Below are positions 1-64,000 of a stretch of DNA of 64,000 nt, one piece after another. Below the pieces are notes generated by a model, which was not told the origin of the DNA, searched no databases, and saw nothing but the letters and a program-made list of their open reading frames with translations. The stretch covers positions 1 to 64,000 of the forward strand of contig KZ538208.1 in NCBI GenBank assembly GCA_000934665.2, read 5' to 3'. Within the stretch, counting starts at the first letter, position 1. Each line of letters begins with the position of its first letter. The stretch is from Catajapyx aquilonaris (Eukaryota). The translations under genes and the position numbers were made by a program.

Positions 1-103
1 CACAGACAGCCAACGGGATTGAAACACTGTTGGTTGAGATAACAACACGAAATTGCACAAAGAACCAGTATTATCCAGGCGTTACTTAACACTAAAAAGG
101 CTT

Positions 104-160
104 ATTCACACAGCAGCTTTTTCGCTTTAGAAGCTAGTTTCAAAAAGCTGCTGTGTGAAT
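104..160. repeat. Perfect 19-bp inverted repeat with 19-nt spacer, downstream of the GPCR stop
   Basis: ATTCACACAGCAGCTTTTT (104-122) / AAAAAGCTGCTGTGTGAAT (142-160). Confidence 0.85.
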
Positions 161-391
161 GCCACAGAACAAAATATAGAGGGCACAATATCATGCAGCA
201 TAGTTTGGCCAACATAAATGAACTTCCACTCTCTAATGAATGAGTATGTGAACGACCCAGTCTTAATCCGGATTAAAAGTGACATTTAAAAAATAGTTGG
301 GTATGGTGCTACTCATGGATTGGATGCAAAGGTTTTTGGGGGGGATAAAATGTTAAGGTAGAGAGTTGCACCGGGGTATGTTCCACCGCCC

Positions 392-970
392 TCAGGAGGG
401 GTTACGCCCATCGTAGAGCCTGCTGTTGGTGCTCTCGAACAAACAGGGCTCAAACTGACTCCGGTGCAACTTGCGATGAGTGTCCGTCGTGTCTTCGCAC
501 GTATCGAAATAGAACTCGTAGATGCTACCAGAGAGGTCATCCGGCATGACCTCCCTGTCCGGAGTTTGTATTCGGAGCGAGCCTGCCCTGGGCACCATCA
601 CCACAGGGGGCATCAGCTCGTCCGGGTAGTCCCCTTCACTCTTTGACCCCATCACTGCCCTATTGTTGTTGTTGCTGTGATGCAAAGTGTTGAGATGCTC
701 TCGAGGGTACCGCTTCAGCAGCCACTCTGAGCTGCGGGTGGTTGAGTAACTGGGGTCATCTCTGGTCCATCCTGAGCTGGAGCGAGACTTCTTCTTGCGG
801 TTGCTGTTGGTGCTGCTACTGGTGGTCACTTTGCTGCCCTCGTCCTCAGGGGTCATGCAGCACAATGGCCAGGTTGAGTCGGGGAGTGAACGGGATTTGG
901 GCTGAGGAGGTGGGGTGGTCACTGGGAAGGTGTATGACCTGTTGCCCTGAGCTTCTTCTTTGGAGCTCTC
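392..970 (-). CDS. Probable GPCR terminal exon 6 (long Ser/Thr-rich cytoplasmic tail, 192 aa)
   Basis: Acceptor TTTTTGTCTTACTGTACAG|GAG at 970 opens a 193-codon frame ([22 protein letters not shown]...DGRNPS*), GC-richer than its flanks and in frame with the phase-0 donor at 1272. No recognisable domain. Confidence 0.62.
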   Translation of the reverse strand, partial: ESSKEEAQGNRSYTFPVTTPPPQPKSRSLPDSTWPLCCMTPEDEGSKVTTSSSTNSNRKKKSRSSSGWTRDDPSYSTTRSSEWLLKRYPREHLNTLHHSNNNNRAVMGSKSEGDYPDELMPPVVMVPRAGSLRIQTPDREVMPDDLSGSIYEFYFDTCEDTTDTHRKLHRSQFEPCLFESTNSRLYDGRNPS

Positions 971-3900
971 CTGTACAGTAAGACAAAAACGTTACTACAC
1001 AACGATCGAAACGTGCAACGCAACCGAATGAGCAGCACAGTTCGCGCAGCTCGATGGAGCTGCGAAAGTATGGCTGCGCACTTGGTTGCGATCGTAAATA
1101 AAATCCAATTTAGTTGGACTGAATAATTAGAGCAGGTGTCACTTTCCAAGCTTGTTAGTGCCAGAAGGCGACTTTAGAGGTAAATTCTCTGAAAGTAGCT
1201 CCCCCATTTTGTTTTCCCACCGGATCCCCTCAAACTTATCTGCGATTATGCGCCAAAAGTTTTGAGCTAACCAGAGACTTGTTGGGTCTGGAAGAGTGTC
1301 GGACGTCGTTTGGAAGGTACTTGACGCTGTAACTTCTGTCCGAGACTCCCAGGGCGTAGTTCTTGTACAAAACCCCTCTCTGAGAGTACTTGGCGTCTTT
1401 GTTCGGCTCCTGATAACAACAGCAGCAGCAACAAAGGCATCCTTCTCTGCAGAGCTTGTCTTTGAACGCTCGTCGGAATCGTTTAGACATCACGCTGTAC
1501 AAGATGGGGTTTATTGTGGAGTTGACGTAGTAGAACACACCTGGAATACAGATCAGCATAGAGACATTGCCTTGAACGTAATGTTACCTTTTACCTTTTA
1601 CCCCTACCTTTACCTTTTACCTTTGGCGTAATGTTAATAACTTTTTTAATTTTTTAAAAAATGAGATATGCACGAAGGGATGCATACCTGCCAGGATATT
1701 TCGGTGATCTTTGCATGCATACTATTTATTTTAAAATGTACCGAGGCTTTCAATGGTCACCTACTGACCTTAAATTCAGTCTGCATGATGGCGCAGTATA
1801 CTATTTTAAACCAGTGTCAGTGCAACTCTCTTTTGATGACTGACGAAAGCAGAGGATGTCACTCATTCATGAGGTTAACCTATTGGTATTCCCGGTAGCC
1901 CACTCTGGCTAATGGGCTGCCAGTAATAAAACTTCGCAGGCCCCGTTTACGTCATTTTATCTATACCAAAAAAGCGAGTGGGTCAGAAAACTAATCAAAT
2001 CTCACTAGTTTACACCCCGTCCATGTTGGCGTCTATTTTATGTGAGTTCTCATGAGGTTTGGGGCACCCTTACCTGCGACATGGAAGAGCTGCTGGTTGA
2101 CCTCCTTGAGGGTGTCGGACCATTTGTCGTACAGGGTGACATAGACGAACATTAGCCTCTGAGCGTGGTATGGGGCCCAGCACACGAAGAAGCCAATGAC
2201 GACAGCCACTGTCGTAAGAGAAGGAAGAACAACTTTTTAGACTTTTTTTGTGCAAGTTCAAGGCTAATGGAAGAACTATAAGAATGGCTAATGATTTTAA
2301 GAAGCGAGGAAAAAAAGAAAGAATATTAATTCCGGAGTCTTTCTAGTCCCACTGTAAGTGAGTTTGCATGTTTCAGGCTTAGTTTGGGAGTACTTTTTTA
2401 GCCAGTCAAAAATGAGTGTGATTCCAGGGATTCTTAGGGATATTACAAGTACTCCCGGTAATGGAACACTGACGTAACTAGCCTTTAATTGTCGTTGAAT
2501 ATTTTAATTCCATTTGGACGTCATCACCTAGGTTCAGATTGATCTTTTATGAATGAGGTAGATAATTACAAAGCTACATTAGCATAACGCCGACAGGAGA
2601 CTACAGTTTTTCTACTATTATTCCTCTTATTTGCTGCACTGTAGAACCATCACAGTAATTTTTAAAGGCAATGTGCAATTGCAAGAGCGTATTAGACGAT
2701 GTGCATTATGTACTATTCTCATTTGCGCCGTTTTAATTTTTAATGTTGATCAGGCTACACTCATACACGATTGTAAAATATTAATTGCGGCAGGTAATTG
2801 ATTTGAAAATTATTGCGCCCAAGACCACAGTGAGCGAGACGACTTTAATCTGTAATATTAAAATCTTTCGTTGTATGGCCGTTGCTTCTAATTGGCCCGC
2901 CGTATATTGTTTGCGCGACGCTTCCGATTGGCCACAGTTCTGCGCCTGCGCAATGGGACGAGACAGCGCCTCTGGTGGATGGAACTAGTCGTTATATAAA
3001 ATGCGCGAATCTAAAATGACACGGTTCAGTGGCCTGCGTAACTCCAAAAATAAAATCCACGGCAAACACTATACATCTACATGGCACATTCACAAACAAG
3101 ATATTTCTGATGACCAAAACTAATGCCAAAAATTTTCCCTGCAGGTTCACAAACCGTCCTCTTTTTCAAGTAACTCGTCCTTGTAACCACTCTCATTAAA
3201 CTTTGGGTGCGTCATTTTCTGCTTGCAAAAAGGAATGCAGATACTTTGTTGCTTTAGGCTTGGGAGACCCCCACAAAATGCAATCATGATGCTCTGAATA
3301 TAAAACCAACCCCGACGGATGTAAGTTTGAATTGAGTGATGCTCCTCTGCCTGCGACTGCTACGTATATATTTCCATCCCAGTACCCTCCTGATGTGGTT
3401 TGGCTTCTTTTTGAAGTGGAAACAACACTGCAGCAGTGAAAAAGACTTTTTGTGAATTCAGTGGAAAGGGGACCGCGAGACACATTTTGAAGCTTTGATA
3501 TGGGCCACATGAAGGTTTCCACACTGCGCAAAAGGATGAAGCACTGCATACACACAAAAAAAGAAGTATAGCAGCTTGTTAAACCACAACAATAGACAGG
3601 ATAGCCACAGCCGATTACATATGTGTGCTTGCACTTTTAAGCTGGTTGCACAAACAGGTCTTGTCAACATAATTAATAAGTAGCCTTGATTGATATGAAT
3701 TAAACTCAGCTGTTGTTTATAATTATAGATTGTGACCACATTTTTTTATCATAACCTACAAAATGCGGGCTGAAAAAAAAACTGCGTGTAGATCCTGCGT
3801 GGTTTCTATAGGACCAGAAAAATTTACGACACCGTTAGATTGACCGCGGCGAAAAAGAAGGACGCTTATCCTGTCTGGTTAGGTGCTGGCAAGCCCACAC

Positions 3901-6900
3901 TAAATCGCCCAAAAAGATAGGAGCCCGATAGAACCCTCCACAAAAAAAGCTAGAATTATGTCCCCCTGCTGAACAAAGTCTAGAAAAGAAGTAAATTTTC
4001 TTCTCTATTTTTTTTTCTCCATCAAATACGTGATCTGGGTCATACTGAAAATCCTGTAATTCCTAACTCTATGATGAGAGTGTGTTATATTCTATATGAT
4101 TGCTTTACACCGTACCTGATCCAACTTAATGAGTGTTATGTCAGCCTTATAATCCGATTTAAAAGTTGACTGCAAATTTTTGAATCCTGTCCCTGACACA
4201 TTTCATTTAAAAAAACGTTGTAAACATGAAAATTACAAGCCAGATTGAGGTTTACAACGGGATAGTGACCAACAACGTAATGCAAGTTGGAAAACACTGC
4301 TTTGGACTCCTTTCAATGATTCTAACTTTAGAATTTGATTTATATTTAACTTACAAGAGGCGGAGAGTACAAAAAAAAAGACAGAGTAAGGGAAAAGAAG
4401 CCAAAGGCAGCACGTAAGTCCCTGAGGTTTGTATTCAAGAATGTAGTTTTCAAATCATGCTGGCGTGGATCCAGACGAAAGAGAGAATGGCGTCAGGTGC
4501 CGAAATTCGATTAGTGTTCAGGTCTATAAGGATGGGGGGCTCGTGCAAGCAATTTCAACCCGACTGACAAGACCAAGGCGATGAAAAGGAGGGGGCTGAG
4601 ACATCTGCTCTTTTCAGAAAGTTTCTTGTCAGAAAGTTTTCTTGAGATCCCTTTCCGCGCGCTTTTAATGACGGAAGGAACAACCAAATTTTTATTGGCT
4701 ACTGAAAGCGAGTCTTCCCCGTTAAAGAGTGATGAATAGGCGATAGGCCAGGTTTTTAATAGAACGAAGTGAGAACATGCATAAACCGCGATTATAAATT
4801 AATGAGAAAGTGAAAAAAAGTTCCAGAGCATTCTTTTTAGTGAATTCGACATTATTAAACTGGTTAACATTAGGCGGACATTTTGGTGCTACATAAAACG
4901 CAATTTCGCCAACACTAAGCATTTACCTAGCTTCCTTTCCTCCTATATATAAAGGGCTATTGGCACTAGAGCTCAGCAAAAGGACATTTTCGCAGCTCAC
5001 TTTGCTCCGGACACTCCGCCCAAGTTGTCTCTAGGGCCTTACATTTCATTGTCTACTATAGCCCACGATAAAGAAGTGGTGCAAAACCGCCTCTGCTCTC
5101 CAGTACTGTACAGCAAAAAAAATAGTGTCGTAATGTGTAATGTGGACTGAATTTTGCAATAATAATGCGAGGCTTCATTTAAACAGTGTTTGACTAAAAC
5201 TGTGCAGAGTGTTGGACTGAGCTAAATCAATACCCATTTTTTTGCAAGTCAAATGCCATTGTGAATTTGACATAACCGAACTTTTTGTGTGGACTTACCC
5301 AGCATACGAATGACTGCTCTTCTGCTTTGGGCTTGTGCTCGTTCTGCATCGCAACGTTGTCCTGCATCTGAAGAAGCGCACCTTCGCAAACTACCACTTT
5401 TTTGCAAAGTGAGGGCAATTCGCACGTAGAGGACTAAGATGAGGGTCATGGGCACCACGAAGAAGGAGAACGTTGACACCAGTATCAATGTCTGCCATGA
5501 AGATTCGGGCTCGTCGAAAGGTAGGGCACACCATGCAGAGTCCTCGATGGTCTTGTTTAGCTCATCCATCACGTAATTCACCTGAAAGTAATTAACCGGA
5601 ACATAAAATGCTGTTACACGTTGGGCGCCATTGTCACGGCCTCGGGTTCGCCCACGGGCTGAATCCTAGATAACTTTGGCATGAGGACAATTGATACAGT
5701 TTTTGGCGATCAACAGAACATGTTGAAGAAATCGCAGGTATATCCTTCCATACAAGACAAGTAAAGTCCCACAGGTCACCTAGTATATAGTGAAAGATTG
5801 CTTTTTGGTGGGTTGAACAAAACCATTATTTTCTCTGTGGAATGAGGCCGCTTTTTCCTGGCCCCCCAACTGATTTAGAGACATTTAGGACAACACTATT
5901 CTTCGAAAAAAAAAGCAACGGGGAGGTCGAATTTACTGCCATACAAACGTTAGCGAAACCCAAAAAGGTCACCGGCACGCGAGATAAAAGGTTGATAGAA
6001 AATATTATTTGCACGAGCTATAAAAAGAAAAACCTGCGTGTCAGCACACAAAAATATGATTTTGAGATCCAATCGCAATATTTTGGTCGACTGAAATAGA
6101 CTCCGTAGCATTTTTCTTTGGCCTAAAATAGATCTTGCACCTTATTTTTAGATCAGGTCGATAGCCCCTTGTTCAACCAAAAAACTGCTCATGTAATATA
6201 TTTCTCATTGATTGATCCAAAGTCACCAAACTTTAGACTCGTGATGTCAAAGCACGCTGCCTGGTCCTTAACCTTTGATTTTCCTGAATAGAACCAAGCA
6301 GTAAACACCCATCAAGTCTCATCCGTGTTAAATGGCCTCTATTGTGCAACCTTTCCACCCACAGAATGATGAAAGTAAACACTCCAAGAAAAGCAATCTT
6401 CGTCCTCCCCGTATAGAAATTACTGTATACGCCTAGTCTTCTCCCAACGGAATAAAAAAACAGTAGATTGCTTGCACAACAAGGGAAATTGTACCATTGG
6501 AGAGGATTAAAGCAGTGTTGGGCTAGATGAGCAAGAGGATTAGGCCGATTGCTTCCGCTGGGGATTGGCTGGAGCTTGATTTGGATTTTGTGTCATCAAA
6601 GTTATACGGTTTGACCACATGCCCAGGGCTTGACTGTCTCATAAACATTAGGCTTCCATTGGTTTTCAAGGCAGAATTACAGAGGCAGTGGCCAATTGTC
6701 ATTCCAGCGTACTTATGCAGTTCATTGGAAAATTAGTCCAACTCTTAAGTGGGATCCTATCAAGTGCGTAAGTTGGATTATTTGTGGATGGTACTAGTAG
6801 TGTCATTCACCATCATGGAAGTCAACAACCTGGTCCGCCTTTTTGATGTAGCTCTGGCGGGTAGGTGCCAATGTACAGGCTATGGGAAAAGGTTTACAGT

Positions 6901-9900
6901 ACGTAAAACCAAAGAACGATCTGACGTCACATTCAGCCCCGCCTCCACCTGTCTCTTCCCTCCAATCACGTCCCTGAATCGCTCTGCAACAATACTGCGC
7001 ATGCTCAGAAAACACGGCTGGTGTGACGTCAGATCGTTCTTTTGTTTAACGGATTGTAGGTGGGCAATGTTGCCAAGTTTTGGCTTACAATATTGATAAA
7101 TTGCAGTATGGACGGTTCGTACTTACGAAGGGCATATGCAGTATTTTGGATATTAATTAACAATTTTTTGCAATTTTCTCACAATGCAACCCATGCGGTA
7201 CAAACCATCGACACTAGGCATAACCATATATATTCCCAATACGTGTTGGTCGAAAAGCAATCGGAAAGTCCAGCAATTACTGATACCAAAACTATTCCAT
7301 GGATGCTCGGAATTTTGCACAGAAAAGTAATCAGGCCTGGATTTTAGGACGGTTATTGCATTTTGGGGAAAACCATTTGTGGATCATTTCAAATTCAATT
7401 ATGGAGTTCCCTTCAGCTGGAAGTGACGCTCCCTTCTCATCCCACATATGACAAGGACAAGCTTTATTTTTTTTTTATAAATAGCGGGGTGCTGAAATAA
7501 TCCTCGAGACGTTTCTGGCGTCAACAAAGGCGCTATCTCAAGGGCTCAAGTTTGTGGGTCCCTCAAGATTGCTCCCTGGGATTAAATTTGTAAGAAGACC
7601 TTGGAAGTCAAAGGCACGCCGAGTTATTAAAGGTCGTGAGGGGTAGTGCATCATGTAAATTGACCGGTTCGAAAAAACCTCAGCTAGTCACCAAAACACG
7701 CTGGGTCTAAAAATACAACCAATCAATTATTTTCAGAACCTGTTCAACACACCTTTCATTCTCAGGCTCGGAGAATTTTTTCTCTCTCAGGATATTTGGG
7801 TATGTCTTTCACTTCCATGTGTTGGGGGTGTTGGGATTCAGGCCAAATCACGTGGGCCCGACAGAAGGAAAGACGAAATTGTACCGCAAGTGAAATATGG
7901 CAACGTTTTCACTACTTTAAGGTTCGTTTTTAGACCCCGTTGAAACGTGGTATTATATATATCACCCTTTTTCTTGTGCAAACGGAACTGCTTGAAGGAG
8001 ATAATGCAATGCTTTCAAGCAGTTTCCTTTCTCGGTATATTCGATGACTGTATACCAAAGCATAACGACAGTGGATCTGCCAAACTCGATTGAAGACCAA
8101 ATAACGCGGTTATATGCCGTAGAACTCAGCAGAAATAATCAAATTTCTGTATGCAAAATTGTTTATTTCCGGATTTTAAAAAAAGGATTTGAACTGATCG
8201 AAAGGTGACCTTGATCCCGGATCCATACTTTAAACATCTTAACCACCTACCAGACAGAATTAGATGCACTTTCGGTCATTAATGTCACTACCAGTTGTCA
8301 TAACATCTATAAATTTGAAACCACCTCTTCAAGATATTGTTGAGTGAACTAGAAAAAGCTACTCCAGTTAACCGTACACAGTTCATGATAATAAACGATG
8401 CGAGAGACCCACCGGGCTCGAGGCCAAATCTGATAAATTTGGGATACCGCAAGGTCGAGGGCCATGCAATTTTTTTTGTTATTTATTTGGCATTTAAAAC
8501 AAGCGCATTTCCTCCATGTCTGGGAATAATGCCAGCCGATTTGAACCCATCCTAATTTGGGGGGTTTACCTACGTGATCAGAGTCCATTTGTCAACTCCG
8601 GAAACCTTGTTTTTCAACCATGTAATTGCCATCAGCTGCCGAATTGTCGCTATCACTGGTGGTATCAGCATTGAGGAAACGGTGTAATAATCAGATAATT
8701 GCTATTAGCGGCTGCATAGACTGTCAAAAAATAGTCTGATGGGGGTGAATAGCCAGCAGGAAAGTGGTTTTACAGCCAAGTTTCCCTGGAGTATAATGAA
8801 GTAGTTCATCAATCATGAAGTTCTATTACTCATACGCTGGAAGTACGAGACACGCAGGTCAGTACACATGTCTGTTATACGATAGGTCCATTAGCTTGGT
8901 GCAATAAATGAAAGACAACGACATGTGAACCCCAGTTTAAATTCCAGAGGTCATCTAGTATGTAGGCGGGTGCCAGTGATGCAAAACCCATTTTGTCTTC
9001 CTACCTTCATTATATATGTCACAGTTAGTCCCCATGTGACCCAAAAGAGTGGACGTTGGATGATGGGGGAGGTCAAAAAATATTCGGACCGATCCTATTG
9101 ATCACCCAAGAGGCACTTAATCAGTGACAAAAAGTCGAGTGGGTGAACTCCCCGGGTGGGCGGAGAGGCTTTTATTGTCGTGTGACGAAGTGAGGTAAGT
9201 GCTCGACTGAAACAGTTGACATCTATATATAGAGGCTGGGCGACATGTTCTATTTCTGTCATGTCACACTGGGTTACACAGTAGGTCAGCTGGGGATTTG
9301 GCCATTTGCGCAGGTAACATTATTTTATAAATTAATTTAGCGTACTGGTAGTATCAACACGTGGCCTGATAAATGAATCATTTCATGCACTGATTACAGC
9401 TCTATGTTAATGTCGCAATAAATAGTTGGGAACATTAGTGACAATAAAAGAGGTCAAATATCATGCGCACAGCCATCTGTAAACAAGGCTAAATTTTTCG
9501 GAAAATGAAATTTTCAAATATTGCTGCTATCCTGTTGAATTTGAGCCTGGCATTTAGGGCTTATAGTAATATAGTCAGTAACATGGTGCATGGCCGAGTG
9601 TCCTTGCCAGAATGCGACCACAGCAAATGAAACGTAGATTCAGCTTAATTATCTCCGTGGGGTAATCGTCAACACGAGTTGCTTTTCCTCCGCATGGGAC
9701 AGTACTGGATGCCAGGCCCGTCCGACCCTAGTGTGGTCTCATTACTCATTACTTTTAGGAGGGACGTAATCCAACGTAATTGCCCATGGCGCCCAGAGAT
9801 ATGGGCCTTGATGTTATCAGGACATGTTGCCCCCCTTTGAAATGTTGGTTAGTTTCATTATGAACTAAAGCGGTCATCGAGTCAATATGTGATGGGGGAA

Positions 9901-12900
9901 AAAAAGTCCAACAATATTCAATAATCCACGAGTTCAAGGCAGGAACTTTGACATTACGCAATTGTCCAGCTGTCAAAAAAAGTTTGTTTCCTTTTGGGAA
10001 CAAGTGACAAAAACTTAAGCCTCCAAAAAGTTTTCCTGCCTCGAGAAAGCGAAATAAGCCACAGAGTATTTTTTTTTTTGCCCAGAAGTGTATGTTTCAA
10101 AACCAGATGGCCACTTTTATACGACTGTACAAGTCATTAGAGTACAGTAAATTTCCTTTGGCAGTTTTACCACAAGCTCACAAGGTGGTTTTCGATGCAG
10201 TTTATGCTGCAGTTGGTGGCATCTAACCTAATTTAATTTACGTTACAGTAAATATTGCTGTACGTGTACTAAGCACCAGTTGGCTATTGAATCACACATC
10301 AAAGCCGCTATACAACCAACAGTGCTTAAGTGTCTAATTAATGTACTAGTATTTAAAGTGCAGAGCTGTAATTTTAACCGCAGCAATATCAATGAAACGA
10401 ATCCATTTTATATTTTAGTATGCCAATTTTTAATGCTCTAACAGCAATGATTTGGTGCAGTGCAATGCACAATTATTATGCTCCTCTTCACACTGTTATG
10501 GGGTCATGTGTGTACAGGAATTAAAATCTGATGGGAAAAGTTGGCTTCATCTGGGAGGTAATTTTATCCGGACATTCCTTATCGGTCTATGTGACACCAA
10601 AAGTGAGCTGGACCGACCATTTGAGAGCATTCATGCGTCCAAACGGCTGGTAATGAAAAGACCAAACAAAAGTTTCGAACCGACCTAGTTTTTGGGGGTG
10701 TTTCCCAATTAAAATACTTCGGAATCTCCCTGGAAACGACCCGGAAAAAAAAGATGTCCAATTTTGGCCTCAGTGACCTGCTGGCCTCAACACAAAATTC
10801 CACTGTCCTAATTCTGATTCCGGAGTCCAACCAATTCAATCCCAGGCCAGAAATTAGGTTTGTTCGTTCTTCGCACAGAAAAGAAAAGGGAATGGTTCCT
10901 ACTCCCCAATTGGTACCTTGTGCCAAAATTCCATTTCATTTCAAGGGGGGACCTTCTCTATTGAAAGTGTCAGGAGATTCCGAGCCAGGCTTTTCTTACT
11001 GTATCAGAAATTACGACTGTTCTTCTTCGCAAGGGTGGGAAGGGTGCTGAAAAAAAATTAAATTGGAATTCCAATTTCACAGTCGTGGAAATGTTTAAAA
11101 AAAGTGCCAACTCGACCAGATTCTTGCAAAAGAACTTTAACTGAGAAAAGAATTACTTTCGTAACGATTGCTTGGGGCAAGTAACTTCAGAAAATATGTT
11201 TAAATAGTAATAATTTTAAACGTGGCAAACGACTGCTGACGTAGATGGCTACATCCTTCTTCTCAACATGGACTGTACAGTATACACATCGCTTTGGGGG
11301 TTCCCCTCAATGTTTTTGAGATTGTAAACACATTTGGCAGTCATATCCATATTGCTTTAAAGGTTTAGCAAGGCGTGTAATGTACGGTTTGCGTGACTAA
11401 TTTTGATGCCTCACGCTCTTTAGCATGTGCAAACTAATAAAGCACTCGGAAATTGAAAAGGAGCTGGCAGTTCCAGTTCGCCTTTTTGCAAAATTCGGCG
11501 CCTAATTGAAAAATTAGCACTATTGCTGCGATGGCAAGAGACGACCGAAGGGGAATTAAAATATCCGAAAGTGCATGCTCATAACAGGCGTTTGAGCCTG
11601 ACATTTCAACGTAGGGGGATCATAATTTTTGATTCTACTTCGTGTGAAATCATTGTGTAATCAGCACTTTCATGAAAATGTTAATGTGGATGGGCTACCA
11701 TCCAAGCATAATTTGATAATTAATGGTCATAGAATCTGCGAGGCCTGTAGCCCTGCACATTCTCTCCAGCGTATTTCCGTATATGTGGAGCGGCTCTTTT
11801 GAGAAGCTAGGACCAAATTTATTAATTATGATTTTATAAGATCTGCTCCATAGAACAAAGGAGTGAACGCCTTTCCACTTTTTCCCCCAATGTTATTTCA
11901 AGGAGAAACGTCCAAATCATCCTTCTGGCACATACCACAGAACGACGAGAGAGAGAGAAAAATAATTACTCTATAGTTGGTAATATTCACCCGATTCATC
12001 TGCTGCCATGTTTTATGACCTAGCAAGTCATATTTAAAAGAGAGTTTTTACTTCCTCTTGCAGTGGCCACCTTCCACAATAATAAAGTCCATTCAATTGA
12101 AATTTCTGAGCAATTACAGCCCATAAGCTATTTTTTTATCGACACTAAATATGGTTTGCATGTAAATTCCTGCTACTAAATTAAAGCTTCCCGTATCATT
12201 ACAGCATGTCAGTCCAGTAATGACATGTAATCATTTTAATGTCATATTTGGAGTCCCCAGTGTGAACTTGACATTTCATTTGTACAGTGGCATGAAATCC
12301 ACTAGGTATTAAATCGTCTGACAAAACGTACCTTCATGTAAGCACCCCAAGGGATGGCACTGCTGATGCTGATGACCCATATGAGGCAGATGACTCTCGT
12401 TGCTCTGGAGAACTTGGATTTGGTCTGGGTCCTCATCGGATGACAAATTGCAATGTACCTCTCGGTGGTAAAGGCGGCGATGGTGAGAATGGAGGCATAT
12501 GTGGTGGTCTCTGTCACTATTCCGCGGAGGTCACACGCCACTTCACCAAACAGCCATGGATACTGGTGCCACATCACAAACAGTTCCACTGGCATAGCTG
12601 TCAAGAATAGAAAAACATAGTCAGGTGGAGCTCACCTATAGTGTTACATAGTTCATGCATATAATTACAGTAGCATCTAAAAATAACACAATAGTAAAAC
12701 TTTGTAGCGTGACATCATTTAAGTACATGCTAACGGATGTTATTCTGGCAAAGAATTAATTGCACCCAAGTGACTGGGAGAGTGGGAGTTGTTGCCAACA
12801 TCTAACCTTGGGAGTCATATCCGAGAGTAGTAAAAGGTTAAATGTTTAAGCAAAAAAGAGATTCAACAAAATGTGGCTCAACATATACCGTACCTTGCTT

Positions 12901-15900
12901 TACAAAATTTGCAATCTCGTGACCTTTTTATTCTCCCTGAAATTTTATGGACGAGGTCCAGTATATAAGTTAGATAATAACTTGGCTCAGAACATGCTGT
13001 AGAGGATTTGGGCTAAAGTCGAATCTGCTAGATTAGTCTTGACGCCTATAACTACACGGAACTGCCCCCTTTTAATTTTCCCAACAATAACATACCTATG
13101 TTGACATTAATTAAAGCCACGTCTATAGCTTCATGGGAAATGCAATATTTCCTATTTGTTCAGAAAGCAACGTCTGAATGGTTTCCCTCGGTTTATCCTA
13201 GAACACCGTAGTACTCTGGAAAATACACAACTGCTGTGTACTGTTCTAGCCTTAGGCGAGTTAATTACTCCGTAGAATTCGTTTTCGGTGGAAAACCACG
13301 TTTCAACTGTTCATTTAGGTCTGGAAGGATCTCACGCTCCGATGCTTCTCTATACATGTTTTTTTCTTGCCTGCAGGACTCTCTATTATGCAACTGGTAT
13401 TTGGAAGGAGGACCTCCAAAATATAAGGTCACGAAGACATACGGCCTGCCTGATGTGCTTTGAGTAATTGTCCGAATAAATATGTCAAGTATACACTTAG
13501 AGAAATGTGAAAAATACGTGTGGTGCAATGTTTTCCGCATATAGAGTAACCAAAAAAGACTGGTTACACATAGTGTGGCATTCTTAAAAAACAACTTTGG
13601 TCGGGTTATAATATTTTGTGCTGCTTTGAACTATTGCCAAATGACACCATGCGAATAAACTGTAGGATGATTACAGTATACTTCCATATATTTACTCCGG
13701 TATAGTCGAAGGAAACAATTTGGAAGCGTAATACCATAGTTAACCGCTCATTTAATAGGATACGGAAAGCCATGAAATCTGTTACATGCTTTAGTTACAA
13801 ACTTTTATAAGCCAGTTACACTGCCTGTTCGGGTACTTTGCAAGGTAATGCATTGTAAAATTGAATTCTGGGATGAGCCTGTTATTCATACATGTATTCA
13901 ACCTCCTGAAGTTTAGACAATGCATAATTATGCAGCTCGAGTAATTGAAACTGCAAGACCATTTGTTCGTAACTACAGTAGAAGTTCAGTTGATAACATT
14001 TTCTTCATTAGGAAACACCTGACTTAACTACTTTAATAGAGTGGCATTTAAAACACTATTTAATGGATATTCTCTAATGTTTCATAACTAAAGGAAGTCC
14101 TTTAAAAATATGATATTCAGAACTTATTCATATGCGTGTAGTTCATACAATCTTTTTGGTCAATTCAGTGTCTGCAATGCATTTTATAAATAACGTGTTT
14201 CGCATTCAGCCTGGTCTCCCAATTGCATGTTTCTGCGATCCTACGTCATTTTCTCTTCAGGGCAAAGGACGAGGATGATATCAAAATAATCCTCGGGCCT
14301 ATAGTGCACTGAGTTCTACCCAATTGCTGCAGGGAATGCTTCAAAATCGTATTTCCCAGCAGTTGCGTCCATGCGGAGAAGAGCAATGCAAAGAGAGCTA
14401 GGCTTGCATAGAAATATTATTCTGCGCACAACTTAAGCGACTTTGTGACCTTTTACATTTCCCTCATTCAATCGCAAACTGCACTGGAATTTAGGTACTT
14501 TACAAAGCCTCCTAAAGCTCCGTACTTGGCCTACAATTTTCGGAATACTTGATAATGTTCATGTACGAGTTAATGAGATTACGAAAAGGCACTCAACTGT
14601 GAAGATGCATGGGCGCATTACCGAATATTCCTCCGGGGCACGCATTATGACTCTTGGTATATAAATTGCTCTGTTAAGACCACGCATTACTTCCGGGTCA
14701 TACACTGGGTGGGTCAGAACTATACTTGTTGATATACAGATTGGCTCAAAAGATGTCAATGTGCAAAATGTTCACATTGCAGAGGCAATGGGAACGGAAG
14801 AGTGTGGTAATTCTAGTTGGCAAAGACCTTGTCTCTGTGAATAACATTTGAAATTTTAATCCTTGCTGGAGATAGAAGGCCGGGGCAGTCTGCCAGAAGA
14901 TTCATCCTCATCCTTCTTCATCATCCAACAACCCGTAAGTGGTCTGGTTCGACGTGAGATGAATCAGTCCAGGAATTCCGGATCGGTTCCACTCTCTGTT
15001 TAAACAAATCGATCCATCCCACCATTTTTTAAACAAAAAAATAGCAATGCAGTATAATATTGCAGGTTTTTATACTCCTTTAAAAAAAATCTGCAGGTCT
15101 ATGGGCGCTGTCCCAACAACAGGCCAAAAAATCCAAGGGCAAGATATAAAAGCGCAATTCTTTAGAGGGTAATCATCTTTTAGGACGTATTTTTGGGAGG
15201 GTCGAGCGAAATAGTTTGCGACACATGGCGCTTTATAGGCGCCAAGTTGATCCCATAGTCCTGGACTCTGAGGGTGATGATCATACAGGCTCGGGTTCTC
15301 TCCTGAGCTTACTTGTCTCAAAGGCAATTTGGAGCTGTGACGAAGACGAGAGGTGGAGGACCTTGCAAAGTTTTTTGGAAAAGCTGTGGTGTGCAGGGGC
15401 ATGGATATTGGCTCGTAATACGTGAGAAGCATTTAGGTGAGGTTTCGACCCCCTTTTTCCCCCCTGGTGGGTATTGTCTTCGAGGAATTGTGAATGAACA
15501 CGATGGCTCTAGGGATCTTAACGGTTGTGTTGAGAAAGATCAGTGAGCGACATGCCTTCGCAGAATTCCAGCAGCTTTTATTGCTCCTTGAAACTTCATT
15601 TTGGCCACAGACTAGTTGTGACCAATTCGAGGAATATTTTCGCCCCCAGGACACGTTCGACTTGAATAATTCCAGAGCCTTTGGAACCTTGGCCCTTTCC
15701 GAGCAACCACTGGTAGACTGCCATTTCAGTATTGATGCAACAGTCAAGGACCAGGCCCTCGGGATCGTTGCAGGAAACCCCATTTGCACTAAACTCGTAT
15801 AAAGTTGTAAAATCTGCACCATCTCATATAATAACAATGTTGAGATAAGAGCAAGCCATCCCATTATATTATCTGTACTTTGTGCAACAAGGGGGTAGAA

Positions 15901-18900
15901 AAAAGGAGGAATTTAGTACAACTGGACGTGAGCAGAACATGCAATTGCAGTCCATTACCCTGCACGTGCCTTTCTTTTCTAGTTTGCGTGCCTAGAATCA
16001 TTCATTAGGACACGAGAAAAAGAACTACACAATAATTAATTTTCCAACAACAGACGCTTTTTGCCATAAATGCTTCCACACACACAAGTGCTTTTACATT
16101 ATTCACTCATGTAACGTGCCTTCTTACAAATATTGCGAGCACCTTCATACAGGGCTTGGGCCATTTTCATCATTATTGGAAATACAGGACCTTCCCTATA
16201 AGGCATTATACACGCGTGAGGTGACTCGTGGAGCAGTTTATAAACCCATTGTGGCCCGATTTTGTCATGAAACGTTGACTATGCTGAGCCGAATAGATAA
16301 AGCCGAAAAGGACGGAGGAGTAAGCAATATTGGGTAAATTTTAGATAATGAATATAGACAAAATTATGGTGAACAAACGGAAGGGCATGAAGTCCCAATA
16401 ATTGAATTACATTTCGATCTCATTTATCAGCAACTGCTAGTATTGTTTGATATATTTCCCAGTGTAATTCACGAGTAAATAATAAAAACACTACACTATG
16501 AATTCTAGTAAGTCGCATATGATTACGTGTATATATATTTTAATGTAAATTCGAGAAAAAAATTGAAAAGCGAGAGGGAGAAATTTTATACCGGAACAAA
16601 ACTTGCTTACAAATGCTTAAAAATAATTTTTATGTTGCATGTTTTTACAGATGGCTAGACCTATTGTTTTACAAATAAGCGAGCAAATTTATTACAATGC
16701 AGCATTGTGCTGAAGCGACTTGCTATGTAGCACAGAATGAAATACGAGTACCTGAAACAAATAGCCTAAAGGTGAGGGGCCAGAAAGTGAATTTCGTTTA
16801 CAGGATATACTGTAATTTTTCATGTGTCTATTATAATTATAGATTAAAGACATGATAGTGACAGCTGGTAGAGCTATTATTAAGGCACGATAAACCCTGC
16901 CGTATATTGGCTTCCAGTTTGACAATGAGTGGCAAAGGCTATATTATACTGTACACCCACAGGCTCAATGATGATGCTCACCATCAGTTCAACATGTTCG
17001 GGATAATTACCAAGTGCCGGTGAGGAGATAATGTAACCTTATCTGCTTGCTCTGCCTACGCAGTGTCATCACAATGAAGTTACGTACTTTCCCCGAAAAT
17101 TAATTGCACTTTCAAACTTGGCAGAGACGTCACTCCTAAGGAAGCCATGGAGAAGAAACGTGTCACTTAATTTTGAAACTTTGATCCCATTCTGAGCCCT
17201 TGCTGTATATAAGAGGTTACTGCAGAGTAATAGATCATATATAGGGTGCGATGGGAATATTCTCGAAATGGAGTATAGAAAGTGCATTGAAAGCAGAAAA
17301 TGTGCTGAATCCAAAAAAACGAGGTGATAACGTCATAGATCATACTGTACTACTTTCATAACTTAGAGCGTTTAATGCTCTCTCACAAATTCCTCAGAGA
17401 TTATTCTCTGATATGAAACGACCTTGGAGACATTTTTGTATTCGTTCCACTGACGGGGACAATGCTGCCAAAAAATTCTGAAAGTGTCACCTTCGATGCA
17501 GATTGCTCTGCAAGTTTATACAGTCAGCTCTGCCCACCCGGATAGTTTTAGCAGGACTCTAAGTCTCTAATCCGGCTGCACGGATGTGGAAACACCCCTA
17601 TTCCCCAAGCACAGGGTGGCTCACTGCCATTGTCCACATTCCAAGAAAACTGACCAATTATTTTCACATTAGATCCACGTAATTTGAGAGGAATTTTCTT
17701 ACAAGTGATTGAGTCAATTTTTCATCGATTTTATCTACCTTTTCTCATTAAAATTGATCCAATCGCGTGATATATTTGGTCAGCGGAAAAGGTGGGAAAT
17801 CATATCTCAAAGGCAATTTAGGTGCAGAAATAGCGAAAAGTACACAATATTAAAGACTTGTACTATACATACGATATGCAGGTTGATATATTCCAGCATA
17901 TCATTTTTATATTCCCAAACTTCTCTAGGGAACTGTAGTGGATCTATCAGAAAACTGAATTGATTTTTCGAGGACTATGCATCACATCTCTCAGTGGACT
18001 TGGCCATTTCACCACCCTGTACTATACCCACTGGCTTTAAATCCGCCTTGACGTTAGCCTCCTCTAGCTAATGCTCGGAGCCGCTTCCTCTGACGCCCTT
18101 TGCAACAGAAAAAAAAGAAGATCCTCAGAAAATCCTCAAGATATCGATTCATATCCTTGCTGCAGTGGTCCTCTTTTGCAAACAGACGGACAGTCCACAC
18201 TCATCTCTGGAGATACGTGCCGAATAGCAAGAGGTCCCTCAAACTTTGGCTCATTCATCCTCTTTCTCCGTGACGAGAATACCCCATGAAACGGCCACCA
18301 TTCAAGAGGTGGAAGCCCAACTTGATAGGTATTAGACTGCTGGTTTGTAGGTACTCAGGTTTGCACTTGGTTGTTTTAAGCAGTGGCCTGAATTTCAGCA
18401 GTGTTGCTTGTTGTGTCTCTCCCTCATTTTGCCCTCCTTTTTTATATGTTTACAGCCGACGATTTATGGCGGGCCTCTTTTTAATTCATGGGATGAGCTT
18501 GGTGGAGCCCTCGTCTTGTTTTATTTTATGACTGACGATCCTCAAAGAATGTGGAATGAAAGGCGCCGGCATAAATTTGTTGGTGAGGCTTGCTAACGTC
18601 GAAACAGAACTGAAGACTAGTAGGTGTAATTTAATGCTACTGAGAAACTTTCCAACAGGTCAGGGTAATCTACTTACAGTATCTTGTACGACAGAATGGC
18701 TTGTTAAACCCTCCGGCGTTGTTTGCCCCTGTCAAGGTTCAGACTTCCGAAAATGTATCGTATATCTGATGCCGCGGTAATCTTATCCACCTACCTGCCG
18801 GCTGCTTAAATATTCTACGCAGTATCGCAGCAACAAGATTAAGGCAAACATGATAAAATATGTAGAACCTTATGCGCAACGTGCAACCGCCAATTTAATA

Positions 18901-21900
18901 ATTGGTTTTAATCGGTGTCAGTAATATTTGGAAGTATAATACCTAGTTTCTTCAGATATTGTCGAGCTAGATTTTGGCATATTCCCAGAAGCCAAAATAC
19001 ATCTCGCTGTTCCGTTATACGGTTTTGAATAGAGCTGCTGTTGGCTCCACTTCGCAATTTTAGCTGCAACGTGCGTGCCTTTTCACCTTGGAGGAAACTT
19101 CGCGTCCTCAAAATGCCACGGGAATTATTACCCAAACGATTTCCGATGGATTCACTCAACATTAATCTTCGTTTGATCTGAATAGACATATTTTTTTGCG
19201 AAGGATGCTTTTAATAGCGCGAACCTACATGGCTTATCCAATTTGCACGGTTTTCACACAAAGGATGCCAAAAAAAATTTCATACTACTTTACAGTAGAC
19301 GACAGCGTTCCTGAAATAAGTGTAACCATCATGGAGCTGTGCAAAGCGCTTATCTTGTCTGTTTATACCTTGCTGCGATTAAAATAGAGCTGAAGAAGAG
19401 TCTCCCAAAATTTCAGTCGTCACGTTTTGGTTCAGAAGTGTACTTAAGCCTGGATAACGAGTGTTCCACATCGCCAACTGGAGCAAATACGAGTGACCAT
19501 GAGTTTGGGGACATTTTTGTTAGACTATACATAGTGTGGACCAGATTGCATTGAGCTAAGTAAGTTCATCAAAAAACAAAAAACAATTTTCCAACAGTAA
19601 CAAGATCCATTAATTTCCGGTTACAAATGGGTGCATATAATTACGTAAATCTCTCGAACTGTGCTTTACTAAATCTGCAACTTCCTGTGTTACAACAAGA
19701 TTGACGCTTTAAAATGGAAATAATTAATCGGAAGCACTGTCGGGTACTGAAAATCCCAACTAATTGCATTTCCCTGTAAATGTGAGCCTCGCTTTAGGCT
19801 TTTCCATTTTAAAATGATATTTGAGAAGCAAGGCTCTTGCAGCTCGTCAATATTTTCCTCAAAATGGGCGAAACCGTGGGTAGCGCTTTTCTCCATCAAA
19901 GCCTCTAATCTCGTCCAAATAGGATTGATCCATGTCGAGAGACTCAAGCACATGTTATGGACGGTCGACTTTTGCCATATGTCGATTTTTTTTTCTCCTT
20001 CCACAGCATCACAGCAAAACTTTCTTCCCTTTTCCATACTTTTTTTTACGAGAGACTGGGGGCGACAGTTTATTTCTGGGCCGAGAAACTCCGATCTCGA
20101 TTCTGCCTACCAAATGGAAGAGGATCCATCTTGTCATCCCAGATGACAACCCACCTCCTCCCCCAAAATTGATCCTGGAGATCTAAAAGGGGGGGTGTTC
20201 AAAATTTTCCCACCCACAGCATCCTATTCCCTGAAGGTGGTTGCGAAATTGCTGTTTCCCCTAAAGGGAGTTGCTTCTGCTAATTTCAAGCCCCTTACGT
20301 AGGAAGAAGTGCTACATTTCATAGCACACGAGTAATAGTATACCGGTACCTTAAAATCCGGGGGATGGAAATGTGGGTCAGGCAGACTTTAAGTGACCTT
20401 TTGCTTTAATTAAGCCTCGACAAAGCCTGTGTGGGCTGATATATGCAGGGTGACGCACTGCCCAAGACATCGAGATAATTAAGATGATTTTTTTTCCAGG
20501 AATAATTATTCGGGAATAATAACTAGGCCATGTATTCACTATTCATTTGTTGCAATATTTATTTTCATATAACCTGGTCACCGCTGGTTACCCCTTTATG
20601 GGAATTAAGTCGTGATGTAATGAATTAATGAATGAATTTCAAAAATGTTTACTTATTACAAAATTATTTTGTCCAAAAATCAATTTATTGAAATTACAGG
20701 CATATCCGTCGACGTCAATTCGCAATTACTGTCAAATTTGAATTAATCGCTCGAATTTGCTGCTTCGACTTATTGAAAGGTGTAAACAAATCCAAGCGGA
20801 AGAAACCTTTGAACTATCCAAGGCCGTTGAAAGTAATGTTAAATTCCAGACAACTAATTAGTATGCAGAAGCCATTTCTCATTTTCGTGATATCTAGACG
20901 TCAACATGTAAAGCGCGATACCGGTATTGCTGAAAGGGCTGAAGGTTGCAAAATGCGGATATACCGGTCTCATTTTAAATGCATGCCCTTTAGCAGTGTG
21001 GTCCGCAAGTACAACTGTACTTTGTACTAACTTGTATAGTAACACTCTAGAAATGGTTTCCTGGACATTTAATGGACGCGCCCAGTGCTGTGTTAAAAAA
21101 ATGATGCCCTTGAATTCTGCTTATTTCATCCGTTTAATGGGTGACAATAACAAGGACGATAATGCTTGTTTCTAGTTCACTTGCATCTCCCTCAGGCAAA
21201 ATTTCACCTGCGTATGTGGCGCAATTTTTTGTAGTTTATATCGAAGCGCACTCTGTTTATTGCGATCGTAAACTTTTTTTTGGTGACGTCATTGGTATAA
21301 GGTGCGGAATGTCGCATTGCTGGATTCGCTTCAAATGAACGAATTTATTTCGAGCCAGCTTTTGTGACGGAAATGGATTGGAAGAATGTTCTTTCAATTG
21401 CAAATACTTCGAACGTTTCACGATCATACATCTCTTACTTTGACGCTGATGCAAGCCACATCTGTCATTGCCAGGCACAATCAACATCCCTTAAGCTCCT
21501 GCAAAAACCTTTCAAATAATATATTCAGATCTTTTCAAAATGCATTTCAGATCCGTATGCGGCAGTCATAACAATTCGAGAAAAATATTATTTTTCTGAT
21601 GAATGTATACGTTACAAAAATATGGCTTCGTCTAGATTTATTTTTAAATATGTATTTATGCGTACAATGTTTGAGCAACTGGAGCAATGCACCATCCTTT
21701 ATCAATATCTGCTGGTATTACATTTCATCCGCTCACGATGCTTCCCCTTTGTGAAAATGTGTAATACCACATTACAGTAATTACCTGCGAGTCGGAAAGT
21801 ACATGCACAAACGTTATAAACATTTCGTGGATTCCGCAAATCCGTCACAGGCAACGTGCCTATCTGACAAGTTAATTAGAAAGCATCCTTCATTAGCTCG

Positions 21901-24900
21901 GTATGTTTAAAGCATTGTCGTGGTCACCTCTCCAATAACAAAGCTCATTAAACGCAAGAATCCCCATTCCCCCACAAATTTTATGAAGTTCTCGGGAATA
22001 ATCATGACTTGGTGAATCTATTTTCCACGAAAAGAATAGACGCTCCTTGTGGGCCTGACGTCTTCAAGAGATATCGAAAGTGCAAGAAAAGCAGAGCTGG
22101 AAAGGTTTTATTACGAGAGCAGCTTCGCAGACCCCCTGCAGAATCTAGGGGGTAATCTGGAGACAGTTTTAGAAAGTGAATGGCGGAGTTTCAACCTTGT
22201 AACTAGATGGCACGAAAAAGGGGCGTCTTTATGGTTCCTTCGAGCCCGCAATAGAACATAGGGAAGGTACGGAAGGGGGGGGGGGGTTGTATTAGCATGT
22301 TAGAGACAAGACCAATTTACTGGAAAGGACCACCTTTCCATTTCAAGTGTGGCAAACTTCATGTTTTATGCGCATCTGAATTATGAGCATTTTGGGTGGA
22401 TGGAGAGGTTTTGTTATGCACTGCAAAGCTCAAATTTGGATCTGATTGCACGTGCCTGAAACTCGGTCATAAGGACTAAAATATGTCAATTTTGTTTGCA
22501 ATATTCAACACTGTACAGGAAACTAATAATAATGTCATTGCAAGCCAGGTGTTGTTGTCACACGGGTAACAGTAGAGTTTCCAATGTGATGAAATACTGT
22601 AAGGGCAAAAGCCACATTGCGATTAAGTTACGCGATCGATGTACAGAGCATTGTATGTTCTTCGATATGATGCAACTACTCATTCTGTAATGTACTAGTT
22701 TTACGTACGTTATGACGTTCGCAGTTGGCAATATCACATGAAACGGCATGTAATAATCAATCGTGATTATTTTTTAATGTCGCTCCCTAAAATAGTCTGC
22801 CTCAATGCACTATATCCTACACCATTATCACGCGATAGTCACAATGAGCAGTCCTCCAAAAAAGATCAATGGTAATGACGTCGTCATGGGCCGGCAATGA
22901 CACCACATAGATCATCATTATACAATAGAACATACCATTTTCCCGATCTGATATAATCCTAAACGAGGATATTACACCCGAAAAAAAAATTCAGAGCGTT
23001 AACCCGTCTAGACCTTAGTTACAATAGCACATGCTTTCGTATTGTCTCTCTTCCGGCATCTATTGGCCAAAAATCCTTTACTCTGACAGCAGAATCATCA
23101 GTCACACAGGTTGTGTTCGAGTGCCAAATGTTGCAGATTCTTCGCGAATTCTTGACGCGTGGTTGACGTCGTAGAAATATTGCCTATCTTAAAATGTCTC
23201 GTAAATGTCAGTCTCCAGAGTGTGTTGAAGAACTTGCGTGATGCGTTCCAGTAGCCTATATTTTGGCGTCAGACTGATCCACGTGCTATCGCTTTGCTTA
23301 TAGTATCCATAAGTGGAAGAGTCTAGGAGTTGGGGGAATTGTGTCTTGTCTCTTCAGAAAAATGACCTGGAGGGGGCCTGACAAAAAAGGGCTCCAGGGG
23401 GCAGTTCTCCAGAAGCAAGGGATGGCTTTTTCCAACTTGTTCATTCCGAAGAAGAAGAAAAAGCCTTGCCCTGATGGCTGTGCCTAGAGGCCATTTTCAA
23501 GATTCAACTTTTACAGGCCTATATACATAAAAAAGAGGAAGACGATGAAAAAAGAGGCATAGTTTTTGCCACAAGGCTGTCGATATTATTGGTATCTGAA
23601 GAGGGTGAAAAAATGGGCAATTATTGCAAACCTGGTTAAAGCAAATTATGATTACGTGCAGGAATTTGCAATACATAATCTGACATAATTTTTCTGAACC
23701 TGGGTGTGCTAATTAAATTGCGTTTTAAAGCAATGAGAGGCACTCGAATATTCCCAAGAATGTGTAATAAAAGCGAGACGTAATAAATCGTGGGAGCCAG
23801 TGTAGTATATATAGGCAGTTAAGTTAACCTCAATAATTCAGTATTATAAAACAATGAATAAGCTTACAGTGTAGGTTCATTGGCTCTAGAAATAGTTCGG
23901 TGGATTGTCCGAGGGCAAGGTCCTACAGTTAAGCCCTTGACCACAATGAGAGCTAATAGATATTTTATGACTCTATTTTTTTCCTCATACTCATTGGAAC
24001 GAGGAAATAAATCGCCTGAAGAAGCAGATAGTCAAGATATTTTTTAAGCTCGTAACTTTCACACGGATTTATTTCTCATTATATCGAATGGGTGTTGCTA
24101 TTCCTTCAAAGTCTGTGATATACGGCATGTATCGATCTATCCAATCAGTGCTCTCGATCTCAGTGCAGTAGAGGGAAAAAGGTTCATGCCTGGATCCCAT
24201 TTCACGTGAAAATTCAGCCAATATCCAACCACCCATTTCAGAACAAGTATCAACAGCTGCAATGATCAATTCACCTATAAAATTCATTGCACCAATTATT
24301 AGCAGCTTATTTAATCTTGTACAGTATACCCTAATGAGCGGAAGGAATTGCACTTATGATGCAATCCTGATTACGAAACTGCATAATTATGTAAGAGCAT
24401 GGCTCATTAGAGTAATAGTTTCATGAATTATGTGAGCACACTCCAGTGCAATCCACACCTTCCAGCAGCCTTCCACCTGTGAATAGGCCTGAGCAAACAC
24501 AAGCCCTTGTTTTTGTTGCTACTACCAGTCCCCCATTGTGGTGGCAAAGTGCTTGCCTGGAAAAACACCCCCCCTTCTCTATATCTCCTGTGAAGTCATC
24601 TCCCCTACAACCCTGACGTCCCAATTTGCGCAGAACCGTTTGTAGAGCAGTAAAGTTTGGTCAGTAAAAGGAGGAAGGCCTATGTGAATAAGGCAAAAAA
24701 AAGCTACACATACAGTGTTGCACATGCAGGGATCGCGTGACCGCTTTTGAAGTCAATGCTAATCAATGTAGTAGCATCTTTCTAACGTCACAGCAGCACG
24801 GAATAGCATCAATAGTTAAAGTGATGCGGAAATGGCTTCATCGTTAATGTGTCACAGATAATTGGGATGGATGATGTCGAAAGTTTCGTCATTTTTTGGG

Positions 24901-27900
24901 GTTCAAAATATTGCGGTTGTCAAAGTTCGTGTTAATTAGCTGCAATGTCGTAACCTTGAAAAGTTGTAGGGTGTTAAAAATTTAGTGAAGTTAACTGAAA
25001 GTACAAAACTGTGATTGGCAGCTGTAATTATATTGTCAGCCAATTTGCATACCGTGCATATAACACCCGATCTAATATGCAAGAGCCAGCATTTTTTTTT
25101 GTCCCACGTAACCTCACCAAACACGGGTGTCGCCATTAGTCTATTGATAACAATCTGTATTCACTACCCCATGTTCAATAGACAGAAAAAAACCGGGGAG
25201 CACAAACTAACAATGCATATATTTCATTGATTAAACACCGAAGTGGATGACATAATGCAATCCTGATTGAGCCAGATTACCCGAGAAAGTGCATTCAAAA
25301 TGAACATCCCTCTCTCACTCTCCATGTGGAAAAACCTCGTCAAAATTGAGCTTATTATTTCTTGGCCACTACACTCGCTATAATTTTGTCCAACAATAAA
25401 ACTTCACAAGTGTACTGATCATTATGGAAAATCACAAGTGTCATTGAGCTATAATTGGAACTTTTTGTCTGGTTATTTTGGTCGTATGTTACTGGAATTG
25501 GGTTCAAAAATACTGGAAATTCTCGTAAAAACGGAAGCATATCGCAATATCCTTTCTCAAAAACAAAAAAAACTCTCGAAAAATCCTTCCGTAACATACG
25601 TGGGCCACAATGTCGAAAGATCTTGGCACCCTCCAGGCCTTTGGCACAGTTACCTCAAAAGTGCGTCACACCACAAAATTTTCTGCGGACTTCTTATGAC
25701 CGCAACTATAATCTGGCAACTCACCAATGATAAGTGTGAGCATGTCCGCCACGGCCAGGTTGAATAGGTAGTAATTAGTAGCCGTCTGCATATACTGGTT
25801 CTTGGCTATAACCAGACAGGTGCTCCCGTTGCCAAACACTCCCGTTATGAAAATCAGGACATACACGACCGTCATAGGTATTAAGGAGTTGAACGGAAGA
25901 TGTTTAGGTCCAAGGTACGCTTCCAGGTACGCCTCCAGGTTGCCACTGGAGTTAACCTGGTCCTGGTCCTCAAACCACTCGGTCCTCTCCGTACCGTTCA
26001 TTCCGAACAACATTGCACTCATCACCTACACTCGCACACACGGTACATTCCGCTCTCTCTGAGCGCCGCGACACGACTGACTCAGCCCCGCTTTAGCTAG
26101 TCGCAACCACACAAAACGCGCGCACCACCACCTGACCATAACCGGAATCTCAACCTCGTGGACCGCTATTGTCATCCATGTTTGGACCTATCGCTTGTCA
26201 GACCATGACGGCCAGAACCGCGATAGAAACTGATATCTTCCGAGCTTTTTCCGCTATAGAACGACATATTGACAAAGCCAACCGTCGCGTCGTAGGGCCT
26301 CACATAAATTCGCCATTTTAGCTTGATATCGCCTATAAAATATTTGGTCAAGTTCCTTTAAGGTAGTATCCTTATTAAGCCCAATTAACTGATGAGGGCG
26401 TGGGAATATGCGGCCACCAAGTCGGGTGATATATCCTAGTTGAACTTGAAGGCTTCGTTATAATGACAAAGGCGGCGTTTATCATGGGGGGCCGCTGTAT
26501 AATAAAGCAAGGAACTGTCAAGACCTCCATCGGGACGCTAAAGTCGCCGGCACGTAATGGACAACATTGTTATGAGACGGAATGATCCGAGAAGCTGTGT
26601 GTTGAATAACCATGAGGGGGGTTTTTGAGACAGGTCAAACCCCAAGGACGCGATGGGTAGCAATCAACAAAGGAAAATAATGTCATTAAATTTTGTAATG
26701 TTTGACCCCCTACGTATAATGCGGATGTTTGAAAACACCGCCAACTTGAGATTGCAGGGAAAAACCTTGATTTGTAAATTAGAATGTACAGGGTGTTCAC
26801 CCCAGAGCATGTGCTTGAATATTCCTTATGTCTGACCGGACAAAAACTTTTCATATTAGCATCTTTGTTCTACATGATTGCAAGACAAGTTCATGGACAA
26901 ATTGTCCGGCCATTGACCATAAAAGGATACGAAACAGATGTTGCCCTTCACTATCATGGCGTCCTTAACAAACAAAACATGCCCATTTCCCTGAAGTGTA
27001 TAAGTCGATTGTAATTTTTTTTTCTTCAAAAAATATTTGTTCGTTGAGTAATAAGCAACATTTGGCAACTTTAACCCTCAGGATGAATTCGCTAGTCTAA
27101 ACCGGTGCACGAAACGCCTGCTTCAAACCACCTATCACGTATCGAGTAATTACTACATTTTCATCAAAATTTCTGCCCCCTTCTTGTTACGAGCCTAGGC
27201 ATTGTTATAATACGGTCACGCAGGTGGTATGCTCGTTGGCATGTCACGAAGAGGAGAGAAAACTGAGCAAATGAACCGGATTTTTTGGGAGGAGGAGCGC
27301 TGCCCATTATCCCGTTACTCTCCCAATACTAATGAGATGCTCGGTGCTAAAATTTTCGCGAACCCGTGCTAGTTACAGTAATATGAAATTTCAAACTGCA
27401 TATAACACCTACTGGCAAAATTAGCCTGGTGTAAAATGAAATATGGTCGAAAACAAACTAATGGCAGTGGGGTAAAGTTTTATTGATATTCCGGTGTTAT
27501 TACCCAGAGGACAGGGATTGTTTTCAGTAGTTTCCCAGTGCAAATAGAGTCAAAAGCTTCTGCGGTTCTGCAGTCCTAATCTGCCTACGGGAGTGTTTAC
27601 CCAGAACACAGTAGCAGGTAACTTGGTTTGTTATTTTGGTTTGGCAGTGCGAATGGAGGTGAAGGTTGCGGCGGTGAATAGCAAAACTTTGTTAAGGGAT
27701 TATCTGCAACAATAATCCGCATTGATGTGCTCGTGAATGTCAATTTACGACAAAATTGGTGCGGGCTTAAGGAATATGGGATTAATAAAAAATGCCTTAA
27801 TACTGCTATAATCGGGTTATTCTACGGTCTGGTGGAGAAGAGTGTGCTGTTAAAACCATATTTTATGAAGATGGTGAAATCTATTAAATCATGATTAATC

Positions 27901-30900
27901 GGCAATAGCACAGATTATTTGTTAAAAACGTCATACTTTTTCGAGCCAACTTAACTATTTCGAGAGCAGTAGCCTTGATCTACGTCGTATTAATTGCGAA
28001 GGCCAGTGGCTGACACTTTTAACAAATTACAAAGCAGGTGTACACGTCACACCCAAAAACCACAATTAGACACAAAAAACAGGGCAAACGACCCAGAATT
28101 CCCAAAGGATTTCACACCCGGGCTATTTCTCCTCCCCAAATTCCCAAGTCCTTTAACCGGTTACAAATAGCAACAGCCAGTAGCAAAACAACCTATAAAA
28201 ACAGTTAAAAATTGATAGTCCTAGGTCGTGAGCAGTTTTCTTAAAGAGGAACTATCAGTACATATTTTTTTGGGTACACTTCAGGAACTCGAGCCAGGAG
28301 GTTTGGATCACCTTCTTTTGTCTGACACAGGTGAAAATATTTTTGGTACACAGATTTCTGAGGCTCTCTAGACCGTGGTTGGCACGAGGTCCAAAAAGAC
28401 GCTTGAAAGTTATCAACAGATTGCAGTCATTCTTGTTGTCGCACTTAAGGTCACTGATGTTGTCACTGTGAAATCAAGCAACGAATAAGAGAAAACTAAA
28501 ATAGGTCACATTCTGTACTATATGTCTCGCGAAGTCTGCAAAAAAAAAAGTACGAGAGGGAAATGAGTGCAAAAAAATGCGCGGCATACTTTGGTCTCAA
28601 AACCAGGCGCTAATAAATTCCAATCTGCATCCCGCTAAAATTCAGCGGGTTGTAAATTTACGCCATGTTCATCCCAATAAATGGCTGCCATCACATCAGA
28701 CCTTCACTCACATTTTTAATACTTTAGGACCCATCCCTATCTCCAGCTTTTATGCATAACGCAACTGTTTGCATAAATTCGCGTTGGTCTGAACCAAAAC
28801 AGTTTCTTATAACTGACAAATTTCAACTCACAACATGCGATAAGAAATTGGCGGTCCTGGGAAAGATATTCTGCTAATTAGGTTAGGTTAGGATAGGTTA
28901 GGTTAGGTTAGTTTAGGTTAGGATAGGTGAGGATAGGTAAGGTTAGGTAAGGCAAGGCTAGGATTATTGTTAGGTTAGGTTAGATTAGGTTAGAGAGTAG
29001 TTAGTACAGGAATCTGTAACAAGAAACACTATTTTGCTAGTTGTTTTCTAGAGAATTCTCTGCGACTACGTAGGATAGCTTGGAGAAGGATTGATAGTAT
29101 CCGGTCGTGTTCCACTTGTCGGATTTACATTGCGGAAAAGGGACATGTCTTTGGGAGCGAGCGCCCTTGGATTTTATTGAGACCAACCGCCCAGCAACCC
29201 CCTCTAAGAAGATGCACTTCCTTGGCCATGGCCGACTTGACTTTTTTAAAACCATTTAATCTAGCCTGAGTGTACGAGGCTCTAGGCCATTTCCAGCGGA
29301 ATTTGTCTCTGAGAACCCAGCAGATCCTTATACTCCCAAGAAAATGAAGCCATACGCTCACTGCTCTCTTGAGATGCTGAAAATACATATATACATCACA
29401 TCTTTTAAAAAATAAGGAATGCCTTATTATATACCCTAAAAAATTTAACAATTACCAGTCACCTGTAATCAGTCTGCATATATCTTCCATGATTAATTGC
29501 TCGGTCCAGAGGAAAGGTACCTCCCACATATCAATTACATGGAAGCGAAACCTGAAGCCCTAATTACCAGCCACATGCACGATAAACTTGCGCCCATTGC
29601 CCATGGTCTGCATCATTACCAATAATCAAGCTTGATCCAGACTCTCTCATGATAAAGGGCTATTTACGTCTTACTAAAACCTGACTTCCCATTCCATATT
29701 TTCACTGATTCATTCACGTGTCTTCAGACCATGAATGGACCAAATCGGGCCAAATCGATGTCTCCAAGAAATTGATTGCATTATCGGAAATCGAAGAATT
29801 TTTTCTTAGAAGCAGTGACGTCAAGGTGTTTTTTTTCTTCAACAAGGATGAGTGTTATTGTGGCCTTCTCGACATGGAGTTGGGGTAATTTGTCTTGGCC
29901 CGGGTTTGTTCTTGGTGAATTATTGCAGCGGGTTTTAAATCCTTCTCAGGTGGGTGGAAAATCGTGGGCGTGGAAATCCGGCGGGACAGGACATGAAGCA
30001 CGGATAGATATTTTATTATAGTTTCAACCAATATAGTACTAGAATATTCCAGGTCAATTATAGGGATTTTTAAATGCGCTATGTTGCAGGTCGGATAAAT
30101 CGGATTATGAACTCTTTGTGAAGAATTCGAGATGCATGGATAGGTTTTTCGCATGGAAACGTAATGCTCTAAAAATGCGACAAATGCAGGGGGATTTGGT
30201 TCTAATAAGTGCAATGCGGTGGTACGGTACAGAGGAATTTTGGACTGCCAAGTATGACGCAAATTGGGTGAGTCATTTTCAATTCTCACGAGCGTTTTCC
30301 TCGCTCAATTCAGTTTGAATCGTATAGGGAAGTAGAGTAGGTTTCCAACTTTTACGGAAAGTTCCGGATGGAAGCGTCGTTTATCGGCGAGATTTCCGCC
30401 TGAATTGTGGACCAAAATGGAAGTGGTCATCATACTCTCTCAGAGTCAGATTGTAGCAAAAGTGTACTCAAAAATCTGGGTTTGATGCAGTGAGAGAGTC
30501 ACAAATGACGTGGAAATGCTTTCCATTTATCGCCTTTTGCCATCATTGATTTATGGTGTCAGTAAACTTTCTCTGTTCAAGTAAGTAATGCAAAATATCT
30601 CCAATACGATCTTCCACCGAAACAATACTTTGACTGATTACCTGTCAACGTTATTGGAAGTGCATAAAGAGATTGTAACTTAAGTGAAATGATGAAATCA
30701 GTCCATTATCCTCGTAATAGGAGCACAAGTATTTAGTCAGTACAGTTATTTTTACAAATATTTAATATTAAAATCCTTCGTTGTATGAGCGACCCGCCTG
30801 CGCAACGGGGAAAGACAGCGCCTCTGGTGGATGGGAGAAGGAACTAGTTAATAAATAAATAAATAATTGTACGATATTAGGTACACTGTTTAAAAATTAA

Positions 30901-33900
30901 AATCAACAGGCTTTAATCACTCTCAAAGGCTGGGGGATTATTACCGTATGAAGTTGTTGATCTCGCTATATTTTATTTGCATACAATCCCTTTGTTAATG
31001 CAACAATGCTTCTCATCCTGATGGGGGGAAAAAAGGAGGCCTCGGGTTATTTCGAAGACGCTTTTTTGAAGCGAGCCAATGAAGTGAAGCTTGGTCGTAG
31101 AAATTCTACTGGCAAGCATTCATCCAAAACTTACCTTTCCGTGCGCATTACGGGCTAAATGGATCAGCTCATTTGATGCACGGCGGGTTCAACGTAGTGT
31201 GTGAGAGAGAAAAAAAAACCCTTCTTTTATCATTTACTTCAAAAAAAGGAGTTCCGTCACTCAAACGATATTTTTAGAGCTTTTCTCTCTATGAAAAGCA
31301 TCATGCCACTGGTGAAAATCTTCCAATTATAAGCCCCTATAGAATTTTGGAATAATTGCAATGACGTGTTTTGGAAAATTAGAGGCAGAAAACTGTTATT
31401 TTTTAAATCTTGAAAAGACAGAATATTAAAGGAATGTTTACTAAGATGGAATAGATATTAGGTGTAACCATAATTTATTTATGAGTAACCTGCAAGTAAT
31501 TATTCTGTCTGGAACACAGTCGCAAATTACTCCACTTGCGAATATTAACCGTGGAGTTAATTACCAAATGGAATGCTTCTGGTCGGTATTGCTAATGAAG
31601 GACGTGATTAGACGACGACGCATTAATTTCTCTGCTTATGAACAGTACGTCACGATCATATATATTTTTTTCCTTCGAAAATGATGCAAGCTAAGGCTTT
31701 TCACCTTAAGAGTTTAAAAACCCCCCCTAAATTGCATGCGGTACCACTTAATTATTCTGCTTTGGTCTTGTTAATTGGCCGCGAGACTTGCCAGGTCTTG
31801 TCAACCGAGCTAAAATTGTGCGCGTGGAATTTTAAGCCGGTCGTTTCAAAACGAGGCCAATAATGCGTTCAATTGATTACACAGCATTTAATATTTAATT
31901 GCCTGAATAAACCAATGAAATAAATTATATTATAAACTTAAATAAATAACGAAATAATGTATCATTATGAAACCATTACATTAAATGCCACATTATGAAA
32001 TCAATAAATAAGGAAACAAAACAACACATATAAATTGCGTCATGAATGAATTAGTGGTCGTTAAATGATCATTAAGAGATGACACATAATCTGACGTGTA
32101 ATGGGTAAATGGACATGTACATGTTTTTGATATTAATTATGAAGAGCTTGATATAGGCTGGCATGGAAATATTTTTAGCGACCATATAACCTTTAGGTGG
32201 TGGTCGGATTTACCATCCAAAAAAAGACACTTGAATCCTTCCCACGCTAGTCACTATTCATGAATGGGTGGGCGGATCGATATGGTTAAAGCGACGATGT
32301 GGGCGAAAAACACCACTGCAGTTTTCGACTCCGCATTAATAACGTCAGCCTTGGGCCATCAAACAGAAAATAATATGTATATGCATAATGTGCAAAACAC
32401 ACATGCATTGAATGAAACGCATTGTGTGTGAAATATGCGCAAGGTGCACCACAATAGAGCAGGTGCCGAGATTCAAATAACATATTGTAAAACGAGATAC
32501 AGTGACAAAGCGCCCACTAAATATTGGTGCGGTTTGGATTTCAAAGCCAATTGTGTATTACAATAATTGTGGGTTTGAACTTTCACGTATGTAGGCAGTT
32601 TCAAAAAAAATGTAGGCATTGCCATGTGACGCCATAGCAAATTATAAAAAGAAGTGATTGTATTTTGATTAGATTTCACTTTTCAAATATCACATCACAT
32701 GCGTCATGTACCTTTCAATTAAATAATTATTACAGCCTGCTCCACACAATACGTTGAATGCGCATTTTTTTGAAGCAAGCCTTAATTAGTCTTTAATGTT
32801 GAACGCATTACAGTCTGCATCAGACTATAATAGAGAATATTTTAATCATGCGGTTTGCATTAACAGGCTAGCTGGATATTAAAAATGTCTGAATTATTTA
32901 CCATATGCCGCAAAATACTCGTACTACACATAACGTGGAAGAAATAATTTTTTTTATTTAAAACGTCCTTATTTTCTGAGCAATCATGAAAATATTGGAG
33001 TATTATCTGAATTTTAATTTTTGGAAACCTGTCAGAAGATTGGATTCAGCCATATTTTTTTGACCTTGTCTATTTCTGCTTGGATCTGACCTATTTCTTC
33101 AGCTTCTAAGGAATATCCCCCGTGTAAATACAACTGTACGATCGTGTTGGGATTTCCTTCCCTTCCTGTCGATTGGACCTTGCAGCCAGAGCACACCGAG
33201 ACCCAAAGTTTGTTGAGAGAAACACCCTGCTCTGATGCACCACTTGCATTGATCCTGACCATCTGAGGCGCCACAGCCGTTCTGCCCGGAAAACTCCAGC
33301 AACATTTTCGACTTTTCCCCCCTTAATTCCTCTAATTCTGCCATCAGAAAAAAAAGAAATCCTACAACTACGTGTCAGATAAGGTCACGAAGAGTGCCCG
33401 TTACGCCATTTGCACTTACTTCGATTTTTTTCCTTCATCCATTTATCTTCTGCCCAAATTGTGGTGCCCTTTTCCGGCTCAAGATGTTAGATAAATGACG
33501 AATTGTGGACTCAAGTCATCAATTTGAACTAGAAGCAACAATCACAACTTAGGGTCTCTTCAAACATTTTGCTGGGGTAAACAATTATCGATGCTTGAAC
33601 TGCTGTAGACTTCAGAAATTAACCATCCTGTATTTTTCCAGTGATAATACACTAATTATTATTATTAAAATAAAATTTATGTGAATATTCAAAATAGGCA
33701 TTTTATGCTACCAAGTACATGCTTTTTCCATTTAAATTGTTAAATTACTAAGCGATGTTGATTCATAGGGTGTAAATAAATAGGGCAACCTTTGGTCTTC
33801 CATTTTGCCTGACCCTTTTTTTGTTGTAGTGCCTGCGGGGGTGGATGCTCCATGGGGGTGTAACTCATTCGGGTTAAGCGGCTTTTTATGTCCATCGCAT

Positions 33901-36900
33901 CGCTTACAAGTAGTATGGTTGGGATTATATATATAAAAAAATCACTTCACGAATGGATGCCGTATGATGGATGGTCCGGACATGTAGGTTTGAAAGCTCG
34001 TGCTGGGTTGTTGCAACTTGAGATTTTTAAACCGTTTTTTTAAAGCAAAAGAGTGAGCGTTTGCACTGTATTACATCATGGGTAATTATCCATTATTATA
34101 ACGGGATGAAGCACATGAACCCCGCCCTTCAATCAGGGAATTGGCTAGGTCCACTGGTGATTTTTTTTGGCGCCCTTGACATTCAAGTTCTCTTTAAAAT
34201 AAATCTAATGGGTGTTCCGAATCCCTTAATCGGATTGGCGTGCACGTTTTTGAAGCATTTCATAAAACCGTTCATGAAACGTTGGCTAACTGCTGCGAAT
34301 TGCCGCCACCCTTTCAATGCCTCTTAATCTAATCCCAGCTTTGTCGCATCCCATTGCAGAGGTTGGTGGGTGACAAAAGTTGTTTGTGAATAATTTGTTT
34401 ATGATTATGACTTGCTTTTTTCAGCAGGTACTAAAATATTGATCGTTTAATCCTCATCGACATAATCACATAATGTAGTGACATATAGTACAGTATTACG
34501 TGTCCATCGATTCTCAGCATGGAATAGATCCTAATCGTTCAAATATCTTCATATTTGGGAGAGCATCAGTAAATTTCTGTCGAAATGGTAGCTTCTAATT
34601 ATATTGTTGAGATAATGCGGAATTCGATATACTGTAGAAATAACTCATGCAATATTTTGAGTTTTCTCCTCTACGACGCAGCTCCCCACCATGTAACAGC
34701 AACTCAAATTCACACAAATATTTTTCATGATGAAAAATATTTGTGTGAATTTGAGTTGCTTTTACATTACAATTTTTAAACTTTTACAAATTATGGAAAA
34801 TTAGCAATTTTCCACAAATAGCTACACACAATAGCTAATTGTTATACATGCAAAACCATACACTAAATTACGAAACATGTTGAACATAATAGGATAGTAA
34901 TAGAATCACGCTTTTCAGCGCTAATTAAGATAAATAAACTAAATTGGTATAGCAAACATGCCAATATGTAATGAACGAAATCACTGCGAGCCACTGGACA
35001 CTAGCTGCAACAATTAAATTGTTATTTCCATTGATTGACATTCGCTGAAAATATCACCACCCTAGACAGCAGGCCAATGACATAACCCGCACCAATTTTC
35101 TTATTTCTTCAACTCGAGCAGCTGTCTACCCTTAGTAACAAGCTTAACTCCAAACGACATCTAGTTAAGCCCTTTTTGCGCCGGATCAAAGTGAAGGCAG
35201 CCCTTCTGGGGGTATACATCCCCGCCTTCCATAATTGTACATTCGGCAACTTATTGAGGTCGACCACCAGCTGATACCATCGTCCACCAATTTGGAGGAT
35301 CAATTAAGTATGCCTTCAGTTGGGTGCAGGGTTGAATGGCCTGAACCTTTACTAGGATTAAGGCCTGATCACCTGTCGCCTTGCAAATCTAGGGAAGTGC
35401 TTGGTTTGCTGGGGGGTTGAAAACAGATGGCGAAATTCGCAGGGATGGAAGGTCTCATTTTGGGTGCGACTCTGGACTCCAGGGTTTGTCGGAGACTGAT
35501 TGCGGACGCGATTACAAATGACGACTTTGGGACCACCCTAGAGGATGCCAGGTTCTTTGGCCTCCCAGAGTGTGGGATGGGAAATAATCATGGATGGGGT
35601 GGAAGGAATGGGCTTAATTTCGTCCCTTTGTGATTCGAATTTCAAGCAGAAGAGATGAGAGCCCCCCCCTCCAATGCTTATTAGTCGGTTGATTCAAAGG
35701 TTAAGGCCGATTGACTGCAGTTGGCTTTTTGGCCTTCCTGGTGCAGCGGGGGACACTCTCCGTCGCGCTTTGTAATTGGGCGATTGGATCAGAGAAAGTG
35801 CAGATTGCAGGATTTCGTCCAGATGAAAGAGTCAGTTGGAACGAAATTGATCACTAAATATTTGAAGGCAGTACATTTAAAATGTTAATCGATTGTATTT
35901 GATTTTCTTCTAAATTTTATTATGCCACCATCATTTAAAAATTACAGCTTAAGAACAAAATATCACTATTACCACGAAAATATGATTGTTTTGCAGTTTG
36001 CCATTGTCTTGCATTTCATACTGCAAGGTACATTAAACTAAATTATTACGACAATACTATAGTGTATGGTACTGTGCGGGACGTCTGTTCATAAATATCT
36101 GCAATTCCCCCTGTAAAGCCATTACAGTCACAATAAAACAAGGTTCACAGGCAACCATTATGCCGTAGTAATATCGACATGTAATCGTATTTCAGGCCCT
36201 TTGGACATTCACAAACAAGTTTCAAATTTTGTTCTATTACACTGCCAGAATATATCCTGCTTTTTTCTATACAACAAGCCCGAATTAGTGACATGACAAT
36301 GTTCGTAAAAAGTTACTCCATTCAAACTTCCCTTTAATTCAATGTATTATTGAAAGTGACGTGCAAAAGTGGTTGCCGCAAGAAACGTCGCATGTCATGG
36401 GTGTAACCATGAACTGCTTTGGTCAAACATGAAGGTCAAGCTTCTACACTGCATACGATAATGGGAAACGAGGAAGAAGGTGCTGGTTTTTTGGGTGTAG
36501 GTGGAGCTGTTCTATATATGGCCTGGCAACAAAACACGTAAAGAGCACGCTGACATATACGGAAAACCTTATTCGATGGCCTCCTTATGAATAATAGACT
36601 AGGTAAATTGCTTTGCGCACGTCTTGTCTTCATGTACTGTAATTTCCTCTGGTTTCTATTTTCGGGAGCTCTCACTGACGTACACGTTATGGTGTGACAT
36701 ACATGTGCATCATGCAATCCACATGTAGTCCGAATCCCCATGTTACATTCAAAGGTCAATTTACTATATAGGACTGCACATATTAATGGTGGATCTTTCG
36801 TTAACAATAACAAGACGTTAAGGCAATTTATCTACTGTAAATCGGTGGATGTTTACCAGAGGGGGTTTTTCCTGCCCAAATCGATACCGCGCTGTCGACA

Positions 36901-39900
36901 CTGTCACTCTTATCAATATCTAGTGACATTGACAAATAGCCGTCTTTCACGGGCATTGGTGACATTCTTCCTTCACCTTCACTTGTGCCATGTTCGTCCA
37001 ATATTCAGCGATCACAAAAAATGTTGATAATGTCAGAGTATATGGGAAGAATTAACCAACAATCCATATAAGTCATTACCTCCTTGGCCTACTCTAAAGA
37101 CGTCGCCTAAAATTTGACTCGAATAAGGCGTGGCTTCCTCCATGGCTCTGAAACATAATCGCCGTCGCAATCCACTGGAAGTCTCACATTAGGCAAATGA
37201 GCAAACTAAAGGAGCCCACCCATTCACGCCTGGGGAGACTCAAGAAAAAAAAATTGGAATGAGAGCAGAGTCCCTCATAATGAATTTAGGCGGCCCTCCT
37301 AGCTGTGTACTCAGGGCTTTCTGAGACACTAACGCGGGCCACGAATTAGCCAAATGCGATTGTCCCGTCGCTTCCTGTGGTTTATTCACCTGACTAGAAT
37401 AATTCACTAGGACCACCATCTAAATCCAGGTCGCACTTGTGTACTGAAGACAAGTGGCTACTTTTTATCCTTAAAATGTCTCATCTGATCCTTAAGGCAT
37501 TACTTGGATTATTGCATAGGACTTAGTGTTCTGCCAAAATTTATTGGCGATATACCCAGGTCGAATCTAAAGGGTCGTGCTATCCCATGCAGGCACGATT
37601 ATCCTTCTGTCGCGTGACTCTAGTATAGTCCCTATAGTTGGCTTCTCGTGTGTCCCATCCAAGACTTATTCATTGTGTCCCGAAAGGACGGTTCGTTAAG
37701 CGGAGATTATGAATTGCGGCTCTGTCTCTAGGCTCTAGGGCCAGCTCTTCGGGTAATTAAAGGCATCATGAATAGGAATTTTAATAGGCGGGAGGGGATA
37801 TTACTGGATTTAAAAGTGGTGCTAATTTGAATATGAATACAATGCAACATGATTAGCAAAGTGGCCTTGACCTACAGGAGTTACAGTGGTCTGGAGTAAT
37901 TTTAAAATACTGGAGCACTTATGACAACGTAAGTAAGGTTTACGTCCACATATTAAACGTACTTCCCATCAGCTGATGCGGCACAGAATTAATTGTTTTT
38001 GACGGGAATCCGATTAATTCCTGGCCAAACTTGCAAATCTCTGCATAATAAACACGGGAGCGCCAAAGTGATAACACAAGCGATGACTCCATAAAAAAGT
38101 TCGGTGTAAATCAGTATTTACAAATCTGATTATGTAGACATCGGCATGCAAATTGCCCATTACTGACACGCTCAGTGAATAAACACGGCTCAATTCACCA
38201 AAAAGCAACAATGCTCTGCCATTGAAGACACCCTTTGATAGGAACAGGACAACCTCAACTTAATCACAGTAAAACCTGGAAGCAGCCGCTCTTCCCATAA
38301 AAGGAAGCAATTTCAACTTCATTAATGTTCCATCATTACCCTCTAGTTCTATAGGGTAATGCTTCTAAGCATAAACTCGTCTAAGCATGAAATGACCGAT
38401 TCATATATGGTCTCACACAATTCCTATAATACGTATGCAACCCAGTCGTACAGCTGAAGGTGGCGGGATGCATTCAGATGAAGCTCTTTTTTGGTGTGAG
38501 AATGGACCACGTAGTTATCCCGAATGGAAAAGAGGGCTTTCCTGAATGGAAATGGTTGGCGCCTGAAGTTCCAACGAAACTCGCTCGATGGCGGAGGTGC
38601 AGCTGAAAAGGGTTGGCGAAAATGGACGGTTTTTCAGACTGTCTATTAAGGCTGTCCGTAAACCTACGTCCGGTCCTATGGAGATATATAGACCTGTTTT
38701 TTTCACGCAAAACTACAAAATTTATGGATACCCTGTATGGAGATTAATTTTTGCGAAAGTCGCAAAAAAGAGAAGCAATTTGGGCAAGAATTACAGCATC
38801 ATTAAGGCAAAAAAAGGAGAGTAAATACCGCGTAAATCTTGAATGTCATGAATACATCAACAGTGAAATATGTCAAGAGGCGCCCATCTTCCTGGAAATG
38901 TACTGGAGAATTTTCCAGGGGGGATGTTTCCCAATCAGGAGAAGAAGGCGTTGGAATTGGCCACAAGGGGATTGCTTGGGTTTGGGATGGGAGACGCGAA
39001 ACTTCAAAGAGTGGCAGAAGATAATGGCCAGAATAGACGGAGAGGAAAAGGTTTTTTTTTTATTTTCTGAAGAGGTTTGAACCTGCGGACATATCCTTTT
39101 CGTTGCCCTTTTTTTCCTATCCGCATTGCGACTTTCATTTTTTCTCATCAGAGAGCGTATAGTGGGAGGATTCTACGATCATAGTGAATGAGAAAGTAGA
39201 TCTGGGTTCATTGCAGCCTTGACCTATTGCTGGTCGTTTATGCCTCCGAAAGAGTGTCTAGTGCAGTAAGATTTGTGCCAGGAAACCCTTGAAGACAATA
39301 GTAGGGGACAAAGTTCTAGCTTGCAGGAATAGAGATGTATAGTTCCGGACAGGACTTTTATTGTAATTTATTGTTTAAGTTTTCGTGCTCCTACTGTTAA
39401 GCAGGAAATGGGTTTATCTCAAAGAGTATTCAGTTGGTCCACAAAGGAACAAAAGGTGTCTTCTGTCAGTTTGTTAGAGAATCTAAACCATTTTATGTCC
39501 CGCAAAAATAATCTTAACTTTAAACGATTTTAGACTGTTTCTCATCAGAAAGTCAAATGAGAAAAAAGTATACTCGAATCGCGCTCGTGTTTGAACGTAG
39601 CAATAATTATTTTGTTGACTCTGTATTAACGAAATTAATGTCACGAAATTTTAAAATGGCGGAAAACCGAATATGTACTTGAAGACCATGCACAAAGGCT
39701 TTTCACTTGCAAGATGAAGTTAGGTCAAGGTTGAAGTAACAGAATGTAACATTTGGGGACAGGAACATGGCCAACCATGGCGTCACGGTTGGGATCGGCA
39801 TAATTAGAGCAGCTCTTGGGGGAGCTTAACGTTGTGTAGGCGTCATTTTCACCAAAATAGTGGCATTTTGCTTCTAGGGAGCCCCAACTTTGGAGCTACG

Positions 39901-42900
39901 TGGAAGTCTAAAAGTTTGAGGGAAATGTCATGCACAAAAAGCCATCAAATATTGTCAATATTGCGCTTCACATAATATCAAATGGACTGGATTACTCGCA
40001 AAATTCAATATTGTCTTAACTGCGCATAAAATCTGGCTGACATGTATACAGGTTCGTCTATTTTACATGAGCTGAGAGGGTACGATATACACGGGTCTGA
40101 TTAAAGTTGCATTTAGCGTGGGAATAACACAGCTTTAACCGTCGCGCCCTTTTCAAACTAATCTTCCACAATTCCTGGAGGGTACAAAAAAAACCTCATG
40201 CTACTCCAGGAGCAGTACAGGTCATTATATTCGGAACTGTTAGGCATCCAACGCAGGCTAGGAATTTGGCAAAAAAAGGATTCTTGCACCTCAGCTAAAA
40301 CCATTTGTTAACGTCAACGGACGTACGCTTTAACGATGTACACTATCCTCACTTTGGAGGTGAAAAAGTGAGATTTACAGGGCATTGGCCTACTCTTGGA
40401 AAACAATTTTGTTTTTAATGCAACAATTCAATTCTGTGTCGAAAAACTTTCTGAATGTTTCTGTCATTTAAATGTAGTTTCCAAATTCTGCCAATGTTAT
40501 TCTCTAACAAAATCTTTGCTGAGATAACAGCTGACAGCTGACAGTGAGTGATGTATGACGTATGGTAGTATAACTGTCTATAATATTTCATATTGAGGAG
40601 CACTTTACTGGACACACTTCATCTGGTAGTGCATAATATTTTTGTGCTTTTCATGCCCGAACTTCCTACTTTATTTGAATTGCAAGAGTGGTGTGCTAAA
40701 ACATGTCTGAAATTTTTTTGATGCTCCAGCTGCAGTGGACTCTCAATTTGATATATGCCTCTACCCTAACAGTCCTCGCACGCTCCTCTTTTCTAAGGGC
40801 AAAAAAGGCAGACCTATATCTTACAAGTGGTGGAGTCCTCTCCAATTGAACTGGGGGGGCATGTCTTGGAAATAACATTCCATATCTCGACGTGCAATTA
40901 CCGTATATCACGAGGATATAGACCCCTGTGGATTTTCCACATTTTGGTATAGAGTTCTAGGGAAATTGCTTAGTCTCCAGTTCAGCGAAATGAGTGCGTC
41001 GATTGAGTTCAGAGGGGGATAGTTATCCGGATAAATTTTTTTCCGATTACATGTTAGTGTGCTTGGGGTTTCCTAATAGAAAAAATCAGAAAAGTAGAAA
41101 GTAGAAGAAGAAAAAAAAAGTATTCAACTTTTTGGGTCAGAATTGCTACAACTGTCTTGATCGAAGTTGTAACGGAAATCGAAGGAGACTTGTCTTCTTG
41201 GAAACGAGTTTCTCTCCTGTAAGACTTTTCTCTTGCTCCTGCCAAGCCTGGTGTCAAATAAAAGAAAAGGATGTGTATTTCTGTAAATAACTGGAACATG
41301 GCCCAAGTGTTTCGAAAGGTTCAAAAACACTTGCGGGCTTTACGCGGAAGTTTGCAATCGAACATGCAGGGTCTGCAGCGGAATTACTTTTACAACTTAT
41401 TGGTCCAGTTTGTCACAAGATTTTATCTGATCTGAACTAAACTTCTGCTAAGAAATATTTTATTACAAAAATTCGCAAAATATCACACAGCAGAAGGTAT
41501 GCACTGTGCTCAATCTATAGCTTAAACCTCCAGGCCAAAAATATGCTCAAAGTTTGCCTTAATCTTTTTTCAGTCTATCAAATTGATCACTGATTCAAAG
41601 TGTAAACTTTCCCTCAACGTTGAGGTGTACACGACACACGTTGCCAAACTTTTTTTGTGTAACATCGTGCAGCACAAGTTGTTCTTTGCTAGGCTCAGGA
41701 TCCGGAACAAGCACGCTTCACTGTAATGGTGTCCTTACATAATTTAAGGGCGAAACCCCCGCAAGTTGTAATCTCATCTAGGTAGTGATTCTTGCCAAGA
41801 ACGAAAGTAAAAGGCTGCACTCACCAAACGTTTCACTCATTGGAACGTGATGTGGTCAAGAAACTTTGATCTAGCCACTATTTTAGCCTACCATTCGTAA
41901 TATATTGAGCATTACATACAAATTGAAATGCTGCTGAGGCTCTTCTTCCATAGTTGGTAACCCGCATTTTGTCATCAGCATTGCACGTATTACGTACCCC
42001 AATTAACTCTTGCTTCCATAAAGCGGCGCGGGAAAGTCTGGCTCCCTTAGAAAGTACATATAAGATGCGCTAATTCAAAAGAGGAGGCGCATCCTGGGAC
42101 ATGAGCCAAAATTTCTCTCCACCCACACTTTACAAGGAGAACCCCGCCACCTCGTCTCTAAAAGCTCTTTAAATCTTCAGAATATGAAAGGGATTTTGGG
42201 GCCTGGCCATGTCACTTGGGAAACGAGGATAAGTTGGACCTTCCAAGCACAAAAGGCGCAGTATTATGATAAGTCGGACATATTTTTTTTGAGAGAGAAA
42301 ATGGATCTGTGTAACACTTGTTCTGGTGTAGCAGCTCTGAGGCTTTCAATACCTGTTAGTAGGCCTACTGCAGATTTGATATTTTCTGTCCAAAATGGAA
42401 GGTCAAAAGGCAGCTGTGTGGAATAGTGTCATTGACATCTCACTTCCAGGCGTGGCGTCTGTCCACGGTCGTTCACATGAGCTTAAAATGTCAGGATAAA
42501 ACTCGTTCAACTCTCCAGGAGAAATATTGCTCACTAGAGAAAGCCAATAAACTTGTTTCCCCGACAGTCCTTCCTATACAATACCCCCTTGAAAACTAAC
42601 GTGATTGTTGCCAGATTCTGCCTAATGACGCGGTCGGTATACCTGACACTGCGCAAAATTTGGCGATTTATTATTCCTGGAAATGGGGAATGGTTGGGGT
42701 GCAACGTCAGGCAACTTGATGCCAGATTTTGCGCACAATTCCTACGAGAATGTACCAGGTAATGAATACAAAATGAGCATTTTCGCTTCCCTTTGAGTCC
42801 GGGAAGTCGCAGAAAAATTGAAGCGTCCTGCACAGCAAAGCGCACGCAATTAAGAGTAAACAGTCCAATTCAAGGATTCATGACCTTGCAGTCCTGTAAG

Positions 42901-45647
42901 GCTTGCAATTTCAATAAGGGCGATGGACTCCATCAAAATTCTGCCTGACTATACTGAATGGAGACTATTTTTACATGGCATAAAAAACCCGATCAAAAGT
43001 TGATTGTTTGCATGCTACGCCCACAATGATGACGTCAGTATTATTGCATCATCAGTTGTAAAGGCCATCAACATTATTCCTTCACAGCCCAAGGAACCTT
43101 AACTACATTAGAGGTTAATAAAACTGTTTACGCACCATAATAAAGTTATATGTAACCATAGTGCTGATTTGCATAAACAGCAAACTTTACCTCCTGCTTT
43201 AATCAAAATGTACCACAAACTTCCAAAATTAGCAACCGAGGTAGAAACAGCGGAAGAAATATCGACTAAAATTAAGGCGAATAATGGGGCTAACAATCAT
43301 CCTGATGTTAATCAGCAACTTTAGTTCACCATACCACCTGCAGTGTTTTATGCACCCTCCACCTGCCCTTGACCTACGTAGGAAAAAAAAATACCTCACG
43401 AGAGACCTTCAAATGTGCCAGTCAAACCGTAAACTAATTCTTCACCTGGATGGAGTGATGGACTTAACGTCAGTTTGACAAATCATCGCACTTGGTCTGC
43501 CACGACCGACTAAAATATTGGTGTTATTCAGTCTCTAGAGACTGAAAATGAAGCTCTCTATCTTATCTATGAGCTTCATTTTTTTTGTACAAAAGCCTGA
43601 GGGTAATCTACGCCTGCATAGTTTATAATTAGTTCTCCCTGGTTGTTCGTAAAGATGAAAATTGCGATAAGCTTGATGGCAATTATTGTTAATTGTTGCG
43701 CAAAAGTTAAAGGTAAAAAGTTTATGTACATGAAATTGTACTTCACTTATTTACTTTTTATTAGAGTTATTCACCTTGCAGATATCTTATCCTGAATATC
43801 CAGCAACTTATTCGCCTCGCTTGTTCACAGTGAAAAAAGCCTCGCAGGGGTAATATAAGTTCTCTTCAAACCTACCCTCTTTTTTTTTTGCGAAACCCCG
43901 AGGAAAGCTCGTTATTGTGCTCAGCTCAAGTGTAGTATGATCACAACAACCTCAATTTTTTGGCTGGTGAGATGGGAAGGCCATAGTAAAGCAGCTTTAC
44001 TTCCAGAATTCGCTGAATCTGGGCCAAATGAACTTCTAAAACCTTGTTGGGACTGCCCACACAAAAAAAGTGGCCAAAAATGTGAGCCAATTAAGACCTA
44101 GTTGGACCTGAAATGGTTCGTGGTGTAGTCCCCAATGGGGTTTTTACCGCACTGCTGAAATCGAAATCATGTTTCTGCTTAATTACTGTGTGGTCAGAAG
44201 TGTCAAAAATGTGGATTAAAAGTTTCTACCCTCAAACCGCCTATAGAACAGAGTTCTCTATTGTAACTAGGCATATTGCGCTAATTCAGTGTGGTGTTCT
44301 TGTAAAAAAAAGGTCACTTTCAATTTGCTAATTTTTGCCTCAAAAAGTGTTGGAGAGCTCGTTAGATGAATTCCCACGTGAGTAATGTAAGCTCCAGGAG
44401 CCTGATGAAAATTATAAGACCAACCGCCGTTTCTCCATAGCACTGCATACTTATTAGAGGACGCGTCAATATCCTGGGGGTCCCAAGTTGCTAATTTCAA
44501 TGCCCCGTTTCCGCCAAAATCCGATTGCAAAAGTTTTTGTCAGCACAACCAACTTATCTACCGCTGGAGGATATACCGGATTTCGCTTTTAATGGGACTG
44601 TTAAAACTAGCAACTATATTTTTTTTCTTCTAAATATTTTTATTACATTCCAATTGTTGTCAAACAGCTAAATAATTTTACAACCGTCTTTAAAGCAGCG
44701 GTCTGTGTGAATACCCATTTGCATCACACTGGTTTTATCGCTAATATTTCGCGCAAAGTCGTAAAATGTGGGCTTGCATTATCTGAAAGCGTGGATTTTC
44801 ACAGCATTATATATATTTTTTACGAGTGACCATGAAAAATGAGGGTTGACACTAATGCGGTTGTTTACCACGATCGAGAAAATCCATGATTTGCAATGGA
44901 ATTACCAGGCAATGTTGACATTACAAGAGAGGAGTCTAATTAGAGGGGGTATGTCTCTAATTACTGCAGTGTCAGCCCATTCGATTGGAAGAAACGTGTT
45001 CGGGGTGTTGGATTTTTTTTTCTTCTCTCTGGCTATTCATTCGGAATGACATGCCGAAAAGGAATCGATATCTGGAGAGAATCCACACGATCTCTCTCAA
45101 TGTCGCCGAAAAAAAAAAGAATCAGGAAATGCAATTTGCCTATTCATTCATAGGTGATAAGCACTGTACTCGCACAATAATGAACGTGTAGACGAAATTT
45201 TCAGACACATTTTATTGTGGGGGGGCTTTCCCAGCACAAATTTTCTGCGCATAATAAGGTCACGTTATTGCATGCGACATGATTAAATCAGGACCGATGA
45301 AACGTCAACAAGCGCCACGCAAACCAATGTCGAAATCTAAGTAAGACCAAGTAGTACCATGCAAACTTACCAAAGATGAGCGTGAGCATGTCTGCGATGG
45401 CCAGATTGAATAGATAAAAATTGGTGCAGGTCCTCATGTAGTGAGCCTTTGCGATCACAATACACGTGCTGATGTTTCCGATCATACCGCTGATGAAGAT
45501 GATCAGATACACCACGGTTATTGGTATTAAGCTGGATAATGGTAGGTGTTTGGGTCCCAGATAGAACTGGATGTATGCCTCCATGTCCAGGGCCGAGTTG
45601 GTGGTGGGGATGGCCTGCCCCATACTACTGGTTGGTTCTAGCTCCAT
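392..45647 (-). CDS. Neuropeptide GPCR, PRXamide/neuromedin-U receptor family (CAPA/pyrokinin receptor-like), multi-exon. Exon 1A 45647-45371 OR exon 1B 26022-25725, then 12597-12332, 5581-5299, 2208-2074, 1540-1272 (or read on to stop at 1236), 970-392
   Basis: Class A motifs appear in order across phase-compatible GT-AG exons: LGPKHLP/GN (TM1), TNxYLFNLAxAD (TM2), [11 protein letters not shown] (ECL1), ERYIAICHP (TM3), SAWCA (ECL2), FFVVP (TM5), [13 protein letters not shown] (TM6), NSTINPILY (TM7). Junction phases 1,0,1,1,0 all keep the frame. Predicted about 421-428 aa (short tail) or 602-609 aa (long tail). The CAPA versus pyrokinin subtype is from recalled motifs only. Confidence 0.9.
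1236..1540 (-). CDS. GPCR exon 5 (TM7, helix 8, Cys-rich proximal tail); ends at TAA 1236 or splices from an internal donor after 1272
   Basis: Acceptor [44 protein letters not shown]...CLCCCCCCY; internal phase-0 donor CTG|GTTAGC. Confidence 0.9.
1584..1624. repeat. Short (TTTTACC)n-type tandem repeat
   Basis: TTACCTTTTACCTTTTACCCCTACCTTTACCTTTTACCTTT. Confidence 0.8.
2074..2208 (-). CDS. GPCR exon 4 (TM6, ECL3); not in the ORF track in this frame
   Basis: Acceptor TTCCTTCTCTTACGACAG|TG; manual translation [45 protein letters not shown]; donor G|GTAAGG; 135 nt, phase 1 to phase 1. Confidence 0.93.
2849..2988 (+). mobile_element. Non-autonomous Helitron-like element, copy 1
   Basis: A|TCTGTAATATTAAAATC...GGAACTAG|T (5' TC, 3' CTAG, A/T target, no TSD); both ends recur near 30.8 kb. 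Confidence 0.6.
5299..5581 (-). CDS. GPCR exon 3 (ECL2, TM5, ICL3)
   Basis: Acceptor [34 protein letters not shown]...[17 protein letters not shown]...SRRAVIRML; donor G|GTAAGT. Confidence 0.93.
6897..7056. mobile_element. Small MITE-like element (160 bp), TA-flanked, in a GPCR intron
   Basis: AAAGAACGATCTGACGTCACA (6911-6931) and its exact reverse complement TGTGACGTCAGATCGTTCTTT (7022-7042); imperfect symmetry extends to TA|CAGT...ATTG|TA. Confidence 0.7.
12332..12597 (-). CDS. GPCR exon 2 (end of TM2, ECL1, TM3, TM4)
   Basis: Acceptor TTTTTCTATTCTTGACAG|CT (G+CT=Ala with either exon 1); [22 protein letters not shown]...[11 protein letters not shown]...IPWGAYMK; donor AAG|GTACGT. Confidence 0.93.
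25725..26022 (-). CDS. GPCR alternative first coding exon 1B (N-terminus, TM1, ICL1, most of TM2)
   Basis: [11 protein letters not shown]...[64 protein letters not shown]; 298 nt ending G|GTGAGT (phase 1); in-frame TAG two codons before the ATG. Confidence 0.9.
26050..26100 (-). promoter_or_regulatory. Candidate core promoter (Initiator) for exon 1B
   Basis: TCAGTC (arthropod Inr consensus TCAKTY) at 26080-26075, about 56 nt upstream of the ATG in a GC-rich patch; no polypyrimidine tract before the exon. Confidence 0.4.
28878..28993 (+). repeat. Interstitial degenerate (TTAGG)n telomere-type repeat
   Basis: About 20 pentamer units of TTAGG with ATAGG/TGAGG/TAAGG variants. Confidence 0.9.
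30759..30847 (+). mobile_element. Helitron-like element, copy 2 (internally deleted)
   Basis: Shares TAATATTAAAATCyTTCGTTGTATG and CGCCTGCGCAA...AGACAGCGCCTCTGGTGGATGG...GAACTAGT with 2849-2988. Confidence 0.55.
45371..45647 (-). CDS. GPCR alternative first coding exon 1A (N-terminus, TM1, ICL1, most of TM2)
   Basis: AAG-ATG-G start; MELEPTSS...[64 protein letters not shown]; 277 nt ending G|GTAAGT (phase 1). An acceptor-like TTTTCCATTTAG near 45730 suggests a further upstream non-coding exon. Confidence 0.88.
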
Positions 45648-48600
45648 CTTCAGTCCCCGGGCGGCCCTGGGGGCCTCCAGGCCTCCGGACACATCCTGCC
45701 CGGGGCCAGTCCAAGGCCCGACTTATTTCCTAAATGGAAAACCGAGACCCCGCAGAACCGGGGCCTGCGCTGTGTTACCTTAACCGAGGGACCAAGGGCA
45801 CGCGCCCCACGCTGCTGATGCTCTATGGACGTAAAAACCCCCATTCAGGACAGGACTGCGCTATTCATAGAGTTCCATCGAATCTATGCCACATTCTGAC
45901 AGTGATGGAGGAAAACACAGAAACCACTTCATGGGTGAATATTCAGCATAGTGCGGTCCGGATTGGGAGAAAATGTGACTGTGGGTGACGTATAGGGACC
46001 GTCCATTCTGTGTTCGCTGAATCCGAATCCGAAAACCATTTGTCGCTATCTTTTGTGGTTGAGTCCCTGATACCTGTCCACAGACGGACAGACGAGCCGT
46101 GAGGCCTAAAACTTATTTTGATGAGAAAAAGTCTAAAAGTATCTGTCGGACCATACAGCTTACGTCAGTAACTGTTTTTGCAAATCTGTGGCGTATCTAC
46201 ACAAAAAAGATGGTTACTTTCAGGGTTTTTCATCAACTCCCGGGTAGCTCTCGGAGAATTCCTAATGAGAGGACAGACACTTTTTGTGAATATTCAGCAG
46301 GCGTATATTTTTTTTTTCCTGTGGTATTGTCAAAGTTTTGGCGGGCGGCAGCACCGAACTAGGGGCGAAACTTTTTTTTTTTTTGCGTGTAATTAGTATC
46401 AAAGAAGCTGGGTTTGACGTAAGCAGTTGCGTTCTTTGTGTATTACATTAATCACGGATGACAGACTTTTTATCAAGGTGCAGCTATTCACGTGTCGTTA
46501 CTCCGGGCTGCATTATTCAAAAAAAACGGATTAATTACGCCGACAACAATGAATAAAGTGTAGGGCTCACAAGTATTATTGCGAAAGAAATTTTTCTACC
46601 CAGAGTTTTCTGAAGGCGAAAAAAAACTGTTATGTAACCACTAACTCAATATTTACAGATTTGAACGTGCGCTGAATTAATACGAAAAATATCAATCCTA
46701 TCCAAAATCCAGTGGCGCACAGATTCGGTTCCATTTTTCATATACTGTCCATATTACGTAAGAACTATATAAAAAACCTAGTTTGAAAGCAAATTCGGCA
46801 AAATGGCTGCCCCTTTTTGTATATCCCTGATCGCTCTTTTCACCTGATATAAACAATGTGCGTAAATAGCGAGAGGCATAGAGCCGCTTTTGTTGCTCTA
46901 CTTTGCTGCCGATCATATCCGCATCGACCAAATATCGATTACTGAGATAATCGTGTGTTTGAAAATAAACAGAAACTATCGATTCATCAGCCTGAATTCG
47001 CCAAAATTCAAAATCGCTGAGATTGCGATCATTGTTGGAGCACCACATACGTCATAAAGTGTGGCCTGCATATCTCTTGCCTCATTCACCCCATGAGAAT
47101 TTATTCTAGGTCTGAACTAGCCTTCAGTACGACGTGCTTCAGATCTCAATAGCATTTTGTTTGGCACAAAGCCAAAATCAGATTTGCAATTATTTTTTTT
47201 TCATTCAACCTCCCAAAACACATGTCGTCAAGTCTTATCTTTGTCGCAAAAAGTATCTGAGCAGACCCCATAATGTGCAATTTGCAATCTGCCCTCATTC
47301 CCTTTTGCGAATCTCATTCCGTATAATCGCGAGCTAGGTCAACTAGAAAACCCCTTGGAATCCGAGCTTAACCCGAATTCAATCCGATTGAAGCCGTCAT
47401 CCTAAAAATTAGTCTGACTTTTTTTTTTTTCTTCTGATGAATGAGCCTTCCCCCAGTGGTATTGATTCCAATTTTTTTTTGGAGATGCCTTGTGACGATC
47501 CCCCGAAAAAACGGTTCCATTTTTTATGCAGTCAGATAGGCGCCATCTTAGTGGTCCATCCGGATTAGGACCGGATAATTGTGTACGTGCCTCGAAATTT
47601 TATTGTTAGGACCTGGTGTTCCATATGACCCTGTACAATGTCTTAAATGTCAAGGGCGCTTAATGGTAGTAAAACATAGTATCAGGATGCGAATCTTATG
47701 CACGCTACCCAAAGGATCGATTGTTAGGAAACTTTTTTTGTACTGCTCATTCTTGCTAAAACTATATGTTCGTTGTTTTTTTGGAGCGAAAGAGGAACGT
47801 CCCCGTGGGGACAGAGTTCATTTCCGGCGCGTTAGTCCCTGGCAAATGAGGAGTGGTTGCGATGTGTATGAAGGGTAATGTCATGCGCTCAGGACGACTT
47901 CCGGAGCCTGGCCTTTATAGAGCTCCCCTGGATTGTGCCAACTACAATCGTAATGAAGCCTCGGGTGTCAGTCAACTTTGTTACGCCAAGTTAATGAAAG
48001 GAGAAGGCGTCAAGTGGGAGTCATAAAAACAAAGGGCGTTCCATTTACATTGCAAGGTACTATTGCAACAACAACAACAGCAGCAAATAAAAGCAAAAAC
48101 CATTATAACATGTGATGTTATGAAGATTTTCCACAGCAAACAAGTGCGATGGAAACATTTTTCTACGTACAATACTGGCCAGCAAAACATGCCTTTTTAT
48201 GGCACATATGCTGTTTATCTCTGCGGCCGTTGTGCTATAATCAGAACGTTACCCTCTTCCCATTACGCGGTACCGCTGTTGCTAGGAAACAAAGCCAATA
48301 CCAAGAGAGTCTAAGATAATGGGTATTAAACTGGTTACAAAACAGCCTATTTGGACCCCACAGTGCGTCCCAAGGGTGGGTTGCTCTTCCCCTTGACCTT
48401 CTGCAGAGGCCTGCTGATTATCGCCTACTCACTGTATCATAATACAGAGTGTGGTGTCGGTGTCCTTAAAACGTGTTCTCTGACCTCGACATTCAAACTC
48501 CCAATTCTCTGATGCAATCCCCATAATGTGTGCAAATCATAATATTTTATACAAATTAACAGACAAAAATTAACTCAGGACAGTGTAGCATATCTACACG

Positions 48601-49160
48601 TTACAAGTGCATGCAAACCATTCACTGACAGTGAGTGCTAATTGGCTCTGGTACAAGTGCGTAGTGCTCCTGTTACAGCCCATTGCCTTTGAAGTATAGC
48701 CTGTTGATGCAACTTTTGTGTGTTGTTTGCAACGTCTTCCACTTGTAAAATCATCTAAAGGTCACCTTTCATGCTTTTAAAGGAATAGCATTGTAGACAG
48801 CTTCTATTCTTGGCACATCATTATAAAAAGGCAGTTTATTTTCAGTGCAAAACTAACATCGTACAATAATTATTGCATATTCGGCGCAAGTTTCAAAACC
48901 TGAAACGAGCACCTGCGATCAAAAAAATAAGTCGGAATGGAAAATATTTTCTTACAAAAATGGGTTATATACAAAGAGATTCACGCTTTTTAAGTAACAT
49001 GGAAGATCACGAGTTATGATGAGGCAACCCTGTTACACTGTGAACTACACGCATCATGGTGACCACTGAGTTGAAAAAACACAATTTAGTAACTAAAAAC
49101 CGAGTTGGGTATCCACACGTTAATGCCCCTTAATATCAACAATCTGCGTAAGGTATGGGC

Positions 49161-50276
49161 CTAGAATTCATCGTGCCTTGCAAGCGCTTCTCCAAAGTCC
49201 GTGGCTTGCGATCCAACGAATAAATCGTACTTTGAGAGAACCTCCTCCTTTGTAAGTGTTTGATCCGAGTTTGTATCAGATTCGAATAGTAAATGGCGGG
49301 CTTCAGCTTCCGCATGATCAAAGTCGGCAGGGATGATCCACTGCTTCACCTGTGGAGAAATGAGACAAATTTTATAAAAATTTAGAAAATGCGACTTGCA
49401 TTACGTTGCCAACTGACCTCTTCGGTGTCGAGAAACCCATCCTTGTCCTTGTCCCTGAAGGAAGAGAACTGCTCCCGCTCATTCCTGACCCATTCCGGCT
49501 CCTCCGCACCTTCCCCATCATCTTCTAACCCTCCCCTGTACATATCCGCAATGTATTCCTTGATAGAGATCTTCCCGTCTCCATCCTTGTCAATATCCTC
49601 CATGGTCTCCACCACAACAATGTCCCGCATGTGACCTGCCTCCTCCGGGTGCAAGAAGTTTGCAAACTCCTCTCGGTTGAGGGATCCATCCTGATCCTGA
49701 TCGGCAATGGACCAACGACGCTGGTCTCGACGAAGCATGTCCTTGTACGAGAGCCCATCATTGTCATTGTCTTGAAGCTCAGAAGGGTCCAGATCTAAAA
49801 AATAATTAAGCGGAAAATTGCAGCAAATGTTGCATGGTGAGAACATTATGCTTACCATCCATAAAGCCGTACACCATTTTTTTGTAGGACTCCCAGTCTA
49901 TGGATTCCTTCCCGTTTGGATTGTGCGACTTCCACTGCCTGTCCACATCGTCCATTAGGTACTTCTTCTGAGTGTACTGAATCCATGCCTTCAGTTCGTC
50001 CTGAGTGACCTGCCCGTCTTTGTCTGTGTCGATCTTGTCATAAATTATTCCCAGGCGCTCCCTACTCTCCTCGGGGGTCAGCTGGTCAAACGATTTAGCC
50101 TCATCGCCCAAAAAGGCTTCGTGGTCATAATCCGAGTTGTGGCCACCGTCTTCCTCGTAGTGGTCTTTGTCACTAAGTTCATTATCTATGGTCCGGTCCT
50201 TCTTCTCTTCATCAGCCGGTTTTGCGAATACCGACGCCAACACCACAAACAGGAGAATGATGTGAACCCGTGCCAT
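49161..50276 (-). CDS. CALU: Calumenin/reticulocalbin (CREC family) ER-luminal multi-EF-hand protein, about 328 aa; exons 50276-49856, 49794-49418, 49349-49161
   Basis: Signal peptide [26 protein letters not shown]...FDQLTPEES motif; EF-hand loops [72 protein letters not shown]-terminal HDEF*. Introns of 61 and 68 nt, GT-AG. Confidence 0.95.
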
Positions 50277-51493
50277 TTTGAGATCTGCAAAAAAGACGGA
50301 ACAATCACATTTATAAGGACAGTCATGAGGTTATCATGGCTTATCTAGTGTAAACAGCGTTAGGATGCACAACATGCGACATCACATTTTTTCTACAACA
50401 TTGTACAGTATGTAGGCAACAATTGCTTTTTACGTAACCAAGGCCAAATCTCCCACTTGACAATACCCACACCTGACACCCACTGAACAATGCATGTCTT
50501 CCTGCGCCTACATGACCTTCGCCAGAAAAATGTAATCCGTTCAAGTCAGGAATATTACCCGATGCGGTTACGTCGTACCATTTGCATTGTAATAATTGTA
50601 TGAAAAGTGATACATACTGTCAGCGATGAATGTCATTATCTATTAAGACCTAGAAGTGGGCCAGGTCTGGAACCGGTCCTGTTTCATTCTTATTGTCTGA
50701 ATGTGACCCAGAGGTGTCACACAGTGGTGACCTGACCCTACATGACCCTGTGCTGGTCCTCACCTGACCTTCCCCAGTTGGTCCAAGCCTCCCTGAGTGT
50801 CCTCCTTCGAGTGAGACCCAAACCCAAACGAAGAAGCAAAAAGACTAGTGCAAAAGTGGCAATGGGCGAATTGCTAAAAAAAGAAAAAAAAGCGAACAAA
50901 TGACGAGCGAATACACGGGTTGCCAGATGCAGCCAATGTTTGTCGCCAAATTTTGATGCCAATTGCGGGCTTCAATTACTTCTTTTTACAATCATGCGTA
51001 CTTTAAATTTGTGTATTAATTAGAGAAGATTTATTGCAGTAATTAGCAAGGTTTAATTAGACATAATTTAGCAGACGAGTACAGAGCTTCACCTGGCTCA
51101 TTGACTTCCAACTCAGCTGTGACGTCACAGGCGCCAACTTTGGATACGTGTACAGTGACATGTTGGAAGGAAATGAACTTATCAATGTCGCAAAAAAAAC
51201 TGGGCTTGTTATTGCAATTGTGGCCTGGGTCCATTGCGCAGAAATGTGCAGAAAAAAAAAGTAATGGGCTTGATATGTTTTGCAGCTGTGAAGGCCAAAG
51301 TTAGGCTGCGGTATCAAAAGTATTAATATTGAAAGGCAAAAGGTGAGAGAAAAACCGGATAAATTATTTTTTGGAACACCCTGTACATTACCTGGTGGTG
51401 GTGCCGCCTCTAGCAGTCGACTGTCATACCCGATGGCACTCAATAGTGTGCATTACTTCAAAATAATTTGTAGGTGCCCCCCCCCCCCCCCCC

Positions 51494-51508
51494 NNNNNNN
51501 NNNNNNNN
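51494..51508. other. Assembly gap (15 N) after a poly-C run
   Basis: Literal Ns in the sequence. Confidence 0.99.
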
Positions 51509-51534
51509 CAAATGCAACAATTCGCAAAAATGTA

Positions 51535-51743
51535 CAGGGTGTTTCAACTTTTTTGTCTGAAGTTATCGGAAATATTGCACTATAAGCTGCTACTTTGTAA
51601 GCAGTGACTTGCAACCGGTTTGTTGGAGGAATGGGGAATATTCCCTGCGAATCTTATGTTGAATTGGCATACACTGCTTACAAAGTAGCAGTTTGGTGCA
51701 GTATTTCCGATAACTGTTCGGACAAAAAAGTTGAAACACCCTG
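51535..51743. mobile_element. Tc1/mariner-type MITE (209 bp) with long terminal inverted repeats and TA target duplication
   Basis: TA|CAGGGTGTTTCAACTTTTTTGTC...GACAAAAAAGTTGAAACACCCTG|TA; the inverted match continues about 70 bp inward (GTTATCGGAAATA, CTGCTACTTTGTAAGCAGTG). Confidence 0.85.
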
Positions 51744-52482
51744 TACATGCGAAAATGTATATAGAAATTGACAGCTGGATGATCTTGCTTTTTTAAACTG
51801 ACCGTTTTATTTAGTCACCATATCAGGACGCAAAAAAAAAAAAAATCGCATTAGTGACATTGACTATACAGCAAGATTTTATTACAACAAATAAATACCT
51901 TGGTGCTAATGTGTTAAATGTACATTTGGTTGTGTTGTTGTTGTTTAAGGAGTAGGGGGAGGGAAAAAATTTATAGGGTCAGGAAGGGGCGGGGGCAACG
52001 AGTATTTCGAAAGGCCAATGGAATCCATTTTTTGAAGTGGTAGAATGTGACTAAAGGAACCAGAAGGAACAAATAATAAAAAAATGGCTTCCGTCGACTT
52101 TGAAAGGGCAGACTTTTTTTTTTCTAGGGGTTAAAAAACCCCACTTGATTTTGTGCAATTAGCAACGGAAGGAATGGAATGACGGAGAGTTATTTGCTTC
52201 AAAAAAAAAAGTCGGGCAGTCCCTGAGGCATATTTTTTTTTCCATCACCATTACTGTCTTCCAAAAATGCCTCCATTTTTTTAAAAATTAGCAAGGTAAA
52301 CAAAGGAAGTTTTGGTTTTTTCTTCTGTTTGTTAAAAGTTATCAAGTCTGCTGAAAAGTAGCGCTGAATGCATTGTTTCTCATGTTTCTCTGTTGAAGGG
52401 TAGCAAAATATGGAAGTTTTCTTTCGGGGCAACTGGGAGAAGAAGTGAATATATTCCGAGTCAATTCGTGCAACGGCACGTG

Positions 52483-54858
52483 TCACGACGATTCCTTCCC
52501 AACAATTGCTTCGTCACAATTGCCGTTGATGTTGTTGGCTATGTTGTTGCAGTTGTTGGGATTGTTAGTGTTGTTGGACCCAGTTTGAACCTCCTTGTCC
52601 TCCATCGTTGGGGTAAAGAGAGGTCGCCTTTGTGAACCTTGCTGGCAGGAGATTTCCAGCAGCTCCCTCAGACCCTGAAAAAAAAAGCAATTTTCAATGA
52701 GACTTGAACCTCCGACATAAGTAGGTTCCGCCTTACCCTGTTTTCGGTGATGAGCCTGGTAAGCATCTCCTCCTCTTTCGTGTTGGCATCTTCGTCCAGT
52801 TCGATCGCCTTTCCCATGACAGCTGCCATTTCGCACACCTTATCTGTCCTTTCCCTCAGCAGCTGAAATACCAAAACAATCATTACACACTTTTACACTA
52901 TAAGAGCCTGCCACACACAGTCGCCGTGACATGTAGGCTGAACATCACATCGTTTTTACAGTAAAGTGTACTTTATTAAAAAATGTTTCTGCTGCAGAAT
53001 ATGACTTGACGACTCCAACCTTGGAATAGTCAGCTGCTTGGGTCAGATTTCTGGCTGCTTCGTTGGACTTGACCAGCATGACGACCTGCTGCCTATACTT
53101 GGACATGATCAGCTCCAGAGCATTCTGATGTTCTTCCAGGGCAGTACGTAGTTCTTTGTTCTCCTGCTGTAGCTCGCGGATGTGCTTGTTTTCCTGCTGT
53201 ATGCCTGCGACCAAAGTGGCTCTCGGTCGTTGGTGGGCCATCTCGTTGAGTTCCATTATGTCTTCTTGGTACTGGAACGGAACAAATTTTAAAATTAGTA
53301 CAGAAAATGCGTACAATCTCAATTCTGACACCGACGAACAAAAGTTTCATCACACAACAATTGTGGCAGTACATACTCCAAAGAGTATCACGACCTGCAG
53401 ATTAATAGCGCGTTGAAACTGAAATGAATAGTACTTCGCCACTCCAGTAAGATGAGTTGGCATCACGGCTAATGGGAGCCATTATGCATTGTGTACCTTT
53501 GACCTTTCACAAATAGCCACCTCCAAACATGCAATCAATTTAATGAATTATTAGCACACAAGGTGGAGAAATTAACACTCTTATGTAATTCTTCCGTATG
53601 AGCCGAAGCATGTTTTCAGGCCACTAGGTTAGGGTAATGATGATTAAATGGGGTTCCACAAAGCACTTTTCAATTACAATTTCTTAGACTGAGTTCGTTA
53701 TTGTTGATGGTTCATGGTCGAGTAAACAGGTCAAAAATTCTAGTTGCTCATCACATAATTCCATTTCCATAATGAGTTTATGTACCGAGTAAATGTAACA
53801 GGCTAGTGTTTGGTAGAGTACATGACGGATTATTCACTATAGTCGTGCATTTACACGCTTGACGGCCATCAGGCTTCACATCACAACTCAAGGTGCACAT
53901 TGTTCCACTTCTGTGCCTCTTTTTTTGTGTGTATAATGGTTATTACTTTAATGTGCAAAAAGTGAAAGTAAGCACAGAGCATAGCCATGTCTAATGTCCT
54001 GTACACATAAGCAATGCCATGTCGACTCAGACTTGATTCAAAAAATTTCAATACTGTAGAACCCTGATTATTATTATTATTATCCGTCACTTGCAGGACC
54101 AGGGCATGGACGGAACATAGAAAAGGTAGGATAATCCTAGGAGCAAAGGAAACACAACAGAAAACTTCAATACAAACATGAAATGATGTACAATGTTATG
54201 GTTAATTACGGTGTGTTTACATGTGAGCGATTTGACCGGCGAAGGCCGAGGCTGAAATTAACAATTGATTTTCGCCTCAAACAATATTGGTTACTTGTGT
54301 TACGTAGCCTAGGCGAAGATTTCGCTCCTCTTCATTCGTCAAATCACTCACATGTAAACGCACCTTTACAAGAAATAGGGAAGCATTTACACACTCTACT
54401 GTAGGCCTATTGTACTTACAATTTACCTAAGGCAATACGAAACAAATGCGTAGTACATTACAGAATTTATTGAGAAAAATATACATAGCTGGAGCAGTAT
54501 GGTCCGATAATAATTTGTGGTCAGATAATCGGGGTTGTACTGTACGTAAGCCTTCAGCACAGTTTTTAACACACCATTCTGGTTATTTTCTGCGTTCACT
54601 CCATTTTCAGCTTGGCTAATTTTTTTCACGCAACACCGAACAACGCTAAATCTTTCAAATCAGATCATCCTCAACGGCTGGACGGACACAACCTGAGAAA
54701 GCGTGTGTGAGCACCATACGCACCTCCTTCATGGCCTCGACGTCCTTGTACACATCTTGAACCTGGTTGACAAGCTGGTCTGCGGCCGAGTCGTGCTCCT
54801 TGAGCCGGGCGGCCAGCTGCTTGGCATCCGACAGCAGCTGCTGGATCGTCAGCGACAT
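52483..54858 (-). CDS. FGFR1OP2: FGFR1 oncogene partner 2 / SIKE family coiled-coil protein (STRIPAK component), about 234 aa; exons 54858-54724, 53271-53020, 52862-52737, 52674-52483
   Basis: MSLTIQQLLSDAKQLAARLKEHDSAAD; IQQENKHIRELQQENKELRTALEEHQNALELIMSKYRQQV; DKVCEMAAVMGKAIELDE; TENRGLRELLEIS. All three introns are phase-0 GT-AG. Acceptor immediately before the ATG; AATAAA at 51883-51878. Confidence 0.92.
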
Positions 54859-55699
54859 CTGACACAAGATGAAGGGAAAAACGGGGTGAAAGTTCTGGCT
54901 GAGAAAGTCAGGCCAAGTGGAGCATGCTGACCTATAAATTTCATGTTAATAATTATGGCTGAGCACATTTTTATGGAATGGGTATATGATCAGCAGTACC
55001 TTGATTTGTCCGGGCTGCTGCTGGGCCAGGGGGTTACATGTCCCGGTGGTGGGTGCCAGGGCGGGCTGGGCACAACAAGATGAGGGAAAGGGAGGGGAAA
55101 CCGGGGCAGGGGGGTAAAACTAGGTCGAATTAGTTCAGAACGTTTCACAGCTGAGAAGGATCCATCTTGTTTTTTTGATTATTTTTTTTTGTCTTTTTTT
55201 TTTTTCTTTAAATGGGATGGGGGGGGATGTCCAAAGGGGGTGGGCGATTGTGCTGACATCTATCGGATGTCAACAAAAGTAACAAATGTACTTGAAAGGA
55301 AGTGACATCTGGTGGCAACAAGCTCAACTTCTGAATGGTACTGTATCGTACGCTACTGTACATGCTAACTAATAATTATTATTAACATCCTATACATTCA
55401 TATAGTAAAAAAAGTAACTATTATTATCAGACATACTGCCAATAAATGTACATTTTGCGAAATATTTCGAGCCAAGTGTGTCTGTCAATATTTCCGCGCC
55501 AAATGTGCGTCCCCATTGATGTGTCATTTTCGTGGCCTAATGCACTTAATTTTAGGTGTCGAAAAATGTGTTAATTATTAATCTCTCTACATCCGGCATC
55601 ATTAGTCATGGTGTCTGACAATGACAAAGGGAAATCCTGCGGTACAAAACTTGTCTGCAATGCACTACATTCGGCACAAGTGCATGAAGGCAAGGAAAA

Positions 55700-57622
55700 A
55701 TGGCTGTGTCTGTATTGTTTCTTCTGAGTTTTGTGCATTTGACCAGAAGCGTCAATGTGACTTTGATTGATATGTCAGAAGAAGTTAGATTGATGACATC
55801 TGTTGTCGTGAAGTATTTAGCTGAGAATCCAACATGCGCTCTGGTTCTGGTCGAAGAGTCTGAACGTGACAATGGACTAAACGCAATTGTTACCATTGCT
55901 CATCGTGAATACCAACCATTTTTGACAACACTGATGTCCTCGTTTGACAACCACCTTCTTAAGAACCAAGCCATGTATTCCTTCACATCCATGCCTTACG
56001 CTCTCCGTTCTCGAAACCAGATCAACTTCCCATGTGCCCTGAACATACTAGTACCTCAATCATCCTCATCACTCACTAAACTAGTAGTCCACCTATCCAC
56101 ATTTATCCATGTCCGAAACTTACACGATCCCTTCTTCTTCTGGATGCCCCCGGATTCCAACCCGGAAGAGATGCTTCAAACCACCTTGTCCGGAATCAGA
56201 CTGAAGATGATGGCCACATACTCATCCACACATCAGAAGCTGGAGTTGTACGGTGTCTGCTTCTTCTGCGACTCTGGGTATGATCATGTCATCCTGATCG
56301 GTGTTGTCCAGGACACACAATCATGGACATACTCGCTTCCGGACACCTCCAGCAACTTAAACAAACGCAGGTTAACAATGGGCTACTACCAGTTCATACC
56401 CTTAGAATCTGCACGTGAAAAGAAGCGATTGAATGGTCCGTTGGCTTTAAATTTCTATGAGCGTATGTCCCTAGAAATGGAGTCCAAATTGAACGCCACA
56501 TTCACAAGCCGGATGCTGTACGACTATGGTTTCGATGCCGAAAAACAGCTACCTGATGGATCCTGGTCTGCATCTGGAGGAATCGGAGCGACATTAAGTG
56601 GTGCCATCAACTTCACATTGTTTGCAATGCCGACCGAAAATTCGTTGCGTAATTTGGATGCGTCGCATCCGCTGATTTTCATCCACGCAATTTTCGCGAC
56701 TCACAAACCACGACCGTACTTCACCTGGAAAATCCTGTTGTATCCGTACACTTGGCACATGTGGGTGCTTCTTCTGGTGTCCAACTTGGTGTCGGCGTTC
56801 TTGATGCGATTTTTATGCAGAAATGAACACTATTCGTTTGTGCACTCCTTGGCGTTTTTAGGTCGGGTTATAATCGAGCAACCGGTTTTAGGACCGCGTG
56901 TGGCCAGTTTCCGCATGTTTCTGTCGTTTTTCTGGCTCTTTTCGATCATCATGTGCTGTGGGTATAAGACCAAACTTGTAGCTTTCATCACCTCACCACC
57001 GAAAGAAGATGTTCCTAATGACATATGGGAACTGATTCAATCCAACTTCAAATGGGGTTTGCCGTTTATCCAGTACGTGGCATTCCAAGCATCGGTTGAG
57101 TACATAGACACACCTGTGTACAGAGCTATTTACAACAAAAGCGTCATGCAGGACAGCACCGAAGTGTGCTTACAACAAGCCATGGATCACAATTTTGCTT
57201 GCATTATCGACAACGTGTATTTCAAGAAAGCCAAGTATTTGTTCGACAACTACATTGGGGAGAGTAAGTTGTCTTTGTCGACTGAAGGGTACTTTAATTT
57301 TTATGCGGGGCCTGCTTTTGGTAGAGGGGAAGTGTACGCACCTTACATGCAAAGTGTGCTGAAGTACATGTTCGAAGCGGGTTTGATTAACAAGTGGTTG
57401 GCGGATGAGGAGCTTATGGCCCAAATTGCTGGCCTGACTGGATTGAGACAGAATTTAGAGGTGTTGTTTCAAGGGAAGGCGTACACTTTCAATGACTTGC
57501 ATGCTGCTTTCTTGTTGCTTCATTTGGGGGCTGTAGTTTCGACGTTTGTGTGGTTTCTGGAAAGGTGCTGGAGACACAGGGAAGTGCGGAAAGAACAGTT
57601 TGTGTATGTGTTTGTCAAGTAG
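55700..57622 (+). CDS. Divergent ionotropic receptor (IR, variant iGluR chemoreceptor), intronless, 640 aa
   Basis: Single ORF with signal peptide; S1 LPDGSWS..GGIG; pre-M1/M1 KILLYPYTWHMWVLLL; pore region LGRVIIEQP; M3 RMFLSFFWLFSIIMCCGYKTKLVAFITSP (equivalent of SYTANLAAF); S2 end FEAGLINKW; M4 FNDLHAAFLLLHLGAVVSTFVWFLE; too short for a full iGluR amino-terminal domain. Confidence 0.9.
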   Translation: MAVSVLFLLSFVHLTRSVNVTLIDMSEEVRLMTSVVVKYLAENPTCALVLVEESERDNGLNAIVTIAHREYQPFLTTLMSSFDNHLLKNQAMYSFTSMPYALRSRNQINFPCALNILVPQSSSSLTKLVVHLSTFIHVRNLHDPFFFWMPPDSNPEEMLQTTLSGIRLKMMATYSSTHQKLELYGVCFFCDSGYDHVILIGVVQDTQSWTYSLPDTSSNLNKRRLTMGYYQFIPLESAREKKRLNGPLALNFYERMSLEMESKLNATFTSRMLYDYGFDAEKQLPDGSWSASGGIGATLSGAINFTLFAMPTENSLRNLDASHPLIFIHAIFATHKPRPYFTWKILLYPYTWHMWVLLLVSNLVSAFLMRFLCRNEHYSFVHSLAFLGRVIIEQPVLGPRVASFRMFLSFFWLFSIIMCCGYKTKLVAFITSPPKEDVPNDIWELIQSNFKWGLPFIQYVAFQASVEYIDTPVYRAIYNKSVMQDSTEVCLQQAMDHNFACIIDNVYFKKAKYLFDNYIGESKLSLSTEGYFNFYAGPAFGRGEVYAPYMQSVLKYMFEAGLINKWLADEELMAQIAGLTGLRQNLEVLFQGKAYTFNDLHAAFLLLHLGAVVSTFVWFLERCWRHREVRKEQFVYVFVK

Positions 57623-58545
57623 CAGAATATGTACACTAAGTATGTTATTGTTCTTTATATTTAGCAGCGAATACAACATTGTAAGTTACATGCCAATGAT
57701 GCAAACACCATCTACTATGGCTAATTTGTTTTCAACAATAATGCTATGCGGATATAATAAAGCGTAATTTCTTCGTCATCTAGATTTTTTTTTGGACAAC
57801 TTTGTAAGGTTCCAAGAGAGCCAATTAGGTGTTAATTACTTGTATTTGCTGTAGCAGCAATTTTTCATGATTTCCATTATTCCATCCTGACCAATATTTT
57901 TTTTAAATAAACTAAAAATGAATGGGTCACAATAATTCCAGAAATAGACTTTACAATTAGGCTGTCTCTATATACCGTACTTACTGTTAGAGTTTTATAA
58001 AGCTGGCCAGTTATTAGGAAGGTTATGGATTTGCTAGCTTGGAGAACTCCTTTAAGAAAAGTGTTTGTCATGTGCCAGGTATAAATTAATAATGTAACAG
58101 GTGACACGACATATAGTCTGTACTGCTGTGGGTTGTCGTTTTATTGCGCGATGCACGATTATTGGACCTTTCCATTTCGCTTTGATCACGATAATCTTCA
58201 AGGTCAGTAGCATACTGTCACAGTAATTATTTATATAATGTATTCTGCACGATGCATTGTACGTTCTACTTGCAAGGCGAATTATAAACAATATGCATGA
58301 AAATTGCTGGAAAGTAAAGCGGGCACGTTTGTTGTCAAAGCGGGTATATTACGACAGTGGTACTGCTGTAAATAATGCTCCCAATGAAACTATTGTATTT
58401 TTTATCATTATTTTAAAGCATAAAACAATATATTTGGTCAATTAGTTACAAATACGGAATATCAGGCACGTATGTACTGTACTGTACACAGTTATAACTT
58501 TTTCAGTCATTGAAAAATAATAGCCAAACAATGGCTTATTAGAGG

Positions 58546-59966
58546 TTATGGCAAAGGTACATAATCAGAACTTCTGAACTGCGCTAAAATGATGAAATAT
58601 GTAGTAATAGTGCCCAGAATCTGCAGGGAGAAAGGGTAATTAGCATTATGGACACTTTATGGACAACGCAGAAGAAATGGTAGGCATAACTTACGGATGT
58701 GATGAGACCATAATTAATAGAGAAGAAGTGTGACGCCGATATCTGAATCGGTGGGCCCATCATCATCTGAATCATAATGTTCACCTGTAAGGCCAAAACT
58801 CACTTGATGGACAATCGATAATAATATTTATTATACAGTACTACAAAGTAACAGATAGAACATACGTGAAATCGAAGCACTATAGTCATGTTCTTACTTT
58901 TTCGTTGGACATTGCTGCAATTGAATTTTGGGCAGACAAACGTGTCTGCAAGAGGACACCCAGGCACTTCGTTGCCTTAGAAAAAAATTAAGAAAAACTG
59001 ATTAATGCAAAAATAATTAGAGTCAGTGTGGTTGCTTACCTCTTTCGGAATGTCTCCCAGGAATATTGTCAGCATGACTAAAGTAATAGCGTTAGTACTA
59101 ATGTGAACAAAATTCGATATGAGATCGCCTGCACTTGAAGCTATAAAAGCAAAATAGTACATGGTCGCAATAATGTCTGAGATGAACGCAACGTATCTGA
59201 TGGCTAAAAGCATTCCAAAAACATGTTCGGCTTCACCAATCACTTGATACAACTCAACAAACGACTGGCAAGTGACATCTAGACTACATGATCGAATTGC
59301 TTTCGAGGGCTTTGTACTCGAGCGGGCAGCCGAGTCTATTGCTCTATTTATAGCCGCATATCGCTTTTTAATTGCCAGAGCAAAGAACATTATTTGTACG
59401 ACCGGGAGGTTTATGATCAAGCTACTGTGCGTAACCAGCAGGATTAAAGAAATATCTCCTATCGTAAGTCCATGTCTGCCGTAAGAGGCCGCTAGCCATG
59501 AAGTAAAAGTAATGCTTGACAGCACAATAGAACTAATTACTAACACGTAAGCGTTTCTTCGTAGCGACTGGTTTGTAATTTCAGGAAAGTACTGGCTGTC
59601 TATAAGCCTAATTCGGTCTAAAAGATTCCGAATATGTGTGCACTTCCTCAGGGTTACCACGTATGTAATCACTGGACACAGAAGTTCCGCACAGTACAAG
59701 ACACCTTCGCTCCATAAAGTAGTCCTAGGAGCATGAATGAGGTACGACCATTGTTCAGGAACAACCACTGAGCAAACAGCATAACAAGTGATCAGCACAG
59801 CCACATTTATGACCGTCGGAATGTACTGGTAGCACTTGTACACACTCGAAGTTAATGGCAGAATTCCTGTGAATGTTGACAGTGCAACAATTGGACGGAA
59901 GGCCTCTTTGAGGGTTGACTGATCTTGCGAATTCCAGGCGGTCCTCGCGGACTTGGAACCTTCCAT
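58546..59966 (-). CDS. Gustatory receptor (7tm_7 family) GR-a, about 389 aa; exons 59966-59040, 58975-58898, 58784-58695, 58620-58546
   Basis: Long hydrophobic first exon plus three short C-terminal exons split by phase-0 introns (classic arthropod GR structure); IQISASHFFSINYGLITS|ILGTITTYFIILAQF carries the GR TM7 motif TYhhhhhQF. Confidence 0.92.
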
Positions 59967-60017
59967 GCCGTTGTCTGAGCAGACAGTGTTGCGGTTGCAT
60001 ATGCTGAAAACGGTGGA

Positions 60018-60025
60018 TTATATAC
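60018..60025 (-). promoter_or_regulatory. Candidate TATA box of GR-a
   Basis: GTATATAA about 55 nt upstream of the ATG at 59966. Confidence 0.3.
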
Positions 60026-61685
60026 ACTTACTATAAGGCGGGGCCTGTCATCGATTCAGTCACAGCATGTCATGGTTGGGTTGCTTATTCGCATCCCCAA
60101 GGAGTCTCTCTTGAAGCATGCGACAGCTACATTTTTACCTGATGAAATGAACTGTTTTGTGCGTATTTGGGTGACCTTTCAGCCTACTGTGCCGTTAGAA
60201 TTTTATCACAAATTAAACGTAATGGCGCAGTGTCTAATTGAAGCGTGACGAAAAGTAGTAGAGAATAGTCCACGGCTATACTTGTGGCGTGACAAAAATG
60301 GGCCCAAGTGACAAGTACCACCCAAGTTGCTCAGTTCAATAAGGTGGGGTTAATAAGTGAATAAGTTAATTGAGTGGGAAGAATCCAAGACGCAATAACT
60401 GTGGCTATATGGTGAAGGATGATTGTTTGTCCCCCAAATATAGATTACAAAAATAAGAAGCAACAATCACAAGTGAAAGTAGCGCTTACTACCTTTCCAC
60501 TGACATGAGCTAGAGTAGTTGAAATTATAGGAATTCTTTTGCGCAGTGAAGAGTTTAGTGACACTTAGATGTTACTGTACGTACTGTAGTCGACAGAAAT
60601 GACATGCCATGCTGCGACGGCGACGCATCCTGCGAAGGCAATCCTGTAATGTGTAAGGTCGGGGCCCTTATTCAATGGATCTATTGGAAGGAAAGTAGCC
60701 ACACAACTTCTAGCACTCGCATCGATTTCGCATTACTTGCCCCAAAATGTCACAATATTGAGAAGTCTTTATTGTTTATATTCACTATCTAATTCCACGC
60801 TACCGGAAAGGTCTTTCGATTATGCATGACGATGCAATAGATCATTGCATTTAGATTATAATTATTGTCGTAAATACGCGGGTAATTTGTGGCAGAAGCG
60901 ATGTAGTGATAATGTTTAAATCCATTGATTTTACTTGCGCAATGCAATAATTCGAATCGCATGCGGCTACTTTGGAATTTTATGACCTAGTTTATAATTA
61001 GAAGTTTGCATGCAAGGCAATATGTAACACTTTGTACGTAAAAAAGCCGATACCGGAACCACAGATTCTACGCTGGACATCAATAGGGCTTCCTTGACAT
61101 GTTGCTGTAGGCATACCATAAATCACTCTGACGTGTCAAGATGTATGGTTTTGTAACCATCGTAAGAACTGAGTCTTTATGAGATGCACATCATGACTGA
61201 TCAATTTATGATGTAGCATTACAGGTAAGTACTGTACTTACGTGATAGGTTGCAACCTGCTGTGAATAAATTGAGGAAAATTGCGATATATGATATCTCA
61301 TTATTATCTTAGCGTCTTCTTGCAACATCAATTTATTCTGCTGGGCTCTTAATGTAATGAAACAATGCTATCAATTTTGGTTTGTGACAGTCACTACATG
61401 CGAAGTGAATATTGCTGCAACTGCTTTATGATATAGTGGAGTGGTAGTGAACAGTACTACATTACGTATTGTTTCAATTATAATTGCAAATTGATTAACT
61501 GCCATTTGTTGGTCAACGAAAAAAATGGATCACATAGGCCTATTCGTTTTTGGGCAAGAAAAAAGTAGCACTTTATTGCAACCGTAGCTTCAGAAATGGC
61601 CTGGATTACACAACTCTGCTTCCACTGTGTAAGACATTTATGCCATATAATAATATGTACAGATCATAATACAATATTTACACTT

Positions 61686-63207
61686 TCAACTTTGTGATAT
61701 TTCTATGGTTTTTTTCCCTGCATCTTGTTCGGATCCTCTGAACTGTGCCAATATAATGAAATACGTGGTAATGGTGCCCAAGATCTGCAAAAAGTAAAAG
61801 TTGGAATAATTATGTTACCGCCAATATGTGATTGCTGATAGGATACTTCTTGTTAGTAAATATCAATGCATATACTCGTATGTGCTGATAAATGGCTCAC
61901 CGATGTAATTAGTCCAAAATTAATTGAAAAGAAGTGCGATGCTGATATCTGTATTGGAGAACCCATCATAATTTTAATCACTGTTGTCATCTGAAATATA
62001 ATAGCCATTTGCTGTAATATTAATATTTTACACCTGCAGTTAGGGAACGGTTATGACCTGTTTGCTGTGGATAGCATTCGTACGATCAGGAGTAGACACA
62101 CGAATTTCCAGCAGATCACCAAGATTCCTTGTGGCCTTCAAAAGACACATGGAGCATGAAACTGTTTTGTTCAAAATAATGTACATTCGACTATATTATA
62201 TTACCAAGTAAATATCATTCAAAATAGTATCACTCTATACTGACCTCTCTTGGTATGCCACCCAGGGAAACTGTGAGAAAAATTAAAGTAACTATGTTCG
62301 TACACACGTCAATGATACTTGAAAGAATGTCACTGGTACCACTGGCCTCGAAAGCAAAGTGGTAAAGTGTTGCAATAATATCTGAGATGAAAGCAACGTA
62401 TCGTACTGTCAAAATAATTCCGTACACCGATTCAACTTCTCCTACTAGTTTGTACAGAGTCACAAAAGCCACACATGGCACATCAAGTGCATTGTTGTGT
62501 GTAATTGTCACCTTCCTGGGTCCCATTTTGATTGCTGCTGAATATATTGCTGCGTTGACAACTCTAAAGCGTTCCTGAATGGCCAGAGCAAGCAGTATGA
62601 CCTGCGTGACAGGTAAATTTAAAATGAACATGCTGTGAGAAACCATCAGAATCAACGTTACATCTCCAATCTTCACGCCTTCTTCCGTGATTGTCGATGC
62701 CATCCATGAAGTAAATACTGCTCCTGAGAGACAAAATGCGCACAGCACCAACAAATAGGCATGTATGCGTGTCTTGCTATTGGTCAGTTTGGGAAAATAC
62801 TTGGAGTCAATCGTGCAAAACTTATCAATGAGTCTGAAGATTTGACCGCACTTTTTCTGAACTAGCACAAATGTAATTAGAGGACAAAGCAGTTCGGCAC
62901 AGTACAAGACAGCATCGCTCCAGATTTGCGACGCGTTATTAATCCGAAGCTCATCCCATTGTCTTGGTATGTTCACGCATGATATTATGTAATATGTGGT
63001 CAGCACTAGTCCGTTAAAAAGAGCAGGAGTCCTGTGGTACCACCACAACCGTGGTTTCTGGTTCGCGCCAGTAGAATTTGACAGTGGCATCATTCCTCCA
63101 ACAGTTGTCAACACCAATACAGGCTGCAACGCTGACTTTAAAGTGAACTGTTTCTTATTCGGTTTCCAGCATGTACTGGAAGGGGTCTTCTGGACGCCTT
63201 CCATCAT
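61686..63207 (-). CDS. Gustatory receptor GR-b, about 409 aa; exons 63207-62245, 62135-62058, 61990-61901, 61784-61686
   Basis: Paralog of GR-a (shared VLYCAELLCP, IDSxYFP, FTSWxAxx, RYVAFISDIIAT); same 78- and 90-nt internal exons; ends ILGTITTYFIILAQFRGSEQDAGKKTIEISQS*. Confidence 0.92.
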
Positions 63208-63809
63208 GATCACAGGTCACCGAATTACTGTTGTTGTAGTATGATCTACAAAGGTGATGACTCCTCAAGGTGCTTCAGAGCGAATGGAGGTGTGGTCTCT
63301 TGTGATATTACACATGCATTCAAATGTTACTCATTGGGTGCTTCTTTAATCATTACTTTTTCTTCCCGGGAGTCACGTTTCATTAATAATTTATTCTAAT
63401 GAATTGGTCTCTTTACGACTTCTTGCAACAGTAGGCTATACCGGTGTGTCACGATGAATGATGTTGATGATGAATTACCTCGTGGGACTGCTCTTGTAAC
63501 ATACGGTTCAGGCCGTATTGATGTAATAAAGTGGTGTGCGGTACATTATGCAATGTTGCGTGTTTTGGAACTAAACGGACTGCCACTAACTTGTATTAAT
63601 GAAACAGCGACTAAAGTTGAAGATAAACTGGCTAGTAAAGAAATATTGTTGCAAGCAGTCCCTGAAAGTCTTTTCATAATAATAGGCATATGTAATTCCT
63701 GTAATGAACTTGCTGGAGCATCTGTTTGCGCTTACTTTTCCAGTTAAAATATTCATGCATGTGTATGGCAGTTAGTGTTCCAACATCATGGTATTATCAA
63801 GATGTTGTC

Positions 63810-64000
63810 CTATGTAACTTGTTCAGCTCCTCTGAATTGAGCAAGTATTATGAAATACGTTGTAATAATGCCCAAGATCTGCAAAATCAATATTGCAACA
63901 TGTTAGTGATACTCGCCACTTTGTTCGTGCATAATATAATCAAAGCTTATGTGTGGATACCATGGCTCACCGAAGTAATTAGTCCGTAATTGATTGAAAA
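63810..64000 (-). CDS. Gustatory receptor GR-c, 3' end only (exons >64000-63971 and 63878-63810); the rest lies beyond the window
   Basis: FSINYGLITS|GTGAGC, then TTTTGCAG|ILGIITTYFIILAQFRGAEQVT*, matching the last two exons of GR-a and GR-b. Confidence 0.88.

Follow-up and report, generated by a model that had tools for sequence, protein, structure and literature searches.

A Probable Conserved Alternative-First-Exon Design in a PRXamide-Type Neuropeptide Receptor Gene of Catajapyx aquilonaris

Introduction

Clustered protocadherins and UGT1A are built from tandem paralogous first exons, each carrying its own start codon and splice donor and each joined to one constant set of exons. The diversity of pyrokinin, CAPA, and ETH receptors has so far been ascribed to other means, namely whole-gene duplication, C-terminal splice variants, and the ETHR-A/B pair of TM4-7 exons. 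For insect ETHR, the available part of the relevant account describes mutually exclusive exons 4A/4B that cover TM4-7 (PMC5572281), in agreement with what the initial annotation of the present locus had stated about duplicated, mutually exclusive exons for the C-terminal half of ETH receptors. According to the accessible portion of a second source, the PK-R1a/b and PK-R3a/b variants of Halyomorpha halys and the PBAN-R variants of moths differ at the C-terminal intracellular end (PMC7274154), while an excerpt on the mu-opioid receptor OPRM1 describes a class-A GPCR whose N-terminal part is altered by alternative 5′ exons and promoters (exon 11 versus exon 1; PMC8159799). A literature search, which left subscription journals mostly uncovered, yielded no account of a pyrokinin/CAPA-type receptor with paralogous 5′ exons used as alternatives, nor of the springtail gene considered below. 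The initial annotation had likewise described a 5′ version as not known in receptors of this type, and that holds for the literature searched, but the RefSeq models of Folsomia candida already list such isoforms, so the design is not wholly unrecorded.

The present analysis concerns a stretch of 64,000 nucleotides from C. aquilonaris (contig KZ538208.1; hereafter, the window), where two paralogous exons lie in tandem upstream of one constant exon set. The gene is likely a single locus with two alternative first exons and two putative promoters, which goes back to an old duplication and was later split in the Orchesella lineage. We read the arrangement as a conserved alternative-first-exon design that is probably driven by two promoters, and two receptors, distinct chiefly in a single intracellular loop, can probably be made from the gene.

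Receptor Class and Shared Receptor Body

By its closest relatives, the gene is a class-A neuropeptide receptor gene of the neuromedin-U/pyrokinin/CAPA (PRXamide) group. Matches to the PF00001 (7tm_1) profile occur in exon 1A (E 3e-06, positions 1-35), exon 1B (E 3e-07), exon 2 (E 2.5e-20, positions 31-126), and exon 3 (E 8e-09, positions 132-205). Class-A receptors are marked by GN in TM1, LAxxD in TM2, E/DRY in TM3, and NPxxY in TM7; in this gene, GN and NLA(I/V)AD are present in both first exons, and exon 2 contains ERY and exon 5 NPILY. The best named matches carry the automatic names “pyrokinin-1 receptor-like”, “neuropeptides capa receptor-like”, and “neuromedin-U receptor 2-like”, and the solved structures nearest to the F. 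candida orthologue are those of human NMUR2 (E 7e-54) and NMUR1 (E 1e-53). Both trees place the gene with chelicerate, myriapod, and Artemia receptors, with insect PK1-R apart, and the exon-1 tree, the only one to include a beetle CAPA-R (a single sequence), sets the gene apart from that receptor as well.

The gene lies on the minus strand, where it extends from about 45.7 kb down to 0.4 kb, and all of its splice sites are canonical. Exon 2, the first constant exon (12332-12597, minus strand), encodes the outer part of TM2, TM3 with its ERY, and TM4; its acceptor at 12597 follows ...ttcttgacag, and its initial CT forms an Ala codon with the G left by exon 1. Further along the same strand lie exon 3 (5299-5581; ECL2, TM5, and ICL3), exon 4 (2074-2208; TM6 and ECL3), and exon 5 (1281-1540, with an acceptor at 1540 and a 3′ end that is not fixed; TM7, helix 8, and a Cys-rich stretch), followed by an open frame (395-991) that holds the last coding exon, its acceptor not fixed, and that encodes a C-terminal tail with conserved SLPDS..LCC and SKSEGD motifs.

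The 64 kb were searched by tblastn with seven full-length relatives, four of them listed, and all six-frame pieces were searched with two profile HMMs. A single body set was recovered, in four pieces at E <= 3.5e-17, with the next best match at E 1.1. The initial proposal of one constant set is upheld by this result, but its boundary at TM3-TM7 has to be moved: since exon 1 ends inside TM2, the constant part also takes in the outer third of that helix. A second TM3-TM7 set between 26.1 and 45.3 kb, which had been singled out as telling against the proposal, is absent by both methods. A decayed second body and a third exon-1 copy were likewise rejected as candidates, no score in the 64 kb being better than E 0.6. 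The intron following 1A (26023-45370, minus strand, ~19.3 kb) contains no Pfam-recognisable ORF, no other gene, and no further receptor exon.

Two Paralogous First Exons

The coding parts of exon 1A (45647-45371) and exon 1B (26022-25725) both lie on the minus strand, and each encodes an ATG, an N-terminal tail, TM1, ICL1, and the inner two-thirds of TM2. Translation gives 92 amino acids plus one base for 1A and 99 amino acids plus one base for 1B. The two products align by BLASTP without gaps, with 52/75 identities (E 3e-40), and an ungapped count gives 52/76. At their 3′ ends, the exons read TLIF or TLII, followed by a phase-1 donor (G/GTAAGT in 1A and G/GTGAGT in 1B). The initial annotation had described just this: two intact paralogous exons at these positions, a gapless alignment of 76 residues with 52 identities, and, for each exon, an ATG and a phase-1 GT donor of its own, with an Ala codon completed by exon 2; all of these features were recovered on renewed reading and counting. 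The search described above returned two exon-1 copies only (E 4e-41 and 2e-39) and no third copy in the 64 kb, the next best match having E 0.62.

In the proposed mechanism, each first exon would supply the start codon, extracellular tail, TM1, ICL1, and inner two-thirds of TM2, and either one would be spliced to the one exon 2 by way of the same phase-1 donor, generating two 7TM receptors that are common from the outer TM2 to the C-terminus. The ICL1 segment reads KAHYMRTCT in 1A and KNQYMQTAT, the ancestral type, in 1B. Two N-X-S/T sequons are present in the N-terminal tail of 1B; by reading, the extracellular tail of 1A has none, and a sequon is visible in five of the nine other 1A-type exons of the tree.

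Splicing and Start Sites

A 439-nt contig of a public run (X5) lies on 25725-25990 and continues with 30 letters that match only 12568-12597. This is the exact 1B/exon-2 junction (25725/12597) that the initial annotation had predicted. The same run, of 32 M letters and unknown kind, has no contig over 1A when compared with 25700-45699, and a query of public sequencing runs with 45371-45760 listed no RNA run; these two results have no bearing on expression. The corresponding join of 1A to exon 2 is seen only in annotated models, those of F. candida X3 and Orchesella dallaii P0098.

Potential acceptors were assessed by a crude measure in which an AG counts as acceptor-like if its pyrimidine fraction is at least 0.7; the gene’s four real acceptors score 0.67-0.83. 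By this crude measure, none of the 22 AGs in the 300 nt preceding the 1B ATG is acceptor-like (maximum 0.61), and a TAG stands in frame two codons upstream of that ATG, so that the earlier description of 1B as preceded by an in-frame stop and lacking a pyrimidine tract is sustained. Upstream of the 1A ATG, the same crude measure marks 3 of 19 AGs (0.72-0.83; 82-248 nt away), and a non-coding exon may therefore precede 1A. Inclusion of 1A and 1B in one mRNA was rejected, because, by reading, splicing from 1A to the AG immediately before the 1B ATG would shift the frame into a stop.

With acceptor-like AGs in front of it, 1A could be an internal exon, and the choice between the same two isoforms could conceivably be made through mutually exclusive splicing, with a single shared promoter or 5′ non-coding exon ahead of 1A, much as the related ETHR gene, in the part of the source available, has mutually exclusive internal exons (PMC5572281). 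Such a mechanism is nonetheless unlikely in view of the lack of acceptor-like AGs before 1B, the TAG two codons ahead of its ATG, and the absence of conserved intron sequence around either exon in related loci; blastn comparisons of 5 kb around each exon with the metagenome loci, and of 1A with 1B, revealed coding similarity only and no conserved non-coding sequence.

Under the preferred two-promoter reading, transcripts starting at 1A would skip 1B, since no acceptor-like site precedes it, and 1B would have its own promoter within the 1A intron. Reading of the sequence also points to candidate features near both start codons. A short ORF (45650-45694, minus strand), consisting of ATG, 13 codons, and TGA, stops 2 nt short of the 1A start codon and would probably lie in the 5′ leader of 1A transcripts. 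At 26075-26080 (minus strand), 53 nt upstream of the 1B ATG, the initiator-like TCAGTC matches the arthropod initiator consensus; it is a weak hint of a 1B start site, as one short match of this kind could be given by chance.

Distribution and Conservation of the Two Exon Types

In a tree of 40 exon-1 sequences, ten form a 1A-type clade (support 100/98), including F. candida isoform X3. Four changes define the type, all of them in ICL1 (N>A, Q>H, Q>R, and A>S/C), and the four diagnostic columns are occupied accordingly in 10/10 sequences of the clade versus 0-1 of 20 other rows; the window’s 1A has the 1A-type state at all four, with C for S at the fourth. In the model of F. candida X3, which has TM1 at residues 29-59 and TM2 at residues 66-94, these columns lie between the two helices, at residues 60-66, with a pLDDT of 83-90 there.

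Isoforms X1 and X2 of F. candida (XP_035705428/29) possess a 1B-type exon and X3 (XP_035705430), like the O. dallaii models a computational annotation, a 1A-like one. The isoforms differ in the first exon only, with an identical body and the same junction as in the window (LII/A or LIF/A). The donor is also kept elsewhere, as judged from a read-through “GK” or “GE” in seven Logan/JGI ORFs and from GGTAAG in metagenome loci L001 and L002. Those two were the loci with a 1A-type exon among the 19 metagenome loci considered, six others having springtail 1B-like exons and eleven having other receptor types. Neither both exon types together nor a 1A- or 1B-type exon together with a body exon was found in any of the 19, and L001, with 6.3 kb of sequence upstream and 7.5 kb downstream, shows neither the other exon type nor a body exon.

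Between 1A and 1B, dN is 0.25 and pS is 0.75 (saturated), with 31/76 third and 65/76 second codon positions identical, and 1A orthologues differ by a dN of 0.13-0.19, again with saturated pS. Saturated synonymous sites combined with low dN indicate an old age and purifying selection for both exons. It is improbable that 1A is an unused relic in this genome, intact by chance or recently silenced, with the 1B isoform alone being made. The end branch of 1A in the exon-1 tree, at 0.45 the longest in its clade as against zero for 1B, and its N-terminal tail without a glycosylation sequon would be in keeping with decay, but the ORF, ATG, and GTAAGT donor are intact, the departures from invariant clade columns are conservative (L>I, S>C, and Y>F), dN reaches just 0.19 against orthologues whose synonymous sites are saturated, and all four loop-1 diagnostic positions remain 1A-type.

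Two Genes in Orchesella dallaii

A different arrangement is found in O. dallaii, where a 1A-type gene, CAL8081340 (P0098), and a 1B-type gene, CAL8081332 (P0003), each come with a full receptor body. In the tree of bodies, these two are sisters (97/94) within a clade with Folsomia (99/97), and the two-gene state consequently looks derived. In AU tests, whose groups were named after the tree was seen, a tree uniting the bodies of the window, Folsomia, and the O. dallaii 1A gene without that of the 1B gene was rejected (p-AU 5e-6), and an alternative joining Folsomia with the O. dallaii 1A-gene body was borderline (p 0.057). These relationships suggest that a later gene duplication in the Orchesella lineage divided the isoforms between two genes, each copy having kept one first-exon type. 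Two old Orchesella genes that had undergone gene conversion could also look like the products of a recent duplication. The initial idea of one locus with two interchangeable modules and one body is well supported by the Folsomia isoforms, the 1A clade, and the 1B junction, but it is not universal, as O. dallaii demonstrates.

Physical Linkage of the Two Exons

Contigs of runs X1, X2, and X4 match 25700-28901, 29107-33588, 33827-34727, and 34731-45699 with zero mismatches and break at repeats. Four contig “joints” in 25700-45699 were set aside as repeat artefacts, their sides being only 21-22 letters long. A telomere-like (TTAGG)n array (28878-28993) is situated inside the 1A intron, between 1A and 1B, and the Logan contigs of the DNA runs end at 28901 and 29009, flanking it. 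Because the short-read contigs break at the array and the DNA runs may be the assembly’s source, the 1A-1B link rests on the assembly itself.

A mis-join or collapse in the assembly, for instance at this array, could conceivably have removed a separate body belonging to 1A, so that two genes now appear as one; the contig ends on either side of the array, together with the two complete genes of O. dallaii, one per exon type, would be compatible with such an error. This scenario is considered very improbable, given that no second body or relic occurs in the 64 kb, that there are zero N between 12.6 and 45.6 kb, that 1A precedes 1B on a common strand, oriented as one would expect of a shared locus, that the F. 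candida models put both exon types on one body, and that the sister relationship of the O. dallaii bodies makes two genes look like the derived state. Moreover, with 116 bp and 78% matches, the array has the shortness and degeneracy typical of an interstitial repeat.

Possible Significance

With its 1A-defining changes all in ICL1, the gene most likely yields isoforms set apart by intracellular coupling, by regulation, or by trafficking, and not mainly by ligand choice; they may perhaps also differ in their tissue of expression. The swapped part is a 5′ module defined by four fixed ICL1 residues, which provides a compact and testable hypothesis on how ICL1 tunes the coupling of a neuromedin-U-type receptor. 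More tentatively, and with less than even expectation on our part, the first exons might constitute an old, conserved ICL1 switch through which a single PRXamide receptor gene serves two channels of signalling in springtail-like hexapods, with the isoforms later distributed over two genes in Orchesella. Such a switch would operate through different G-protein or arrestin coupling or, by way of the two promoters, in different cell types. It would parallel the ligand side, where the single capa/pk gene of these hexapods also gives two splice forms according to the part of the report available (Derst et al. 2016; PMC4770511).

The window and Folsomia, with one body and two first exons, can be set against Orchesella, with two genes, as a dated example of isoforms split between duplicates; if the switch were real, it would be a natural case of alternative isoforms divided between duplicate genes. 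The design is also of practical use for annotation. In Orchesella cincta, annotation presents the 1A exon as an orphan “Neuromedin-U receptor 2” of 152 aa, and the F. candida GenBank model P0037 lacks the first exon entirely.

Comparison with Known Systems

The receptor gene of F. candida shares with the window the same receptor, the two first-exon types, the junction, and a single identical body, albeit in automated models with inconsistent names (“cholecystokinin receptor type A-like” and “pyrokinin-1 receptor-like”). The O. dallaii pair has the same exon types and junction but differs in its complete body per exon type. Like the clustered protocadherins and UGT1A, the locus has tandem paralogous first exons ahead of one constant set; unlike them, it has two variable exons only, and the variable unit is a 7TM segment cut inside a helix and not a whole ectodomain or substrate-binding domain.

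Within the PRXamide family, ETHR-A/ETHR-B offers a related class-A receptor with duplicated exons used one at a time, as described in the accessible parts of two accounts (PMC5572281, PMC3510462). The ETHR exons there are internal or 3′, encode TM4-TM7, have acceptors, and are chosen by splicing, whereas the exons here are 5′, encode the N-terminus, TM1, ICL1, and inner TM2, and both contain a start codon, with no acceptor-like site before 1B. The pyrokinin, CAPA, and PBAN receptor variants belong to the same superfamily and are also alternative transcripts from one gene, and no paralogous 5′ exons are described for them in the available portion of that literature. Finally, in the part of the OPRM1 source available, the alternative exons are not paralogues and give variants without TM1 (6TM), whereas the isoforms predicted here would be full 7TM receptors.

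A receptor gene with two first coding exons

The neuromedin-U/pyrokinin/CAPA-group receptor gene on the minus strand possesses two paralogous first coding exons, as the initial annotation had observed. Exon 1A (45647-45371) opens with an ATG and encodes 92 stop-free residues plus one base ahead of GTAAGT, and exon 1B (26022-25725) opens with its own ATG and encodes 99 stop-free residues plus one base ahead of GTGAGT. Translation and BLASTP confirmed both as intact exons with phase-1 GT donors; their ungapped alignment is 52/75 identical (E 3e-40), and each is recognized by the start of the Pfam 7tm_1 profile (positions 1-35). As had been read from the sequence, the G supplied by either exon completes the Ala codon at the start of exon 2 (12597-12332), which is preceded by a pyrimidine-rich acceptor. 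The shared body continues on the same strand through exon 3 (5581-5299), exon 4 (2208-2074), exon 5, which starts at 1540, and a C-terminal tail exon inside 991-395, and splice sites are canonical at every junction fixed, as far as the exon 5 acceptor.

The earlier claim of only one set of downstream exons also held, since searches of the window for a second set found none. With seven full-length relatives as tblastn queries, the matches listed, those of four relatives, hit the first exon twice and each later exon once. On the six-frame translation of the window, an exon-1 profile of 41 sequences found two pieces (E 4e-41 and 2e-39, the runner-up at 0.62), and a profile of 14 receptor bodies found four (E <= 3.5e-17, the runner-up at 1.1). 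The gene's two long introns contain 102 ORFs of at least 85 aa, none with a Pfam match. The sole N run of the window, 15 N at 51494-51508, falls outside the receptor gene, between the EF-hand and SIKE genes.

Transcripts and exon choice

A 439-nt contig from X5, a small sequencing run of unknown kind, lies on 25725-25990 and then continues into letters unique to 12568-12597, and is thus an exact junction of 1B with exon 2, the 25725->12597 join that had been predicted. It is the one first-exon junction recovered from the sequencing runs, among which none was listed as RNA. The main point of the initial annotation, interchangeable first exons on one body, was right; we infer its 1A junction and its two promoters for Catajapyx aquilonaris. 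It had further noted a stop just upstream of 1B and no pyrimidine tract, and indeed a TAG lies two codons ahead of the 1B ATG and 0/22 AGs in the 300 nt upstream reach a pyrimidine fraction of 0.7, the acceptor-like cut-off (the gene's four real acceptors, used as a yardstick, span 0.67-0.83). Exon 1B hence resembles a true first exon, which 1A-initiated transcripts would skip, and this arrangement implies transcription of 1B from its own putative promoter within the 1A intron. A single weak initiator-like match, TCAGTC, occurs 53 nt upstream of the 1B ATG. Three acceptor-like AGs are present upstream of 1A, so that 1A might be preceded by a non-coding exon. A 14-codon upstream ORF (45650-45694, minus strand) ends two bases short of the 1A start codon and could reduce how efficiently the 1A isoform is translated.

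Both exon types in relatives

The nearest named relatives of the window receptor are springtail receptors. Clustered at 90% identity with the Folsomia candida protein are three RefSeq isoforms: X3, whose first exon is 1A-like, and X1/X2, whose first exon is 1B-like. X3 departs from X1/X2 in that exon only, with identity from 'AMPMELG' on. Searches with 1A recovered the 1A type in a 152-aa Orchesella cincta protein filed by itself as 'Neuromedin-U receptor 2', in seven unnamed Logan and JGI ORFs whose frame continues past the donor as 'GK' or 'GE', and in metagenome loci L001 and L002, both of which keep G/GTAAG (L001 is the contig of one JGI ORF, P0078). A maximum-likelihood tree of exon 1, built from 40 sequences over 69 columns after removal of one short row, groups the ten 1A-type rows in one clade (support 100/98) and leaves the branching of that clade among other arthropod receptors unsettled. 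Two annotation errors, the filing of the O. cincta 1A exon alone (P0077, ODN01361.1) and the start at exon 2 of the F. candida GenBank model P0037 (OXA58647.1), also without part of TM6-7, are caused by the alternative-first-exon design. On metagenome contig L006, the sequence GGCAAGT comes after a springtail-like 1B-type exon (2632-2961); the conserved phase-1 donor would there be of the GC type instead of GT.

Window 1A and 1B differ with pS 0.75 (synonymous sites saturated) and dN 0.25, second codon positions being identical at 65/76 and third positions at 31/76. Compared with its counterparts in L001 and L002, window 1A gives pS 0.76-0.86 with dN of about 0.19, and L001 versus L002 gives dN/dS 0.07. 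Low dN beside saturated synonymous sites, both between 1A and 1B and between window 1A and these counterparts, argues that both types have long been maintained as coding sequence.

Clustered with the O. cincta fragment is P0098, an 874-aa Orchesella dallaii protein in which a 1A-type exon is joined at TLIF/AMPMELF to its own receptor body. A single 6.2-Mb contig encodes both P0098 and P0003, the 852-aa 1B-type O. dallaii protein. Overall identity between the two proteins is 48%, and their transmembrane cores are much closer. A tree of 18 bodies pairs the two from O. dallaii as sisters (97/94) and joins Folsomia to that pair (99/97), with the window body just outside at weak support (82/79). 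AU tests, on groups chosen post hoc after tree inspection, rejected the window, Folsomia and the O. dallaii 1A-gene body without the 1B-gene body (p-AU 5e-6), were borderline for the weaker alternative of Folsomia with the 1A-gene body (p 0.057), and did not reject monophyly of the window, Folsomia and both O. dallaii bodies (p 0.31). With the O. dallaii bodies being sisters and the exon types deeply separate, the exon-1 split is much older than the divergence of the two Orchesella bodies. An alternative is gene conversion between a long-established pair of Orchesella genes; it would also demand two independent body losses, in the window and Folsomia lineages. The simplest reading is an ancestral single body with two first exons, followed in Orchesella by a later gene duplication in which each copy would have retained one exon type.

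Isoform differences in intracellular loop 1

Four of 77 columns are diagnostic of 1A versus non-1A (N>A, Q>H, Q>R and A>S/C). At every one, the 1A state occurs in 10/10 of the 1A clade, with the window Cys counted with Ser, and in 0-1/20 of the other rows; at the fourth, the clade has S in 9/10 and C in 1/10 (the window). For this count the ten 1A rows were set against 20 closely related non-1A rows. Ten others had been removed beforehand: the insect-type clade with its six rows (PK1-R, CAPA-R and two unnamed), an unnamed pair that branches just outside the main clade, and a further unnamed pair on long branches. Modeled by AlphaFold2 from a 24-row alignment, F. candida X3 has a mean pLDDT of 60 owing to its disordered tail and 83-94 over residues 21-130, TM1 to TM3 included. 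With TM1 at 29-59 and TM2 at 66-94, diagnostic residues 60, 61, 64 and 66 are predicted to map to intracellular loop 1 and to the first helical turn of TM2, and the exon boundary, between F84 and A85, falls inside TM2; alignment with human NMUR2 concurs with this placement. Outside these positions the N-terminal tails are variable, and the isoforms would differ mainly on the cytoplasmic side, whether in coupling, in regulation or in trafficking.

Neighboring features

TTAGG is the arthropod telomere motif, and an interstitial array of ~23 copies (78% matches) occupies 28878-28993 in the 1A-1B intron, accounting for a short-read contig break and a bin with word depth of ~10,000 near 28.9 kb. 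Just upstream of the receptor and on the same strand, two adjacent open frames with EF-hand pairs (49385-50330; PF13499, E 5e-15 and 1.5e-05) probably represent a calmodulin- or troponin-C-like gene, which leaves ~3.7 kb for the putative 1A promoter region. Two SIKE-family frames (52948-54945, minus strand; PF05769, E 5e-32 and 1.5e-12) are exons of one gene. An uninterrupted 644-aa ORF (55688-57619, plus strand), with a weak PF00060 ligand-gated ion channel match below the Pfam cut-off (E 2e-04), may be an intronless ionotropic (IR-type) chemoreceptor. Finally, tandem minus-strand ORFs of 346 and 328 aa (58980-60017 and 62233-63216; 7tm_7, E 1e-13 each), 44% identical, form a gustatory-receptor-like paralogue pair.

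Comparison with known receptor systems

Searches of largely open-access full texts found no account of pyrokinin/CAPA-type receptors with paralogous alternative 5' exons. The two-first-exon design is undescribed yet not unrecorded, since the F. candida isoforms exist as automated RefSeq models, and the main value here lies in the loop-1 signature and in the contrast between isoforms of one gene and duplicate genes. On the ligand side, two studies describe a single springtail capa/pk gene with two splice forms (PMC4770511; PMC9853942). The exon duplication that the initial annotation gave for the C-terminal half of ETH receptors is borne out in the literature, where ETHR-A/B arise from mutually exclusive exons 4A/4B spanning TM4-7 (PMC5572281; PMC3510462), and described pyrokinin receptor variants differ at the C-terminal end (PMC7274154), whereas the window pair consists of 5' exons.
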